A stretch of 64,000 nucleotides of DNA from an uncultured Verrucomicrobiae bacterium (GCA_963788655.1 CAWBHS010000038.1:96001-160000), one strand, 5' to 3'; counted from the stretch's first letter, positions 1 through 64,000 are shown. Made by a program: numbers and translations. Notes: generated by a model from the sequence alone, not told the origin.

Positions 1-254
1 CCTGGGACTGGGTGAAGCAACCGGTGCGAGCGTGCAAAAACCGCAACCATAGCCGCGCATGATTTGGCTTCAACCATTTCTTTAAGGCGGGGATCGCGCC
101 CGCCTCGGGCGTCGCCAACCGCCCCCCCTGCCGGTTGGCCCCGGAGCATGGAGGCGAACGAACGTTTGCTTCACTTCAGAAGAAAGCTGCTCGGCGATCC
201 TGCTCGGAGCGCGGATGCCTACATCCGCACGTTGCCTTCCGTGCCATCGCGCGG

Positions 255-1295
255 ATGAGGGCATCCGCGCTCCAATTGTGGTTGGCGGGGCGCCAACCAC
301 AGCGCCCGAGGCGGGCGCGCTCCCCGTGGGCAAGGGCGGGGTCGCAGCATTGGGTTGCCACTTTGGTTTTCTTGATCGCACTTTCCGTTTCGGTTCGCGC
401 GCAAACTGCGGACGCTCCCAACGCACCTGCACCACCCGCCGACGCCTGGATCACGAATGCGGTGCAATACCCGGCTCCATTTCAAAACACACAAGTTGCG
501 GCGAGTAGTTACCGCGACTTACACGCCGAAGTGTTGGTGGGGCAATTGAAGATTCTCTGCCCCGTAGCCGCCACGCCCGCGGGTGGTGGCTTGCGCCTCC
601 ACGCCAGTATTGATGCGCCCGGGCACTGGCGGGTGAGGGACTGGCGTACCTACCCCATGGTTCGTCACGGGCCACAGTGGGAAGTGGCTCTGCCCGTTTT
701 CGATCTCGATCTGCCGGTGGTTTATTTCGTGAGCGTGCCCGTGGCCAGGGGCGCGGTGCTTTCGTCCATGCGGATTTGCCATCCGCGCGGTTTGGGAATG
801 CGCGTTCCCACCCGGCTCTTCTGGTCGTTTCTCGAAGGTTTCGAAGAAGACTTGGACAGTTGGCGGGGGTTGTCGCCCGAGGCGCCGCCGCTGCACACTG
901 ATCCCGAGGCGCATACCGGCCACGCTGCCCTGGCGGTCGAGATCCCTTATGACAAGCATTCCGTGACGGTGGCCACCACCCGTTTGCGCGGATGGCATTT
1001 GTGGAAACTCAATTGCCGCGGCCTCCAAATGTGGTTGCGCGCGAAAGAAGGAACCGGGCGCGTCCGCCTGTCGCTGTTGGCGAACGCGTTCACGACGAAC
1101 CAGGTGATTTCCGTGTTGCCGCGTGAAATTCCCCTGAGCAACCAATGGGTCAACGTGAGCGTGCGCTTCTCGGAATTTCCCCCGTTGCCGCGTAGCACCG
1201 TGGATTTGCTCGCCATTGAATTCATTGCCCAAGGCCCCCGCGAATTCCTGATGGACGATCTCCGGTTGTTGGCAGGGGAAGAGGAGGGGCTTTGA
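255..1295 (+). CDS. Hypothetical exported protein; C-terminal half resembles a carbohydrate-binding (galactose-binding-like) module
   Basis: Long ORF (track 135..1295); hydrophobic segment LVFLIALSVSVRA; C-terminal pattern (FLEGFEED...GLQMWLRAK...EFLMDDLRLL) typical of CBM-like beta-sandwiches. Start uncertain. Confidence 0.55.
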   Translation: MRASALQLWLAGRQPQRPRRARSPWARAGSQHWVATLVFLIALSVSVRAQTADAPNAPAPPADAWITNAVQYPAPFQNTQVAASSYRDLHAEVLVGQLKILCPVAATPAGGGLRLHASIDAPGHWRVRDWRTYPMVRHGPQWEVALPVFDLDLPVVYFVSVPVARGAVLSSMRICHPRGLGMRVPTRLFWSFLEGFEEDLDSWRGLSPEAPPLHTDPEAHTGHAALAVEIPYDKHSVTVATTRLRGWHLWKLNCRGLQMWLRAKEGTGRVRLSLLANAFTTNQVISVLPREIPLSNQWVNVSVRFSEFPPLPRSTVDLLAIEFIAQGPREFLMDDLRLLAGEEEGL

Positions 1296-1321
1296 GGGGG
1301 CGATGCCGGATGCTGGATGCC

Positions 1322-1701
1322 AGCCCTGCTGCTCGGAGCGGCGCAATCGGGTTTCAATCGCCTGCACTAGTTCGTTGTTGGCCACCGGTTTGGTTAGATA
1401 ATCGTCGGCTCCGAGATTCATCCCGCTGCGCAGATCGTCCTTCTCACCTTTGGCCGTGAGAAAAATAAAGGGAATGCGGCGCGAGCGCCGCCTCGCTTTG
1501 CAGCGCCTGCAGCACGCCGTAACCGTCCAATTCCGGCATCATGACGTCGCACAGGATCAGATCGGGCTTCTGCCGGCGGGCCGCCTCGACTCCCCGGCGC
1601 CCGTTTTCGGCCGGGATGGGATCGTAATCGTGGTAGCGCAGGAGCGTGGTGATGTTCCGGCGCATTTCGGGTTCATCTTCAATCACCAATATCTTTTTCA
1701 T
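1322..1701 (-). pseudogene. Response regulator receiver domain, frameshifted (~1480), no output domain
   Basis: MKKILVIEDE...PDLILCDVMMPELDG, continuing in another frame as MNLGADDYLTKPV; the sequence then runs into a heptamer repeat. Confidence 0.75.
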
Positions 1702-2430
1702 GTTTCACTCCAAAGACGGGAAGTCTGACGGTCACGGTGGTGCCCTCGCCAATCTTACTGTTGACCTGCACGTTTCCGTCTTCGCCGTTCGGAGCGCAGG
1801 CCAACCAGTCGAATCGAGCACTGCCACGGATCAGGCATTCTTCGACATACTGGCGGCCCAGGACGGCTGAACTTTCTCCATTGGGCTGCACGGGGGGCGC
1901 CAGATCGCTCGGATGTTGGCCCAGCAATTCCGCCGCGCTCTGGCGGCGCATAATCCGCACCGCGGCCGGATTGACCTCCAGGAGTTCCTTCTCATCATGC
2001 AGAACCACGCCATGGCTTGAACCTTCGAACAGGACGCGAAACTTCGCTTCGGATTCACGCAGGGTTCGTTCCGCCCGTTTGCGCTCGGTATTGTCAATGA
2101 TGCTGGCGCGAATCAGGTTTTGCCTCCGCCGCCGGCAGGCGCATGAGCCGGACCTCGGTGGGAATCAGGCGGCCACTCGGACGTTGCTGATGGGTCCATT
2201 CAAAAACCGGCATCGCTCCCGCCAAGGCTTCGTCCATCCATTCGCGGGCCAGATCGTTGGAGCGCCGTCCGCCCGGTTGAAATTCGGGGCTGACATCCGC
2301 AGGAGTCAGCTCGGTCAGTTTTTCCATCGGCACGCCGTAAAGACGAAAGGCGTGCTCGTTGCCGAAAAGAAATCGGCCGGGATTCCCGTCGAAAACAACA
2401 ATGGCGTCCGGCGCATGCTCGACAAGCGGG
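1679..2430 (-). pseudogene. PAS-domain sensor histidine kinase remnant with internal deletion
   Basis: Two PAS fragments (LVEHAPDAIVVFDG...; LLEVNPAAVRIM...) joined directly to the HATPase C-terminal tip VQVNSKIGEGTTVTVRLP; no HisKA/H-box or N/G1 boxes. Confidence 0.7.
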
Positions 2431-2616
2431 GAACGATGGGCCTCCGCATCGAGGAAGAAGACACCGCCGAGCGGGTTGTTCACGAAATTCAACGCCTCCC
2501 AGTCCGTGAGATAGCTCGAGCCATAAACGGTGTAAACGCCGGGCGGTCCGGTGATACCGAATCGAAACGCGCCGATGGGCTGCTATCGCGGAAAGGTGAG
2601 TTGGACGGTTAACGGA

Positions 2617-2765
2617 TACCGCGCATTGCGGCAAACTCCGCCGGCGAACCTGGTGTTCATTCCGGCTAACACCTTCACCATGGGCAGTCCGACGAACGAG
2701 TTGCACCGCATGATCAACGAAGGACCGCAAACCACAGTGACGTTGCCCCATGGATTTTGGATTGG
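2617..2765 (+). pseudogene. Fragment of formylglycine-generating-enzyme (SUMF1/EgtB/PvdO) family gene
   Basis: NLVFIPANTFTMGSPTNE...EGPQTTVTLPHGFWIG is the typical N-terminal FGE-domain motif; similarity stops afterwards. Confidence 0.7.
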
Positions 2766-2824
2766 GCTACCAGCGTTTTCCTCACTCGGCTTGATTCTTT
2801 CCTTGGTAACGCTAGTCTTACCGC

Positions 2825-3081
2825 ATGATTGCGAAAGTTTCAGTGAAGGGACAGACGGTGATTCCCGAAGCCATCCGCGAGCAGGCGCGGATCAAAGCCG
2901 GCGACCAACTGGACGTTGGTTACGCCAATGGTTTGATTGTCATGCGCAAGCGCAAGGCACTGACGCCCGGCGCGCGTCCGCTCATTGATTCTGGCGGGAC
3001 GGGAATTGCCGGAAATGACTTCTGCCGATGAAGCTGCCGTTGACTCAGGCCATTGAACGCGTCCGCAGCCGGCGCAAGTAA
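2825..3081 (+). CDS. AbrB/MazE/SpoVT-family antitoxin (one frameshift near 2975)
   Basis: AKVSVKGQTVIPEAIREQARIKAGDQL swapped-hairpin signature; likely true stop TAA 3079-3081 abuts the ATG of the PIN gene. Confidence 0.75.
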
Positions 3082-3505
3082 ATGAGGGTCGTTTTCGACA
3101 CGAACGTCGTTGCCAGCGCGAGCTTTTGGCGGGGCAAAGCCCTTTGATTGCCTGACAGCCTGGGCGCAAGGCAAGTGCGAAGCGGTCGTCAGTCCGGCAA
3201 CGCTCGCCGAATATCACGAGACGATTGAAGAACTCTCCCTTCGATATGCCGACCGAAAGCCGGTTGAATGGGCGGATGCGTTGGGCGAATCTGCGCTGCT
3301 TGTTTTTCCCACCGACCGCGCGACCGGCGCAACTCCCGACCCCGACGACGAAATGATTCTGGAATGTGCGTTGGCCGGGGAAGTGGATTATATCGTGACC
3401 GGAGACAAGAAGCATTTGCAGGCATTGCAAGGAATTCCAGGAAATTCAAATTGTGAGTCCCGCGGAGTTCCTGCGTTTGCTGCCGGACAAATGAGTCCAC
3501 TGTAA
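3082..3505 (+). CDS. PIN-domain toxin (frameshifts near 3138 and 3430)
   Basis: MRVVFDTNVV start, then DPDDEMILECALAGEVDYIVTGDKKHL PIN motifs. Confidence 0.8.
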
Positions 3506-3956
3506 GTCCACTCGTTGGCCAACCGGGCGGCGTTTTTTTCGCAGGCTGCGTTGGCCCGGTGGTCGCAGCCCGCTGCGGGGATGCTCCCGCCGCGCCGCCT
3601 TTCCTGCCCCCCAAGTTCTTCGCCGCAGCACCCCTTGCGATTTTCAGCCAGGCGCTAACTGGAGTGAGACTGAACCGGACGGAGTCAGGGTGCTTCTGTA
3701 TGGCCAGTGTTAGCACCCGGTCATCGCGCATGGCCTTCAACAGAAACCGCCGTTGGGTGATGATCCGTTTTTCGTCCACGCATACGGTTCTCACGGTTGC
3801 AGAGGTTCCGCCGCGTTCTTCCCTGGATTGTGCTGCGGCTGGTCATTTAGACCCAGCCGCGCTCCAAGACCTGCTCCTTCGTCCCATTGTGCCGGCCCGG
3901 CTGCCGGTGCAAACTGGCAGTTGGAATTTTTAAGATGTTGATGATCCCAACGAACG

Positions 3957-4562
3957 ATGAACTCAACCGATCCATTTGAAATGCTGGTGAGCGAGCACTA
4001 CGAGGCGCTTTACCGGTTTGCCCTCGGCCTGACGCGCGCGGAAGCGGACGCGCGGGACTTGACCCAACACACGCTCTACATCTGGGCGACGAAAGGTCAT
4101 CAACTGCGGGATCCTGCCAAAGTCAGGACGTGGTTGCACACAACTCTGCATCACGCTTTCCTCCGTGGTCGTCGCCGGCAGAGCCAATTTCCCCAGCAGG
4201 AATTGGATGGGGCCATCGAGCAACTGCCGGACGCCGCTCCGGTTCTGGCCGATCGATTGGATGCGTTGCAGGTGTTGCCGGCGCTCGCCCAGGTGGACGA
4301 GATCTATCAAGCGCCCGTAGCACTTTTCTACTTGGAAGACTACGCCTACGGAGACATCGCGGAGATTCTCGACGTGCCCGTCGGCACGGTCAAGTCGCGC
4401 ATCGCGCGCGGCATCGCCCAGCTTCGCGACATTCTGTTGTCGGACGATGCACGCGTTTCGACTCCGTTGAACTTGGATACGGAGAGTGGGGCTTTAGTGC
4501 CAGAGCCTTCGTGGAACAAGTTAACGCTTGAAGGATCACATTTGTGCCACGGTCGCGTTTGA
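3957..4562 (+). CDS. ECF RNA polymerase sigma-70 factor
   Basis: Region 2 (LYRFALGLTRAEADARDLTQ...WL) and region 4 (YGDIAEILDVPVGTVKSRIARG). Confidence 0.9.
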   Translation: MNSTDPFEMLVSEHYEALYRFALGLTRAEADARDLTQHTLYIWATKGHQLRDPAKVRTWLHTTLHHAFLRGRRRQSQFPQQELDGAIEQLPDAAPVLADRLDALQVLPALAQVDEIYQAPVALFYLEDYAYGDIAEILDVPVGTVKSRIARGIAQLRDILLSDDARVSTPLNLDTESGALVPEPSWNKLTLEGSHLCHGRV

Positions 4563-4598
4563 CTGCGGCATTAACTCAACAATGAAAGGGAATACTCC

Positions 4599-5982
4599 TA
4601 TGAATTCTACCATGAATACCACCGAAACACTCAAACAGCGCCTCAACGGAACGGTCCTCCTCCCGGGGGATTCCGCTTACGATGAAGCCCGCTCGATCTG
4701 GAACGGCATGATTGACCGCAAGCCGGCCGTGATCGTGCGTTGCCGCACGGAGGCTGATGTAATGCACGCCGTCGCGTTCGCTCGCGAAAACCAGTTCATC
4801 GTCTCCATCCGCGGTGGGGGCCACAATATCGCCGGCCACGCCGTGTGCGACGGCGGGGTGATGATTGACCTTTCCCAGATGAAGAAAGTTTGGATCGACG
4901 CGCCGGCCCGTCGCGCCCGAGTCCAACCGGGGGCAACCTTGCACGCTTTCGACCGCGCCGCCCAGGTCCACGGACTGGCCACGCCGCTGGGAATCAATTC
5001 CACGACCGGAGTCGCCGGGCTGACCCTGGGGGGAGGCATCGGTTGGTTGAGCCGAAAACATGGGCTCACTTCGGACAACCTCTTGTCCGCCCGCGTCGTC
5101 ACGGCTGAGGCGAAAGCGCTGCCCGCCAGTGCCACGTCGCACGCGGATTTGTTATGGGCCCTGCGCGGTGGTGGCGGCAACTTTGGCGTGGTCACAGAAT
5201 TCGAATTCGCTCTGCATCCCATCGGGCCGGACGTTCTGAGCGGCCTGCTGGTGTTCCCGCTTTCCGAAGCCGGCCCGGCGCTGCGCAAATACCGGAACTT
5301 CGTCGCCACCGCTCCGGACGAACTAAGCGTTTGGGTGGTGCTGCGCGCGGCTCCGCCGCTCCCATTTCTTCCGCCGGAGGTGCATGGCCGGACTGTCCTT
5401 ATTCTGGCTTTGTGTCATCTGAGCCCCGAGGAGAGCGGTCGCAAGCTCGTCGCGCCGCTTGAGCAATTTGGGACGCTGCTGGGCCAGCACGTCGGGATGC
5501 AGCCCTTCACCGCCTGGCAGCAGGCGTTTGATCCGTTGCTCACCCCGGGCGCGCGCAATTACTGGAAGACGCACAACTTCTTCGAGCTAAAGGACGGGCT
5601 GCTCGACACGATCGTGAAGTGCGCCACGGGAATCCCGTCGCCGCACTCCGAGCTTTTCGTGGGGCAACTCGGCGGGCAGGCCTCGCGCGTGGCCGCGGAC
5701 GCGACTGCCTTTGGCAACCGGGAGGCCAATTTCGTAATGAACGTGCATGGCCGCTGGGATACGCCCGCCGAAGACCAAGCGGGCATTGCCTGGGCGAGGG
5801 AGGTTTATCGCGCGACCCGGCCGTACGCGACCGGCGGAGCGTACGCCAACTTTCTCACGGCCGAGGAAAGGGATCGGGTGAAGTCGGCCTTTGGCCCCAA
5901 CTATCCGCGCCTCGCCCAGGTCAAAAAGAGTTACGATCCGGAGAATTTCTTCCGGTTCAATCAAAACATCCGGCCCGGCTGA
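4599..5982 (+). CDS. FAD-binding oxidoreductase, VAO/berberine-bridge-enzyme family
   Basis: IRGGGHN FAD motif, GLTLGGGIGWL, LRGGGGNFGVVT, C-terminal YANF...YPRLAQVKKSYDPENFF BBE domain. Start could be 4581. Confidence 0.92.
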
Positions 5983-6072
5983 AGCCAGCATTCTTGGCAT
6001 CATGAAGACCACACCTCGCCGCAGCCGCCGTTCTCCACGCCGGCTCCGGCGAGCGCTTTGCTTTCGGTGGGT

Positions 6073-6204
6073 TATTCCGGCAAAGACATCGCCACAATTC
6101 TCGGCGTGCCGGTGGGCACCGTCAAATCGCGTATCACCCGAGGGATCGCGCAACTCAGGGGAATGCTGCTGTCGGGCGGCCCAACCGGAGGCTCCCTGCC
6201 GTGA
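6073..6204 (+). pseudogene. Remnant of a second ECF sigma factor (region 4 only)
   Basis: Translates YSGKDIATILGVPVGTVKSRITRGIAQLRGMLLS, closely matching the C-terminal part of the 3957..4562 sigma; no start or region 2. Confidence 0.75.
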
Positions 6205-6524
6205 GGCGCCATGGGCTGCCGGGAATGTTGTGCTCTGCGCTCATCACTGGGATTCAACCCGCCAGTTTCGCCCGAGGCAACTCGTGCCCCTACCTTTATT
6301 TGAGCATCTGAAATCAGAAGGTGGACTCGCTGGTTTGGCCACCCGCGATCCGCTAATTAAACTGGGCGTAACTGTGGAAGGCGCGTCCGACACTCCGCCA
6401 CATCACAGAGTGTGGCGATACTTCGCCGTTTTCGAATCGCGCAATTGCTCAACACCAACGATCCCGGCTGACGACTCAGTCATGCTGCCGGTGCGGTTCA
6501 GGCGATCCCAAGCAGCTTGCCCAT

Positions 6525-6570
6525 AAAAACTGCCGGCCCTTCTCCCCCCAACGGGAAAAGGGCCAGCCGG
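6525..6570 (-). terminator. Probable intrinsic terminator downstream of the Gfo/Idh/MocA gene
   Basis: GGCCCTTCTCCC/GGGAAAAGGGCC hairpin preceded by an A-run on the + strand. Confidence 0.5.
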
Positions 6571-6637
6571 ATAAGATCGACATCAGCGACGGAACTACAG
6601 CCCCGCGGGTATAACGTTCGAAAGCACCGTCAAACGC

Positions 6638-8050
6638 TTAGTATTCCGAGTGTTTCTTGATCCCGGGTTCCGGGATGGGATAGAAACCATTGGCGTCCGC
6701 CAGCAACGGCGCCGGCGAATCCATGGTCAGCTTGTCCACGCCCGGAGCGTATTCCTGGTCGGAGTTGAGGAACTCGTCAAGCGTGATTTCCTGGCCGGTG
6801 TGGGCGGCCTTCCGGCCCAGCGAACTGGTCGCGGTCGCCATGACGCCGCGCTCCACTTCGTTGTACGGCTTGTCGTCGCGGATGGCGTCCATCAGGTCGT
6901 TCCATTCGTTCTGGTAAGGATTGCGCTCGTCGGCGGGCACGCTTGGACTCCCAGGTCATCGCGGTCCCGCTGCAAGCTCTGGTCTTTGAACATCCTCGAG
7001 GGCGAGCCCGCAGTCGCCAGTACTTCGAGACGATCGCCGAGCCTTTGGTGCCGTGCGCGTAGCTGGAGTAAATGTCGTTGCAGCCCGTCATGCAGCGGCC
7101 GTCCATGAATGAACTTGCGCGCCGTCGGCGAACGTGTATTCCACCGAGTAGGTGTCGAAGTTCTGATCGACGTAAGGGTGCGCCATTGGGGCTCGTCTTG
7201 TAGTGGCGGCCGCCGAGAGCCTGGGCCTTGACCGGCCAGGCGTTCTTCATCCAGCAGCAGATGGTCGATGAGGTGGATGTAGAAGTCGTTGAAGCACCCG
7301 CCGCTGGCCCAGATGAAGCTGTGGAAGCGCCGAATCTGCCAGAGCAACTCGCTCGGGTTGCCGGGCCACTTTGTCCGAGAAGGCCGAAGCCCACCGGTCC
7401 GTGCATCCGGTAGCCGCGCATCAGAATGATGTCGCCGATTTCGCCATCGTGGATGCGCTTGGCCAGTTCCTGGAGCGCCCGGCTGTGGCGGGACATCAGG
7501 CCCACGCCCACCTTGAGATTCTTCGCCGATGGCCTGTTTGGCGAGATCGATCATGCGGCGGGAGGTCGGGCCGTCGGCCGTGAGCGGCTTCTCCATGAAG
7601 ACGTTCAGCCCCTTCTTGATGGCGTAGGTGAAAGTGCACCCAGCGAAACGCCAGCGGCGTGGTGAAGATGGCGATGTCGCCCGGCTTCAGGCAATCCATC
7701 GGCTTCTGGTAGCCGTCGAAGCCGATGAACTGGCGTTCGTCCGGCACGTCCACCTGGTCGCCAACCGGATTGCGTTTCAGGTTGCTGTAGCTGCCGTCCA
7801 GGCGGTCCTGGAAGACGTCGGCCATGGCGACCAGCTTGACCGGGCCGCGTTTGACCGACATGGCGTTGGCGGCCGCGCCGGTGCCGCGGCCGCCGCAGCC
7901 GATCAGGGCCACCTGGATGGTGTTGTCTTCGGCGGCATGGACGGCCGGCAGAGCCACCCCTGCCAGGGCGGAAGCGGCGGCCAGGCGACCGGTGTTTTTC
8001 AAGAAATCACGACGAGAGGTAGTGTTAGTATTGTTTGAAGATGCGTTCAT
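6638..8050 (-). CDS. Tat-exported Gfo/Idh/MocA-family oxidoreductase (multiple frameshifts)
   Basis: SRRDFLK Tat motif, ALIGCGGRGTGAA Rossmann motif, MEKP motif; pieces lie in at least four ORF-track frames. Confidence 0.85.
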
Positions 8051-8212
8051 AGTTGTATGTTGCTGACGCTTGCAAAGCGTTGTCAATTCAAGAAATGAAC
8101 CGTAAGGCAAGCCGGAAGCGGATGCAAGAACGCGGTTAGAACCGACCGTTGAAATCCACCGTTGAAATCCAACTTTACAAGTCGCGGCCGCCTGTGTCAC
8201 TCTCACCCCACT

Positions 8213-8596
8213 ATGCGAACGATGATCAAATTGTTGCCGCTACTCTTGCTGGCCTCTCTGGGGACAGGATGTGTGACGTCCCACATTACCAACCTGACTC
8301 CCTCGATGCTGCCGCGCAATCAGTCGGGGCAATACTTGGTTGAAATGGCGATTGATAGCCGCCAGAAAACGCTGATCGAGTCCTCGATTACGCCTTACGT
8401 GGTCGTGGGCTTTGACAAATACCGGATGGTGCGCACCCCGGCGGTGCCCAACCGTTGGGAAACCTACGTTCCCGTGCCGGCGGACCGGGATACGGTGAAT
8501 TACTATTTCAAGGTGCTTTACGAGTACCAGAAGTTTAACAGCCGCGGGGAGGGCAGCCGACTGTCGCCGGAATATAAACTGAAAATCACGGAGTAA
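8213..8596 (+). CDS. Hypothetical lipoprotein
   Basis: Signal with lipobox (LLLASLGTGC), plausible globular sequence, followed by a hairpin. Confidence 0.7.
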   Translation: MRTMIKLLPLLLLASLGTGCVTSHITNLTPSMLPRNQSGQYLVEMAIDSRQKTLIESSITPYVVVGFDKYRMVRTPAVPNRWETYVPVPADRDTVNYYFKVLYEYQKFNSRGEGSRLSPEYKLKITE

Positions 8597-8643
8597 TTCG
8601 GATGGCGGATTCTCGCCGCGTTAGCTTTCCAATTTCGTTTTCG

Positions 8644-8676
8644 CGAAGAAGCCTTGTGGGTCGCAAGGCTTCTTCG
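8644..8676. terminator. Hairpin between convergent genes
   Basis: CGAAGAAGCCTTGTG-ggt-CGCAAGGCTTCTTCG, a 15-bp stem with T-rich flanks. Confidence 0.55.
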
Positions 8677-8810
8677 TTTAACCGACAGCGGTAACGGCCC
8701 GTCTGCAAAAGGGTGGGCGAATAAGTCGGAGAAGGTATGCTCCCTCGGCAATTTCAAGAACCGAGAGTGCGTTGGGGCGACTCCAGGGAGTTGGGGAGGA
8801 AATCAATGTC

Positions 8811-9722
8811 TCAGAACTTGGGAACAGGCAACTGGGCTGGCGGGACTCGCTGCCGTTCCGGCGGCAACAGCCGAGAGCTGTTGTATGTGAACGTGTCCAG
8901 GACCAAGCGGCCACCGCGGGTAACAAAGCCAAAGCTGGTGTCGTAGAGAGCGTTGTCCGGCTGGTCGAGACCGGAGGGCCGAAAGGTAACCATGTATCCG
9001 CCCGCGACGCTGCTGGCGCGTTGTGTGGTTGTCGAAACCTCCGTGAAATACCGGGCATTGTTGCCGAGGTCAATCAGGATTGCGCGGGCCAAGTTGCGGG
9101 CCGTATCTTCCACGACAGGTTCCGAGCGCGACCGAACCTCGACCGCTGATTGCGGTTCCAAACCGCCACGAACGAATCCTTCCATCACGCCTTGAATCGA
9201 CGGACCGGTCATGGGGAAGAACGAGACGACATTTGTCAGGCCAGCGATAATGCCCATTTCTCGCGTCTGGTTGAATCGCATGAAGTAGTCGCGGCCATTG
9301 TCGCCCTGGAGCCTGAGGTCCCAGATATTCCCTGGTTTTGGGTCGTGGAGGCTGACGAAGTTCTCCGGCCCGATGATTGGGGTATCGAAACGGGATACGC
9401 CGTGCTGGCTCAAGACCGCAACAAAGTTGCTCACGCCGGGAACGACGACCCGATCGAACTGCCGAACCTGATTCGAGGTGAGCGCTGAGAAGTTTGTGAT
9501 GCCAATGATTTTCGCTCGCACGGCGTCGTCAAGCTTCGGCCGTCCAGCCGCAGGTGCGAAAACAGCATTGGACACCTCGACTTGCGATCGATCAGGCTGC
9601 GAAGCTGCGGAAGGTATCTTCCGTGGCGTTTGCGGCGGTAGCATGAAGAAAAGCAGAGCCGCCAGAAGGAGCATGATTAAGACTCCAATCCAGACCGTTG
9701 TGCGTATTCCTGCCCCTTTCAT
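8811..9722 (-). CDS. Hypothetical protein with N-terminal membrane anchor
   Basis: ORF with VWIGVLIMLLLAALLFFML helix; no family recognised. Confidence 0.6.
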   Translation of the reverse strand: MKGAGIRTTVWIGVLIMLLLAALLFFMLPPQTPRKIPSAASQPDRSQVEVSNAVFAPAAGRPKLDDAVRAKIIGITNFSALTSNQVRQFDRVVVPGVSNFVAVLSQHGVSRFDTPIIGPENFVSLHDPKPGNIWDLRLQGDNGRDYFMRFNQTREMGIIAGLTNVVSFFPMTGPSIQGVMEGFVRGGLEPQSAVEVRSRSEPVVEDTARNLARAILIDLGNNARYFTEVSTTTQRASSVAGGYMVTFRPSGLDQPDNALYDTSFGFVTRGGRLVLDTFTYNSSRLLPPERQRVPPAQLPVPKF

Positions 9723-9724
9723 TG

Positions 9725-10459
9725 TCAACCGCTGGCCGCGCTTGCGCCATGTTTCCGCTCTAAAGCACCGCACCGCTCGAGGATGGCCTGCACTTTGCCC
9801 CGATAAACGAACACGACCAAATCAACCGAGTTCAGATTGGTGCTGGCCGAGAACAGGCCCACGTAGCCGCCGGAGTTCTCTTCAGTCAGGCCCAGCCCAC
9901 CGGGGCTGTTGCCGCCGTAGTGAAGCACGACACCGAGGTCTTTTCCTGGAACAACTCCACCCTGACTGGAGGGGTAGCCAAGTGCCTGCGCAATATGTCG
10001 AATCCGATTGCCTGAGAGGCGCAATTCATTCGTCGGGTCTGAAATCCTCGAGTTAAGAAACTCAACATTGCCCAGTTGTTTGGCCGCCCGCAACTGCGCT
10101 GACGGCTCAATTTGCCCAGTTGTGGCGAGCCGTTCCTGCAGTTTGGCCACAGCCTGCTGATTTCGCGAATCGTTCACCTCCATCGACAACAGATTGACGG
10201 CGCCGGACGAGCGCACTTCGAGTGCGGCGGTGAACCCGTTGCGACGCACCACCCAGACGGTCCCGTCAATCGAAGCGTAGGTGCAAACCACATCGTCCGG
10301 TCGAAGTGGACGCCCGACCTCGACCGGACTTGCGTTTGTGGCCTCCAACGCACTAAGCACTCGCTCCAATTCGGGCGCTACTCGGTCCGTGAAGAGCATG
10401 GTTCGGTCTTCGGTCAGTCTCGGTCCGCCGCACCCGGCGGTAAGGAGGCTGACGGCCAC
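9725..10459 (-). CDS. Hypothetical lipoprotein
   Basis: Lipobox-like SLLTAGC; true start may be ~10508 across a frameshift. Confidence 0.55.
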   Translation of the reverse strand: MAVSLLTAGCGGPRLTEDRTMLFTDRVAPELERVLSALEATNASPVEVGRPLRPDDVVCTYASIDGTVWVVRRNGFTAALEVRSSGAVNLLSMEVNDSRNQQAVAKLQERLATTGQIEPSAQLRAAKQLGNVEFLNSRISDPTNELRLSGNRIRHIAQALGYPSSQGGVVPGKDLGVVLHYGGNSPGGLGLTEENSGGYVGLFSASTNLNSVDLVVFVYRGKVQAILERCGALERKHGASAASG

Positions 10460-10536
10460 GAACCGCTGCGGTGCGGCGATTTCGAATCAGAAATGCGTGA
10501 ACGTTCATGTGCTGGTGGCCGTCGATTTCCGTCTCA

Positions 10537-10977
10537 TCACCAGGAGAAGTCAATGGAGGAGAAATCGTTCGTGCGCAGTTGCGAGTCGTAAATGGTCCGG
10601 TAAGGCAGCCACGCAAAACCGAGCGTTTTCGGAGCGAGGGAACGAATGTAATTGGCGTCACCTTCCCAGGCGAAATCCAACGCAAAGGCGACGGAGTCCA
10701 CGATGGGAGCATTGGGTATTTGTAGGCTCGGGTGCGGCCAGTCGTACAGGAGTGCCTCAATGAACGTCGGCTGCGGGCTGACGGTGTTCTGAAAACCGAC
10801 GAAGACGGTCTTGTAGAGCCGGTTCAGCGTTTGGTCAACACCGACGGGGGTCTCCTGTGGTTCTGAGCCTGCGGCGAGAGGCTCCGCCGCTTGCGCTGCG
10901 GCTGAACCGACGAGAATGCCGGCGACGAACGCTGTGAACGCAGACGAACTGACTTTCCCAGTGATTCCTAGTTTCAT
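10537..10977 (-). CDS. Hypothetical secreted protein, possibly truncated
   Basis: Clear signal peptide (MKLGITGK...AAAQA), A-rich upstream region. Confidence 0.55.
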   Translation of the reverse strand: MKLGITGKVSSSAFTAFVAGILVGSAAAQAAEPLAAGSEPQETPVGVDQTLNRLYKTVFVGFQNTVSPQPTFIEALLYDWPHPSLQIPNAPIVDSVAFALDFAWEGDANYIRSLAPKTLGFAWLPYRTIYDSQLRTNDFSSIDFSW

Positions 10978-11568
10978 TTTGATCGTTTGTTTTGAGTTTT
11001 TGTTTAGTGCCGAGCTTCGTTTGCCCGGACTCGAACCTCCTGACCAACCTAGGAAAAGCAGGCGCGCCTACCGCACCCCCGTTCCAGGGCCACAGCGACG
11101 CGGCCCAGCCCGAAAAGCACGCCAGGACGCGCGAGTTGCTCGCGCGCCGAGGCAGACTTTCGGGCAAAAAATTGTGTCGCTGTGTTTTGGGAACGGGGTT
11201 CGAGTCCTTGCAACGCGAAAGACTCCGCCAAGAGCTTCATCTGCACTGGCTCCTGGCATCTGTAAAAAGAACAAGCCAAACAAGCCACCCTTTAGCCAAT
11301 TGCTCTCCTGGAAGCAATCCCAAATTGGGCTTGGCGATAGATTTCACTTTTGCTTCTTTGATTCTTAAGTCGACTGTCGTAGCTCGATTCACCAGCTTCA
11401 ACGCAGGCAAGTCTTCGAGCTTCGGAAATCGAAGATTACCCTTTGCCCGGGGTTTTGTTGGCGAAGGCGCTCAGGGTGAATCAGGGCTCGACGGAGTCAC
11501 GCCCTACCGGGATGGGGTTGCGGCGGCGGCTGAGCCGTTGACTTTGCGCTTAGACGGCACCGTTTAGA

Positions 11569-12756
11569 TTAAAACGTGCGCTGGTAGATCTCGGCAAAGT
11601 CTTGCGCCGTGATCGGGCGGGGATTGAATTGCGCGGTCCACTGCCGGGCTGCTTCTTCGGCCAGCTTGGGGATGGCGGATTCTTCGACGCCGCATTCAGC
11701 CAGCGAGGCAGGCAATTCGGCGCGCTCCCGAAACTGTGTGAGCCACCGAACCAGGGCTTCGATCGTGTCGGCAGGAGCATGCCCTGCGGGAACCAGTCCC
11801 GCGGTGGCAGCCATCTCAGCGTAAGCTTGCTGCACCGGCGGGTGATGGGCATTGAACCGTACCACTTCCGGCAACATCATTCCCACGGCTTGGCCATGGA
11901 CGATGCCATAATGGGCGGTGAGTGGATTGGCGGCCGCGTGCGCCGCGCCCAGCATGCTGTGTTCAATCGCCAAGCCGGCGAAGGCGGCGCCCAACTGCAT
12001 CTCGGCGCGCGCAGCCAAATTGTCCGGCTGACTGATCACCGGCAAGAAACCGCCGGCAAGCAGTGTGAACGCCTGGTGCGAATACATGAGTGAAAACGGA
12101 TTCCGTTTTCGTGTGACGGTGCTTTCCACCGCGTGGGCAATTGCGTCCAAACCCGTGACGGCAGTTACCCGCGCCGGTTGGGAGAGGGTGAGTTCCGGAT
12201 CCAGCACCGCCACCCGCGGGGCCGCTTGGGGATCGAGACACGCCATTTTTTGATGGGTGGCGTCATCCGTAATCAGCGCCGCCGATTGACATTCGCTCCC
12301 CGTGCCGGCAGTCGTGGGAATGGCGATCAGGGGCCGCAATGGTTTGACGGCTTTGCCGATCCCCCAATAGTCCTGCATCCGGCCGCCGTTGGTGAGTAGT
12401 AAATTGCAGCCTTTGGCCGTGTCCATCGCGCTCCCGCCACCCAATCCAATGAACGTGTCCACTTGCTCGGTCCGGGCGATTGCCAGGCATTGCTCGACAC
12501 AGTGGGTGGTCGGATTTTCCTGGACCTTGGCAAAGACGGATACGGTCAAGCCTGCCGCGCGCAAGATGGCTTCGACGCGTGGGCCGTGGCCGGCAGTCAT
12601 GAGACCGGGATCGGTGACGAGGAGTACCCGCTTGGCGCCCAGTTCACGGGCCAGTTCACCGACGCGCTCGGTGGTCTGCCGGCCGAAAATCAGCCGCGTG
12701 TGCGCGTGGCTTTCAAACGGCGTGAGTTGGACGGTTTGGCGATCCATTAGCAGCAA
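11569..12756 (-). CDS. Iron-containing alcohol dehydrogenase
   Basis: GLGGGSAMDTAKG, IPTTAGTGSE, GLDAIAHAVES, AHAAANPL...HG metal ligands. Confidence 0.93.
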   Translation of the reverse strand: MLLMDRQTVQLTPFESHAHTRLIFGRQTTERVGELARELGAKRVLLVTDPGLMTAGHGPRVEAILRAAGLTVSVFAKVQENPTTHCVEQCLAIARTEQVDTFIGLGGGSAMDTAKGCNLLLTNGGRMQDYWGIGKAVKPLRPLIAIPTTAGTGSECQSAALITDDATHQKMACLDPQAAPRVAVLDPELTLSQPARVTAVTGLDAIAHAVESTVTRKRNPFSLMYSHQAFTLLAGGFLPVISQPDNLAARAEMQLGAAFAGLAIEHSMLGAAHAAANPLTAHYGIVHGQAVGMMLPEVVRFNAHHPPVQQAYAEMAATAGLVPAGHAPADTIEALVRWLTQFRERAELPASLAECGVEESAIPKLAEEAARQWTAQFNPRPITAQDFAEIYQRTF

Positions 12757-12766
12757 GAGCGGATGG

Positions 12767-12997
12767 TTATTGACTATCCATCATGGTGATCGCCGTGATC
12801 TCATTAAGGTTGATGCTGAAGACTCCTTTTTGTCCCTGCTGCCCGGCGGGATTGTGAATCACATAAGTGCGGTGGGCTTTGATGCCGATGTCCAGGAATT
12901 GCAGGTAATCTTTGAGCAATTGGTCATCCTCCAAACCCACGTCAATGTAGCCGGTGCTGTTGTGCAGGTGTTTGATGTAAATGGTGTAATAGACCAT
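12767..12997 (-). CDS. Small hypothetical protein (76 aa)
   Basis: Co-oriented ORF filling the gap between the ligase-like gene and the ADH, with protein-like composition. Confidence 0.65.
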   Translation of the reverse strand: MVYYTIYIKHLHNSTGYIDVGLEDDQLLKDYLQFLDIGIKAHRTYVIHNPAGQQGQKGVFSINLNEITAITMMDSQ

Positions 12998-13090
12998 ACG
13001 TGCCGCCCGTTGCTGCGTTAATATTCCTTTTCTCTACGGCACCGGCCCGGACTTTACAATACTGAAACCGGCTCGAATCAGTTTAGCGCA

Positions 13091-14179
13091 TCAATAGACT
13101 CCCTCGACGATCTTGTTTTCCATTGCGCCAAACGGCCTGACCTCCGCCACGCCGTCCCAGGCATACGGGGTGCGCGGCGGACGGCGAATGGCTTCGTCCC
13201 GTTCAAGGAATCGCGGCATGAAGAACTCGCGGGTCAGGGTGGTCAATTCCACCCGGCCCCATTCACCGTAAGACTTAAGTTGCGTGGGATCGTCCGGCGC
13301 CACCACGCGCAACACTGCCCGCGGTTGGGGCGCGTAATAGGAGATCGAAAACTTGTCCGCCGGTTGCAAGGGCACGCTGGCCGCCAAGCCCATCAGCGTG
13401 TTACCGTAGGTCGGGTAAAAACCAATACGGTTTTCGAGGACTTCTTCGATCAGGAAACGGGCGTATTGTGGCGCCATCGTGGTGCCGCCACAAAACACTC
13501 CGCGCAAGCCGGCCTCCCAAAGGTCGGTCTTTTCCGCCAGGGCTTCGAGCAGTTTGGGGGTGGTAAACAGGCCGCTCACTTGGCGGTGCTTCAGGATAAT
13601 GACGGCCTGTTCGATCACGTGCTCCATGTACTCGCGGGCGACGTTGAGCTTTTTCGCCGCGAGCATTTTCTTCACCCAGCGCGGATCCAGATCGACAAAA
13701 TAGCAGGAGCAACCGCGGAAATTGGCGAGATGTTCGATGGCCAACCGTAGCCGCCGCGGGCCGGTGGGACCAACCATCAGCCAGTAGTGGTTGCGTGGGA
13801 AATGGTCATCAGAAAGCTTGGTGGAGAATTCTTCGTAATCGACCTGGTAGTCATTCCACCCAATGCGTTGTTTAGGCATGCCAGTGGTGCCGCCGGTTTC
13901 GAAGACATTGAACGGTTTACCCTTGAACGCCGCCGGCACCCAAACTTCCGGCTGCAAATCCCGCAGCCATTCATCCTGGAAATTGGGAAACCGGGCGAGG
14001 AGATCGGCCAACGATTGCACTTCACGCCGCGGATCCCAACCGGCCTTCTTTGCCCAATCGAGCCAAAAGGGCGTTCCGGTTTCGGAGGAGAAATGCCATT
14101 GGACGATCTCGCGCACGTGCGCGTCGAGTTGCTTCTGCGCGGACTCAACTGCGGCGGTGGTGACAGTTTCCTGTGTCAT
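13091..14179 (-). CDS. EhpF-like / phenylacetate-CoA-ligase-like adenylate-forming enzyme (ANL superfamily, lacking small C-terminal domain)
   Basis: WHFSSETGTPFWL, P-loop-like FETGGTTGMPK, PTYGNTL, GRVELTTL...FLERD; 362 aa. Confidence 0.7.
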   Translation of the reverse strand: MTQETVTTAAVESAQKQLDAHVREIVQWHFSSETGTPFWLDWAKKAGWDPRREVQSLADLLARFPNFQDEWLRDLQPEVWVPAAFKGKPFNVFETGGTTGMPKQRIGWNDYQVDYEEFSTKLSDDHFPRNHYWLMVGPTGPRRLRLAIEHLANFRGCSCYFVDLDPRWVKKMLAAKKLNVAREYMEHVIEQAVIILKHRQVSGLFTTPKLLEALAEKTDLWEAGLRGVFCGGTTMAPQYARFLIEEVLENRIGFYPTYGNTLMGLAASVPLQPADKFSISYYAPQPRAVLRVVAPDDPTQLKSYGEWGRVELTTLTREFFMPRFLERDEAIRRPPRTPYAWDGVAEVRPFGAMENKIVEGVY

Positions 14180-14212
14180 ACTTGATCAAGTTTCGAAACT
14201 ACCATCTGCTTA

Positions 14213-14396
14213 GAGCGCCGACATTCTTGTCGGCCTGGACGTTGGTGCGCTATTCGAGCCGACAAGAATGTCGGCGCTCCGTAGGACAGGCGTCTCGCCT
14301 GTCCCGAGCTTTCCAAGAGCGCCCATCCTGGTCTGCAACTCCCAATAGCTGACGGACGACTTCGGCCGTTCGGGACAGCCGAGACGGCTGTCCTAC
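14213..14396. repeat. Two tandem REP-like inverted-repeat pairs (BIME-like)
   Basis: Perfect 22-bp IR GAGCGCCGACATTCTTGTCGGC (14213-14234/14258-14279); GTAGGACAGGCGTCTCGCCTGTCCCGA (14281-14307) with near-inverse at 14370-14396. Confidence 0.85.
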
Positions 14397-14447
14397 TGTA
14401 TTGCTTCCGTAGCTTTGGACGCACAGCGCACCTGGGGCGACTATTGG

Positions 14448-16037
14448 TTACGGTCGGGGCGGATTGATTTTTACCTGGGGCACCGCATCCGCCATCGGCC
14501 GATTGGCGTCGTAGAACGTAAACAAATGGGTTTGCGAACCAACGAACAGGTTGCCATTGGCAACCACCGGGGTGGAATACACCGACGCGTCCAAGTTCAC
14601 TTCGCTGAGAACCTTCAACACCTTGTCGGCAGCCAACACCGTGAAATCCCCATCTTCATCGCCGAAATAGACTTTACCGTCGGCCACCAGCGTCGAGCCC
14701 CAAATGTGCGCCTTCGCGTCGTAGGTCCAAAACACCTTGCCGGTCTCGGCGTCGAGACAATGGACGAAGCCCGAGAAATCGCCCACAAACAACAAGCCCG
14801 TATTCGGATCGATGGACACGGTGGACATGGAGCGATGAATACCCCGGTAATCCCAGATCAGGCCGGTCTTCGTAATGTCCCCGGTTTTGGTGGCATCGAC
14901 GCACACCAATCGCCCGATGCCCTCGCCATGTTCCGGGTCCTGGCCAATGGCCACATACACGCGGTTCTTGTAAAACACCGGCGTGGCATTGATTTCACTC
15001 GGGCCTTCGGCATCCGGGTATTTGATCGGTTTGCCGTCGCGCATTTTATATTCCGGCGGATTGCAGTCGAACCACCACGCTTTCTTCAGATAATTCACGT
15101 CGTCTTCCTTGACCGGTTGCGGATCGAACGCGTACAGCACGCCGTCGCCCGCGCCAAAGAAAACCAGCGGTTGGCCATTGACGGTGCCGGTCGAGGGCGA
15201 ACTCCATTGACCGTGAAAAATGCGCGGGCCGATATGGGCCTCATCCTCGCCCACCAGTTCGCCGGTCTGCTTGTTGAGCGCGACGAAACTCGGAGCCAGC
15301 GGCGCGGGGATGTTGGAGTGTGTCCAGTCCTGGCCGTTCGAAGTGCAAGTGAAGACGGTGTCGCCCACAATGAGGACCGAGCAATTCGACGCGTTGTGCG
15401 GGAACACCCCGAGGTCGTCCATCATGTCATAGACCCAAATAATGTCGGCGTCCTTGGAACCCGGTTCGATGGGCGGCTTACCGGGGCCGACGTAATATTG
15501 GCCTTCATTTTTGTACGGGCCGTCGTTGCCGTTGGCAAAGCCATGCACATCCAGGCACATCACTTCGCACCGGCTGGTCACGAGATAAACCCGATCGCCC
15601 TCGATGGTCGGCGAAGAGAGCAGGCCGAGAAATTCCCAATCGTTTACGCGACCGGAAGCCAGCTTGGGCACAACCAACTGCCAGAGCAATTCGCCGGTCT
15701 GCTCATCCAGGCACAGCAAAATGCTGCGGTCGCCGGTCTGCCGGGAATCGCGCGGGAATTCGTTGTTGGTCCCGACATACACCCGGCCATTGGCCACCGT
15801 GGTGTTGCCGTAAGCCTGACTGCCGAGTTTGGCCACCCATTTGGTGTTCTTGGCCGATTTGAGATCGTACTGCTCGGTGCTGGAATTCATTTTGCCCGGG
15901 TCAAACGTGCTGGGCAACCCGTGGGCCGGCGCATACATGTTGCGGTGAGATGTTCGCCCCCATTGGGGCCAATCCTGGGCCCCGGCCGCCAGGGTCGAGA
16001 GTATTACCGCGCTGCAAATAAAACTAAGCTTTTTCAT
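14448..16037 (-). CDS. PQQ-binding-like (BamB-like) beta-propeller protein, exported
   Basis: Signal peptide then QDWPQWG; repeated CLDEQTGELLW / CLDAETGKVFW blades. Confidence 0.88.
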   Translation of the reverse strand: MKKLSFICSAVILSTLAAGAQDWPQWGRTSHRNMYAPAHGLPSTFDPGKMNSSTEQYDLKSAKNTKWVAKLGSQAYGNTTVANGRVYVGTNNEFPRDSRQTGDRSILLCLDEQTGELLWQLVVPKLASGRVNDWEFLGLLSSPTIEGDRVYLVTSRCEVMCLDVHGFANGNDGPYKNEGQYYVGPGKPPIEPGSKDADIIWVYDMMDDLGVFPHNASNCSVLIVGDTVFTCTSNGQDWTHSNIPAPLAPSFVALNKQTGELVGEDEAHIGPRIFHGQWSSPSTGTVNGQPLVFFGAGDGVLYAFDPQPVKEDDVNYLKKAWWFDCNPPEYKMRDGKPIKYPDAEGPSEINATPVFYKNRVYVAIGQDPEHGEGIGRLVCVDATKTGDITKTGLIWDYRGIHRSMSTVSIDPNTGLLFVGDFSGFVHCLDAETGKVFWTYDAKAHIWGSTLVADGKVYFGDEDGDFTVLAADKVLKVLSEVNLDASVYSTPVVANGNLFVGSQTHLFTFYDANRPMADAVPQVKINPPRP

Positions 16038-16083
16038 AACGTTTCAGAGAGTAACTGTAGCGTCGCGAGTGACGATTTCGAAA

Positions 16084-18438
16084 TCAATTCGGAGTAACGA
16101 TGATATTGTCGATGTAAACCGGCATGTCCTGCGGCGAAAAACCGAACAGGCCAGGCGAGCCGTGGCGGTGTGCCGTCCGATGGGGCACCTCGAGGCTCCA
16201 GGCCGTCGGTTCCGGTTCGTCGCGCGGCCAGGCTTTGGCCCGCACCACCCCGGAACCATCGGCCGCCACGTCCACGCGTGCTTTCAACCGATACCAAACG
16301 TCGGGTTTCCAGCGGAAATTCGGCGGATCGGTTTTGGCCGGCACGCGCAGGCGCTCGAGGTTGGAATTAATCTCGAGCTTCTGGTCGTTACCTTTGAGCA
16401 CAATGTAATAGCGCTGGTTGATCAGGCCCACCTCGGACATTTTGCGGCGGTTGCCGTCGCTCATTACGTCCGCCTGGATGGTGTAATCGTGCATGTCAGG
16501 CGTGCCAATAAAGACGGTGGCGCGTTGGAAAAACTTGTTGGCAATCGTCTTGGCCAGCACCTTCGAGCCGTCCCGTTCGCGCACGTCGAACTTGAACCGT
16601 GCGCCGATCCACGGCAACGGCGGATACGCAAAAGCCGTCGTCGCGCCGGCACCATTGGTCGCTGTTTGCGTCAGTTCGAATTCCTCAAAATCTTCGTGCA
16701 GCGGCGGGCTGGGTAAAATGCGTCCGCGAATGTGCCCTTTGAGCCCATCCAGGGTTGCTTCAAACGCGCCAGCCGAAGGCACGGATTCTGGGGCGGCGAC
16801 GAGTTGGCCGGCGGCATTGAAATCACCCTTTAGCAACGAATGCACCTTGGCCGTAGGGGGAATGAAATGGGTCCATTTTACAGCGCTCAGGTCGCTGACT
16901 TCTGCAACGGTGAAGCCACGGGCGTCCAATTTGCGGACCCGAAACGAAGCCGTCTCTCCGGGCTTTAATGCGACTTCCGAAGGGATGATCTGGAGTTGCG
17001 TCGCTGGTCCGGGGGCGGGCCGTGTTTCCGTTTCGAGCGGCGGGGGCAGACCGGGATTGTTGCCGGGTTTGCCGAAGCAATAGAGCTTGCGCGTCGTTTG
17101 CACATACACCTTGCCGTTGTAAGCCGTCGGGGATCCAAAGCAGCGGCCCTCCAGTTGAATGTGGCAAAGGATTTGCCCGGCTTTGTCGGTCGGCTTGATG
17201 ATGTAGAAGGCACCCGTGGTCCCCGCTTCGTTGTCGCCGCCGCCTTTGCCGGAAGGATCATCCAACAGCGGCACATACAGTTTGCCATCGGCGTAGAGCG
17301 GGCAGGCGTTGCGTTGCTCGATGCCCAGTTTGAGCTTCCAGAGGATCTTGCCGGTGTTCGCATCGACGGAGCACAGGTCCCCCTTTTCCGCCACCACATA
17401 AATCCGGTCGCCCACCAAAATCGGCGAACTGACCGCGGTGGAAATGTCGTTCTTCCAAAGCTTCACCTGTTCGACCGGAATCACGACCGGGTCGGCAGAA
17501 GGTTGGTCGGGGGCCACGTCTTTGATTCGGACCGCCATCATTTCGCCGGGTTCGTACGGCGTGCCGAACACGGCGATGGCTTTGTCGTCGTTGTGGATCA
17601 ACACCGACGCGTTGATGCCGGCATGGAAGACGGGTACCCGCCACAGCGGTTGGCCGGTGCGGGCGTTGACGCACACGATGCTGCCGTCGCCGATGGTGCA
17701 GTAAAAGACCCGCCGCCCGCCCAGCCAGCCGAGCTGCGGATAGGAATACGAACTATCGTGCGGGCGCGCGCCTGGGCCGGAAGCCCAGACCAACTCGCCG
17801 GTGCGTTTGTCAAAGGCATAGAAGCGATCCTCACCGGGTCCTTGCGCGCCCCAATTGGCGGTGATGCCGTGGGTGAACACGAGGTCCCCGTCCACCACTG
17901 GCGTGGCGGTCCGGCCATTGGGGAAGGTCAGGCGCCCGTAGCTTTCCATCAGGGAGCGATGCCACAAATGATTACCCTCGGCGGTGAAGGCGGCCAGGAT
18001 GCCCTGCGTGCCTTGCACATAGACGTTGCCGGTTTCAGGATCAATCGCGGGACTCGCCGTCGCGTAACGATTGTAAATGATGTCGCTGAGAAAATCGTTG
18101 AAGAGATGCTGCCAGAGCTTGCGCCCCGTTTCCGCGTCGAAACAGACGACGCCTTCCTGCAAATTGGCGCCTTCGCCCAGGTACCCCATGATGTAGAGCT
18201 TGCCGTTGGCGATGACCGGCGTCGAAGCGCCGGGCAGATTGGCCACCCACAGCGCCTGGTTCGTGGCGACGGTGTCCGGCAGACCGGTTTCGTAAGACAC
18301 GCCCGTATGATGTGGGCCGCGCCAGGAGAGCCAGCCGTGGACCGCAGCCGGCGCTGTGGGAACCACTGCCGTCACAGCCATCACGATTAACCAGTCGCTA
18401 AGGAACTTACGGACTTGGAGCAATTTGTTCATGCGCAC
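16084..18438 (-). CDS. PQQ-binding-like beta-propeller protein with extra C-terminal beta-rich domains, exported
   Basis: Signal then WLSWRGP; blades FDAETGRKLW, FDKRTGELVW, VDANTGKILW; ~300-aa C-terminal extension. Confidence 0.88.
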   Translation of the reverse strand: MRMNKLLQVRKFLSDWLIVMAVTAVVPTAPAAVHGWLSWRGPHHTGVSYETGLPDTVATNQALWVANLPGASTPVIANGKLYIMGYLGEGANLQEGVVCFDAETGRKLWQHLFNDFLSDIIYNRYATASPAIDPETGNVYVQGTQGILAAFTAEGNHLWHRSLMESYGRLTFPNGRTATPVVDGDLVFTHGITANWGAQGPGEDRFYAFDKRTGELVWASGPGARPHDSSYSYPQLGWLGGRRVFYCTIGDGSIVCVNARTGQPLWRVPVFHAGINASVLIHNDDKAIAVFGTPYEPGEMMAVRIKDVAPDQPSADPVVIPVEQVKLWKNDISTAVSSPILVGDRIYVVAEKGDLCSVDANTGKILWKLKLGIEQRNACPLYADGKLYVPLLDDPSGKGGGDNEAGTTGAFYIIKPTDKAGQILCHIQLEGRCFGSPTAYNGKVYVQTTRKLYCFGKPGNNPGLPPPLETETRPAPGPATQLQIIPSEVALKPGETASFRVRKLDARGFTVAEVSDLSAVKWTHFIPPTAKVHSLLKGDFNAAGQLVAAPESVPSAGAFEATLDGLKGHIRGRILPSPPLHEDFEEFELTQTATNGAGATTAFAYPPLPWIGARFKFDVRERDGSKVLAKTIANKFFQRATVFIGTPDMHDYTIQADVMSDGNRRKMSEVGLINQRYYIVLKGNDQKLEINSNLERLRVPAKTDPPNFRWKPDVWYRLKARVDVAADGSGVVRAKAWPRDEPEPTAWSLEVPHRTAHRHGSPGLFGFSPQDMPVYIDNIIVTPN

Positions 18439-18542
18439 ATTCGATTCTCAGAATTCAAGATTTTCCGGCTTGCCCTCCGGCCTGGGACCGCGCGGTCAGG
18501 CCGACGTACAAACCGCGCGGCACCGTTCGAGGCCATCCGCGC

Positions 18543-18571
18543 TTGCAACAATTAATACTTATACGTATAAT
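18543..18571 (+). promoter_or_regulatory. Sigma-70 promoter of the MarR gene with overlapping palindromic operator
   Basis: TTGCAA (18543-48), 17 bp spacer, TATAAT (18566-71); perfect palindrome TTATACGTATAA at 18559-18570. Confidence 0.7.
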
Positions 18572-18599
18572 TCGCAAGGGACATTCAAAAATTTTCGCG

Positions 18600-19106
18600 A
18601 TGAACCGGTTAAATCAACCAAATGGCGGGGTAACGGTCCCTGGACCGGAGTTGCGGCCGTTGCCGCTCTTGCTGCGGCGTGCCTGGTACGGTCTGAACCA
18701 AGCCTTTCGCCGCCGGATTGCGCATTTGGGGCTGACGCCCGATCAATACACCGTGTTGCGAACGTTGAACGAAAATCCCGGCCTGACGCAGCGGAAAATG
18801 ACCCAGGACATGGCCAGCGACCCGAATACGGTGGCCTCGTTGGTGCGGCGGATGGAACAGGCCGGCTTGCTGGAACGCCGGTCCCACCCAAGCGATGGCC
18901 GGGCGCAACAACTGTTTTTGCGCCCGGCCGGACGCCTGAAACTCAACCAAGCCCGTCGATTTGCCCTCACGCTCCAACAGGATATCCTGGAAGCGCTGCC
19001 CGCCGCGCAACGTGGGGATTTTCTGGGTCAGTTGGCGCGGGTTTCCGCCGAATGCCGGCAGGCGGCGGAACGCGAATCGGGCCGCGAACCGGATGAGAGC
19101 TTGTAA
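18600..19106 (+). CDS. MarR-family transcriptional regulator
   Basis: GLTPDQYTVL...GLTQRKM...VRRMEQAGLLERRSHPSDGRA winged-helix signature. Confidence 0.92.
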   Translation: MNRLNQPNGGVTVPGPELRPLPLLLRRAWYGLNQAFRRRIAHLGLTPDQYTVLRTLNENPGLTQRKMTQDMASDPNTVASLVRRMEQAGLLERRSHPSDGRAQQLFLRPAGRLKLNQARRFALTLQQDILEALPAAQRGDFLGQLARVSAECRQAAERESGREPDESL

Positions 19107-19177
19107 GCTGCCGCAACTCCCTTAATGTTGTGGAAAAAGTGGTCTGATAAACAAGAACCAAGACACCGAAACTGGTT

Positions 19178-21376
19178 ATGATTTTGAAGCAAACCGAAGT
19201 CGAAAGCCTGGTCAAGGCGAAGCATCGCAATCCGCACGAACTTCTGGGCGCGCACACCCTGACCGACGGATCGGGATTGGTGGTGCGTGCGCTCGTCCGC
19301 GAGGCCGCCCGCGTGGAAATCGTTCCTACGCACGAGAAATCCAAACCACGCATCGTGCTCGAACAGGTCCACGAGGACGGTTTGTTCGAAGGCACCACCC
19401 GGGAAACCAAAGACATTTATGCGTATGATCTGGTGATCACTGACCAAAAGGGCCAGGTGCGTCGCACGCGCGATCCCTATTCCTTTTTGCCCACCCTCGG
19501 GGAGACGGACTTGTATCTGTTCGGCCAGGGAAATGAACGGCGCATCTATGAAAAGCTCGGTTCCCAGGTGCGGGTCATTGACGGAGTGCCGGGTGTCAGT
19601 TTTGCGGTTTGGGCGCCCAACGCGCAGCGGGTGAGTGTGGTTGGCGGTTTCAACGGTTGGGACGGACGTTACCACCCGATGCGGTCGTTGGGATCGTCCG
19701 GCGTTTGGGAATTATTCATTCCCGGTCTGGGCGAAGGCACGCTTTACAAATATGAAGTGAAGAACATTTACGGCGATCCGGTGCTGAAAACCGATCCGTA
19801 TGGGTTCTTTTTCGAACCCGCCCCCAAGAACGCCTCGATTGTGTGGGACAACCGCAAGTTCGCCTGGACCGACGAGGCGTGGCTGAAACGCCGGCACGAA
19901 TGGAACCCGTTGCGCGCGCCGGTCAGCGTCTATGAAGTTCACCTGGGCTCGTGGCGCAAGAAGGCGGCTTCGGAGTCGTTCTCCTATCGCGAAATGGCCA
20001 CGCCGTTGATTGATTACGTGCTGCGGATGGGCTTCACCCACGTCGAGTTGCTGCCGGTGAGCGAACATGCCTATTACCCCTCATGGGGCTACCAGGTCAC
20101 CGGTTTCTATTCGCCCACCAGCCGGTATGGCACGCCGGACGATTTTCAATACCTGATCAATGCGCTGCACGAGGCGGGCATTGGCGTGATCATCGATTGG
20201 GTGCCGGCGCATTTCCCGCGCGACGAATGGGCGCTGGCGCGCTTTGACGGCACCGCGTTATACGAGCACGAAGACCCGCGACGAGGCGCTCACCAGGATT
20301 GGGGCACCTTGATTTTCAATTATGGCCGGCACGAGGTGCGAAATTTCATCACGTCCAATTCATTGTTCTGGTGCGACCGGTTCCACGTGGACGGGTCTGC
20401 GCGTCGATGCGGTGGCTTCGATGCTGTATCTCGACTACTCGCGCCGGGAAGGCGAATGGCTTCCCAACCAGTATGGCGGCCGGGAAAACCTCGAGGCCAT
20501 CGCGTTTCTGCGCGAGTTCAATCACCTGGTCCACACCGAGCATCCCGGCGTGATCACCGTGGCCGAAGAATCCACTGCCTGGCCGCTGGTCACCCGGCCG
20601 CCGTATCTGGGCGGATTGGGATTCTCGTTCAAATGGAACATGGGTTGGATGCACGACACCCTGGGCTATTTCGGGCGGGATCCGGTCTTTCGCAAGTATC
20701 ACCAGAACGATCTCACCTTCGCGATGTTGTATCATCACAACGAGAACTTTCTCCTGCCGCTGTCGCACGACGAAGTCGTTCACGGCAAAGGCTCGCTCAT
20801 TGGCCGGATGCCGGGCGACGATTGGCAAAGCTTTGCCAACTTGCGGGTTCTGTTGGGATACCAGTGGCTTTTCCCGGGCAAAGTGCTGCTCTTCATGGGG
20901 TGTGAAATCGGGCAGCGCTCCGAATGGAGCGCCAACAGCGAAGTGACCTGGGAATCACTGGATCAAGGCCCGTATCATTTGGGAACGCAACGGTTCGTGG
21001 AAGATCTCAATCGACTGTACCGTAACGAATCCGCTTTGTGGGAGAGCGATTACGACCTGGAAGGCTTCACTTGGGTGGACTGCTCCGACCAGGAAAACAG
21101 CGTAATGTCTTTCATGCGCCAGGACAGCTCGGGCAAGGAGCGTATCCTGGTCATTCTGAACCTCACGCCCGTTGCGCGCTATGACTACCGCATTGGTTTG
21201 TCCGCGTCCGGCTTCTGGGCCGAAGTACCAACAGCGACGCGGAGTACTACGGTGGCAGCAATGTGGGCAATCTCGGCGGTGTAAACACGGAAGACTACAA
21301 AGTCCACAACCAGCCGCATTCGGCCGCCTTCACTCTACCGCCGCTCAGCGTGGTTGCCTTCAAGTGGGAACCCTAA
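19178..21376 (+). CDS. glgB: 1,4-alpha-glucan branching enzyme (frameshifts near 20395 and 21228)
   Basis: [55 protein letters not shown]; last frame ends ...[13 protein letters not shown]. Confidence 0.95.
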
Positions 21377-21593
21377 CCGCCTGACCGCAACCGATTGCTC
21401 AATCCGGCTGCAAGGTGTGCCAAGCGCCGGCCTCCAGCCTGTGCTGCAACGGGTACGCGAGATGGTCCCGTTTGCGCGCAGTCATCGCTGCTCCCCAATG
21501 GAGATCGTCACCCAATTCGTGGGTGGTGCGGAGCGCAGCGTTCCCTCCAAAAAATATAGCTGCCGCGTGGGCTCGGTGCGCTATGCTGCGGCC

Positions 21594-22091
21594 ATGACCG
21601 TCGCGCAGGTGATTGGCTTAATGGTGGCACTGTTTATAATGTTCCTCGGTTTGTTGGGCAGCATTTTGCCCGGCTTGCCGAGCACGCCCCTGGTGTGGGT
21701 GGCCGCGTTGGCACACAAGCTCTACTTCGGTGAGGCCAGCGCGGACTGGTGGCTGTTGGCGGTGCTGGGCGGGATCACGTTGCTTTCGCTGGTGGCCGAT
21801 TATCTGGCCAGTGTCTATGGCGCCAAACGGCTGGGAGCCACCTGGCGTGGGGCCACGGGCGCAGTGGTTGGCGGATTGATCGGCATGTTCTTCCACCTGC
21901 CCGGCATCCTGTTGGGGCCGTTCATTGGCGCCATGACGTTCGAAATGGTGGCGGGCCGGAACCTCAAAGAATCCAGCAAAGCCGGTTTCGGCGCCACGCT
22001 GGGCCTGCTCGCGGGAGCCCTGGGTAAGATTGCTTGTTGCGTCGCCATGATGGGGGCCTTCACGTTCGACGTGCTTTACCGGTCGTTGTAA
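21594..22091 (+). CDS. DUF456-family membrane protein
   Basis: GLLGSILPGLPSTPL...GAKRLGATWRG...GPFIGA pattern. Confidence 0.85.
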   Translation: MTVAQVIGLMVALFIMFLGLLGSILPGLPSTPLVWVAALAHKLYFGEASADWWLLAVLGGITLLSLVADYLASVYGAKRLGATWRGATGAVVGGLIGMFFHLPGILLGPFIGAMTFEMVAGRNLKESSKAGFGATLGLLAGALGKIACCVAMMGAFTFDVLYRSL

Positions 22092-22310
22092 TGGCCGTTC
22101 GTGTCGTCCCGCTAGCTTGGCGCGCCGACATTTTGGTCGGCTCGAACGTTGGCGAGCAATTCGCGGTTTGGTACTGGCTTTCTAAATTGAAATCGCTGTG
22201 TCTGCGCAGGCTTGGGGCCGGGATCGACCTTCAACCCTGGATCAGCACTTCCAGCAGGTAACGCAATTCTTCCGGTACCTGCGCAGGACCGTTCACGGTC
22301 TGCGTTATCT

Positions 22311-22900
22311 CGGCCTTTGGTGTCGAGGAGGATGTTTTCCGGCTTGATGTCGCGGTGGAGGATGCCTTCGTCGTGGGCGAACTGAAGGGCTTCACAAATC
22401 TTCGGCACCAGCGCCAGCGCCTGGGCCGGCGTGAACCGTCCGGCGTGCATGGCTTGGCGCAGATTCACGCCGTCCACAAATTCCATTAACAGATAAAAGA
22501 ATCCGCCGGCCTGGCCGAAGTCGTGGACGGTCACAATGTTGGGATGGTTGAGCCGCGCCAGCACGCGGGCCTCGCGGGTGAACCGCTCGGCAAACGTGCG
22601 GTCCGCCGCGAGCGACGGTGACAGCAGTTTGAGCGCGACCAACCGATCCAACTTGGGTTGGCGGGCTTTGAACACCACGCCCATGCCGCCATGGCCGATG
22701 AGTTCCAGGATTTCGAACTGGGGAAAGGCCGCGGCGACTTGCTCCACGGTGGGAAGGTCCGGCGACGGAGCCGCAGGTTCCGTGTCGTTGGACGCCGCCA
22801 CCGCCGCCAGCAGGCATTTGGCGCACAGGCCCTGCGGCGCGTCGGCGGGCAACGGCGCCTGGCACTTGGGACAGCGATTCTGGATCATTTCAGTTTTCAT
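22311..22900 (-). pseudogene. Ser/Thr protein kinase, truncated after the catalytic loop
   Basis: Cys-pair N-terminus, IGHGGMGVV, VALK, HRDIKPEN; stops at DTKGR before the DFG motif. Confidence 0.85.
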
Positions 22901-22984
22901 ACCTGCCAATTTCCTGAGGAAAATCCCGTCGCAGGTTACCAAGAAATTTCAAAACAAGCTTCCGGATCGACAGTCCGCCGCCAG

Positions 22985-23065
22985 GTCTTGGAGTGCGGCA
23001 GCCCTCTGCCGCTTTCGAACGCACTGGCCCGTCGAAAGCGGCAGAGGACTGCCGCACTCCAAGAC
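22985..23065. repeat. REP-like inverted-repeat pair
   Basis: GTCTTGGAGTGCGGCAGCCCTCTGCCGCTTTCGA and near-inverse at 23032-23065; a half copy at 50664-50691. Confidence 0.85.
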
Positions 23066-23166
23066 GCTGCCGCGTTTGTGGCTACCCCGTAAAACGTCAA
23101 CAACCTTCGACAGAGTTAGGTTCATCACCGATGTGTCCGCGACCTGAGCAGTTCCATGCCGGGCGG

Positions 23167-25701
23167 CTATTTCAACTTTCGATACAGGATCACGGTCGAG
23201 CCGGGCTGGGTTTTCAGCGTGACGGTCAAACCTTCCATCAGTTCCTGGCCCGTCATCGTCTTCGGCGCATCGGCATCGAGATCCGTGAGTTCATACTTGG
23301 CGGCCGGATCAAGACCCTTGAGGTGCAACCCCAACGTTGGCGAGCCGTTCTTTTCCCGACGAAAGGCCTGGACCACGCCTCCGTCCAATTCCGGCCGGTC
23401 GAACTGCCAGGCAATCCAGTCGCTAGGCTGAATGCTGTAGGGCGTGAGCGGATAATAATCGCCCAGCATGAACGGGGCGACTTTGCGGCATTCGTCGTAG
23501 GCGCGCCTGGTGTCCGCGTTGGAACCACCGTAGCCGCCACACGGCATGATGTAACTGCGCGCGCTGTAGCGATCGGTGAAGGCGCAGCCGGAACCGTAAT
23601 ACGGAATCCAACTTGAAATACCGTAGGTGTGGCCCTGGTTCGGCATCGTGGCTTGGTGGCCGAATTGGAAATCACTGCGCAGAAGCGGGACGGCACGCCG
23701 CAAGGTTTCCAAATCATTCCGGCGACCGCCGGACGAACACGAATCAATCAGCAGGCCGGGATGACGCCGGCGCAATTCGTCCCAAAAGGCGAGGTAACCC
23801 ATGACGTGTTTGATCTCGGTCATGCCGCGTCGGTTGACGGCATCGTGCCCGCGCCAATTGCCCAACGGTTCCATGTTGAAATCCTGGCGATAGTAATCAA
23901 TGCCTTGTTCGCGAAGCATCGTGTCGATGTGCTCGACCAACCATTTCTGCGCGTCCGGATTGCCCAGGTTCAATAGGTTGCCGCCGATGATCCAATCGGG
24001 ATGATGCTTGGCCAGCCAACTGTCCCGATCGCCGACGCGCTCCGGTTCGAACCACACGATAAACTTCTTGCCCTGCTGGTGAATCCAATCGCTGAACGGC
24101 CGAAAGCCTTGCGGGTAGCGTTCGCGATCAATCTCCCAGGTCCCGGTGTTCGGCCAACTCCCTTTGCACGGATACCACCCGGCATCACGCCAGCACAAAT
24201 CGAAGTCAATTCCCGCGCGGTTGAACTCTTTGACCGTGTCGAACAGATCCTGTTCGCCACCCTTCTCGAACGTTCGATAACACTGCATCTGCAACATCGT
24301 GGGCGGCACCTTGCCATCCAACCGCGGGCTGTTGTGCGCCAGAAACCACCGGCGCCACAAGTTCTGCGCCCGCACAACGTCGCTGCCCTCCCAAAACAGC
24401 AGGGCGATCAGTGGCGTGCGGATTTCCTCGCCGGGCTTCAGAACCAAGTGCGTCAGTTGCTGGCCGGCCACCGTTCGCAGGCTGCGTGATGGGTCGCGCC
24501 GGAAGGACGTTGCCCATTCCCCGGGCCAGCCCACGGCTAGAATCACTCCACCGCCCGGCATCTGGAGGTTGTAGTAAGGCCAGCCCTTCGGGCCATTGGT
24601 GGGACGGCCACCATCGGGGGCAAAGCGTTGGACGGCATTGGGACCGAGCGTGACTTGATACGGTTCATAACTCTGCGGCGCGCACCAATCGCCTTTGTTG
24701 CCGTGGAGTACAAATTCGCCATCCGCACTCCGTTCGAATCGGACGTCCAGCGCCTGGATGTTCTCCAGGATTGGCGTGTCCGCTTGGCCCGTGTTCTTGA
24801 GATAAACGGTCCATTCAACGGCGGGAAAATCCGTGTATTCCACCGCGACGCAGCGCACCTCCAGCCCGGTGCGGGGATCGGTCCAGGTGAACGTGCGTTG
24901 CGTGCGGACATCGTCGAGTTTTTGGGTGTTGGTTTTCATCGGCCACGTGGCCAGCAGGTCGTCGGAAGATTGGCCGCCATAGACGAACGAGATCGGCAAT
25001 TCGCTGGTACGTCGAATTGGTTCCTTGGCCGCATCCGCCCGGTGATCGCGCAGGGGCATGTCGCCCACCCACAGTTCGCGTCCGTCGGCCAACGTCACCT
25101 TGGTGTCGGCCCAATCGGATTGATCCCAGCCGATCCCGTCGCCCGCATCGCTGATTTCCAGCGTGAACGAATTCGCGCCGCCCAAATCCACATCGACATT
25201 GCGCGCGGGGGTACCGTAACGCATGACTTCTGACCGGAAGGCCACCTGATCTTTGACGGTGACCGAGAACACCACGCTGCCCTTGCCGTGGGCGGTGTCG
25301 TCATTGTGATCCAAACCGACGACGGACGTGAAGCGTTTGCCGGGACCGGGCAAATGCACGACGACTTTGCTCACCGCGTGGCAATACAAGCCACGGCTAT
25401 ATTCCTTGTCCCCGATCTTCAGCGGATACTCGCCCCGGGCATTCGGGATCACCGCATCGTTGTTGGCAAACACATCCAGCCCCGGCTCGGGCGGCGACGG
25501 CGCCACCGCCACAGGTTGCTTCGGTGGCGGCGTCAACTTGCACTCGAGCCAATGCTCCTTGAGCCAACGCTGCATCGTCTGAATTTCCGGTTCGGTGACT
25601 TTGATTTCGCGGGCTTGCGAGAGGTTGCCCGTCACCACCAATGCGCCCAGCAACAACACCACTTGCTGGATCACGAACCGAGACGAATGGGAAAGATTCA
25701 T
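23167..25701 (-). CDS. Alpha-galactosidase (GH36) with N-terminal NPCBM/NEW2 domain
   Basis: Signal peptide; NPCBM pattern (LKIGDKEYSRGL...GDGIGWDQSDWAD); GH36 motifs DAGWY, WFEPERV, YRQDFN, IDSCSSGGRRND. Confidence 0.88.
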   Translation of the reverse strand: MNLSHSSRFVIQQVVLLLGALVVTGNLSQAREIKVTEPEIQTMQRWLKEHWLECKLTPPPKQPVAVAPSPPEPGLDVFANNDAVIPNARGEYPLKIGDKEYSRGLYCHAVSKVVVHLPGPGKRFTSVVGLDHNDDTAHGKGSVVFSVTVKDQVAFRSEVMRYGTPARNVDVDLGGANSFTLEISDAGDGIGWDQSDWADTKVTLADGRELWVGDMPLRDHRADAAKEPIRRTSELPISFVYGGQSSDDLLATWPMKTNTQKLDDVRTQRTFTWTDPRTGLEVRCVAVEYTDFPAVEWTVYLKNTGQADTPILENIQALDVRFERSADGEFVLHGNKGDWCAPQSYEPYQVTLGPNAVQRFAPDGGRPTNGPKGWPYYNLQMPGGGVILAVGWPGEWATSFRRDPSRSLRTVAGQQLTHLVLKPGEEIRTPLIALLFWEGSDVVRAQNLWRRWFLAHNSPRLDGKVPPTMLQMQCYRTFEKGGEQDLFDTVKEFNRAGIDFDLCWRDAGWYPCKGSWPNTGTWEIDRERYPQGFRPFSDWIHQQGKKFIVWFEPERVGDRDSWLAKHHPDWIIGGNLLNLGNPDAQKWLVEHIDTMLREQGIDYYRQDFNMEPLGNWRGHDAVNRRGMTEIKHVMGYLAFWDELRRRHPGLLIDSCSSGGRRNDLETLRRAVPLLRSDFQFGHQATMPNQGHTYGISSWIPYYGSGCAFTDRYSARSYIMPCGGYGGSNADTRRAYDECRKVAPFMLGDYYPLTPYSIQPSDWIAWQFDRPELDGGVVQAFRREKNGSPTLGLHLKGLDPAAKYELTDLDADAPKTMTGQELMEGLTVTLKTQPGSTVILYRKLK

Positions 25702-25812
25702 ATCCGCGTTTTTCCACCGAACCCCCTTCGCCGTCAAGGCAATCCCAATCACCTCTCTGCCAGCCCCGTGCCGCCTGCGTAACGAAATGACGTGAGCGCC
25801 GTCTATAGAGGC

Positions 25813-26259
25813 ATGATGTTGTCCCGGAATCAACGGAGCCAAGCCGGTCTTACGTTGACCGAACTGCTATGCACGATGGCCATTATCATGGTGCTGGCGG
25901 GCTTGTTGCTGGGTCCCGCCAGTCGTGTGCTCCGGCGGGTGCGGGCGGACGAATGGGGTGAAAAATCGGCGACTCGCCTGCAAACCACCGTGGAACAACT
26001 CAAGCACCATTTCGAGGGCCAGCAGAATTTTCCGTTGGTCACCTTGAAGAAGATCGAAGCCAATCACTGGGTCAACGCATTGGAATTGGATTTTCTCAAG
26101 GACCGGCGCGTCACGTTTATCCCCTTCGCGGATTCCGATCCGGACGAGAAGACCGTCATCCAAGTCATCGTGGATCGCGGGTATTGGACGGAGGCCGGCC
26201 TGCGCCTCGTCGCGAAAGGAGACATCACCGGATGGCCGGAATCCAGCAATCCGGATTAG
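25813..26259 (+). CDS. Prepilin-type N-terminal cleavage/methylation domain protein
   Basis: AG-LTLTELLCTMAIIMVLAGLLL type IV pilin-like leader. Confidence 0.8.
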   Translation: MMLSRNQRSQAGLTLTELLCTMAIIMVLAGLLLGPASRVLRRVRADEWGEKSATRLQTTVEQLKHHFEGQQNFPLVTLKKIEANHWVNALELDFLKDRRVTFIPFADSDPDEKTVIQVIVDRGYWTEAGLRLVAKGDITGWPESSNPD

Positions 26260-26650
26260 GGATCAATTTGGGGGCATCACTCTTGACACAACCACGGCCG
26301 CGCCGCTCGCGATGTTTGGCAGTAACTGCTCAAATGGGTTCCCTCAACAGACTCAAAGCTGTCGTCCCCCCGCCAATCTTCCGCGCCAACCACCAGTTGC
26401 TGCATCTCGAAGTTGTTGGTAGGTCTTGCGCCCGGTAGGGGCTCGATGGCGTTGTAGCCGCGTGCCCCCACGCGGCGGGTGGCCCAGTCTGCGGATGCAG
26501 CAAACCAAAGAGAGAGAGTTCACACCGGGACCGACTCACAAACGACTCCGACCTTTCATGCGGAACATGAATTGCCAAGTGACAACCTTGTGGGGAACTG
26601 GACAACACGGCATCGCCTACGGTCATGAGTTTCGGAGTTATTGCCTGAAA

Positions 26651-27871
26651 GTTTCATTAAATACTTTACACATCACGAAGGCCCGAGATCGAACTTTTTC
26701 CAGCGATGCACCACCGGAGCCGCATTGATTTCCGCGATGCCGCGCAGAATTCTCTCCTTGAGTTCGGCCTTGGATTGCACCCGGATTTGCTTCAAGAACG
26801 TGTGCGCCATCTTGCCAAAGAGCGTTTCGACCAGATTGAGCCAGGAACCGTGCTTGGGCGTGTGAACATAACTGAAGCGGTTGGGTCGCGTTGCCAAGTA
26901 AGCGCGCGTCTCCTTGGAGATGTGAGCCGAGTGGTTATCCAGAATAATCCGTATCGTCACCCCAGCCGGATAATAGGCGTCCAGGTCTTTGAGCAGCGCG
27001 ACGAATTCCCGGCTGCGATGGCGCTCCTCGACCCGCGCCACAACGTGCCCGTCATGCAAATCCAGCGAGGCCAGGATCGAAAGGGTTCCGTGCCGTTTGT
27101 ATTCATGGTCGCGGCTGACGGTGGGGTGTTTCTCCGGCACGGGCGGCAAATCAGGCGCCGTATTGGCAAGGGCCTGCACTCCCGGCTTTTCATCAATGGA
27201 CACCGTGATGACGCTGGGCGCCACGCTCGCGGGTGCCGCCGCCGCTTGGTTCTGCACCGCCACCTCTTGGTAAACCATGAGCACTTCCTTCATCTTAAGC
27301 TCAAATTCCGGATCCCGTCGTTCCAGGTAATACTTCACTTTATGCGGTTGCAGGTGCTGCTCGTCCAGAATCCTTTGCACGGTGGCCTTGGCCGCCTGCG
27401 CCAGGCTGGGGTGGCCTGCGGCTTGCGCCTGCTGGCGCACATGAACCGCCAGCGATTGGCGCGTCCACAGTTCTGCTGCATAGCCAAGTTCCTTAGGCTT
27501 CGTGCAAGCCAAGTGGACCACCCAGACTTTGTCGGCGCTGGTAATAACCGGTTCCTTAGGACGATGAAAAGCGTCTTTGAGCCCGGCTTCGATTCCCATC
27601 TCCAGGGCCTTGTGCAGGCAGTGATAAATGGTGACTCGGCTGATCCCAAGGGCTCTTTGAATCGCCGAAGGGTTGTTGCCTGCGCGGTATTGCAAAAGAA
27701 TCCGCGCCCGTTCAACCTCACGCACCGGCGCGGCACGCGAAGCCTGCAGAGTTTCCAGTCGCTTTTCCTCCTCCGGGCTGAGGACCAAAGCTGGGAGCTT
27801 GGATTTTCCGGCCATGCCCCCGACGGTAGCAGGTCAGGCAGAGTCTGTAAACCTTTTAATGAAACGATGTA
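26651..27871 (-). mobile_element. IS630-family insertion sequence
   Basis: Intact transposase; imperfect terminal IRs GTTTCATTAAA...TTTACA (26651-26670) vs TGTAAA...TTTAATGAAAC (27846-27865); TA at right junction. Confidence 0.88.
26673..27815 (-). CDS. IS630-family transposase
   Basis: HTH N-terminus; DDE motifs SIDEKP, ILDNHSAH, SWLNLVE; HEYKRHGT. Confidence 0.95.
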   Translation of the reverse strand: MAGKSKLPALVLSPEEEKRLETLQASRAAPVREVERARILLQYRAGNNPSAIQRALGISRVTIYHCLHKALEMGIEAGLKDAFHRPKEPVITSADKVWVVHLACTKPKELGYAAELWTRQSLAVHVRQQAQAAGHPSLAQAAKATVQRILDEQHLQPHKVKYYLERRDPEFELKMKEVLMVYQEVAVQNQAAAAPASVAPSVITVSIDEKPGVQALANTAPDLPPVPEKHPTVSRDHEYKRHGTLSILASLDLHDGHVVARVEERHRSREFVALLKDLDAYYPAGVTIRIILDNHSAHISKETRAYLATRPNRFSYVHTPKHGSWLNLVETLFGKMAHTFLKQIRVQSKAELKERILRGIAEINAAPVVHRWKKFDLGPS

Positions 27872-28269
27872 TAGTGGTCCGGCCCAAAGCGCGCTCCGCT
27901 TCGGTGGAGTCGCTAATGTTCGCATTACAGAAAGGCATGTGCCGCGTGCTTGAACTCGACCCGTCCGATGTTGGCGTTTCACGCCGCTGGCTGAATCAAC
28001 GAACCGACCCAAGTGCCGGAGTTGAAATTATTCTTTATGACCGCACGCCCGGTGGCGCGGGGTTTGTCGAGGAAGGAAAAGATCGCTGGACCGCGGTTCT
28101 TGCCGCAGCGATTGATATTTGCCAGACCACGCCAAAGCACGTTTGCGAGATGGCATGCTACGATTGCTTGAAAGACTTCGGCAACCAGTCCTACCACGAC
28201 AAATTGGACCGGCAGTCGGTGTTGCGATTCTTTGGCGTTGGTTCCTGATCAGACGCGCTCTACACCTGA

Positions 28270-28945
28270 CGGCCGGATTTGGTCGGCTTCGTCAATAGTC
28301 TGCCGCTGGTGGTCATCGAGTTGAAGAAGCCCGGCGTGCCCGCGCGCGCGGCGTTCGACGAGAACCTGACGCCACTACAAGCAGCGAACTCTCGGCGTTG
28401 TTCTGGTTCAACGCGCTGCTCATCGCCTCGACCACGGACAGTCGCGTCGGCTCGCTCACGGCGGATTGGGAGCGGTTCTTCGGACCGACTGGAAACGCAT
28501 CGAGCGCGAGGACGAGCCGCACCGGGTGTCGATTGGAGGTGATGCATGCCGGGACGTCGATGGTGCCACATCCGGAAGGATCGCGCCTGCTCGACCTGGT
28601 GGAGAATTTCACGCTGTTCTCGGAGCACAAGCCGGGCTGGGTGAAAATCATCGGGCAGAATCACCAGTACCTTGGCGTGAACAACGCCATCGCCTCGGCG
28701 TGCTACAGGAAATGGTGAACGCCCGTCCGCATCACGGTCCGATTCCGCGAACCCAACGGCGTGGGTGTCTTCTGGCAATCCCAAGGTTCGGGGAAATCCT
28801 ATTTGATGGTGTTCTTCGCGCAGAAGGTGCTGCGCAAGGTGGCGGGCAACTGGACGTTTGTAGTCGTGAACGATCGCGTTGAGCTGGACGACCAGATCGC
28901 CATGACCTTCGAGGCGCTCACCGCGACGCTGAAGCGTGGACAGCG
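28270..28945 (+). pseudogene. hsdR: Type I restriction endonuclease R subunit internal fragment
   Basis: RPDLVGFVNSLPLVVIELK, LDLVENFTLF, HQYLGVNNAI, Walker A QGSGKS, VVVNDRVELDDQI spread over several frames; both ends missing. Confidence 0.85.
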
Positions 28946-28981
28946 ACGTTGTATCGAGCAACCTGCTATATCGATGTTCTG

Positions 28982-29797
28982 TCAATGGGCCGGCGCCATC
29001 GTTTTGATCCACCACTGAATCAGCTCGATTTCGGCGCGCGTGGGCTGGGGCTTGCCTTCGGGGGGCATGTGGTCATCGTCGCTCAACGGGAGCAGCAAGC
29101 GTTGAATGATATGGCTGTCGCTGGCCTGGCCCGCCACAAAGATGGGGCCGCTGCTTCCTCCTTTCCCCACCGCCTCCCAACTATCCAGCCGCAGGCCGCT
29201 TTTGTGTTTCTCCGCGCCATGGCAGGCGGAGCACCGGTCCTTCAAGATGGGTTGCACCAGTTCGTTAAACACCTGCCGTGACATCGAGTCGGAATTGCCA
29301 GCTTCCGTGGTGGCCGGAAGAGTTTCGCCCCCAATCCATCGGCGCAACGGCGCGGGCGCAAAGCGGACAAGAAAGTCGCGACCGTGAGTAATCGAGCCGC
29401 CCAGGTGACTGGCCACCACCAGCAGACCCAGAGCCCCGGCCAGCGAGAGTTGGTAGGCCCGCGCTCGGTGGCCAAGGCTCAGCAGCCACGTGGTCGTGCA
29501 GACGCCGGCGAAGGCGAGGCCGGTCCACTTGTGCCAGCGCAAGAGTTCGGCATCGTAACCGCCCGATTGCGAGAGCAGCCAACCACCGGCCGCGGCAGTC
29601 AGGGAACTCAGCGCCACCACACCCAGGAGCAATTGCCGGTTCTGTGCCGCTCGTTGAAAATGTGAAAACCTCGCCAGCACTTCCAGCAGGCCCACCAGGA
29701 TCAGTCCACCAATTGGCAAATGGACCAACAACGGATGAAAGCGGCCGAGGAAGAGAATCAAATCATGGCCCGTTTCCGTCATAACGAATACCTGCAT
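28982..29797 (-). CDS. DUF2231-like membrane domain fused to Planctomycete-type cytochrome c
   Basis: GRFHPLLVHLPIG, ~4 TM helices with conserved His, HLGGSITHG; then VQPILKDRCSACHG...HMPPEGK...WWI. Possibly C-terminally clipped. Confidence 0.85.
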   Translation of the reverse strand: MQVFVMTETGHDLILFLGRFHPLLVHLPIGGLILVGLLEVLARFSHFQRAAQNRQLLLGVVALSSLTAAAGGWLLSQSGGYDAELLRWHKWTGLAFAGVCTTTWLLSLGHRARAYQLSLAGALGLLVVASHLGGSITHGRDFLVRFAPAPLRRWIGGETLPATTEAGNSDSMSRQVFNELVQPILKDRCSACHGAEKHKSGLRLDSWEAVGKGGSSGPIFVAGQASDSHIIQRLLLPLSDDDHMPPEGKPQPTRAEIELIQWWIKTMAPAH

Positions 29798-29810
29798 TCA
29801 ACGGCTTCCT

Positions 29811-32475
29811 CTATGGCCACGTCCAATTCAACGTCGCAAACACCGCGTGTGCGGTGTAATCGCGGAAACTGCCGCTGGTCGGCTCGCGGTAGTCGAAGTA
29901 GCCGTAACGCAATCCGACGGTGGCGTTCTGATTGAGCCGCCGGGTGAAGCCGGTCTGAAGGGTGTGCATCTCGAAATCAATGCCCACCGGCAAACCAGCA
30001 GCGATGTTATCCTGTCCGTAGGACGCCCGCGAAAAGGAATACGCGGCGGTCCAATCCGTCGTCCGGTTCAGTAAGAACGTGCCGCTGGCGATCACGCTGT
30101 AAACGTCGCCGCGGTATGGCACCACGGAAGGGAGTTCATTCTGGGCGGTGGCGGTGCGTGAATCACGGTAGGAAAACGTGGTGGAAAGGTAAAGCTGGCG
30201 CCAGGGGGTGAGGACGAAGTTCGCGCTATAGATGTTGGCGTCGTAATTGCCGGCGAAAACGGTCCCGCCCGGCGAGGCCAGTCCGCCAAACGCGCTGTCG
30301 GTGTCCGTATGATAATCGGAAGCCGAAAGCTGGTAACTCAGACTTGTTTTCAGCCAGCGGGCGGGGCGCAACACCAGCTTGGCTGCCACTTCGTCGGACT
30401 CGATTTGGCGGGAACGAATAAAGGCGGAGTAACCTTCGTTTGGTCCTTCGAAGGGTTGCCCCACAAAGGCCAGATCCCGGAGATGGTCGTAATCGCTGGC
30501 CTTGTTGCGATGACGATATTGCACGTTCAAAGAAACCCGCGCCCAGGGCGATACGGAGAAGCCGGCTCGGTAATCCTTCAAGTCGCCGGTGGCATCGGTA
30601 TCGCGCAGGAAATCATGATGGCCGCCTTGCTGTTGTTCGAACTGCCCGTAGCTTTCCTGCTGGAACCGCGTTTCCGCGAACAGGACGGTGAAGGGGATTC
30701 GCGTGTAGCGCAGCGCAAAGCGTTCATCGGACGCGAAGCGGTCCAGGTTTGCGCTTAGCAGGATGTTGTTCTCGGGAAAGCCGGTTGGCTGCTGTTCCTC
30801 GAGATTGGCGTGGCCCAGTCCTTCCTGGTGCATCCATTGATGCTGCAGGCTGGCGGTGAAGGCCAAACCTTTCCACGGCCCCAGCATCGCATTGTAGTTG
30901 AAGACGTGCGTTTGCTGCTCCAACACAATGGCGTTGGCGGTCCAAAAACTGTCATCGGACGAAAAGCCCGTGGTGGCCGTGGGGGTGAGCAAAGTGGTCA
31001 CATTCAGCGTCGGCGGTGCCGTCAAGCCGGCTGTAAAGGTAGCCGCCGGAAAGCAGCAGCCAGTTCTTTACTTGTTTCTCCAACCGGAACGTATTGGCCG
31101 CTTGGAAATGATCATACCCGTCTTGGGCCAATAGGTAGCGGTCAAGATTCCCGTCGTCGGTGTTATAGAACGCCGTGTTGTTCCGTCGCGTTTTTACGTC
31201 GTAGAACTCGACGCGAAAGTTGTCTTCCAAACTGATCCCCTTAAGGTCATGGCTCACGTCCAACTTCAGAATGTGATTTCGCTCCTCCATGTCCTTCGCG
31301 GCGGGATAGATGTTCTTCACGTCGGTTCCGAAAACATGCGCTGGGATGGTCCCCACCGGCCCCCACTGCAACGTGGACTTGGTGCCATCTTTATACTGGT
31401 ATTCGTAACCCAACACCACCCGTGGCCAGTGCGGCAAGGTCAGCCCAACGTCCGCCCAGGCGCGACCGATGTCCAGGCCCGGCGCGCGGTCCAGCGTGAA
31501 GGCTGAGGGAACAAGCAACGGATCATAGCCGCCGGTATCGTCGAAATACTTCCGATACTGAGTGAAACCAAAACGTACGAAGCCGAGTTCGGACTTCTTA
31601 ATGTCGAGCCTCAGCTTGTAGTCATCGCGCAAGGCGTGACCATCGAGGCGCACGTTGACGCCGTTGGTGAAGTGTTGCTGGAACTGAAACGCTTCCGCCC
31701 CACCGTTCCAACCGCGCGGCACCCAGTGATGCTCCTCGAACGCCTGGGCATTGCCATGAACTCCGATCCAACCCGCCGTGGGTTTGATCGACAACACCGC
31801 CTGGGTCATCTCGCCGCCTGTTTCCCAGGGCACCCCTTGATCAATCCAGGCGCGGAGCAAACCGATCTGCTCTGGAGTCAATGGGGCGCCCTTACCCGGC
31901 GGCGGCATTTCCATGTCCTCCACCAACCGACTCACGTAATGAATGAGCGGGCTCTTCGCGCTGTCACCGGGAAGGATGTCCACACCGTTGGCGCCGCCTT
32001 TCAAGGCGGCCGCGCGCGTCGCCAGGCTGAAGTGGCTCTTGGGTCGCTCGGGGCCGTGACAGCGGAAACAGGTGCTCTCGAAAATCGGTTTGATGTCGCG
32101 GGCAAAGTCCACCTGGAGCTTGGCCGGCGGCGGCAGTTTCGCAATGTCCACCGGTTCAGCCGCCCATGTGGACGACACGCTGGCCATCGCCACGAAAGCT
32201 TGAAGCCAGAAGCCCGCCAACAGTCCAGCAGGACAGGCGTCCCGCCTGTCTCGATCACAAAACAACCTAGGACTTGCGATGGGGAGCCAATATTTTGTCA
32301 GGAGCACCAAAAGCTGAAGAAAGCCCTCGGCTATTCGAGGCAGGCGAGACGCCTGTCCCACCAGCTCGTAGCAGCCGACGTGAGGAGGCTCAAATTTCTT
32401 GCGAAGACGAAATTGCTCCAAGTAGAAATGAGCCTCCCCACGTCGGCTACTACGAGGTTTCAGGCAAGTTTTCAT
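29811..32475 (-). CDS. Outer-membrane beta-barrel (MtrB/PioB-like porin) with N-terminal Planctomycete-type cytochrome c domain (frameshift near 31010)
   Basis: VDFARDIKPIFESTCFRCHG...MPP...WIDQG heme domain, then ~680 aa of alternating aromatic/hydrophobic beta-strands ending HAVFATLNWTWP; starts 3 bp after a multiheme cytochrome gene. Confidence 0.75.
32228..32456. repeat. Two REP-like inverted-repeat pairs inside the 5' end of the porin ORF
   Basis: GCAGGACAGGCGTCCCGCCTGTC (32228) / GGCAGGCGAGACGCCTGTCCCAC (to 32361), same family as 14281; CTCGTAGCAGCCGACGTGAGGAGGCTCA (32365-32392) / inverse 32429-32456. Confidence 0.85.
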
Positions 32476-32478
32476 CGG

Positions 32479-33339
32479 TCAATACTGCATCTGCGGATTG
32501 ACGTTTGAGCCGTGAACGGCCGTGTGGCATCCGGCCGACCAGCATGTCCCTTGCCCCAGCATCTCGTGGTGCGGGACCTTGCCGATGAACAACTCCAGAC
32601 CGGCCGGCGCGCCGGTTCCTTGCACTTGCGCGTGACACTTCAAGCACAGGTTGTTGTCGCGCTCGACCAGCAGCTTCGCGTTGATCGAGCCGTGCGGTTG
32701 GTGGCAGACGACGCAGCCTTCGCGCAGGGCCTCGTGTTCGAACATGAACGGATGGGCTTGCTCGCGATGGCATTCGGCGCAGGTTTCGTTGCGCCGCGCC
32801 ATGGCCAATCCGCGCGCCGGCTTCATGAGGTCCAGCCCGTGCGGATCATGGCATTGCACGCAATTCATTTGGCCCTCCAGCACGGGATGGTGTTGCGGCA
32901 GGTTGAACTCGGCCTGGATTTCCAGATGGCAGTTGAAACAGGTGGCGGGATCGTTGCCTGGATTGACGATGAACCGTCCGCGCCCCCCTCCCGCGGCGAC
33001 GTGTTTGCTGCCTGGCCCGTGGCACGCTTCGCAACCCGAATTGCCAACGAGTTTCGCCGTCTCCACGTGGACGCGGCCGTGCGGGCTGAATGGGAAAACC
33101 CGTACAATGTTGGTGTGGCAATCGTAACAGACCTGGTTGCCGACCAAAGTGGCACCTTCAATCTCTGGCGGGGCGAGCACGGTGCGTTGCAGACTGGAAC
33201 ACGAAACCACCAGTGCGATCAAGCCCGCCCCGCTGGCCAACGGCAGAGCCCAACGACGCCTGTGAACGATGACGCGCCTGATGGTCCTGTGACATCTCCA
33301 GCTAAACGTGCAAGAGAATCTCTGAATGGCGCGCAACAT
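32479..33339 (-). CDS. Multiheme c-type cytochrome, DmsE/MtrA-like, probable lipoprotein (8 heme motifs)
   Basis: CYDCH, CEACH, CFNCH, CVQCH, CAECH, CVVCH, CLKCH plus CWSAGCH; GPGSKH, HDPHG, PFMFEH, HQPHGS, VHGSN motifs; LIALVVSC lipobox. Confidence 0.9.
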   Translation of the reverse strand: MLRAIQRFSCTFSWRCHRTIRRVIVHRRRWALPLASGAGLIALVVSCSSLQRTVLAPPEIEGATLVGNQVCYDCHTNIVRVFPFSPHGRVHVETAKLVGNSGCEACHGPGSKHVAAGGGRGRFIVNPGNDPATCFNCHLEIQAEFNLPQHHPVLEGQMNCVQCHDPHGLDLMKPARGLAMARRNETCAECHREQAHPFMFEHEALREGCVVCHQPHGSINAKLLVERDNNLCLKCHAQVQGTGAPAGLELFIGKVPHHEMLGQGTCWSAGCHTAVHGSNVNPQMQY

Positions 33340-33418
33340 GCCTGGGGGCAACTTGAGATTGGGGCAAATCCCGCCCGGCGTGGAGAAGATCACGCCGGGC
33401 GATTGAATGAACGGCGGA

Positions 33419-36400
33419 TTACCGCGTGACTTGGCCGCGGATTTCGCCACTGGGATGGTTGGGCGTATGGAAGTTCAGATACGTGGCGCCGTCGATGACG
33501 CTGAGCAAATTGCTCGTGACCAAGGAAACTGTTCCCGCCAGTCGTCCCGAGGCGTCGTACGCGCCCCCGTTGTATGGCGCAAGGTTCACTAGAATATCCG
33601 CCGTGGAGAAGGCGGAGGCGGTTGGACCGTGAATGTGGGAAGCAACGGCGGGTGCCGAAAGTCCCCGGTACGTGACGTTCAAGCCGAGTTGATTGCCCAC
33701 CAGCGTGAACGTGCCGGAACCGGTTCCATCGGACGCCACCGCATCGGGCCGTTCGTTCACCCCGCTGAGCGCCGCGCTCATGAGCACCGGCGCCAGTTGA
33801 CCGCGAATTTCGCCGCCGGTGTGCGCGCTCGTGTGAATGTTCACATAGCTCAGTCCGTTCAGGATCATCGCTTGTTGATCGGGGGTGAGATGGGCCGTGC
33901 CCGAAAAGGTGCCGCTGGTACCAAAGGAGCCGCCGTTATAGGGCAACAGGCTGACTTGTATGCCCGCCGGTTCGGCAGTGGTTGCCGGACCGTGAATGTG
34001 GGCCGCAATGGCCGCGGTGGAGAGATTGCTATAGACGAGATTGAACGTGAGCCAATCGCCTTCGAGACTGAAGATGCCGGTGCCGGAACCTGGCGTGGCC
34101 GCCGGATCGAGCCCGGCCGCTTCCCCGCTCAACATTACGGTCAACGGCACGGCGGTGGCTTGCGGGAGAATCTGGCCACGGATTTCGCCGCCCGAATGGG
34201 CCGCGGTGTGAACGTTCACATAAGTGCGACCGTCAATGACCGCCTTCAATTGATCCAGCGTGAGCGTGACCGTGCCGGAGAATGAACCGTCGCTGCCAAA
34301 AGGTCCGTCGCTGAAAGGCGCAAGACTCACCAGCACGCCGGCGTTTTCGGTGGCAGACGCCGGACCATGAATGTGCGCCAACACGGCGGCACCGGACAAT
34401 CCGCGGTAGGTAATGTTAAAGCTGAGCTGAGTGCCTACCAGCGCGAAGGTGCCCGAACCATGGCCTGCCGTCGTCACCGGATCCGGGGTGACGTTGGCCC
34501 CGTTGAGCGCGGCCTGCATCAACACCGGCGCAATCTGACCGCGGATTTCACCACCGGGATGGCTCGGAGTGTGGACGTTTACATAAGTCTGTCCCGCCAG
34601 GATCATGGCCTTTTGGGCGTCAGTTAAAACGACGGTGCCGGACAGCGTGCCCTCGGTGTCGAAGGCGCCGCCGTTGAAGGGAATCAGGCTGATCAAGATT
34701 CCGGCGATATTGGTCGTAGCCGCCGGACCGTGAATGTGCGCCGCCGTCGCCACGCCGCTCAAGCCGTGATACTCGAGGTCGAACCGCAGCGTGTTTCCGT
34801 CGAGACTCAAAGTTCCCGTGCCGCCCGCGTTGGGATTGCCCGGCGATGGTTCCAAGGCGCCGCTCATATAGACGGTGAGCGGAATGGGCGGTTGATGAGC
34901 CGTGTCCGCCACGCGGAAGATGCCAGCGTGGCCCGCCAACGGCGCATCGGCTTCGCTCTCATCAGTGAAGTCCGCGTTCATCCATGTGGGGTCCGTGACG
35001 GCATTCTTTTTCTGAAGTGCGAATGGTCCGGTGCCCCCGTTCAAGTAGGCGGCGAAGTTCGTTCCCCCTTCGTTTTCAACCAGGGTGACTTCGAGGGGCG
35101 GAGGAACCGGTACAATTTTGAGCATGATGCCGGTGTTTCCCGCCGGCCCCAGCATGCGGCTGCCGAAGACATAGAGTTCACCATCGGCGTTTTGGCCGAA
35201 ACCCCGGACCCAGCGACCCAGTGGACGATCTTCTCGGCCAATCTGGAATTCTTTGATGGTGGCATCGGTGTCCAAATAAAAGAGCCGGCCTGAGGGCGCG
35301 CCAAACGATCCCCAGTCCGCAAACACGTAGCGTCCTTCGAGCGTGGGCAGTTGCGCGCCGCGATAAACGTAACCGCTAATCACAACGGCGCCCTCGTCGT
35401 GGTCGTATTCAGCGATGGGATCAATCAAGTCCGGCGGCACCGGGCGCACGGGCAGGGTCACGACTTGGCCGAAATTCGGATCGTCCGCCAACTGAATCGA
35501 ACCAAAAGCTCCCTTCCTTGACGTTCCAACCGTAGTTGCCACCCTTCACGATAACGTCCACTTCTTCGATATTGTTTTGGCCGGCATCGGCGAGATAAAG
35601 CGCTCCGGTCAGCCGATCAAAGGTGAAGCTGAACGGATTGCGCAAGCCATAGGCATAGATTTCATCCAAGCCATCACCGCCCACGAACGGATTATCTGCC
35701 GGAATGCCGTATTGCGCGTTGGCCGAATTGCGCCCATCGATGTCCAGGCGAATAACTTTGCCCAGGATGCGGTTGATGTCTTGCGCATTGCCGCCGGGCA
35801 CATGGCCATCGGCCACATCGTTGGCTTGGCCGCCGTCGCCCAAAGTAATGTAGAGCAATCCATCCGGACCGAAGTGCATGGCGCCCGCGTTGTGGTTGGA
35901 CTGGGGTTCGTCGATGCGCAGGATTTCCCGGCGGCTGGCGACATCGATTTGGTTGGAATTGGCGGCATCGATATGCCATTCGGCGATGACCGATTGATGG
36001 TTGTTGGTGGCACCTTCCGGCATCACGGTGGGAAAATCAGCCGGGCCGGCGGTCGGTTCGGACGTGTAGGTGTAAACCAGTGGGTTGTCTGCAAAATCAG
36101 GATGGACAGCAACCCCGAGCAATCCGCGTTCGTCATAAACCCCTTGGGTCACCAACCGGGTATGCACGTCCAGCATGGGCGCATCGAGCTTGCCGGCGTT
36201 CGAAACCACCCAAATCTGGCCGGCCTGATCATACACCAACAGGCGTCCGCTCCCGTCGTCAGGCACCGCCATGCCCAACGGCGCGGCCAGGCCATCGACA
36301 ACGGTCTGAAATTCGATCACCTGGTCGCCTTTGGGAATGCTCTCAGGAATAGGTTCCGCAATCAGCACGCTGTTCACAGTGATCGTGACTTCTGCGGAAG

Positions 36401-37269
36401 TGGTGCTGGCGCCCTGGTCATCAGTGGCCACCGCCGTGAGCGGGTGGCTGCCGGGGTAGAAGGTGATGGTCATTTGGTAGGGAAATGTGGCAATTACCCC
36501 AAGCGAGTTCGTTCCATCGAAGAATTCGACCTGAGTCACGGAGCCGTCGGTATCATTTGCGGCTGCTTGAATCGTTATTGTTGCGTCCGCGGTGAACGTA
36601 GCGCCATTGGCGGGATCCGTGATGGCTACAGTGGGCGGTTGGTTGGCCGCAGTGACGGTAACGTTCACCGCCGCCGAGGTGGTGATCAGGCCGCCGTTGT
36701 CAGTGGCACGGGCCGTCAGCGTGTAGTTGCCGGCGGGCAGATTGTTCGCCGTGACACCAAAGGGAGCGGTGGGGTCCGAACCCACTGAGGTATTGTTGAC
36801 AAAGAACTCTACATTCATCACCGTCCCGTCGCTGTCACTGGCATCAGCTTGCACTGCAAAGGTGGCCGGGGCACTGAAGCTGGTGCCATTGGCCGGATTG
36901 GTCACGGTGACCGAGGGGGGCGTGTTGGCCACGCTCTGCACCAGCACGGCACCATGCATAAATGGATGCGGACTGCAATGATAGTTGAACGTGCCGGGCG
37001 CATTGAACGTATGACTATACGTAGCCGGCCCCGTGGTCATGAGCAGGGGACTGTTCAACGTGGTGTCGGGCGAATCACTGGTGACGGTGTGCGCCGTCCC
37101 GGCGTCCATCATCGTCCAGACGACAGTGTCGCCGGCGTTCACGGTGACGCTGTCCGGGTGGAAGGCAAAGCCTTGGATACTCACGTTCATGGTGGCCGCC
37201 GAAAGACTCAAGGGACCGCGAAGCCAACAGCCAGAGCCAGAACCAACCTAATTTCGAATACTGTTTCAT
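33419..37269 (-). CDS. Secreted multidomain protein: cupredoxin + 2 Ig-like + PQQ-dependent glucose/sorbosone dehydrogenase + 4 CHRD (frameshifts near 37213 and 35490)
   Basis: Signal MKQYSKLGWFWLWLL; HTVT...YHCSPHPFM type-1 Cu site; two PPSVTVTNPANG/PPTVAITDPANG Ig repeats; ERGLLGVAVHPDF, NHNAG, FGPDGLLYITLGDGG, YAYGLRNP; four AHIHGP...YVNVHT...GEIRGQ repeats. Confidence 0.85.
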
Positions 37270-37771
37270 GTTGCTAATTTCCTTTCATGTTTGAGAGGTA
37301 TTGAAGACGGCGGTTGAATGAAAACCTCGGCCCGCACCGCCGGAGGCGGATCCGACAAGACGGCACAATCCGGATGGGGACGGCAAACGCCTTGCTGCCC
37401 CACCGGGCGATCCGGAGCCACCTTCGGCGACGTGGTCTATCCGAACCGACACTCAGGTGCCAATTGTTCATACTTATGGGATGCATGAGATACCGTGTTG
37501 GTTCCCGGCGAACGAAATTTCTTCTGGCCTTCGATGACTGCAGGGTGTACGGGACCATATTTGGACGCAATTGCCGAGGCCTCGCGGTTCTGCCTCAAGG
37601 ATGCGCACTGCTTTGGAGCGAGCAGGGATGGTCTTGTCCGTTTGCGATGATGCCAAGTGGGATGGCGGGCAGACAACAGTGTCTCCGCTCCGATTGACGA
37701 ATTCGAGACCACTGCGCGCTGCACTTGGAAACGGTGCAGTCGCCTGCTTGGGTGACAAAGGCTTGTGACGC

Positions 37772-37999
37772 ATGGGAAAAGCGCGAACAAAAAACAGAAA
37801 CCTCGAACCGCTTCCCGCCAGAGCAGCACAAATCCTGGCGAGGCTAAAGTCGGTCCGCGGTCTGGACGACGACGAAAAGTCGGTCCACGCCTTGGGACTC
37901 GCCGCCACCCCCCAAGAGCGTTGGAACCTGCACGAGCGATACGTCCGCTCATTAGGTTATTGGAAACCCTTGAAGCGGAAAGCATGGGTTACGCACTGA
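37772..37999 (+). CDS. Small hypothetical protein, possible partner of the downstream nucleotidyltransferase-like gene
   Basis: 75-aa ORF (GLAATPQERW) overlapping the next remnant. Confidence 0.45.
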   Translation: MGKARTKNRNLEPLPARAAQILARLKSVRGLDDDEKSVHALGLAATPQERWNLHERYVRSLGYWKPLKRKAWVTH

Positions 38000-38220
38000 T
38001 CGGAATGTCGGACGCCATCGCCCAGGGGGTCATGGCAACGACCCTGGATGTGGAGTTGTGGATCAACCTGCCCAGTCACCAGCGTATCCCGGTATTGAAC
38101 CTTGCCGCCAAATTGGGAGCGACAGTCGCAGCCAATACCGTTGTCTATTTGGAGGATGGAACGCAGGTGACCTTGGTTTATGAGGTGACCGGACTGGGGA
38201 GTCTCGCCCTACCTTGCTGA
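37950..38220 (+). pseudogene. Degenerate nucleotidyltransferase-like gene
   Basis: YALIGMSDAIAQGVMATTLDVELW resembles the hG..A...G....T.D.D NTase motif; truncated. Confidence 0.5.
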
Positions 38221-38416
38221 TCATTGAAAGCCAGATTTGCTGCGCATACGCTGGAAGCGTGGGACAATTACCGCGTTCGTCGAAACGATGACCTTGGAAG
38301 AGGCTGCCGATGTTCCAAATCCGGTTCCCGGCGGGCCTTGCTCAGTCCCAAACTTTCCTGCTTGTGCTGAGGGTAGGATTGTGCATGATGAGGCGGGTTT
38401 CACATTTAATCTCATT

Positions 38417-39274
38417 ATGCGCACGTTTCGCTGGATTGCTCTGTTTGTGGCGGCTGTCATCGTGGTTGCGCTCATTATCCTGTGGAGTGGCGGCTTCCGA
38501 GAACCCGCAACCGCACCGATGTCCCCTGGCGCCTTGCCGCCGGTTTTGGTTGAGTGGAACATCGAGCCCATGGAGGCGGTTGAAGGTCAGCCCATCCGCG
38601 TGTCGGGCAAGATCGAGCCCGGCGATGCTCCCCTGGGTTTTGTGGAGCTGTTTCTCACCGACGAACAAAATGGGGTGATGCACGGCGAGGGCTGGTGGCG
38701 CGCCGAAGAGAAGCGGTTGGCCGCAGACGGCGAGTTCACCTTTGAAATCACCCCGCAAGCAGGTCCGCTCTGGATTGGGGCGCACTTTCGCGATCTCAAG
38801 GGCGTGGGCAACGACGAACGCAATCCCGCCCGCCGAAGGGGCTATGGCGCGCTTGGCCCCACGCGAGTGATGATTCGTCCCGCTGCTACGCCTGCGCCCA
38901 AACCGCTGCTCGCCGTCCAGTCCGTGCCGCCGGCGTTGACACGCTTCGATATCACGCCCACCAACGCCGCGCCGATGGAAACCATTGTCCTGGAAGGCGA
39001 CGTCGCGCTGGGCTCCGCTCCTTTGAAGCAGGTCGAGTTGTGGCGGGCGGTGGATGAGCATGACTCGATGAATGGCGTGGATTGGAAGATGGTCGGTATT
39101 CGCCGCGGCCCATCCACCACCACGAATTTCCGGTTTCAGGTGCAATTGCCGCGCGACGTGTATTGGTTTGGCATCCACCTCGTTGACCAACGGGACAAAA
39201 AGAACGACGAACTCAATGCGTCCAACCGCCCCGGCTTTCCCGTGCTGGGACCGCGGCGCGTGGTTGTCGAGTAA
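38417..39274 (+). CDS. Membrane-anchored hypothetical protein with two tandem ~110-aa domains
   Basis: N-terminal TM helix; repeats share APL..VEL, M(H/N)G..W, W(I/F)G.H..D....NDE.N...R.G...LGP.RV. Confidence 0.7.
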   Translation: MRTFRWIALFVAAVIVVALIILWSGGFREPATAPMSPGALPPVLVEWNIEPMEAVEGQPIRVSGKIEPGDAPLGFVELFLTDEQNGVMHGEGWWRAEEKRLAADGEFTFEITPQAGPLWIGAHFRDLKGVGNDERNPARRRGYGALGPTRVMIRPAATPAPKPLLAVQSVPPALTRFDITPTNAAPMETIVLEGDVALGSAPLKQVELWRAVDEHDSMNGVDWKMVGIRRGPSTTTNFRFQVQLPRDVYWFGIHLVDQRDKKNDELNASNRPGFPVLGPRRVVVE

Positions 39275-39289
39275 CCAAAGGTTCGAGCC

Positions 39290-40253
39290 ATGCCGGAGAA
39301 TCTCCCCGCACCCGCAGTCAAAAGCGATCCCGCTCGGGGTGGGTGTTTTGCGTTCTCCTGTTCTTCTTTGCCTATCTGCACCAGCACGACGGTTGGAACC
39401 AGAACTCGCGGCTCGATCTGCTGCACTCCATTTGGACGCATCACACGTTCAACATTGACGCCTATCACTTCAACACCGGCGACAAGTCGGTGTACGACGG
39501 ACACTATTATTCTGACAAGGCGCCCGGAATTGTATTGCTGGCGCTGCCGGCCTTCATGCTTTCGGCGCTGATGCTGAAGTTCACCGGCATGTCACTCGAT
39601 GCCGCCGGCGGATGGGAGTTTGCCGACTGGTTCGCCACGGTGGGTTCGGTCGGCTGGGTGACCGCCCTTGGGGGAATGGTGTTTTATCGGATGCTGCGAA
39701 ACTGGATGGCTGCACGGCTGGCGCTTTTTGGAGGCCGTTCTACTTGCTGATACTGCCGGCTATTTTCTTTTTGTGGAAGGCCCACCGGAAGCTCCTAGCA
39801 GTCGTTGGCTTGGTCAGCGTCCTCCAAGTCGTGGCGATTGCGGGTTATTACATGCCGGACGGCGGGGCGGCGCTGGGGCCGCGATTGTTGGCGCCGATGA
39901 TTCCTTTCATTGGCTTGGCGGCGGCGGCTGGTTTCAAGATCGTTCCCCGGATTGGATCAATTTTGGGAATCGTGTCCGTGGTGATGATGGGGGTCGCGAC
40001 CTTCATCAACAGCATGCCACCGCAGGGCATGAGCAATTTGTTGCATGGCTACTACCTTCCCCGGCTAACGCAATTTCGGTTTCAATGGACGTGGTTGGGG
40101 CAGTTCGGATTGGGTGGTGTGTGGCCTCTGCTGCCTCTCGCGGGCGTAATGCTTTACCTGATGTGGGAGCTTTCCTCGCTGTTCTGGAAACGACGCCGTG
40201 AATGGGTGCTGGAGGATGATCCGGTCAAACAGCGCCGCCGGCCCATCAATTGA
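39290..40253 (+). pseudogene. Polytopic membrane protein (GT-C-like), apparently internally deleted/frameshifted
   Basis: WNQNSRLDL...NTGDKSVYDGHYYSDKAPG luminal loop; abrupt join near 39730 to a C-terminal part with GGAALGPRLLAP. Confidence 0.55.
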
Positions 40254-40504
40254 TCAGCGTAACGAAACTCCAGTTCAGTGGCCTGAGCGACCTTCCAGCG
40301 CGGAGCCGATTGCTTCGCGTTTTTGAAGGCAACTTATCCTCTCAGTTCGGTTCTGGTTACGCCAGGTTGGGATTTCTGCCTTCGAGTTCAATTAACGCTT
40401 TCTCCAGTGCCACCGGCCAGCGGTTCCCGAGCAACTCAAAGCATGCGCGTGCTGGAATGAACGCATTGGAATCGGCGGCTTGCTGTTTTTGGTGGTGCCA
40501 CCCT

Positions 40505-41122
40505 TCAGTATCCCATCGGAACGACAAATCCATCTACCGTTCCCTTTGGCGAACACACCTCACCGTAAGTAATACCTTTCTCGCGTAGGTTTTTGGCGAT
40601 GCGACCAACACAGCATGTTGCGCATAGGGAGAGGGGAGCAGGGTTACTTCGGAGGAGCGTTGCGGAAATCCCCAAGTCCAACGTTTCGGAGAAATTGCCG
40701 CTGTTGAGGCCGCTTGATTCGATCCACAAAAACCTCGCCGCTTGTCCGCAAGTGTGACACTGGGCGTCCAGATACGCCAGCAGTGAAACCACGTCATCGG
40801 CGATTTTCGAATCCTTAAAATTGTCACGCCATTCCTTGACAGGTTGGAAGACGTAGGACGGCGGTCCGGGCGCTGGTTGGATGATAACAGCACGACCTGT
40901 AAATGCTGCGTAATCTTCCTCGATTTGCGCCACCAGGCACTGCCAGCACAGCGGTTTTATGTTCGCCAGGTCTTCCGCCTCCTCGTCGTACCCATATTCA
41001 GCAACCGCACCACAGACGCTGCACGGTTTGCCCACTGGCCAGACGGGTTTTCGCCTCACAATGAATAAGATGGCAGCTACGATACCGAATGTTAAAAGGA
41101 CCAGCGATAGGGTGGTGTTCAT
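40505..41122 (-). CDS. Hypothetical protein, N-terminal TM helix and four CxxC pairs
   Basis: CSVC, CWQC, CHTC, CATC motifs; start uncertain (track gives 41272). Confidence 0.6.
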   Translation of the reverse strand: MNTTLSLVLLTFGIVAAILFIVRRKPVWPVGKPCSVCGAVAEYGYDEEAEDLANIKPLCWQCLVAQIEEDYAAFTGRAVIIQPAPGPPSYVFQPVKEWRDNFKDSKIADDVVSLLAYLDAQCHTCGQAARFLWIESSGLNSGNFSETLDLGISATLLRSNPAPLSLCATCCVGRIAKNLREKGITYGEVCSPKGTVDGFVVPMGY

Positions 41123-41387
41123 AGCTCGTTGTTGGCCATCGAGCCAACTTCCAATTAGACCTTTTGGCAGACCAACGAGTTGAATGGCTGAATTCGGCAG
41201 AAAGACCGTTGGTCCTGTTTTGTTGGGCAGTGGCTCCGAATCCATAACCTCCGTATCAAAAGCAATACTCATCCGGAAGTCAATGCTTAACTTGCGCCTG
41301 ATCAGGCCTCTGTTTCCGGTTGTCGTTGGGTCGGACCGGTGAAAATTCAGTTTGCCTTTTGACCGACATTACCTATTTGTATTCGTC

Positions 41388-42431
41388 ATGAATACTCTTC
41401 GATTGGGTGGACGGCTGGTATGGTTGTTCGTTTTTGTCTCGTTGACTGGCGCTACGGCACGGGCGCACACGGCTGCGGAAGAAATGGTCGAAGCTGCCAG
41501 TCACTGGCTGGCCGCGCTGGCACCCGCGCAACGGGCGCAAGCCACCTTTGACTTGGCGGACGCGGAACGGACCAACTGGCACTACGTTCCCCGAGCGCGG
41601 AAGGGGCTACCGTTCAAGGAAATGACCCCGGCGCAGCACAAGCTCGCCCATGCCTTGCTCAGCACCGGCTTGAGTCAACGTGGCTATGTGAAGGCGGTGA
41701 CGATCATGAGCCTCGAACAGGTGCTCCGCGACTTGGAATCCGGCCGTGGTCCGCTGCGGGATGCCGATGGATATTTCGTTTCCATCTTTGGCACACCGGG
41801 GCCCAAGGGCACTTGGGGGTGGCGCGTCGAAGGCCACCATCTTTCACTCAACTTCACCATTGTGGACGGGCAGGACATCGCCGCGACGCCCTCGTTTTTT
41901 GGCTCCAATCCCGCCGAGGTGAAAACCGGTCCCCGCCAGGGACTGCGCGTGTTGGCCAATGAAGAAGATCTGGGCCGTCAATTGGTCAAATCACTCGACG
42001 CCAAGCAGCGCACGACGGCCATCCTCACGAACGCGGCGTTCAAAGACATCCTCACGGGCGATGCCCGGAAGATCAAGCCGCTCGAACCGGCCGGACTGTT
42101 GGCGGCCAATATGTCGCCCGAACAGCAGGCCGTGCTGCACCGGGTGGTGGAAGAATACGTTCGGCGGCATCGCCCCGAAATCGCCGACCATGATTTGGAG
42201 AAAATCGAAAAAGCCGGCTGGGAGCGGATTGGGTTCGTCTGGGCCGGTGGCCTCGATCGCGGGCAAGCTCATTACTACCGGGTGCAAGGCCCTACGTTTG
42301 TCCTGGAATACGACAATACGCAGGACAACGCCAATCACATCCATTCGGTCTGGCGCGATTTCGAGAACGATTTTGGCGAAGATTTGTTGCGCCGGCATTA
42401 CGAGGAAACACCGCACGGGAAGCAGAAGTAG
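41388..42431 (+). CDS. DUF3500-domain exported protein
   Basis: ERTNWHYVP, WGWRVEGHHLSLNF, HYYRVQGPTFVLEYDNTQDNANHIHSVWRD. Confidence 0.92.
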   Translation: MNTLRLGGRLVWLFVFVSLTGATARAHTAAEEMVEAASHWLAALAPAQRAQATFDLADAERTNWHYVPRARKGLPFKEMTPAQHKLAHALLSTGLSQRGYVKAVTIMSLEQVLRDLESGRGPLRDADGYFVSIFGTPGPKGTWGWRVEGHHLSLNFTIVDGQDIAATPSFFGSNPAEVKTGPRQGLRVLANEEDLGRQLVKSLDAKQRTTAILTNAAFKDILTGDARKIKPLEPAGLLAANMSPEQQAVLHRVVEEYVRRHRPEIADHDLEKIEKAGWERIGFVWAGGLDRGQAHYYRVQGPTFVLEYDNTQDNANHIHSVWRDFENDFGEDLLRRHYEETPHGKQK

Positions 42432-42590
42432 AATCCGAAAATCAAAGGCCGAAATCCGAAATCCGGTTGCCGAAAGCAGCTCCCGTTTTGAGCGATTGCT
42501 GGAGGAACCTCCGCCGGAACGAAGCACTTCGGATTTCGGCGCTCCTTTTTCGTTCTTTTCGGCCTGCTCGTCACCAGTTATACCATGGTG

Positions 42591-43749
42591 ATGTCTGACG
42601 TTGTCACCAAACCAACTGCAATGGCCGTCGGCCAGCGCCACATTGCCACCATCCAGGACATGGCTTTCGGGGGTGAAGGCGTGGCGCGGGTGGATGATTT
42701 TGTGGTGTTTGTGCCGTTCGTGATTCCCGGCGAAGAGGTCGAGTTGGAAATTGTGGAAGTCAAAAAGCAGTTCGCTCGGGCCCGGTTGGTGGAAGTGCGC
42801 CGCCGGTCGTCCCGGCGTGTGGCGCCCCGGTGCCCGTACTTTGGCCGGTGTGGCGGATGCCAATACCAGCACTTGGATTATGCTCGGCAATTGGAGGTCA
42901 AACAAAAGCAAATCGCGGATCTTTTTGAACGGGTGGGGAAATTTCCTGCGGGCGTGGTCAGTCCCGTGGTTCCCTGTCCGCAACCTTACGGTTATCGGAA
43001 CCGGATCATGATTCGCAGCCAATGGAACAAGCCCGAGCAACGATTGAACATCGGCTTCTTACGCGGAGATTGCGGATTGGTGGAAGACCTTGAGGCGTGC
43101 GCCATTGCCGAACCGGCGCTCAATGAGCAGATCCGGCATGTCCGGGCGCATCCGCCGCCCAAGGGAGGCATCAAAGTGGTGTTGCGGGTGGCCCCGGAAG
43201 GCTGGGAGGTGCCGCCGGACTCGTTTTTCCAAAATAATTTCTTCCTCTTGCCCAAATTGGTGGAGGCGGCCCGCGACAGTTTGCGCGACGCCGGTACGCG
43301 CTACCTGGTGGACACGTATTGCGGGGTGGGCTTTTTCGCGCTCGAGCTGGCGGACGCCGTCGAGCGCTACGTGGGCATCGAGTACCGACCAGATGGCCAT
43401 CAAAGCCGCGCGGCAGAACGCCCCATTGCGACAACGGGCCAACGGCGAATTTCTGTCGGGCCGGACGGAGGATTTGTTGCCCAAAGTGATTGGCCGTCTT
43501 TCACCCGGCGCCACGACGGTTCTGCTCGATCCGCCGCGCAAAGGGTGCAGTCACGCCAGCCTGCAACTTTTGCGCGACCTGCGGCCTGCCCAGGTGATTC
43601 ATGTATCCTGTCATCCGGCCACTTTGGCGCGAGACTTGAACATTTTGTGCGCCGAGGGTGTCTTTGAATTACGGAAACTGGTTCCTTTGGATATGTTCCC
43701 GCAAACGCAGCACGTGGAATGCGTGGCGGACTTGAGACTGGGAAGTTGA
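42591..43749 (+). CDS. TRAM-domain 23S rRNA (uracil-5-)-methyltransferase, RlmD/TrmA family (frameshift near 43385)
   Basis: TRAM N-terminus, CPYFGRCGGCQYQH Fe-S motif, SFFQNN, DTYCGVG, LDPPRKG, VSCHPATLARD, DMFPQTQHVE. Confidence 0.9.
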
Positions 43750-43905
43750 GGTGCCGGAACCACGAGGCCGCTGGCGGGAAATGTTTGGAAACGGACCGGT
43801 CTGTCTGCCGTCGGCTGGTTTTGTAATGTGTCAAACCCTCATTGATTTTCCGCCCTTGTCAAGCCGTCGAGCATGGTTTCAACTCGACGGCGCAATCTGA
43901 ATGTA

Positions 43906-46797
43906 ATGGATACTGATCGAACATCATTGATGAACTTTGTGCAGCGCCGTTTGCCGTGGATCGTGGCGGCCGGCGCGTTGGTGGTTTACCTGCTGACCCT
44001 CAATCGCTGGATCACCTTTACCGGACTGCCCACCGCGTCCAAGGCTTTGGGCTGGGACTGGCAGCCCATGTTTTTGACGCCGCTGCTCTATCTGCTGACC
44101 TACCCGGTCCGCTGGCTGCCCGAAAGCTGGCAATTGATCGGACTGAATGTGTTTTCCACTATCTGTTCGGCGCTGACGCTAGCTCTGCTGGCCCGATCCG
44201 TCGCCATTCTCCCGCAGGACCGGACGCGCGAGCAGCGGGCATTTGAACGCAGTGAATATTCGTTCTTGAGCATTCGTACCGCTTGGTTGCCACCCGTGCT
44301 GGCCGCGTTGGTGTGCGGTTTGCAGTTGAGTTTCTGGGAAAACACCGTGGTGGCGACGGGCGAATCCCTGGACCTGTTGCTGTTCGCCTACTGTGTACGC
44401 TGCCTCCTGGAATATCGGATTGGCGAAAAATCCTCCTGGCTCTACCGCTTGGCGGTGGTGTACGGCCTGGGCATCACCAATGACTTTGCGTTGATCGCGT
44501 TTCTGCCTCTGTTAGTGGTCGCACTCGTTTGGATCAAGGGGCGCGGTTTCTTCAAGATGCGGTTTCTCCTCAACATGCTGGGCCTGGGGTTGGCCGGCTT
44601 GTCCTTGTATTTGTTGTTGCCGGCAATCAACAGCATCGGTGGCACCACGGATTACAGTTTTCTGGAAATTTTGCGTACGCATTGGGGATCGCAACGGAAC
44701 ACCCTCTGGCATTTCCCTCGGTTTCTATTAATCATCATGGGCTTTACTTCGCTGCTGCCGGTGTTGTTCATCGGCATTCGCTGGCCCGCGCAATACGGCG
44801 ATATCAGCGCGGCCGGCAACGCGCTGGCCAATCTGATGATGCACGTGGTTCACGCCTTGTTCCTGGGCGCGTGTCTTTGGGTGATGTTTGATCCCACCTT
44901 CAGTCCGCGCGCGCTTGGTCATCGTTACGGTCAGCCGTGGGCCTTTTTGCCGTTTTATTATCTGGCGGCGCTGACGGTCGGCTATTGCAGCGGCTATTTT
45001 TTGCTGGTATTGGGCGCCGCGCCGCACAAGCCCTGGCAACGGCCGTCGTTGCTGGCAAAAGTGCTCAAGAAGGCCGTGGTGGGCGTGGTCATGGCATCGG
45101 TGATTGGGGTGCCGGCGGCTTTGATCGTCAAGAACCTGCCGAAACTGCGTGCCGATCTGAATCCTTATCTTCGACAATTTGGCGTCCTGGCCCGCCAATG
45201 CCTTCCGGCCCAAGGGGCGATTGTGCTTAGTGATGACTCGTATCGGCTTTTTTCTCTCAAAGCGGCACTGCGTCGGTCGGGCACGGACAAGAATTACGTC
45301 CTGGTGAACACGGAGTTGCTGACCCGCAGCGCTTACCATCGCTATTTGCATCGCCAGTTTCCGGAAACCTGGCCGCAACTGCCCCCGCAACCCGCCGCGG
45401 AAGTGAAGGAAGTTGCGCCGAGAGATCTGATCCAGTTGCTGACCGATTTGCGCCGTTCGCACGAGATTTATTATCTGCACCCCAGCTTCGGCTACTACTT
45501 CGAGAAGTTCTATTTGAAGCCGCGCAACCTGGTCTATTTGATGGAGGCGTATCCCACCAATGCCGTTGCGGCGCCGCTCCTGACGGCGGAGGAATTCCGC
45601 GCCAACGACCAGTTTTGGCAGGATTGCCAGGAACAACTACAACCGTTGCGAAAGCAGATGAGCTCGACCGGCCAGTCAAACCAAAAGAAGAGATCGGACT
45701 TCTCGTATGCCACATTCATGATCGGCGGCATCTATTCACGGTGCCTGAATTTCCTGGGCGTCGAGCATCAAAAGGCAGGTCACTTGAAGGAAGCTGCGGA
45801 TTACTTCGCGTCGGCGTTGCAATTCAACCCGAAGAATCCGTCGGCCTTCATCAACCGGGCCTATAACGAACAGCTCCAGGCCGGCGAACGGCAAAGCATC
45901 CTGGGCACCGAGGAGGCCAAGGAAATGTTGCAACCGTACCACGGCAACATCGAATTGGTCTTGAACATGAACGGACCAATTGACGAGCCGCAAGCCTGTT
46001 TTGGCATGAGCCAGGTATTTGCCCGGGGCCACAACCTCCGCCAAGCAATGCAGCAACTTCAACGCGCCGCGGAGTTGGATCCCGCGTACTATGAAGCCCG
46101 CGTATCGCTGGCGACCGTGTACGCCGGGAACCAGCCGGATCAGGCGCTTCAGGAAGTCGCCAACATCCGGGCGTTTCCAGCCTTGCAGTCCGTGATCGCC
46201 ACCAATCCGCTACCGCTAATTCGGGCCGAGGCCTTGGCGTACGCGGCGAAGAAGAACATGGACAAAGCTACTGATCTCTTGCACGCCGCGCAGCAGAAAT
46301 ATCCGCAGGCGGTTTCCCCCTTTGCCACCGAAGCGCAAATCTATCTGGCCAATCAAGATGTCACCAACGCGCTGGCGGTCCTCGAACGCCAGATCAAAAT
46401 CCAGACCAACAAGGTGCCGGCGTTGCTCAATTACGGCCAGGTAAAGATGCAAACCAAAGCCGCCGGGGAAGCGATTCCCTATTTCACGCGCGCCTTGGAA
46501 CAAGATCCGCAGAACCGGGTGGTCCTGATGAACCGGGCGGCGGCCTGCCTGGACGCCGGCGAACGGGATCCCAGCAAGCTGGATCTTGCCGAGAAGGATT
46601 ACCAGACGCTGCTGGCAAACCTTTCCAAGCCGCCGCATTGGGTGTATTACGGCCTCGGCGAAGTGTTCTTCAAAAAGAAGCAAGCCGAGCAAGCCATCGA
46701 GTATTACCAGAAATACTTGAAACTGGTTCCCAAGGATTTGCCGGAAGCCATCCAAATCCAAGAGCGCATCAAGCAATTGAAACGTGGCTCATTCTGA
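43906..46797 (+). CDS. DUF2723 (TMEM260-like, GT-C) membrane protein with C-terminal TPR repeats
   Basis: VYLLTL start, ~11-13 TM helices, then ~330 aa of TPR-like repeats. Confidence 0.75.
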   Translation: MDTDRTSLMNFVQRRLPWIVAAGALVVYLLTLNRWITFTGLPTASKALGWDWQPMFLTPLLYLLTYPVRWLPESWQLIGLNVFSTICSALTLALLARSVAILPQDRTREQRAFERSEYSFLSIRTAWLPPVLAALVCGLQLSFWENTVVATGESLDLLLFAYCVRCLLEYRIGEKSSWLYRLAVVYGLGITNDFALIAFLPLLVVALVWIKGRGFFKMRFLLNMLGLGLAGLSLYLLLPAINSIGGTTDYSFLEILRTHWGSQRNTLWHFPRFLLIIMGFTSLLPVLFIGIRWPAQYGDISAAGNALANLMMHVVHALFLGACLWVMFDPTFSPRALGHRYGQPWAFLPFYYLAALTVGYCSGYFLLVLGAAPHKPWQRPSLLAKVLKKAVVGVVMASVIGVPAALIVKNLPKLRADLNPYLRQFGVLARQCLPAQGAIVLSDDSYRLFSLKAALRRSGTDKNYVLVNTELLTRSAYHRYLHRQFPETWPQLPPQPAAEVKEVAPRDLIQLLTDLRRSHEIYYLHPSFGYYFEKFYLKPRNLVYLMEAYPTNAVAAPLLTAEEFRANDQFWQDCQEQLQPLRKQMSSTGQSNQKKRSDFSYATFMIGGIYSRCLNFLGVEHQKAGHLKEAADYFASALQFNPKNPSAFINRAYNEQLQAGERQSILGTEEAKEMLQPYHGNIELVLNMNGPIDEPQACFGMSQVFARGHNLRQAMQQLQRAAELDPAYYEARVSLATVYAGNQPDQALQEVANIRAFPALQSVIATNPLPLIRAEALAYAAKKNMDKATDLLHAAQQKYPQAVSPFATEAQIYLANQDVTNALAVLERQIKIQTNKVPALLNYGQVKMQTKAAGEAIPYFTRALEQDPQNRVVLMNRAAACLDAGERDPSKLDLAEKDYQTLLANLSKPPHWVYYGLGEVFFKKKQAEQAIEYYQKYLKLVPKDLPEAIQIQERIKQLKRGSF

Positions 46798-47992
46798 ATC
46801 CGGCGGTGTTCTGCGTATCGTTCATGTCATCACCCGGCTCATCGTCGGTGGCGCGCAGGAAAACACGCTGGCTTCGGTCCTCGGCTTGCAGCAGATTCCC
46901 AGCTTCGAAGTGCAATTGGTATCCGGACCCACTCGCGGGCCCGAAGGCGCCCTGTTGGAGCAAGGAACCCCCGCCCCGCAGCGGCTGACGATCCTGCCGC
47001 ATTTGGTTCGGCCAATCGCTCCCTGGCGGGACACTCTGGCGTTCAGGGAACTGGTGCGCCGGTTTCGCGCCCAGTCGCCCGACATCGTTCACACTCATAG
47101 TGGCAAGGCAGGAATCCTGGGCCGCTTGGCCGCGGTCCGCGCCGGCGTGCCGTTGATTGTTCATACTATTCATGGGCCGTCGTTCGGCCCGTTTCAAGGC
47201 AGGCTGCCCAATGCGCTGTTCACCGCTGCCGAACGTTTTGCCGGCCGATTCACTACCCATTTTGTGAGTGTCGCGGACGCCATGACCCGCCAGTATCTGG
47301 CCGCCGGGATTGGCACACCGTCCCAATACACGCGCATCTACAGCGGATTCGAATTGAAGCCGTTTCTCGAAGCCAGCAACAGTGCCGAACGGCGGCGGCG
47401 CTGGGGGTTGGCGCCGAATGATTTCGTCGTCGGGAAAATCGCGCGACTCTTCAAACTGAAAGGTCACGAAGACCTCTTTGCCGTGGCGCCGGAATTGGTC
47501 CGGCAGTGTCCGCAGTTCAAATTCCTGCTGGTGGGAGACGGGGCCTGGCGGGAACGATTCGAGCGGCAGGCGCGGGAACTGGGATTGGCGAAACACTTTG
47601 TGTTTATCGGCTTGGTGCCGCCGGCAGACATTCCGACGCTCGTGGGTTTGATGGACGTTGTGATCCATCTGTCCCGGCGGGAGGGACTGCCACGCGCGCT
47701 GCCGCAAGCCCTGGCGGCGGGCAAGCCGGTGGTGGCTTATGATTGCGATGGCGCCGGTGAAGTGTGCCGCACCAATGAAACCGGTTTCCTGGTGTCGCCC
47801 GGTGACTTGCGGGAGTTAAAAAAACGGTTGTTGAAACTCGCCGCCGATCCCGCGTTGCGCCATCGCCTGGGCCAACATGGCCGGCTACTGGTTCGAGAAG
47901 TGTTCCCCGTGGACCGCATGATCCGCGCGCTGAGAGAGCTTTACCGGCGATTGGCCGCGGCGCGCCAAGTGGCCAAGCCTGAGTTGGAGTAA
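46784..47992 (+). CDS. Glycosyltransferase family 4
   Basis: HVITRLIVGGAQEN, VHTHSGKAG, KGHEDL, EGLPRALPQALAAGKPVV. Confidence 0.92.
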   Translation: MAHSESGGVLRIVHVITRLIVGGAQENTLASVLGLQQIPSFEVQLVSGPTRGPEGALLEQGTPAPQRLTILPHLVRPIAPWRDTLAFRELVRRFRAQSPDIVHTHSGKAGILGRLAAVRAGVPLIVHTIHGPSFGPFQGRLPNALFTAAERFAGRFTTHFVSVADAMTRQYLAAGIGTPSQYTRIYSGFELKPFLEASNSAERRRRWGLAPNDFVVGKIARLFKLKGHEDLFAVAPELVRQCPQFKFLLVGDGAWRERFERQARELGLAKHFVFIGLVPPADIPTLVGLMDVVIHLSRREGLPRALPQALAAGKPVVAYDCDGAGEVCRTNETGFLVSPGDLRELKKRLLKLAADPALRHRLGQHGRLLVREVFPVDRMIRALRELYRRLAAARQVAKPELE

Positions 47993-47994
47993 AA

Positions 47995-48975
47995 ATGACT
48001 TTCCCCTTGAACATCTATCTGGCGGCGTTGGTTGGCGCGGGTTTGGTTTCCGCGCTGTCCTTGCCAGTGTGGCGGAAGGTGTGCTGGCGGTTCAGCTTGG
48101 TGGATGATCCGGGCCATCGCAAAATTCATTCGCAGCCGGTGGCGCTGGCAGGTGGCTGGGCGGTGTTGACCGGCTTGCTGGTGCCGTTGCTGCTGCTGGC
48201 CATCCTGTGGCCGCTGCACCTGCTGGGGCCGGACGAGGTGGCCAAACTCGGTTACGGTCTCCGCGCGCGCGGCGGCCAGTTATTCGCCATCCTGGGGGGG
48301 GCCGTGGGAATGACGCTGTTGGGCGGACTGGACGACCGGCATGAATTGCGCGCCGCCACAAAATTTGCGGGTCAACTGGCCATCGCGTTTTTGGTCGCGG
48401 CCTCGGGGATTCGGATCACCTTGTTCGTCCCCAGCGCGCTGTTCAGTTACGCCGTAACAGTGCTCTGGATTCTGACGGTGACCAATGCGTTCAATTTCAT
48501 GGACAACATGAATGGCCTCTGCGCTGGTCTGGGCGTCATTGCCGGCTTGCTGTTTGGATTGGCGGCGGCGCTGCAAACGCATTACCTGGTCGCGACGCTG
48601 GCGTTCTACGTGAGTGGTGCGGTCCTGGGATTTCTGCCGCACAACTTTCCCCGGGCAACGGTTTTTCTCGGCGATGCCGGGAGTCATTTGATCGGTTACC
48701 TGATGGCCGTGCTGGCAATTTTGCCGCACTTCTATTCGGCGCAGAATCCCCGGATACTGGCGGTGGCCAGTCCGTTGCTCATTCTGGCGGTGCCGTTGCT
48801 GGATCTCGTCTGGGTCGTGGGATTGCGTTGGCGGGCGGGCAAGCCCGTTTACGTCGGGGACACCAATCACTTGTCGCACCGGCTGGTGCGCGGCCGCTTC
48901 AGTCCAGTTGCGGCGGTCCTGCTGATTTGGGGCTTGGCCGCAATCCTGGGAAGCCTGGCGTTGCTGTTGGTTTAA
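47995..48975 (+). CDS. MraY/WecA-family polyprenyl-phosphate sugar-1-phosphate transferase
   Basis: DDPGHRKIH, GGLDD, NAFNFMDNMNGL, FLGDAGS, GDTNHLSHRL. Confidence 0.92.
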   Translation: MTFPLNIYLAALVGAGLVSALSLPVWRKVCWRFSLVDDPGHRKIHSQPVALAGGWAVLTGLLVPLLLLAILWPLHLLGPDEVAKLGYGLRARGGQLFAILGGAVGMTLLGGLDDRHELRAATKFAGQLAIAFLVAASGIRITLFVPSALFSYAVTVLWILTVTNAFNFMDNMNGLCAGLGVIAGLLFGLAAALQTHYLVATLAFYVSGAVLGFLPHNFPRATVFLGDAGSHLIGYLMAVLAILPHFYSAQNPRILAVASPLLILAVPLLDLVWVVGLRWRAGKPVYVGDTNHLSHRLVRGRFSPVAAVLLIWGLAAILGSLALLLV

Positions 48976-49064
48976 TGCTGCTGGCGGAGTGGCGCCGCCA
49001 ATACGTTTGATGTCAATACGTTTGATTGCCAAGGCGGTGTTCGTGCGCCACACTGCGGCGGAAA

Positions 49065-50645
49065 ATGAGCAAACGCTTTTATATCACGACCGCCATCGAC
49101 TACGTGAACGGCCAACCGCATCTCGGCCACGCGTACGAGAAGGTCATTACCGATGTCATCGCCCGGGCGCAGCGGGCTTGGGGCACGAAGTGTTTTTTCT
49201 GACGGGCACCGATGAGCACGGCCAGAAAGTGCAGCAAGCCGCCCAAGCGGAAGGCAAGAATCCTCAGACGTATTGCGATGAACTGGCCGCGTCCTGGAAG
49301 GCCTTTGCCGCCAAGCTCGATCTCTCCAATGACGACTTCATCCGCACCACCGAACTGCGGCACAAAACCTTGGTTCAGGCCGCGCTGACCAAGCTGCACG
49401 CCCAGGGCCATTTTTACAAAGCGACGTACACCGGGTTCTACTCCGCCAAGGAAGAAACGTTCTTGACGGACAAGGACCGTCTCCCGGACGGGACGTTTGA
49501 CGCGGCATGGGGCAAGGTGGTCGAGTTGTCGGAGGACAACTATTACTTTCGTCTCGGCGAGCATCAGCAATGGCTCATTGACCACCTCGAAGCCAACCCG
49601 GAGTTCGTTTACCCCAGCTACCGGCGCAACGAGGTGTTGGGTTTTCTGAAGAACAACAAGCTCGAAGACTTGTGCATTACCCGGCCGGCCGCCCGTTTGA
49701 ACTGGGGTATTCCTTTGCCGTTTGATCCGGAATTCGTGACGTATGTTTGGTTCGACGCGTTGTCCAACTACATCACCGCTCCCGGGGCTGACGGGGATCC
49801 CGTCATTCAAGCTGCAGCTCGCTCCCCAAGCTGCAACCGGCGAGTCGCCCTTGGAAGTCTGGCCCGCCGATGCGCACGTCGTGGGCAAGGACATCATCAA
49901 GTTTCACTGCGTCTATTGGCCGATCATGCTCAAAGCGATGGGGCTGCCGCTGCCCAAGCAAGTGCTCGTCCATGGCTGGTGGCAAAAGGACAACCAGAAG
50001 ATGAGCAAGAGCACCGGCAACGTTGTGGAGCCCGGCGCCGTGATCGACGAATGGGGGGTGGACGCCTTCCGCTATTACGTCGTGCGGGAACTGGACATCG
50101 GTCCGGATGGCAATTGGACCGACGCCGGTTTTGCCGCCCGTTACCAGGCCGAATTGGCGAATGGGCTGGGCAATCTCGTAAACCGTTCGCTGTCGATGCT
50201 CAAACGATATCGGCAGGGCATCGTGCCCAAACGTTCGGACGAACTGGCGCCCGAGGTCAATCAAGCGGTGCAGCGGATCGCGGAACAAGTGCGGACCTAC
50301 CAATTGCAGTCTGCGCTGGAAAGCATCTGGAGCATCGTGAATCGGGGCAACCAGTACGTGGATCAAACGGCGCCGTTCAAGCTGGCTAAAGATCCAGCCC
50401 GGGCGGCGCGCTTGGATGAGGTGCTTTACAATCTGGCAGAGACGTGCCGCGTTCTGGCCGTGGTGTTGGTGCCCTTCCTGCCGACGACTTGCCGGAAGCT
50501 GCTTACCCAACTCGGTCTGTCGGACGCGCAAACCAGTTTCAGCGCCGCCGCCTGGGGCGGTCTGCCCGAAGGTCATACCATTGGCGAGTTGGCACCGCTG
50601 TTCCCGCGGAAGGATCAGGCTCCGAAGCAAGCTTCCGGGACGTAG
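49065..50645 (+). CDS. metG: Methionine--tRNA ligase, short form (frameshifts near 49170 and 49810)
   Basis: [21 protein letters not shown] (HIGH), [35 protein letters not shown]. Confidence 0.95.
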
Positions 50646-50945
50646 CCGGTGGTGCGTTCGCCCGCGGCAGAGGGCTGCCGCATTCCATGACTTGTTGGCC
50701 GATTGTTTTGCGCAATCGGCAGACGAATGGAAGTTGCTGCCGCGATGCGGCCTCTGCACTTTGAGAAGTTTGGAATATCCGAACTCGAATGCCGGCGTCC
50801 CGCCGCAAGGAGTGGGGGTATGTTTGGCGTGCCCATGCCCGGTGGTGTGAAGCTCGAATGGGCCATTCCATATAGCCGGCAAGATGCTGACCGCACGTTA
50901 CCGAAAATAGTTTCCTTTGCCCCTCGCTTGGCAAAGAATGTCCAG

Positions 50946-53087
50946 ATGCATACCAATTCACTGCTTCGGTGGCTAAGCTTGGGATTGCTGGTGGCAGCCG
51001 GTACCAACTGCGCGCACCTGTCGTCCGGACTGAAATACCCGGTCACCGCCCGCACCAACACGGTGGATGTCTATCACGGCGTCAAAGTCGAGGATCCGTA
51101 TCGCTGGCTCGAAGACGACAATTCGCCCGCTACCAAGGCCTGGGTGGAAGCGGAAAACAAAGTGACCTTCGCCTACCTGGATCGCATCCCGCAGCGCGCT
51201 GCCATTAAACAACGCCTGACGCAACTGTGGAACTTTGAGCGCTACGGGGTGCCTTTCAAACAGGGCGGCCGCTACTTCTATTCGCGCAACGATGGGCTGC
51301 AAAACCAAAGCGTCATTTATACCCTGACCGCTCTGGATGCCAAATCCACCTTGCTGCTTGATCCCAATACGCTGTCTGCAGACGGCACCGTCGCGCTGAC
51401 GAGTTACGCGATCAGCGACGACGGCAATCTGATGGCCTATGGTCTGGCCACCGCCGGTTCCGACTGGCAGGAATGGCGGGTGCGCGACGTGCGCACGGCG
51501 AAGGATCTCGACGACCATTTGAAATGGGTCAAGTTCTCCGGCGCTTCGTGGTCAAAGGATGGGAAGGGTTTTTATTACAGCCGCTTCGATGAACCGTCCG
51601 CCGCGGACAAGCTCACCCAAGTCAATTATTTCCAAAAGCTCTACTACCATCGCGTCGGCACGCCGCAGTCGGCGGACCCGTTGATTTACCAACGCCCGGA
51701 CCACAAGGACTGGGGCTTCAGCGGTGACGTGACCGACGACGGTCATTACCTGATCATCTCCGCCTCGCAAGGCACCGATCCGAAGAATCGCGTCCTGTAT
51801 CTGGACCTGCAGAAACCGGACGCCAAAGTCACCGAACTGCTCATGGGCTTTGATGCCGCTTACAACTTCATTGACAACGACGGCCCGGTGTTCTGGTTTC
51901 TGACGGACTTGAACGCGCCGCGCAGCCGGGTCATCGGCATTGACATCTCCAAGCCCGAACGCGCGAACTGGCGTGAAATCATCCCGCAATCCACGAACGC
52001 CCTCAAACAGGTCAATGTGATCAACAACCAGTTTGTGTGCTCGTATCTCCAGGATGCCCACTCGCAAGTAAGGTTCTTTGGTCTGGACGGGAAATTCATT
52101 CGCGAACTGGAATTGCCAGGCTTGGGCTCGGCGAGCGGTTTTTCGGGCAAACGCACCGACACCGAAACCTTTTATGCTTTTACGAGCTTTACCGTGCCAG
52201 GCACGATTTATCGCTACGATTTGCAGACCGGCCAGAGCCAAGTCTTCCGCGAACCGAAGGTCGATTTCAACCCGGCCAATTACGAAACCCGACAAGTCTT
52301 TTACCACAGCAAGGACGGCACGCGTGTGCCCATGTTCATCACCGCGCGCAAAGGCCTGAAGATGAACGGCAAGAATCCCACGCTACTGTACGGCTATGGC
52401 GGCTTTGACATTTCCCTCACGCCCCGGTTCAGCGTCGTGAACCTGGCCTGGATGGAAATGGGCGGCGTGTATGCCTTGGCCAATCTGCGCGGCGGCGGCG
52501 AATACGGCGAAGCCTGGCACGAAGCGGGCACCAAGCTGAAGAAACAAAATGTGTTCGATGACTTCATCGCCGCGGCTGAATGGCTGATCGTGAATCGCTA
52601 CACCAATCCGAAGAAACTCGCCATCGCTGGCGGCAGCAATGGCGGCCTGCTGATTGGGGCGGTGGTGAACCAGCGCCCGGACCTGTTCGGCGTCGCACTG
52701 CCGGCGGTGGGCGTGATGGACATGTTGCGTTTCCAGAAGTTCACCATCGGATGGGCGTGGACGTCGGACTACGGTTCCTCGGATGATCCCGAGCAATTCA
52801 AAGCCCTCTATGCCTACTCGCCGCTGCACAACATCAAGCCCGGCACGCACTACCCGGCGACGCTCATCACCACCGCCGACCACGACGATCGCGTGGTGCC
52901 GGCCCACAGTTTCAAATATGCCGCCACGCTGCAGGCCGCGCAGGGCGGATCGGCGCCCATTCTCATTCGGATCGAAACCCTGGCCGGCCACGGCGCCGGC
53001 AAACCCACCGCCAAGCTCATCGAAGAAGCCACCGACAAATTGGGCTTTATGGTGAAGGAATTGGGAATGAAGATGCGGACGAAATAA
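50946..53087 (+). CDS. Prolyl oligopeptidase (S9A)
   Basis: DPYRWLE, GGSNGG catalytic Ser, DDRV, GHGAGK. Confidence 0.95.
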   Translation: MHTNSLLRWLSLGLLVAAGTNCAHLSSGLKYPVTARTNTVDVYHGVKVEDPYRWLEDDNSPATKAWVEAENKVTFAYLDRIPQRAAIKQRLTQLWNFERYGVPFKQGGRYFYSRNDGLQNQSVIYTLTALDAKSTLLLDPNTLSADGTVALTSYAISDDGNLMAYGLATAGSDWQEWRVRDVRTAKDLDDHLKWVKFSGASWSKDGKGFYYSRFDEPSAADKLTQVNYFQKLYYHRVGTPQSADPLIYQRPDHKDWGFSGDVTDDGHYLIISASQGTDPKNRVLYLDLQKPDAKVTELLMGFDAAYNFIDNDGPVFWFLTDLNAPRSRVIGIDISKPERANWREIIPQSTNALKQVNVINNQFVCSYLQDAHSQVRFFGLDGKFIRELELPGLGSASGFSGKRTDTETFYAFTSFTVPGTIYRYDLQTGQSQVFREPKVDFNPANYETRQVFYHSKDGTRVPMFITARKGLKMNGKNPTLLYGYGGFDISLTPRFSVVNLAWMEMGGVYALANLRGGGEYGEAWHEAGTKLKKQNVFDDFIAAAEWLIVNRYTNPKKLAIAGGSNGGLLIGAVVNQRPDLFGVALPAVGVMDMLRFQKFTIGWAWTSDYGSSDDPEQFKALYAYSPLHNIKPGTHYPATLITTADHDDRVVPAHSFKYAATLQAAQGGSAPILIRIETLAGHGAGKPTAKLIEEATDKLGFMVKELGMKMRTK

Positions 53088-53095
53088 ACGGCCGG

Positions 53096-53789
53096 ATGCC
53101 GGCATTTTCAAATATCCGGGCGGTCACCTTCGACGTCGGCGGCACGTTGATCGATCCGTGGCCATCGGTGGGGCATGTGTATGCCGAAGTCGCAGCCGAG
53201 AACGGTCTTCCAGGCTTGGTTCCTGCGGCGTTGACCGATCGTTTTGCTGCTGCCTGGCGGGCTGAACCAGACTTCGATTATTCACGGGCGGCCTGGATGC
53301 GCTTGGTGGACGAAACGTTTCAGGGATTGATCGCACCGCTCCCGAGCCAAACGTTCTTCGAGGCGCTTTATCAACGATTCGAGCAACCGACTGCCTGGCG
53401 GATCTTTGAAGATGTGCGCCCGGTGCTCGCGCAATTGCGGAAGCGCGGATTGCGGTTGGGGATCATCTCGAACTGGGACGACCGCTTGTGTCGGCTGCTG
53501 ACCAACCTGGACTTGAATCAGTACCTTTGAAATCATGGTGGTATCCGTCGAGGCTGGCTGCACCAAGCCGAACGCCGCCATTTTTGGCCAGGCCGCTGCG
53601 GCTTTGAAAATGCCCGCCGCCGCGATTCTGCACGTGGGCGACAGCGTGACGAACGATCTCGAAGGCGCCCAAGCCGCCGGCTTTCGAGCGTTGTTGCTCG
53701 ACCGCCACCAACGCAAGAATCGACCGGGTCACATTCAGACGCTGGGGGAGTTAGCCGAGATGGTGTCCGGAAGCGAGAAGCTGTCATGA
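53096..53789 (+). CDS. HAD-family hydrolase (frameshift near 53525)
   Basis: FDVGGTL, ISNWD, KPNAAIF, HVGDSVTNDLEGA. Confidence 0.9.
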
Positions 53790-53828
53790 TGCGATTTATA
53801 CAAATCGCTGCTACTTAACCGGCTGGGG

Positions 53829-53857
53829 TTGACTTGATTGGACCGAATCCCTAGCTT
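53829..53857 (+). promoter_or_regulatory. Probable sigma-70 promoter of sdhCAB
   Basis: TTGACT, 17 bp spacer, TAGCTT, ending 25 bp upstream of the sdhC start. Confidence 0.45.
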
Positions 53858-53882
53858 TAGCGTTCCAACGTTTTGCTGATAC

Positions 53883-54593
53883 ATGAATTTACTTAAACGA
53901 ATTTGGCAATCGTCCCTGGGCAAGAAATACATCATGGCCGGCACCGGCGTGTGTCTGTTGCTGTTCGTGCTCGGACACATGGTGGGAAATCTGCAGGTTT
54001 TTGAGGGGCCGGATGCCATCAATGCTTATGCCCATTTTTTGCAGAGCAATCGCCATGTACTCTGGACTGTCCGGAGTATTCTCCTGGTGATTGTGGGACT
54101 GCACATTCTCTCCGCCATCAAGCTGAGCCTGGAAAACAAGGCGGCGCGCCCCATCGCTTACCAACAGCAAGAACTGGTGGCCGCCTCGTACGCCTCCCGC
54201 ACCATGTTGATGAGCGGCCTCATCATCGCGGCGTTTGTCGTGTATCACTTGCTGCACTACACGGCCCAAGTGCGCGCCATAAATTTGACCGGCCAGCAGT
54301 TTACTCAGTTTGTGGATGCGCATGGCCACCATGACGTTTTCAAAATGATGGTGGTCGGCTTCAGTCAACCGGTGGTTTCGGCATTTTACATCTTCGCCAT
54401 TTTGCTGTTGTGCCTCCACCTGCGGCACGGCATCGCCAGCATGGCCCAATCGCTGGGCGTGACCCGCGCCGGCAACCGGGGATTTTTCGAGGGCCTCGCG
54501 TGGACGCTGGCCACGATCTTTTTTCTCGGCTATAGCTCCATTCCAATCGCCATCTTGTGCGGCTATGGAAAGGAGGTTCTGCACCAGTTATGA
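53883..54593 (+). CDS. sdhC: Succinate dehydrogenase/fumarate reductase cytochrome b subunit
   Basis: [13 protein letters not shown]...HMVGNL, five TM helices, HLRHGIAS. Confidence 0.92.
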
Positions 54594-56505
54594 AACTCGA
54601 CGCCAAAATACCTTCCGGCCCCATGGCCGAAAAATGGGACCGGCACAAGTTTGACATCAAGCTCGTCAACCCGGCCAATAAGCGGAAATACGAAGTCATT
54701 GTGGTCGGTTCCGGACTGGCCGGCGCTTCGGGTGCCGCCACCCTGGCGGAACTGGGTTACCAGGTGAAATGCTTTTGCTACCAGGACAGCCCGCGTCGGG
54801 CCCACAGCATCGCCGCCCAGGGCGGCATCAACGCGGCCAAGAATTACCCCAACGACGGCGACAGCGTGTACCGCCTGTTTTACGACACGATCAAAGGCGG
54901 CGACTTCCGGTCGCGCGAAGCCAATGTGTATCGCCTGGCGCAGGTGAGCGTGAACATCATTGACCAATGCGTGGCGCAAGGCGTGCCGTTCGCCCGCGAA
55001 TACGGCGGGCTGCTGGACAATCGTTCCTTCGGCGGCGCGCAGGTGTCGCGGACGTTTTATGCGCGCGGGCAGACGGGGCAACAGCTCCTGCTGGGCGCTT
55101 ACCAGGCCCTGGCCCGGCAGATCGGCAAGGGCACCGTAAAGATGTTCCCGCGGACCGAGATGGTTGAGCTGGTGCTGGTCGATGGCCATGCCAAGGGAAT
55201 TGTGGTGCGCAACCTGGTCACCGGCGAGATCAGTTCGCACGCGGCCGATGCGGTCGTGCTGGCCACCGGCGGTTATGGCAATACGTTCTTCCTTTCGACC
55301 AACGCGGTGGGCTGCAACGTGACGGCAACCTTTCGCGCTTACAAGAAAGGCGCTTGTTTCGCCAATCCGTGTTATACCCAAATCCATCCCACGTGCATTC
55401 CAGTCAGCGGCGAACATCAGTCCAAGCTGACGCTGATGTCGGAGTCGCTTCGCAATGACGGACGCGTGTGGGTGCCGAAGAAGAAAGGCGATCAGCGTAA
55501 GCCGCCGGGACGATTCCCGAAGCCGAACGCGATTATTATCTCGAACGCAAGTATCCCAGCTTTGGCAACCTGGCGCCGCGCGACATCTCGTCTCGTTCTG
55601 CCAAGGAAGTCTGCGACGACGGCCGCGGGGTAGGGCCGAGCGGGCTGGGCGTGTATCTCGATTTTGCCGACGCCATCAACCGGGTCGGCGAAAACACCAT
55701 TCGCGAGCGCTACGGCAACCTGTTCGAAATGTATGAGCGCATCACCGGCGAAAACGCCTATCAGCAGCCGATGCGCATTTTCCCCGCGGTGCATTACGCC
55801 ATGGGCGGGCTGTGGGTGGATTACAATTTGATGAGCAACGTGCCCGGCCTGTTCGTGGTCGGCGAAGCCAATTTCTCCGATCACGGCGCCAATCGCCTGG
55901 GCGCCAGCGCGCTGATGCAAGGCTTGGCGGACGGATATTTTGTTCTGCCGTACACGATTGGCAATTACTTCGCCTCGGAAAAGCGGGAACGACCCGCGCC
56001 CACGCATCCTGAGTTCAAGCAAGCGGAGGAGAAATTCCAGGCCTTCACCAAGAAGCTGCTGTCGATCAATGGCAATCGCACGGTCCGCTCACTCCACCGC
56101 GAATTGGGCAAGCTGTTGTGGAACGACTGCGGCATGGCGCGTAGCCAGGAAAGCCTGACGCAGGCGCTGAAACGCATCCCGGAATTGCGCGAAGAGTTTT
56201 GGAAGAACGTGAAGGTGACCGGGGAAAATGGCGAACTCAACCAGATGCTGGAATACGCCGGGCGGGTGGCGGACTTCCTTGAATTTGCCGAATTGCTTTG
56301 TCTGGACGCGCTGACCCGCGAGGAGTCGTGCGGCGGCCATTTCCGCGTGGAACATCAAACCGAAGAAGGCGAAGCCAAACGGGACGATGCCAACTTTTCG
56401 CACGTCAGCGCCTGGGAATACCAGGGCCAGGACAAGCCGCCGGTGTTGCACAAGGAACCGTTGGTCTATGACGAAGTCCACATGTCCACGCGGAGTTACA
56501 AGTAA
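54590..56505 (+). CDS. sdhA: Succinate dehydrogenase/fumarate reductase flavoprotein (frameshift near 55500)
   Basis: [46 protein letters not shown]. Confidence 0.95.
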
Positions 56506-56532
56506 GCAAACACAGTCGAAACGAATTGGTTC

Positions 56533-57285
56533 ATGAATCTCACTCTGAAAGTCTGGCGGCAAAAGAATGCCAATACTCCGGGCCGGTTTGAAACCTACGA
56601 GGCCAAGGATGTTTCCCCGGACATGTCCTTTCTCGAAATGCTCGACGTGGTCAACGAGGAACTCGTCACCCGCGGCGAATCGCCGATTGCATTCGACTCG
56701 GACTGCCGCGAAGGCATCTGCGGCACCTGTTCGCTGGTGATTAACGGCGTCCCGCATGGCGGCCACAAGGGCACGACCGTTTGCCAACTCCACATGCGGC
56801 ATTTCCATGATGGCCAGACGCTCACCATCGAACCTTGGCGCGCCAAGCCGTTTCCGCTGCTCAAGGACTTGATTGTCGATCGGAACGCCTTTGATCGCAT
56901 TATTCAGGCGGGCGGCTTTGTTTCCGTCCGCACGGGCGGTGCGCCGGATGCCAACTTGATTCCCATTCCGAAGCCGGTGGCCGATCTGGCCATGGACGCG
57001 GCCGCGTGCATTGGCTGCGGGGCCTGCGTGGCCGCCTGCAAGAACGCCAGCGCCATGCTGTTCGTGGCCGCGAAAGTATCGCACCTCGGTTTGTTGCCGC
57101 AGGGCAAGGCCGAACAGGACCGCCGGGTTCTCAACATGGTGCAAACCATGGACGCCGAAGGCTTCGGCAATTGCACGGTGACCGGTTCGTGCGAGGCGGT
57201 CTGCCCGAAGGAGATCACCTTGGACTTCATCTCCCGCATGAACCGCGACTACGGGTGGGCCTTGATCAAAGGCCAACCGGTCTGA
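56533..57285 (+). CDS. sdhB: Succinate dehydrogenase/fumarate reductase Fe-S subunit
   Basis: [16 protein letters not shown]...[14 protein letters not shown]. Confidence 0.95.
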
Positions 57286-57343
57286 TGGTTCGGAGATCCG
57301 GGCCCGAACATCTTTAGGATGCTCCTCGATAAAGGGCGCCTCC

Positions 57344-57542
57344 TTCCCCCTCACCCCGGCCCTCTCCCTCGGGGAGAGGGAGAATCGAACTCCGCCGGTT
57401 TGAAATGGTGGAGGTGTTTGGTGCTTCGGGCGGGCTGGTATGCGAACAGGCAAGACTGGAGTTTGGAATCGGTGCTTCCGAGTATCTGGCAACCTCCGAC
57501 TGCTGTTCCCTCTCCCTGGGGAGAGGGTTAGGGTGAAGGGAA
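57344..57542. repeat. REP-like inverted pair (CCCTCACCCCGGCCCTCTCCC family)
   Basis: 57344-57384 and its near-inverse 57506-57542. Confidence 0.8.
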
Positions 57543-57687
57543 ACTGGCGGCTACGGAAGTTTCGCTGGGCGCTCAAATTTTGCGCGCTTCGCCAGCAAAG
57601 CCGGACGCTTCCCGCAACCAGTGACCTCCCAACCATTCCGCCATTCTGCGCTTCCCAAGTGCGGCTGCGCCCGCTTAAATGGCCGCG

Positions 57688-58374
57688 ATGAAGCATGCAG
57701 GCAAAGCCCGACGCGCCGGTTGGCAGATTATCTTTTGGACCCTCGTCCTGTTGCTGGCGATGGTCGTTGGCGGAGTGGTGGTCACGGTGGTCAGCTCATT
57801 GGTTGCCGTCATCGCGGCGGTGTTGGTGGTGCTGTGGGTTCTGTTTGCGTTGTTCACACTTTATTTCTTCCGCGATCCGGACCCAATTGCGCCCACCATT
57901 CCCAATGCCATCGTGGCGCCCGCGCACGGCAAGGTCGATATTATCGATGAAACCACCGAGCGCGAATTCATGGGCGGGCCGTGCCAACGAATTTCAATCT
58001 TTCTCTCGATCTTCAACGTCCACGTGCAAAACGCACCGGTCAGCGGCACGATCAAGTATCACCAGTATAATCCGGGAAAGTTTCTCAGTGCCACCAAGAC
58101 CCATTCGGCGGAATTCAATGAGAACGTGCTGATGGGCATTGAGCTGAGCGAATATCCGGGCGAGAAAATCGGGCTGCGATTGATTGCCGGGATGATTGCC
58201 CGCCGGGTCGTTTCCTGGATCAATGTCGGCGAGGTCGTGACGCGCAGTGAGCGGATCAGCTTGATCCGGTATGGCTCGCGTTGCGATTTGTATCTGCCCC
58301 GTTCGGTCAAGATCCACGTCAAGCTGGGCGAAAAAGTCAAAGGCGGCGAAACCATCGTGGCGTCGTTCCCCTGA
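57688..58374 (+). CDS. psd: Phosphatidylserine decarboxylase proenzyme
   Basis: YFFRDP, IFLSIFNVHVQNAP, IRYGSRCD cleavage site. Confidence 0.92.
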   Translation: MKHAGKARRAGWQIIFWTLVLLLAMVVGGVVVTVVSSLVAVIAAVLVVLWVLFALFTLYFFRDPDPIAPTIPNAIVAPAHGKVDIIDETTEREFMGGPCQRISIFLSIFNVHVQNAPVSGTIKYHQYNPGKFLSATKTHSAEFNENVLMGIELSEYPGEKIGLRLIAGMIARRVVSWINVGEVVTRSERISLIRYGSRCDLYLPRSVKIHVKLGEKVKGGETIVASFP

Positions 58375-58379
58375 AGCTC

Positions 58380-59259
58380 ATGGATGTTACTCCTCCATCA
58401 TCAGCCAGCGATTCGGCGTCCTCCGAACCGAAACTGAAGATCTATTTCCTCCCGAACCTGCTCACGGCGGGCAACCTGTTCTGCGGCTTCATTGCGCTGA
58501 CCAAAATTGTCGAGGCCGATCTGCAGTCGCCGGATTTCCACAAGGTCATCCGGATGGCGTTGTTCTACATTCTACTGGCCTGCATCTTCGACTTGCTGGA
58601 CGGCCGGGTTGCGCGGTTGGGTGGCCGGGAAAGTCCCTTCGGGCGCGAGTTCGATTCGCTGGCGGACATGGTTTCGTTCGGTGCCGCCCCGGCGTTTCTG
58701 GTGCATCGGATCGTGCTGGCGGATGTCTTCCGGGATTTGCCGCGGTTGGGCTGGTTCATCGCCTCCATCTACCTCATCTGCGGCGCGTTTCGGTTGGCAC
58801 GTTTCAACTGCCTGGCCGCGGTCAAGAATCCGGCGACCACCGGTAAGGAGTTTCTGGGATTTCCCATCCCCATGGCGGCGGGACTGGTGGCCTCCGTGAC
58901 GCTGTTTCTGTTGTGGGTGGATGAGCATGATTTCCCGACCAGTCGCTGGCGTTACATCTTGCCGGTGATGATGGTGTTTCTCTCGCTGATGATGGTCAGC
59001 CGGGTGAAGTATCCGAGTTTCAAGACGTTGGATTTGCGGGCCACGCGGACCTTCCCCAAAATGCTGTTGATCGTGGTGGTGGTGGGATTTTTTCTGTTGA
59101 TGTGGGATCGCATCTTGCAAGTCGTGCTGCCTTGCATCTTCACGATGTATCTCCTATACGGATTTATTCGCCCGCGCATCTCCCGAAAAATGCGGCGCGA
59201 AATCGAAGAAGAAGAAGACGATGAGGATGAGGACGAACCGACGTCCGGCTCAGCCTTGA
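58380..59259 (+). CDS. pssA: CDP-diacylglycerol--serine O-phosphatidyltransferase (true stop probably near 59259)
   Basis: LPNLLTAGNLFCG, DLLDGRVAR...FGREFDSLADMVSFG, RLARFN, MVSRVKYPSFK; follows psd. Confidence 0.9.
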
Positions 59260-59265
59260 ACGCGC

Positions 59266-60009
59266 ATGCTGGGCGACCATCCCAACCTCCTGGCGGCGTT
59301 AACCGGTTTTATCAGCGGCCTGTTGCTCTCCATCCCCGTCGGGCCGGTCAATTTGACCATCATGAACGAAGGGGCGCGTCGTGGTTTTTGGTGGGCCGCC
59401 ATGATCGGCTTGGGCGCGACGGTGATGGAAGTAGTCTATTGCACCCTGGCGTTCACAGGATTCGCTTCGTTTTTCGATCGGGGGTATGTCAAAGCCGCCA
59501 TGGAACTGGTCAGCTTTGTCTTTATGCTGTATCTGGGCGTCAAATTCCTGGTGGCCAAATCGGTGAGCGTGTCGTCCATCATCATGCCCACCCGTAGTCA
59601 CCTCGAAGAACGGATCGAGGAACGCATCGAAGAAAAGCTTCATCCGCACTCGGCCTTCATGACCGGCTTGGTGCGGGTCATGGCCAATCCGGGAGTGTTC
59701 ATTTTCTGGATCATCCTGGCGGCCAACTTCATTTCGCGCGAATGGGTGATGCCGAATCCTCGCAGCAAACTGGCATGCATCGTGGGGGTAGCGGTGGCAA
59801 CCGGCGCGTGGTTTTTCGGGCTTAGTTGGGCGGTATCACTGGGGCACAGGAAGTTCAATGAGAAGACCCTGTTGCGCATGGAGCACATCTCGGGAGTCAT
59901 TCTGCTGGCCTTGGCGTTGGCCCACGGCGGTCACATTGTCTGGCAAATGGCCCACCAACAACTGGAACTGCCGATGCGTGACAAGATCATGCAGAAGCTG
60001 CACTGGTAG
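59266..60009 (+). CDS. LysE-family transporter
   Basis: IPVGPVNL...GARRGF, ANPGVFIFW, six TM helices. Confidence 0.85.
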   Translation: MLGDHPNLLAALTGFISGLLLSIPVGPVNLTIMNEGARRGFWWAAMIGLGATVMEVVYCTLAFTGFASFFDRGYVKAAMELVSFVFMLYLGVKFLVAKSVSVSSIIMPTRSHLEERIEERIEEKLHPHSAFMTGLVRVMANPGVFIFWIILAANFISREWVMPNPRSKLACIVGVAVATGAWFFGLSWAVSLGHRKFNEKTLLRMEHISGVILLALALAHGGHIVWQMAHQQLELPMRDKIMQKLHW

Positions 60010-60326
60010 GGAAGGCTGGTCGGAATTTGGCCAGGCGTTCGAAGTAACGTTTAGCCGGCGTCTTCCCGGTCGAATGAACCTCACTGAAGGAAAGAGCCAA
60101 TATCCAAAGACCAAGGTCCAAAGAAGTCCCAAATCCCCAAATCCAATCCAAATTCGCAGAACCTTCTGTGGATTATCTGGTCATTGGGCCTTGAGTCGCG
60201 ACCGCCGTTCCAAACTGCCGGCAGGATGCCGGCAGCACGTTGGGCGCCGGACCCACCGAGTTCGCGCCCTGCAAACCAACCGTTCCTCATCCGGCATCCG
60301 GCATCCAGGTTCCCCGCGCCCTTTCG

Positions 60327-61237
60327 TCACTTCTGCTTCATCCGGCTTTCCATAACGCGGATGAAATTCTTGTATTTGGCTTGGTCCACATCCGAGGTGC
60401 TCAACGCCAGCGCTTCTTTAGCCATGGCCAAGCCCTCTTCCTGCTTGCCGGATTCGAACAGCGCGATGGACCGGGTTCCCAGAACGCGGTGGTCTTTGCT
60501 CTTCGCCAGTTTCTCCGCCTTGTTCAACGCTTCATTGGCCAGGGCAAAATCTTTGTGCTGATTCCGCATGTTGGCCACGATGGCAAACGCAAAATCCACC
60601 AGTGTCTGCACATCATTTCCAGCGTCGTTCAGGAGCTTGCGGCCGAGTTCCTTGGCTTTGGGATCTTCTTTGGCGGCGAGCTGCTGATATTCCTGGAGCG
60701 CATTACGGGCGGCATCCCGCTGCAGCGCGGCTTCGAGACTATATTTACCGGCGACCATTTGCTCCAAGGCTTCCTCCAATCCGGACATGGGATGCCCATG
60801 CCAGATAACTTTGCCCTGTTTGCTAATCACGAAGGCGTGCGGAATACCGTTCTGGGCGTAAGCCCGCATATAGTCCGCATTCGATTGGCGGTTGTCGTCG
60901 CAGGCGACCACGTAATCCATTTATCGCCCATCTTTTCCACGAACGGCTTTACCTTGCTTGGGGCCTCGTCGCTGATGCCGATCATGACGACGCCTTTGTC
61001 TTTGAACTTCTTTTGAATTTCAGTCAGGTGCGGGATGCTGACTTTGCACGGGCCGCACCAAGTGGCCCAGAACTCGACGACGTATAGGTTCTTACCATCA
61101 AGGATGTTGGCGGGTTTGCCTTTGACCCATTCCTTGATGGTCAAAGCCTTGGCCGCATCACCCAATTTCGCCGCGGTGACTGAATTCAAACTTAAACCGG
61201 CCATCACGGCCCCCAGGAGGAAGGTATTGAGTTTCAT
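60327..61237 (-). CDS. TlpA/redoxin-family thiol-disulfide protein with helical C-terminus (frameshift near 60920)
   Basis: Signal peptide; VEFWATWCGPC; GIPHAFVI...WHGHP in the next frame. Confidence 0.88.
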
Positions 61238-61427
61238 AAAATCGATAACGTTCATTTGATGCCCTAAATCACCGCATTGGGCAAGCTTGAATGTGCGCAA
61301 ATTCAGGGGGAACGGGGCCAATTCGGGAAAATGGGTACAACCACTGATGGACACTGATTCAACTCACGCATTCAATGGCATCGTGCGCGCTGGGCGCGCT
61401 CCCCTGAGCTGGATGCCTGCTTACCGG

Positions 61428-62861
61428 TTAGCGGCAGCCTTTCAGAAAATAAGCTTGCAGCTCGCCGCAGCCTTTGATTTCGATGCGGCCGCGCGGTTCG
61501 AGGCAGAACTTGTCCTTGAGCCGCAGGTAGGTTGTCTCGCTGGTCTGGATGCAGCCGACCTGGCCTTTGGTCTGGAGGCGGTTCGCCACGTTGACCGTGT
61601 CACCCCACAGGTCGTAGGCGAACTTGTTCTGGCCGATGATGCCGGCAATGACGGGACCGGTGTGCATTCCAATCCGCAAACCGAGCCGCAAACCCCGGCG
61701 GACGTTGATCCGCTGGATCGCCTCCAACACGTCGAGCGCCATGGCGGCCACGGCTTCGGCATGGTCCTCGCGTGGCGTCGGCAAGCCCCCGACCACCATG
61801 TAGGCGTCGCCAATGGTTTTGATCTTCTCCAGGGAGTGCCGGGCTACCAGCGTGTCAAATTCGGAGAACACCTCGTTCAGAATTTCCACCAATTCGGTGG
61901 CGGTGATTTCCGTCGCCAGCTTCGAGAAATCCGCCAGGTCCGCAAACAGCACCGTGACGTCGCTGAAACTGTCCACGATGTGCGACTCGCCCTGCTTGAG
62001 CCGGGCGGCGACCTGGGCGGGCAGCGTGTTCAGCAACAACCGGTCGGTGTTCTCACGTTCCAATTGGATTTGCCGGAGGTAGGCGGCTTCCTTGTCGTGG
62101 AGTCGTTTCTTTTCGAGACAGGTTTCCACCCGCGCGCGCAGCAACACGGGATTGAACGGTTTGGGCAGGAAATCGTCGGCGCCCATTTCGATCCCTTTGA
62201 CGACGGTGTTCATGTCCGCGAGTCCGGAAATGATGATCACCGGGATGTCACGCAACCGGGCATCGGCGCGGATTTGGGCCAGCGTTTGGAAGCCGTTCAT
62301 CTCCGGCATGATCAAGTCCAGGAGCACGAGATCGAAGTTGCCTTGCTGGAGCAGGGTCAGCGCTTCTTCCCCGGTCAGCGCGACCGAGGCGAGATAGCCG
62401 CGCTGCTCCAGCAACAGCGAAACAATCGTGGCCGATTCTGCGTCATCGTCCACGATCAAAATTGAACTGCCCACCGCCGAAGTGGGAGGGGCCGCCGCCT
62501 GGTGCGCCGCCAATTGGCTTTCGATCAAACTGGAGAGCAACGGGCTCATCTCCAGACGGATCGTTTCGGTGCCTGGGGAAAGGTTGAATTTGGCGATAAG
62601 CCGGCGGCCGGCTTCGGCGATCTTTTCGAATTCGGGCACCATGTTGTCCCGGCCCAGCGCACGGGCTTGGGCGACGAGCCGTTCGGCGATGGCCAGCAAC
62701 TCATTCATCGGCGCGATCATGAGCTGTCGGCCGCCGCGTGACATGAAGAACGTGGTATCGACTCCGGACGCGCGGGCAAAAACCACCCCTTCCGTCGGTG
62801 GAGTGTTCTCGGCAGACGGCGGCAAATCCTCGGTTACTGAGGAGTTCAACATGATGCGCAA
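61428..62861 (-). CDS. Response-regulator receiver + class III adenylate/guanylate cyclase
   Basis: ILIVDDD, LLDLIMP, FLPKP; VLFADL, KIKTIGDAYM, RIGMHTGP, YDLWGDTVNVANRL. Confidence 0.93.
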   Translation of the reverse strand: MRIMLNSSVTEDLPPSAENTPPTEGVVFARASGVDTTFFMSRGGRQLMIAPMNELLAIAERLVAQARALGRDNMVPEFEKIAEAGRRLIAKFNLSPGTETIRLEMSPLLSSLIESQLAAHQAAAPPTSAVGSSILIVDDDAESATIVSLLLEQRGYLASVALTGEEALTLLQQGNFDLVLLDLIMPEMNGFQTLAQIRADARLRDIPVIIISGLADMNTVVKGIEMGADDFLPKPFNPVLLRARVETCLEKKRLHDKEAAYLRQIQLERENTDRLLLNTLPAQVAARLKQGESHIVDSFSDVTVLFADLADFSKLATEITATELVEILNEVFSEFDTLVARHSLEKIKTIGDAYMVVGGLPTPREDHAEAVAAMALDVLEAIQRINVRRGLRLGLRIGMHTGPVIAGIIGQNKFAYDLWGDTVNVANRLQTKGQVGCIQTSETTYLRLKDKFCLEPRGRIEIKGCGELQAYFLKGCR

Positions 62862-63091
62862 CTATATGCTTGTAGGCGCGTTAGCCAGTTTGCCCTATTG
62901 CCGGTTAACAATTCATCCGCGCACACTTCCCTGCCGGGCAAACCGCAGTGAAACGTTTCAAAGCATGATCGCTGCCGAGATGGCAAACGGACTGTTCAGA
63001 GGCAGGAGCGTGCGAGGCAAGGCGAGAATCCGTCGAGCCCTGCCAGGATTTGGTTGCGGTATTGGCGTTCGGTGGCTTGGTGATCACCAAC

Positions 63092-63116
63092 AAAAAAGCC
63101 ACCCGTGTTGGGTGGC
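63092..63116 (-). terminator. Intrinsic terminator
   Basis: On the - strand GCCACCC-aacac-GGGTGGC followed by TTTTTT. Confidence 0.75.
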
Positions 63117-63145
63117 AGTGCAACCATTTCCCGGTGGCAAACCGG

Positions 63146-63298
63146 TTATGCGGGAGCGGGATCCTCTTGCGCTTTCGGTTTCAGTGCTGGAGCCGCTGGC
63201 CTGGTTGCCGGCTTCCCGCTCTTGAGCGCGATCTTCTTGCGTTTGACGTATAGCTCACGTCGTTTGCGTTTTTCGACTTTGTTCTTTTGTTGACCCAT
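63146..63298 (-). CDS. Small highly basic protein (50 aa; below the ORF-track cutoff)
   Basis: MGQQKNKVEKRKRRELYVKRKKIALKSGKPATRPAAPALKPKAQEDPAPA*; followed 30 bp later by a terminator. Confidence 0.65.
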   Translation of the reverse strand: MGQQKNKVEKRKRRELYVKRKKIALKSGKPATRPAAPALKPKAQEDPAPA

Positions 63299-63344
63299 AA
63301 ACTCTTTACTTTGTCATCCTGATTCGTTTCTTTGGGGAGTGACT

Positions 63345-63872
63345 ATGAAGTGCTGTACTGTCCAGTTCAATCTCATTCTGAGCCTGGCCTTGATAATGGT
63401 CGTGGCCGGTTGCGCCAGCCCCGGTCCCAACGGGGCCAGAGTCAAAGATCCGACCGTCTTGCGCTTCCATTTGGAAGTGAATCCTGATGGCACGGGCCGG
63501 AATAAACCGGTTAGCGTCAATCGCTCGACGCCGTTTATGGTGAATGTCAACAAGGAGCCCTTTGTGACGGAATATAACGTGATGGATGCCGCGGTGGTGG
63601 ACGACTCGCTGGGCGGGTTCTTCATCCACGTGCAATTCAACCACCAAGGCACCTTGCTGTTGGAGCAGTATTCAACCGCCAACAAAGGAAAACAAATCGC
63701 CATCTTCACCCAATTCGATGACACCGCCCGCTGGTTGGCCGCGCCGGTTTTGAAGGAGCGCATTGCCAATGGCGCCTTTGCCTTCACGCCGGATGCCAGC
63801 CGGGAGGAAGCTGAACGCATTGTCCTCGGGTTGAACGAATTGGGTAAGCAGGTCAGGAAAGACGAATTCTAA
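63345..63872 (+). CDS. Lipoprotein resembling a stand-alone SecD/SecF P1-head domain
   Basis: Lipobox VVAGC; IHVQFNHQG...TANKGKQIAIF...AAPVLKERIANG...EEAERIVLGLN pattern. Confidence 0.65.
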   Translation: MKCCTVQFNLILSLALIMVVAGCASPGPNGARVKDPTVLRFHLEVNPDGTGRNKPVSVNRSTPFMVNVNKEPFVTEYNVMDAAVVDDSLGGFFIHVQFNHQGTLLLEQYSTANKGKQIAIFTQFDDTARWLAAPVLKERIANGAFAFTPDASREEAERIVLGLNELGKQVRKDEF

Positions 63873-64000
63873 GCCTCCGCCGTAGCTGTCATGGAACGAC
63901 TTTCTCGCCCCAGGCGGGCCTATCCGTCCAACCGTCCAACCCGCACCGCTGCTGACGGATTCGACCTGATCCGGATGCCTCCAATCCCACGTACGGCACC

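Follow-up and report, generated by a model that had tools for sequence, protein, structure and literature searches.

The closest described systems are the porin-cytochrome conduits MtrAB(C) of Shewanella (6R2Q), MtoAB of Sideroxydans and PioAB of Rhodopseudomonas, in which, as in the cluster studied here, a cytochrome gene is followed by a barrel gene; MtoAB and PioAB also share with our cluster the lack of an outer multiheme cytochrome. For Verrucomicrobia, He et al. (2017; PMC5615132) describe clusters in which a porin of at least 20 strands lies beside an 8-heme cytochrome, and a 2026 study (PMC13608581), in its available text, reports a Limisphaera porin with one N-terminal heme motif. The words cupredoxin, plastocyanin and copper do not occur in the available text of PMC5615132, nor does cupredoxin in that of PMC13608581, and neither text speaks of ECF control or of partners with GSDH-CHRD or DUF2231. 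Here, we found a pair of this kind in an uncultured Verrucomicrobiae bacterium, within a cluster that also encodes a blue-copper dehydrogenase-like protein and a DUF2231-cytochrome.

The window, that is, the whole stretch of 64,000 nucleotides that was analyzed, carries four co-oriented genes on the minus strand, A to D, separated by gaps of 79, 3, and 13 bp and holding 10 heme-c motifs and one type-1 Cu site in total, which confirms what a sequence-only reading of this DNA had described. Gene A (33419..37269) runs from an ATG at 37269 to a stop at 33419, about 1283 codons over three frames. Gene B (32479..33339) encodes an octaheme MtrA/DmsE-like lipoprotein with seven CXXCH motifs and one CX4CH, gene C (29811..32475) a PSCyt1 monoheme domain joined to an outer-membrane barrel with 26 predicted strands, and gene D (28982..29797) a short family form of a DUF2231 protein (four-helix, His-conserved, probably membrane) with a PSCyt1 monoheme domain. 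An IS630 transposase gene adjoins the cluster. The first ~85 codons of the gene C ORF (32225..32460) consist of dispersed repeat sequence, for which blastn finds as many as ~180 overlapping genome matches, and therefore both the true start of gene C and the 3-bp gap between genes B and C are uncertain. Three frameshifts interrupt the cluster, in gene A near 37220, just past the signal peptide, and near 35500, and in gene C near 31030. Since frameshifts affect 41 of 240 conserved genes genome-wide (0.19 per kb), these three are consistent with assembly error (about 1.6 expected over 8.3 kb; Poisson P ~0.2, calculated by hand), and we do not favor reading them as signs of a pseudogene. In the one same-genus genome that was searched (93% complete), there was neither a barrel nor a CHRD match.

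Genes B and C form an MtrAB-like porin-cytochrome pair, as had been proposed; homology of gene B to MtrA, a 26-strand model and MtrB as the top fold match support this assignment. Gene B has a lipobox-like Cys at 33201, and its eight heme motifs are invariant in 81 aligned rows. It scores 154 bits against TIGR03508 (decaheme MtrA/DmsE), below the cut-off of 192.2, and its family profile detects MtrA of 6R2Q (6r2q_A) with an E value of 2.3e-34, which establishes homology to MtrA. Gene C has one CXXCH, at 32070, in a PSCyt1 domain (E 1e-14) whose CXXCH and Met are invariant across homologs. Its barrel matched no Pfam or NCBIfam barrel family; PF11854 (MtrB_PioB) was matched by neither half of gene C (E<=0.01) nor by three intact orthologs (E<=1e-4), and MtrB was not found by a 93-sequence barrel profile at E<=1. 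PF11854 does occur on 10% of the members of one Atlas look-alike cluster of the barrel. The barrel was modeled on an intact ortholog from a related genome (G028), ~50% identical to gene C; the AF2 model has a pLDDT of 92.7 and 26 long strands by DSSP count, and its top Foldseek match is MtrB (6r2q_B; E 8e-14, TM 0.57/0.66). With this strand number and its 8-heme neighbor, the pair has the composition described for the Verrucomicrobia clusters in the available text of PMC5615132, with which it was compared by description; named full-length homologs of gene A and the barrel clusters point to this phylum as well. Among the profiles that the sequence-only reading had put forward, PSCyt1, GSDH, CHRD and Copper-bind were matched, MtrB_PioB was not, and TIGR03508 and DUF2231 stayed below their cut-offs.

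The pair differs from MtrAB, MtoAB and PioAB in several respects. Gene B has eight hemes rather than ten, a final CX4CH and a lipobox, the gene C barrel has no sequence match to MtrB and carries a fused heme domain, and the partners are cupredoxin, CusF-SCO, Rieske or DUF2231 proteins; an outer-surface multiheme cytochrome is absent from the cluster in the window. Barrel homologs are present in 51 of 61 genomes of this Verrucomicrobiota order, and among 400 other sampled genomes of the order, strict cut-offs yielded the heme-fused barrel in 103 and the GSDH-CHRD gene in 30. Of 96 loci with a heme-fused barrel, 88 have an octaheme gene at most two genes upstream, and only one has a second multiheme gene nearby. 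Heme-less paralogous barrels have a 9-heme partner, and the genome itself has a second conduit with a 9-heme partner (L050).

Gene A was predicted to combine a cupredoxin, two Ig-like domains, a GSDH propeller and four CHRD domains, and Pfam matched them all (Copper-bind E 3e-10, 2x Big_7, GSDH E 1e-40, 4x CHRD E 1.5e-89). On the minus strand, domain searches place a signal peptide, the cupredoxin (~37190-36936), two Big_7 domains, the six-blade propeller (~36290-35100), a ~70-aa linker domain and the CHRD repeats (~34885-33422), for which sequence searches found no solved structural relative; intact orthologs in relatives have 1180-1400 aa. The cupredoxin, the only PF00127 domain in the genome (40.7 bits, cut-off 21.2), has the type-1 Cu ligand set His...Cys-His-Met, including the Met, and its His, Cys, and His ligands are invariant across 58 aligned rows, two ligand-less copies being excluded. 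The propeller has the same six-blade GSDH architecture as sGDH of Acinetobacter (1C9U), YliI of E. coli (2G8S) and the Pyrobaculum protein 3A9G, but here, unlike in these soluble PQQ dehydrogenases, cupredoxin, Ig and CHRD domains are part of the same protein.

The positions that align with His144, Asp163, Arg228, Asn229, Glu253, and Tyr263 of sGDH, which we take to be the catalytic His and residues of the PQQ/Ca site, are unchanged, and these six motifs occur in 24 of 24 orthologs. The Arg408 equivalent is present in 19 of the 24, and three positions are changed (Gln231 to Phe, Pro248 to Gln, and Arg406, the first Arg of the C-terminal R-x-R motif, to Trp), so that most of the expected cofactor site is retained. 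TIGR03606 scores 79.7 bits with the window fragment and 76.8 bits with an intact ortholog (cut-off 434.55), and in the PDB the gene A propeller has its best sequence match in the HHIP propeller, which is not an enzyme. The gene A propeller is likely a sugar-oxidizing enzyme. Neither pqqC nor pqqE had a match over cut-off in the 86%-complete genome, in a search whose pqqC control also matched nowhere. The five best matches of the first Ig domain are conduit-linked, the fourteen best of the second belong to GSDH-CHRD proteins, and the cupredoxin is ambiguous, which is suggestive of a chimera in which a cupredoxin-Ig gene of the conduit type joined a GSDH-CHRD gene; the tree on this question gave no starred support, its careful search being incomplete.

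Gene D scores 23.1 bits for DUF2231, below the 26.4 cut-off, with PSCyt1 also found by Pfam. In its family His15, His20, and His83 are invariant and His125 and His132 are at least 90% conserved; four long helices are predicted, two segments reach a hydropathy of 1.6, and fold searches returned only generic four-helix-bundle matches. Gene D was considered as a possible quinone-active cytochrome b, in which a membrane bundle of four helices binds heme b through paired His; the helix number and the five conserved His were the features compared, and the fold matches were not specific. Short homologs of 258-350 aa are common, so the length of gene D is not a defect and it need not be a truncated remnant. 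Nor do its conduit-linked copies form one dedicated clade in the tree, and among the first 60 relatives a hand comparison found it adjacent to the barrel in none of the 18 genomes holding both. His-conserved membrane proteins have been proposed, in the available text of PMC5566968, as the inner link of the porin-cytochrome clusters PCC3 and PCC4; compared by description, those have five helices and HX13H motifs, whereas gene D has four helices and another His spacing.

We compared the surroundings of these genes across relatives, whose kinship means that the following locus counts are not independent. A cupredoxin gene accompanies 36 of the 96 conduit loci and a DUF2231-PSCyt1 gene three, CusF-SCO lies no more than two genes upstream in six and Rieske downstream in five, and 55 have none of these four partner types in the flanks examined, some contigs being short. 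Non-redox secreted proteins occupy these slots as well: 17 of the 96 loci have one of CBM96 type, and 9 have a member of a family that joins an unnamed domain to Big_7. A hand count over 60 relatives placed 17 of their 56 cupredoxin domains no more than 5 kb from a heme-fused barrel, with a profile that was itself partly built from such loci. On the barrel tree the cupredoxin label changes 19 times, 10 of them forced by starred branches. A C-terminal domain common to other secreted proteins ends 23 of 40 partner cupredoxins, which may point to extracellular rather than periplasmic placement and to a possible export tag. Predicted extracellular cupredoxins and SCO1 of Sideroxydans (Slit_1812-1818) are expressed with MtoAB on magnetite, according to the available text of bioRxiv 10.1101/2024.09.20.614158; those cupredoxins form their own cluster and two are of multicopper-oxidase type, unlike the conduit-adjacent ones here.

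The four-gene arrangement is another matter. None of 27 GSDH-CHRD orthologs lies beside an octaheme or barrel gene (at least 3.5 kb downstream was examined for 21 of them), and none of the 96 conduit loci holds a GSDH-CHRD gene; strict synteny was therefore rejected, and the claim that this gene keeps company with the pair elsewhere fails the test set for it. In the 22 genomes with both GSDH-CHRD and barrel genes, the two were never on the same contig among the barrel matches listed, and cupredoxin is present in just 13 of the 27 orthologs. A wider scan of 80 GSDH/CHRD loci across phyla matched neither a barrel nor DUF2231 at any of them; L255, from Chloroflexota, has multiheme genes at a distance of 2.3 kb, and an unrelated gene intervenes. 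Related arrangements occur in the genomes G136 (L180), where cupredoxin-Ig-CHRD, DUF2231-PSCyt1, octaheme and barrel genes lie within ~9 kb, and G085, where a gene D homolog directly follows the barrel and the GSDH-CHRD gene is elsewhere. A blue-copper protein and a DUF2231-cytochrome c do recur as conduit neighbors, and the recurring element is a cupredoxin-Ig module rather than a GSDH-cupredoxin serving as a conserved replacement of MtrC, which the counts do not support.

One ECF sigma/anti-sigma family adjoins both conduits (28 of 96 loci) and GSDH-CHRD genes (12 of 27 loci). With a PWM derived from 27 sites that precede ECF genes of relatives, a threshold of at least 17 bits and training sites excluded, promoters were predicted for 8 of 25 GSDH-CHRD genes, 9 of 40 cupredoxin genes and 4 of 88 octaheme genes, as compared to 1 of 448 control ORFs; a predicted promoter lies directly upstream of only 10 of the 88 octaheme genes. 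The gene A family and the conduit-linked genes are accordingly predicted from sequence to have this promoter in common. The candidate site before gene A (37476..37507, minus strand, 238 bp upstream) has a good -35 box and a weak -10 box; at 15.5 bits it is below the threshold and hence rated weak, and it is one of 31 sites of at least 15 bits in 17.9 Mb (both strands) of the genome. The genome has four paralogs of the ECF sigma factor, one with a site 47 bp upstream. CBM96 and Ig proteins, which are non-redox, belong to the predicted regulon as well. In five whole genomes, a loose promoter pattern gave 1-9 sites compared with 6-11 in reversed controls, so any regulon must be small, and a sigma-70 promoter and terminator scan gave nothing above shuffles.

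We see an even chance that genes B and C are an MtrAB-like inward heme wire to which genes A and D are optional, co-regulated accessories and not fixed subunits. Our best reading, by analogy, is that the conduit is of the MtoAB/PioAB-like uptake type and belongs to an ECF regulon that also includes secreted copper proteins, and that the dehydrogenase is an optional, co-regulated accessory rather than a substitute for MtrC; the inward direction is suggested by this analogy and by typical redox potentials. The octaheme lipoprotein would sit inside the 26-strand barrel, and the N-terminal His/Met heme domain of the barrel would face the periplasm as a built-in acceptor, a role played by MtoD or PioC elsewhere. 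Electrons would leave the fused heme for the His/Met heme of gene D or for a cupredoxin and then reach a heme-copper oxidase; the genome has matches to subunit I of such an oxidase. A single ECF sigma factor would activate the conduit genes along with those for secreted proteins of the copper and carbohydrate-module kinds, and in this cluster the usual stand-alone cupredoxin-Ig partner would be part of the GSDH-CHRD protein. Using scavenged PQQ, the propeller of this protein would oxidize aldoses and in turn reduce the protein's copper site, and the cell may take up electrons from surface reactions through gene A and the wire. The sequence-only reading ran this path from copper into the heme wire, an order that is probably uphill by typical redox potentials and that we do not uphold.

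The conduit could instead run outward, from quinol through gene D or another membrane cytochrome, the fused heme and the octaheme wire, with Fe(III), humic quinones or a blue-copper protein at the cell surface as the acceptor. We regard this as rather unlikely. In its favor, the available text of PMC5615132 proposed electron transfer to humic substances for the Verrucomicrobia porin and 8-heme clusters, and Limisphaera isolates that hold the N-terminal-heme porin reduce ferric citrate and ferrihydrite, as the available text of PMC13608581 reports. The possible export tag on 23 of 40 partner cupredoxins fits this direction. By typical potentials, a type-1 Cu site at the surface would accept electrons downhill; however, a His/Met heme ahead of a bis-His wire would be an uphill step, 95 of 96 loci are without an outer multiheme cytochrome, and the second conduit with its 9-heme partner suits an outward task better.

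The remaining explanations concern what genes A and D have to do with the wire, and each is improbable. A surface respiratory module run by Verrucomicrobia of this order under one ECF factor, in which a secreted PQQ dehydrogenase-cupredoxin would oxidize extracellular sugars or the ends of polysaccharides and feed the heme-fused wire and a DUF2231 inner-membrane link, the window showing the whole regulon as one operon, appears to us quite unlikely. A shade more doubtful is a dedicated four-part machine in which the dehydrogenase-cupredoxin replaces MtrC and passes sugar electrons through the wire to gene D. The tight co-orientation of the four genes, the PQQ-site motifs in all 24 orthologs, the ECF promoter common to GSDH-CHRD and conduit-linked genes, and the G136 and G085 arrangements argue for it, but the absence of octaheme or barrel neighbors at all 27 orthologs, the separate contigs in 22 genomes among the matches listed, the unequal spread (30 versus 103 of 400 genomes), the cupredoxin in only 13 of 27 orthologs, and pqqC and pqqE not found over cut-off argue against it. 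Least probable, in our estimate, is that the genes have regulation in common and not electrons, as an ECF regulon for envelope, copper or redox stress that would bring secreted proteins together beside the conduit, A and D being recent local arrivals with no redox link to it. The non-redox CBM96-type (17/96) and domain-Big_7 (9/96) occupants of the flanking slots, the lack of a single clade of conduit-linked D copies, the bordering IS630 transposase and the same-genus genome (93% complete) with neither barrel nor CHRD match are consistent with this, yet the commonest conduit neighbors are redox or copper proteins, and the Cu ligands are invariant in the 58 cupredoxin rows, from which two ligand-less copies were excluded.

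Many genomes of this Verrucomicrobiota order carry the core pair, which, having been noted in the available texts of PMC5615132 and PMC13608581, is the less new part of our results; the literature searched gave no biochemical study of a heme-fused porin-cytochrome and no description of a porin-cytochrome conduit used for extracellular carbohydrate oxidation. The recurring partners (cupredoxin, CusF-SCO, Rieske and DUF2231 cytochrome) and the predicted promoter make the direction and the trigger of the wire testable, and cultured Limisphaera or Pedosphaera strains could be used for this if they carry the heme-fused type. The cluster also gives a first starting point for functional work on DUF2231 and on the CHRD repeats of bacteria. 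If the dehydrogenase does feed the wire, extracellular carbohydrate oxidation would be coupled directly to respiration in these bacteria.

The octaheme cytochrome and the heme-fused barrel are the recurrent core of the cluster, and the pairing proposed in the sequence-only reading is supported by the MtrA homology of gene B and by MtrB as the best fold match of a gene C ortholog. The octaheme profile matches MtrA of 6R2Q (E 2e-34), and all eight heme motifs are invariant across 81 aligned rows. An AlphaFold model of the intact ortholog from a relative (G028, about 50% identical; 93-row alignment) reaches a pLDDT of 92.7 and shows 26 long strands alongside a helical heme domain; Foldseek placed MtrB at the top (E 8e-14; runner-up 8e-10), a match of fold alone, as none was found between the barrel and MtrB by sequence. 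The N-terminal half of the barrel, including the heme domain, has matches in 103 of 400 other genomes (E<=1e-115), and the C-terminal half in 51 of 61.

The four genes and their named domains were all found on the minus strand. Named homologs point to Verrucomicrobiota as the phylum of the genome. Gene A (37269-33419) encodes a signal peptide, a cupredoxin, two Big_7 domains, a glucose/sorbosone-dehydrogenase (GSDH) propeller, a linker domain and four CHRD domains; gene B (33339-32479), seven CXXCH motifs, one CX4CH and a lipobox-like Cys; gene C (32475-29811), a PSCyt1 heme domain and then about 660 residues without a family match; and gene D (29797-28982), DUF2231, under its cut-off, and PSCyt1. 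The gaps A-B, B-C and C-D are 79, 3 and 13 bp. The start of gene C is unsure because the first ~85 codons of its ORF are dispersed palindrome-like repeats (32225-32460, in frame, with up to about 180 genome matches); similar repeat-peptide traces occur at the starts of some orthologous barrels (e.g., locus L146). Two frameshifts in gene A and one in gene C are likelier to be assembly errors, since 41 of 240 conserved genes (0.19 per kb) are frameshifted in this 8.96-Mb, 86%-complete assembly and both genes have intact orthologs in relatives. A Ser/Thr kinase (22112-22942), a membrane protein (39343-40253) and a TRAM-domain methyltransferase (42585-43749) also appear frameshifted, in line with that indel rate. 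The cluster adjoins mobile DNA, with an IS630-type transposase at 26676-27815 (minus strand); the stretch directly past gene D (~28260-28900, plus) looks, from its motif, like part of a disrupted type I restriction HsdR gene, and the ORF scanned there had no Pfam match. An NPCBM and GH36-like alpha-galactosidase gene (23167-25842, minus) and a DUF3500 gene (41352-42431, plus) lie nearby.

Conduits fall into two paralogous types. Type 1, that of the window, joins the octaheme to a PSCyt1-fused barrel, while type 2 comprises a 9-heme cytochrome, an octaheme and a heme-less barrel and has one copy in this genome. That copy (contig C12, L050:5542-10911) runs Rrf2 regulator, 9-heme cytochrome, octaheme, heme-less barrel and monoheme cytochrome, with additional 3-6-heme genes close by. 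The 96 type-1 loci compared comprise 36 from 60 relatives and 60 taken from among the best additional matches. The octaheme lies at most two genes upstream of the barrel in 88 of them, and in 78 of the 82 with at least 2.5 kb upstream.

A secreted cupredoxin gene, mostly cupredoxin-Big_7, accompanies 36 of the 96 loci; in 30 of these it is the first or second gene downstream, and in 5 it is upstream. Six loci have CusF-SCO upstream, and five have a Tat-Rieske protein downstream. Of the 56 cupredoxin domains in the 60 relatives, 17 by hand count have a type-1 barrel no more than 5 kb away, the search profile being biased toward conduit loci; the only PF00127 domain of the window's genome is in gene A. 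On the FastTree barrel tree the cupredoxin label has to change 19 times, with 10 of the changes forced by starred branches; an old barrel, cupredoxin, Ham1 gene order, lost many times, may explain much of the scatter. An unnamed secreted family, usually with Big_7, is next to the conduit in nine loci (L176, L184, L187, L189, L191, L197, L200, L201 and L203), with the predicted ECF promoter described below before some copies; the N-terminal domain of the one member scanned had no family match. At locus L152 (G263), oxidase-like, Rieske and cytochrome b-like genes precede the conduit and a cupredoxin gene follows, with ECF sites before the octaheme and the cupredoxin. D-like genes stand beside type-1 conduits in three genomes (G085, positioned as in the window, G136 and G194) and beside a type-2 conduit in G360, and these do not form one clade; most D homologs lie away from conduits, often in DUF1501-type clusters. 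The sister of gene D (100/94), from G146, is near a 9-heme gene; there (L232) it is flanked by that gene on one side and, on the other, by two genes with cupredoxin domains, of which one is a fusion with TIGR03118.

The four-gene unit proposed earlier is not conserved, as 0 of 27 GSDH+CHRD genes had an octaheme or barrel in the fetched flanks (21 with at least 3.5 kb downstream). Strong GSDH-CHRD matches occur in 30 of 400 other genomes, 22 of which also have a barrel-length or barrel-part match among the matches listed; among these the two never share a contig, most assemblies being fragmented. Barrel matches were absent from 80 further GSDH/CHRD loci across phyla, some from genomes already counted. 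Conversely, a different GSDH-cytochrome gene lies two genes upstream of the conduit in 1 of the 96 loci, and 4 have CHRD matches but no GSDH. Closest to the window is G136, which has cupredoxin-Ig-CHRD, D, octaheme and barrel but lacks GSDH. At a Chloroflexota locus (L255), 2.3 kb and an unrelated gene separate a GSDH-CHRD gene from genes for an 8-heme cytochrome, a 14-heme cytochrome and a membrane protein.

One ECF sigma/anti-sigma family links the two sets, being found at 28 of 96 conduit loci (20 with cupredoxin as well) and 12 of 27 GSDH-CHRD loci. A bipartite motif, GGGAAC(A/C), ~15 bases, (G/C)CTCnTA, lies ~47 bp before the family's sigma genes, and a matrix trained on 27 such sites, applied at a threshold of 17 bits, gave 93 sites across the 5.0 Mb of loci (67 non-training) versus 10 in 17.9 Mb of the window's genome. 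Training sites aside, the predicted promoter precedes 8 of 25 GSDH-CHRD, 9 of 40 cupredoxin and 4 of 88 octaheme genes; among unlabelled ORFs the figure is 1 of 448. It is also found ahead of genes for CBM96, CusF-SCO, Rieske and unnamed secreted proteins. Against a shared regulator speak the kinship of these genomes, the lack of a site at most octaheme genes, and a loose form of the pattern that was not above its reversed control in five whole genomes. The window's genome has four sigma paralogs, one of which has a non-training site at -47. An ECF sigma of the conduit-neighbour family (3957-4562, plus; 59% identical to the G005 copy) is encoded 33 kb away from the cluster and lacks an adjacent anti-sigma match. 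A 15.5-bit candidate site with a poor -10 box, one of 31 at that level, is 238 bp upstream of gene A.

Motifs aligned to sGDH His144, Asp163, Arg228, Asn229, Glu253 and Tyr263, which we take to have PQQ-site roles, are kept in 24 of 24 gene A orthologs; the propeller departs at Gln231, Pro248 and Arg406, and its best PDB sequence match is HHIP. Nothing exceeded the cut-off for pqqC or pqqE in the 86%-complete genome (the pqqC control had no match anywhere), which would leave the cell dependent on scavenged PQQ. Cupredoxin is present in only 13 of 27 GSDH-CHRD orthologs. The model of gene D combines a four-helix bundle with a cytochrome c domain; five His are conserved, and the fold matches are generic. 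By analogy with the PCC3/PCC4 membrane proteins (PMC5566968), our guess is that gene D could be heme-b and quinone-active.

As to electron direction, we favour inward flow, at even odds, because there is no outer multiheme cytochrome, the His/Met monoheme domains would lie on the periplasmic side, the partners are copper and Rieske proteins, heme-copper oxidases are present in the genome, and a separate type-2 conduit is available for reduction; the redox potentials used here are class values. Outward flow, which seems unlikely, has in its favour that Limisphaera reduces Fe(III) (PMC13608581). Improbable, with the synteny not conserved, is a dedicated dehydrogenase-fed machine in which gene A takes the place of MtrC and feeds electrons through the wire to gene D. 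Co-regulation without electron exchange we hold about equally improbable.

Verrucomicrobia porins beside 8-heme cytochromes are already reported (PMC5615132), and PMC13608581 notes a porin whose N-terminus carries a single heme motif. Across titles and abstract openings, with subscription journals thinly covered, we found no descriptions of cupredoxin, GSDH-CHRD or DUF2231 partners or of an ECF link. The feature is real, and the window extends the predicted module by the GSDH-CHRD family and the DUF2231-cytochrome, both as optional members.
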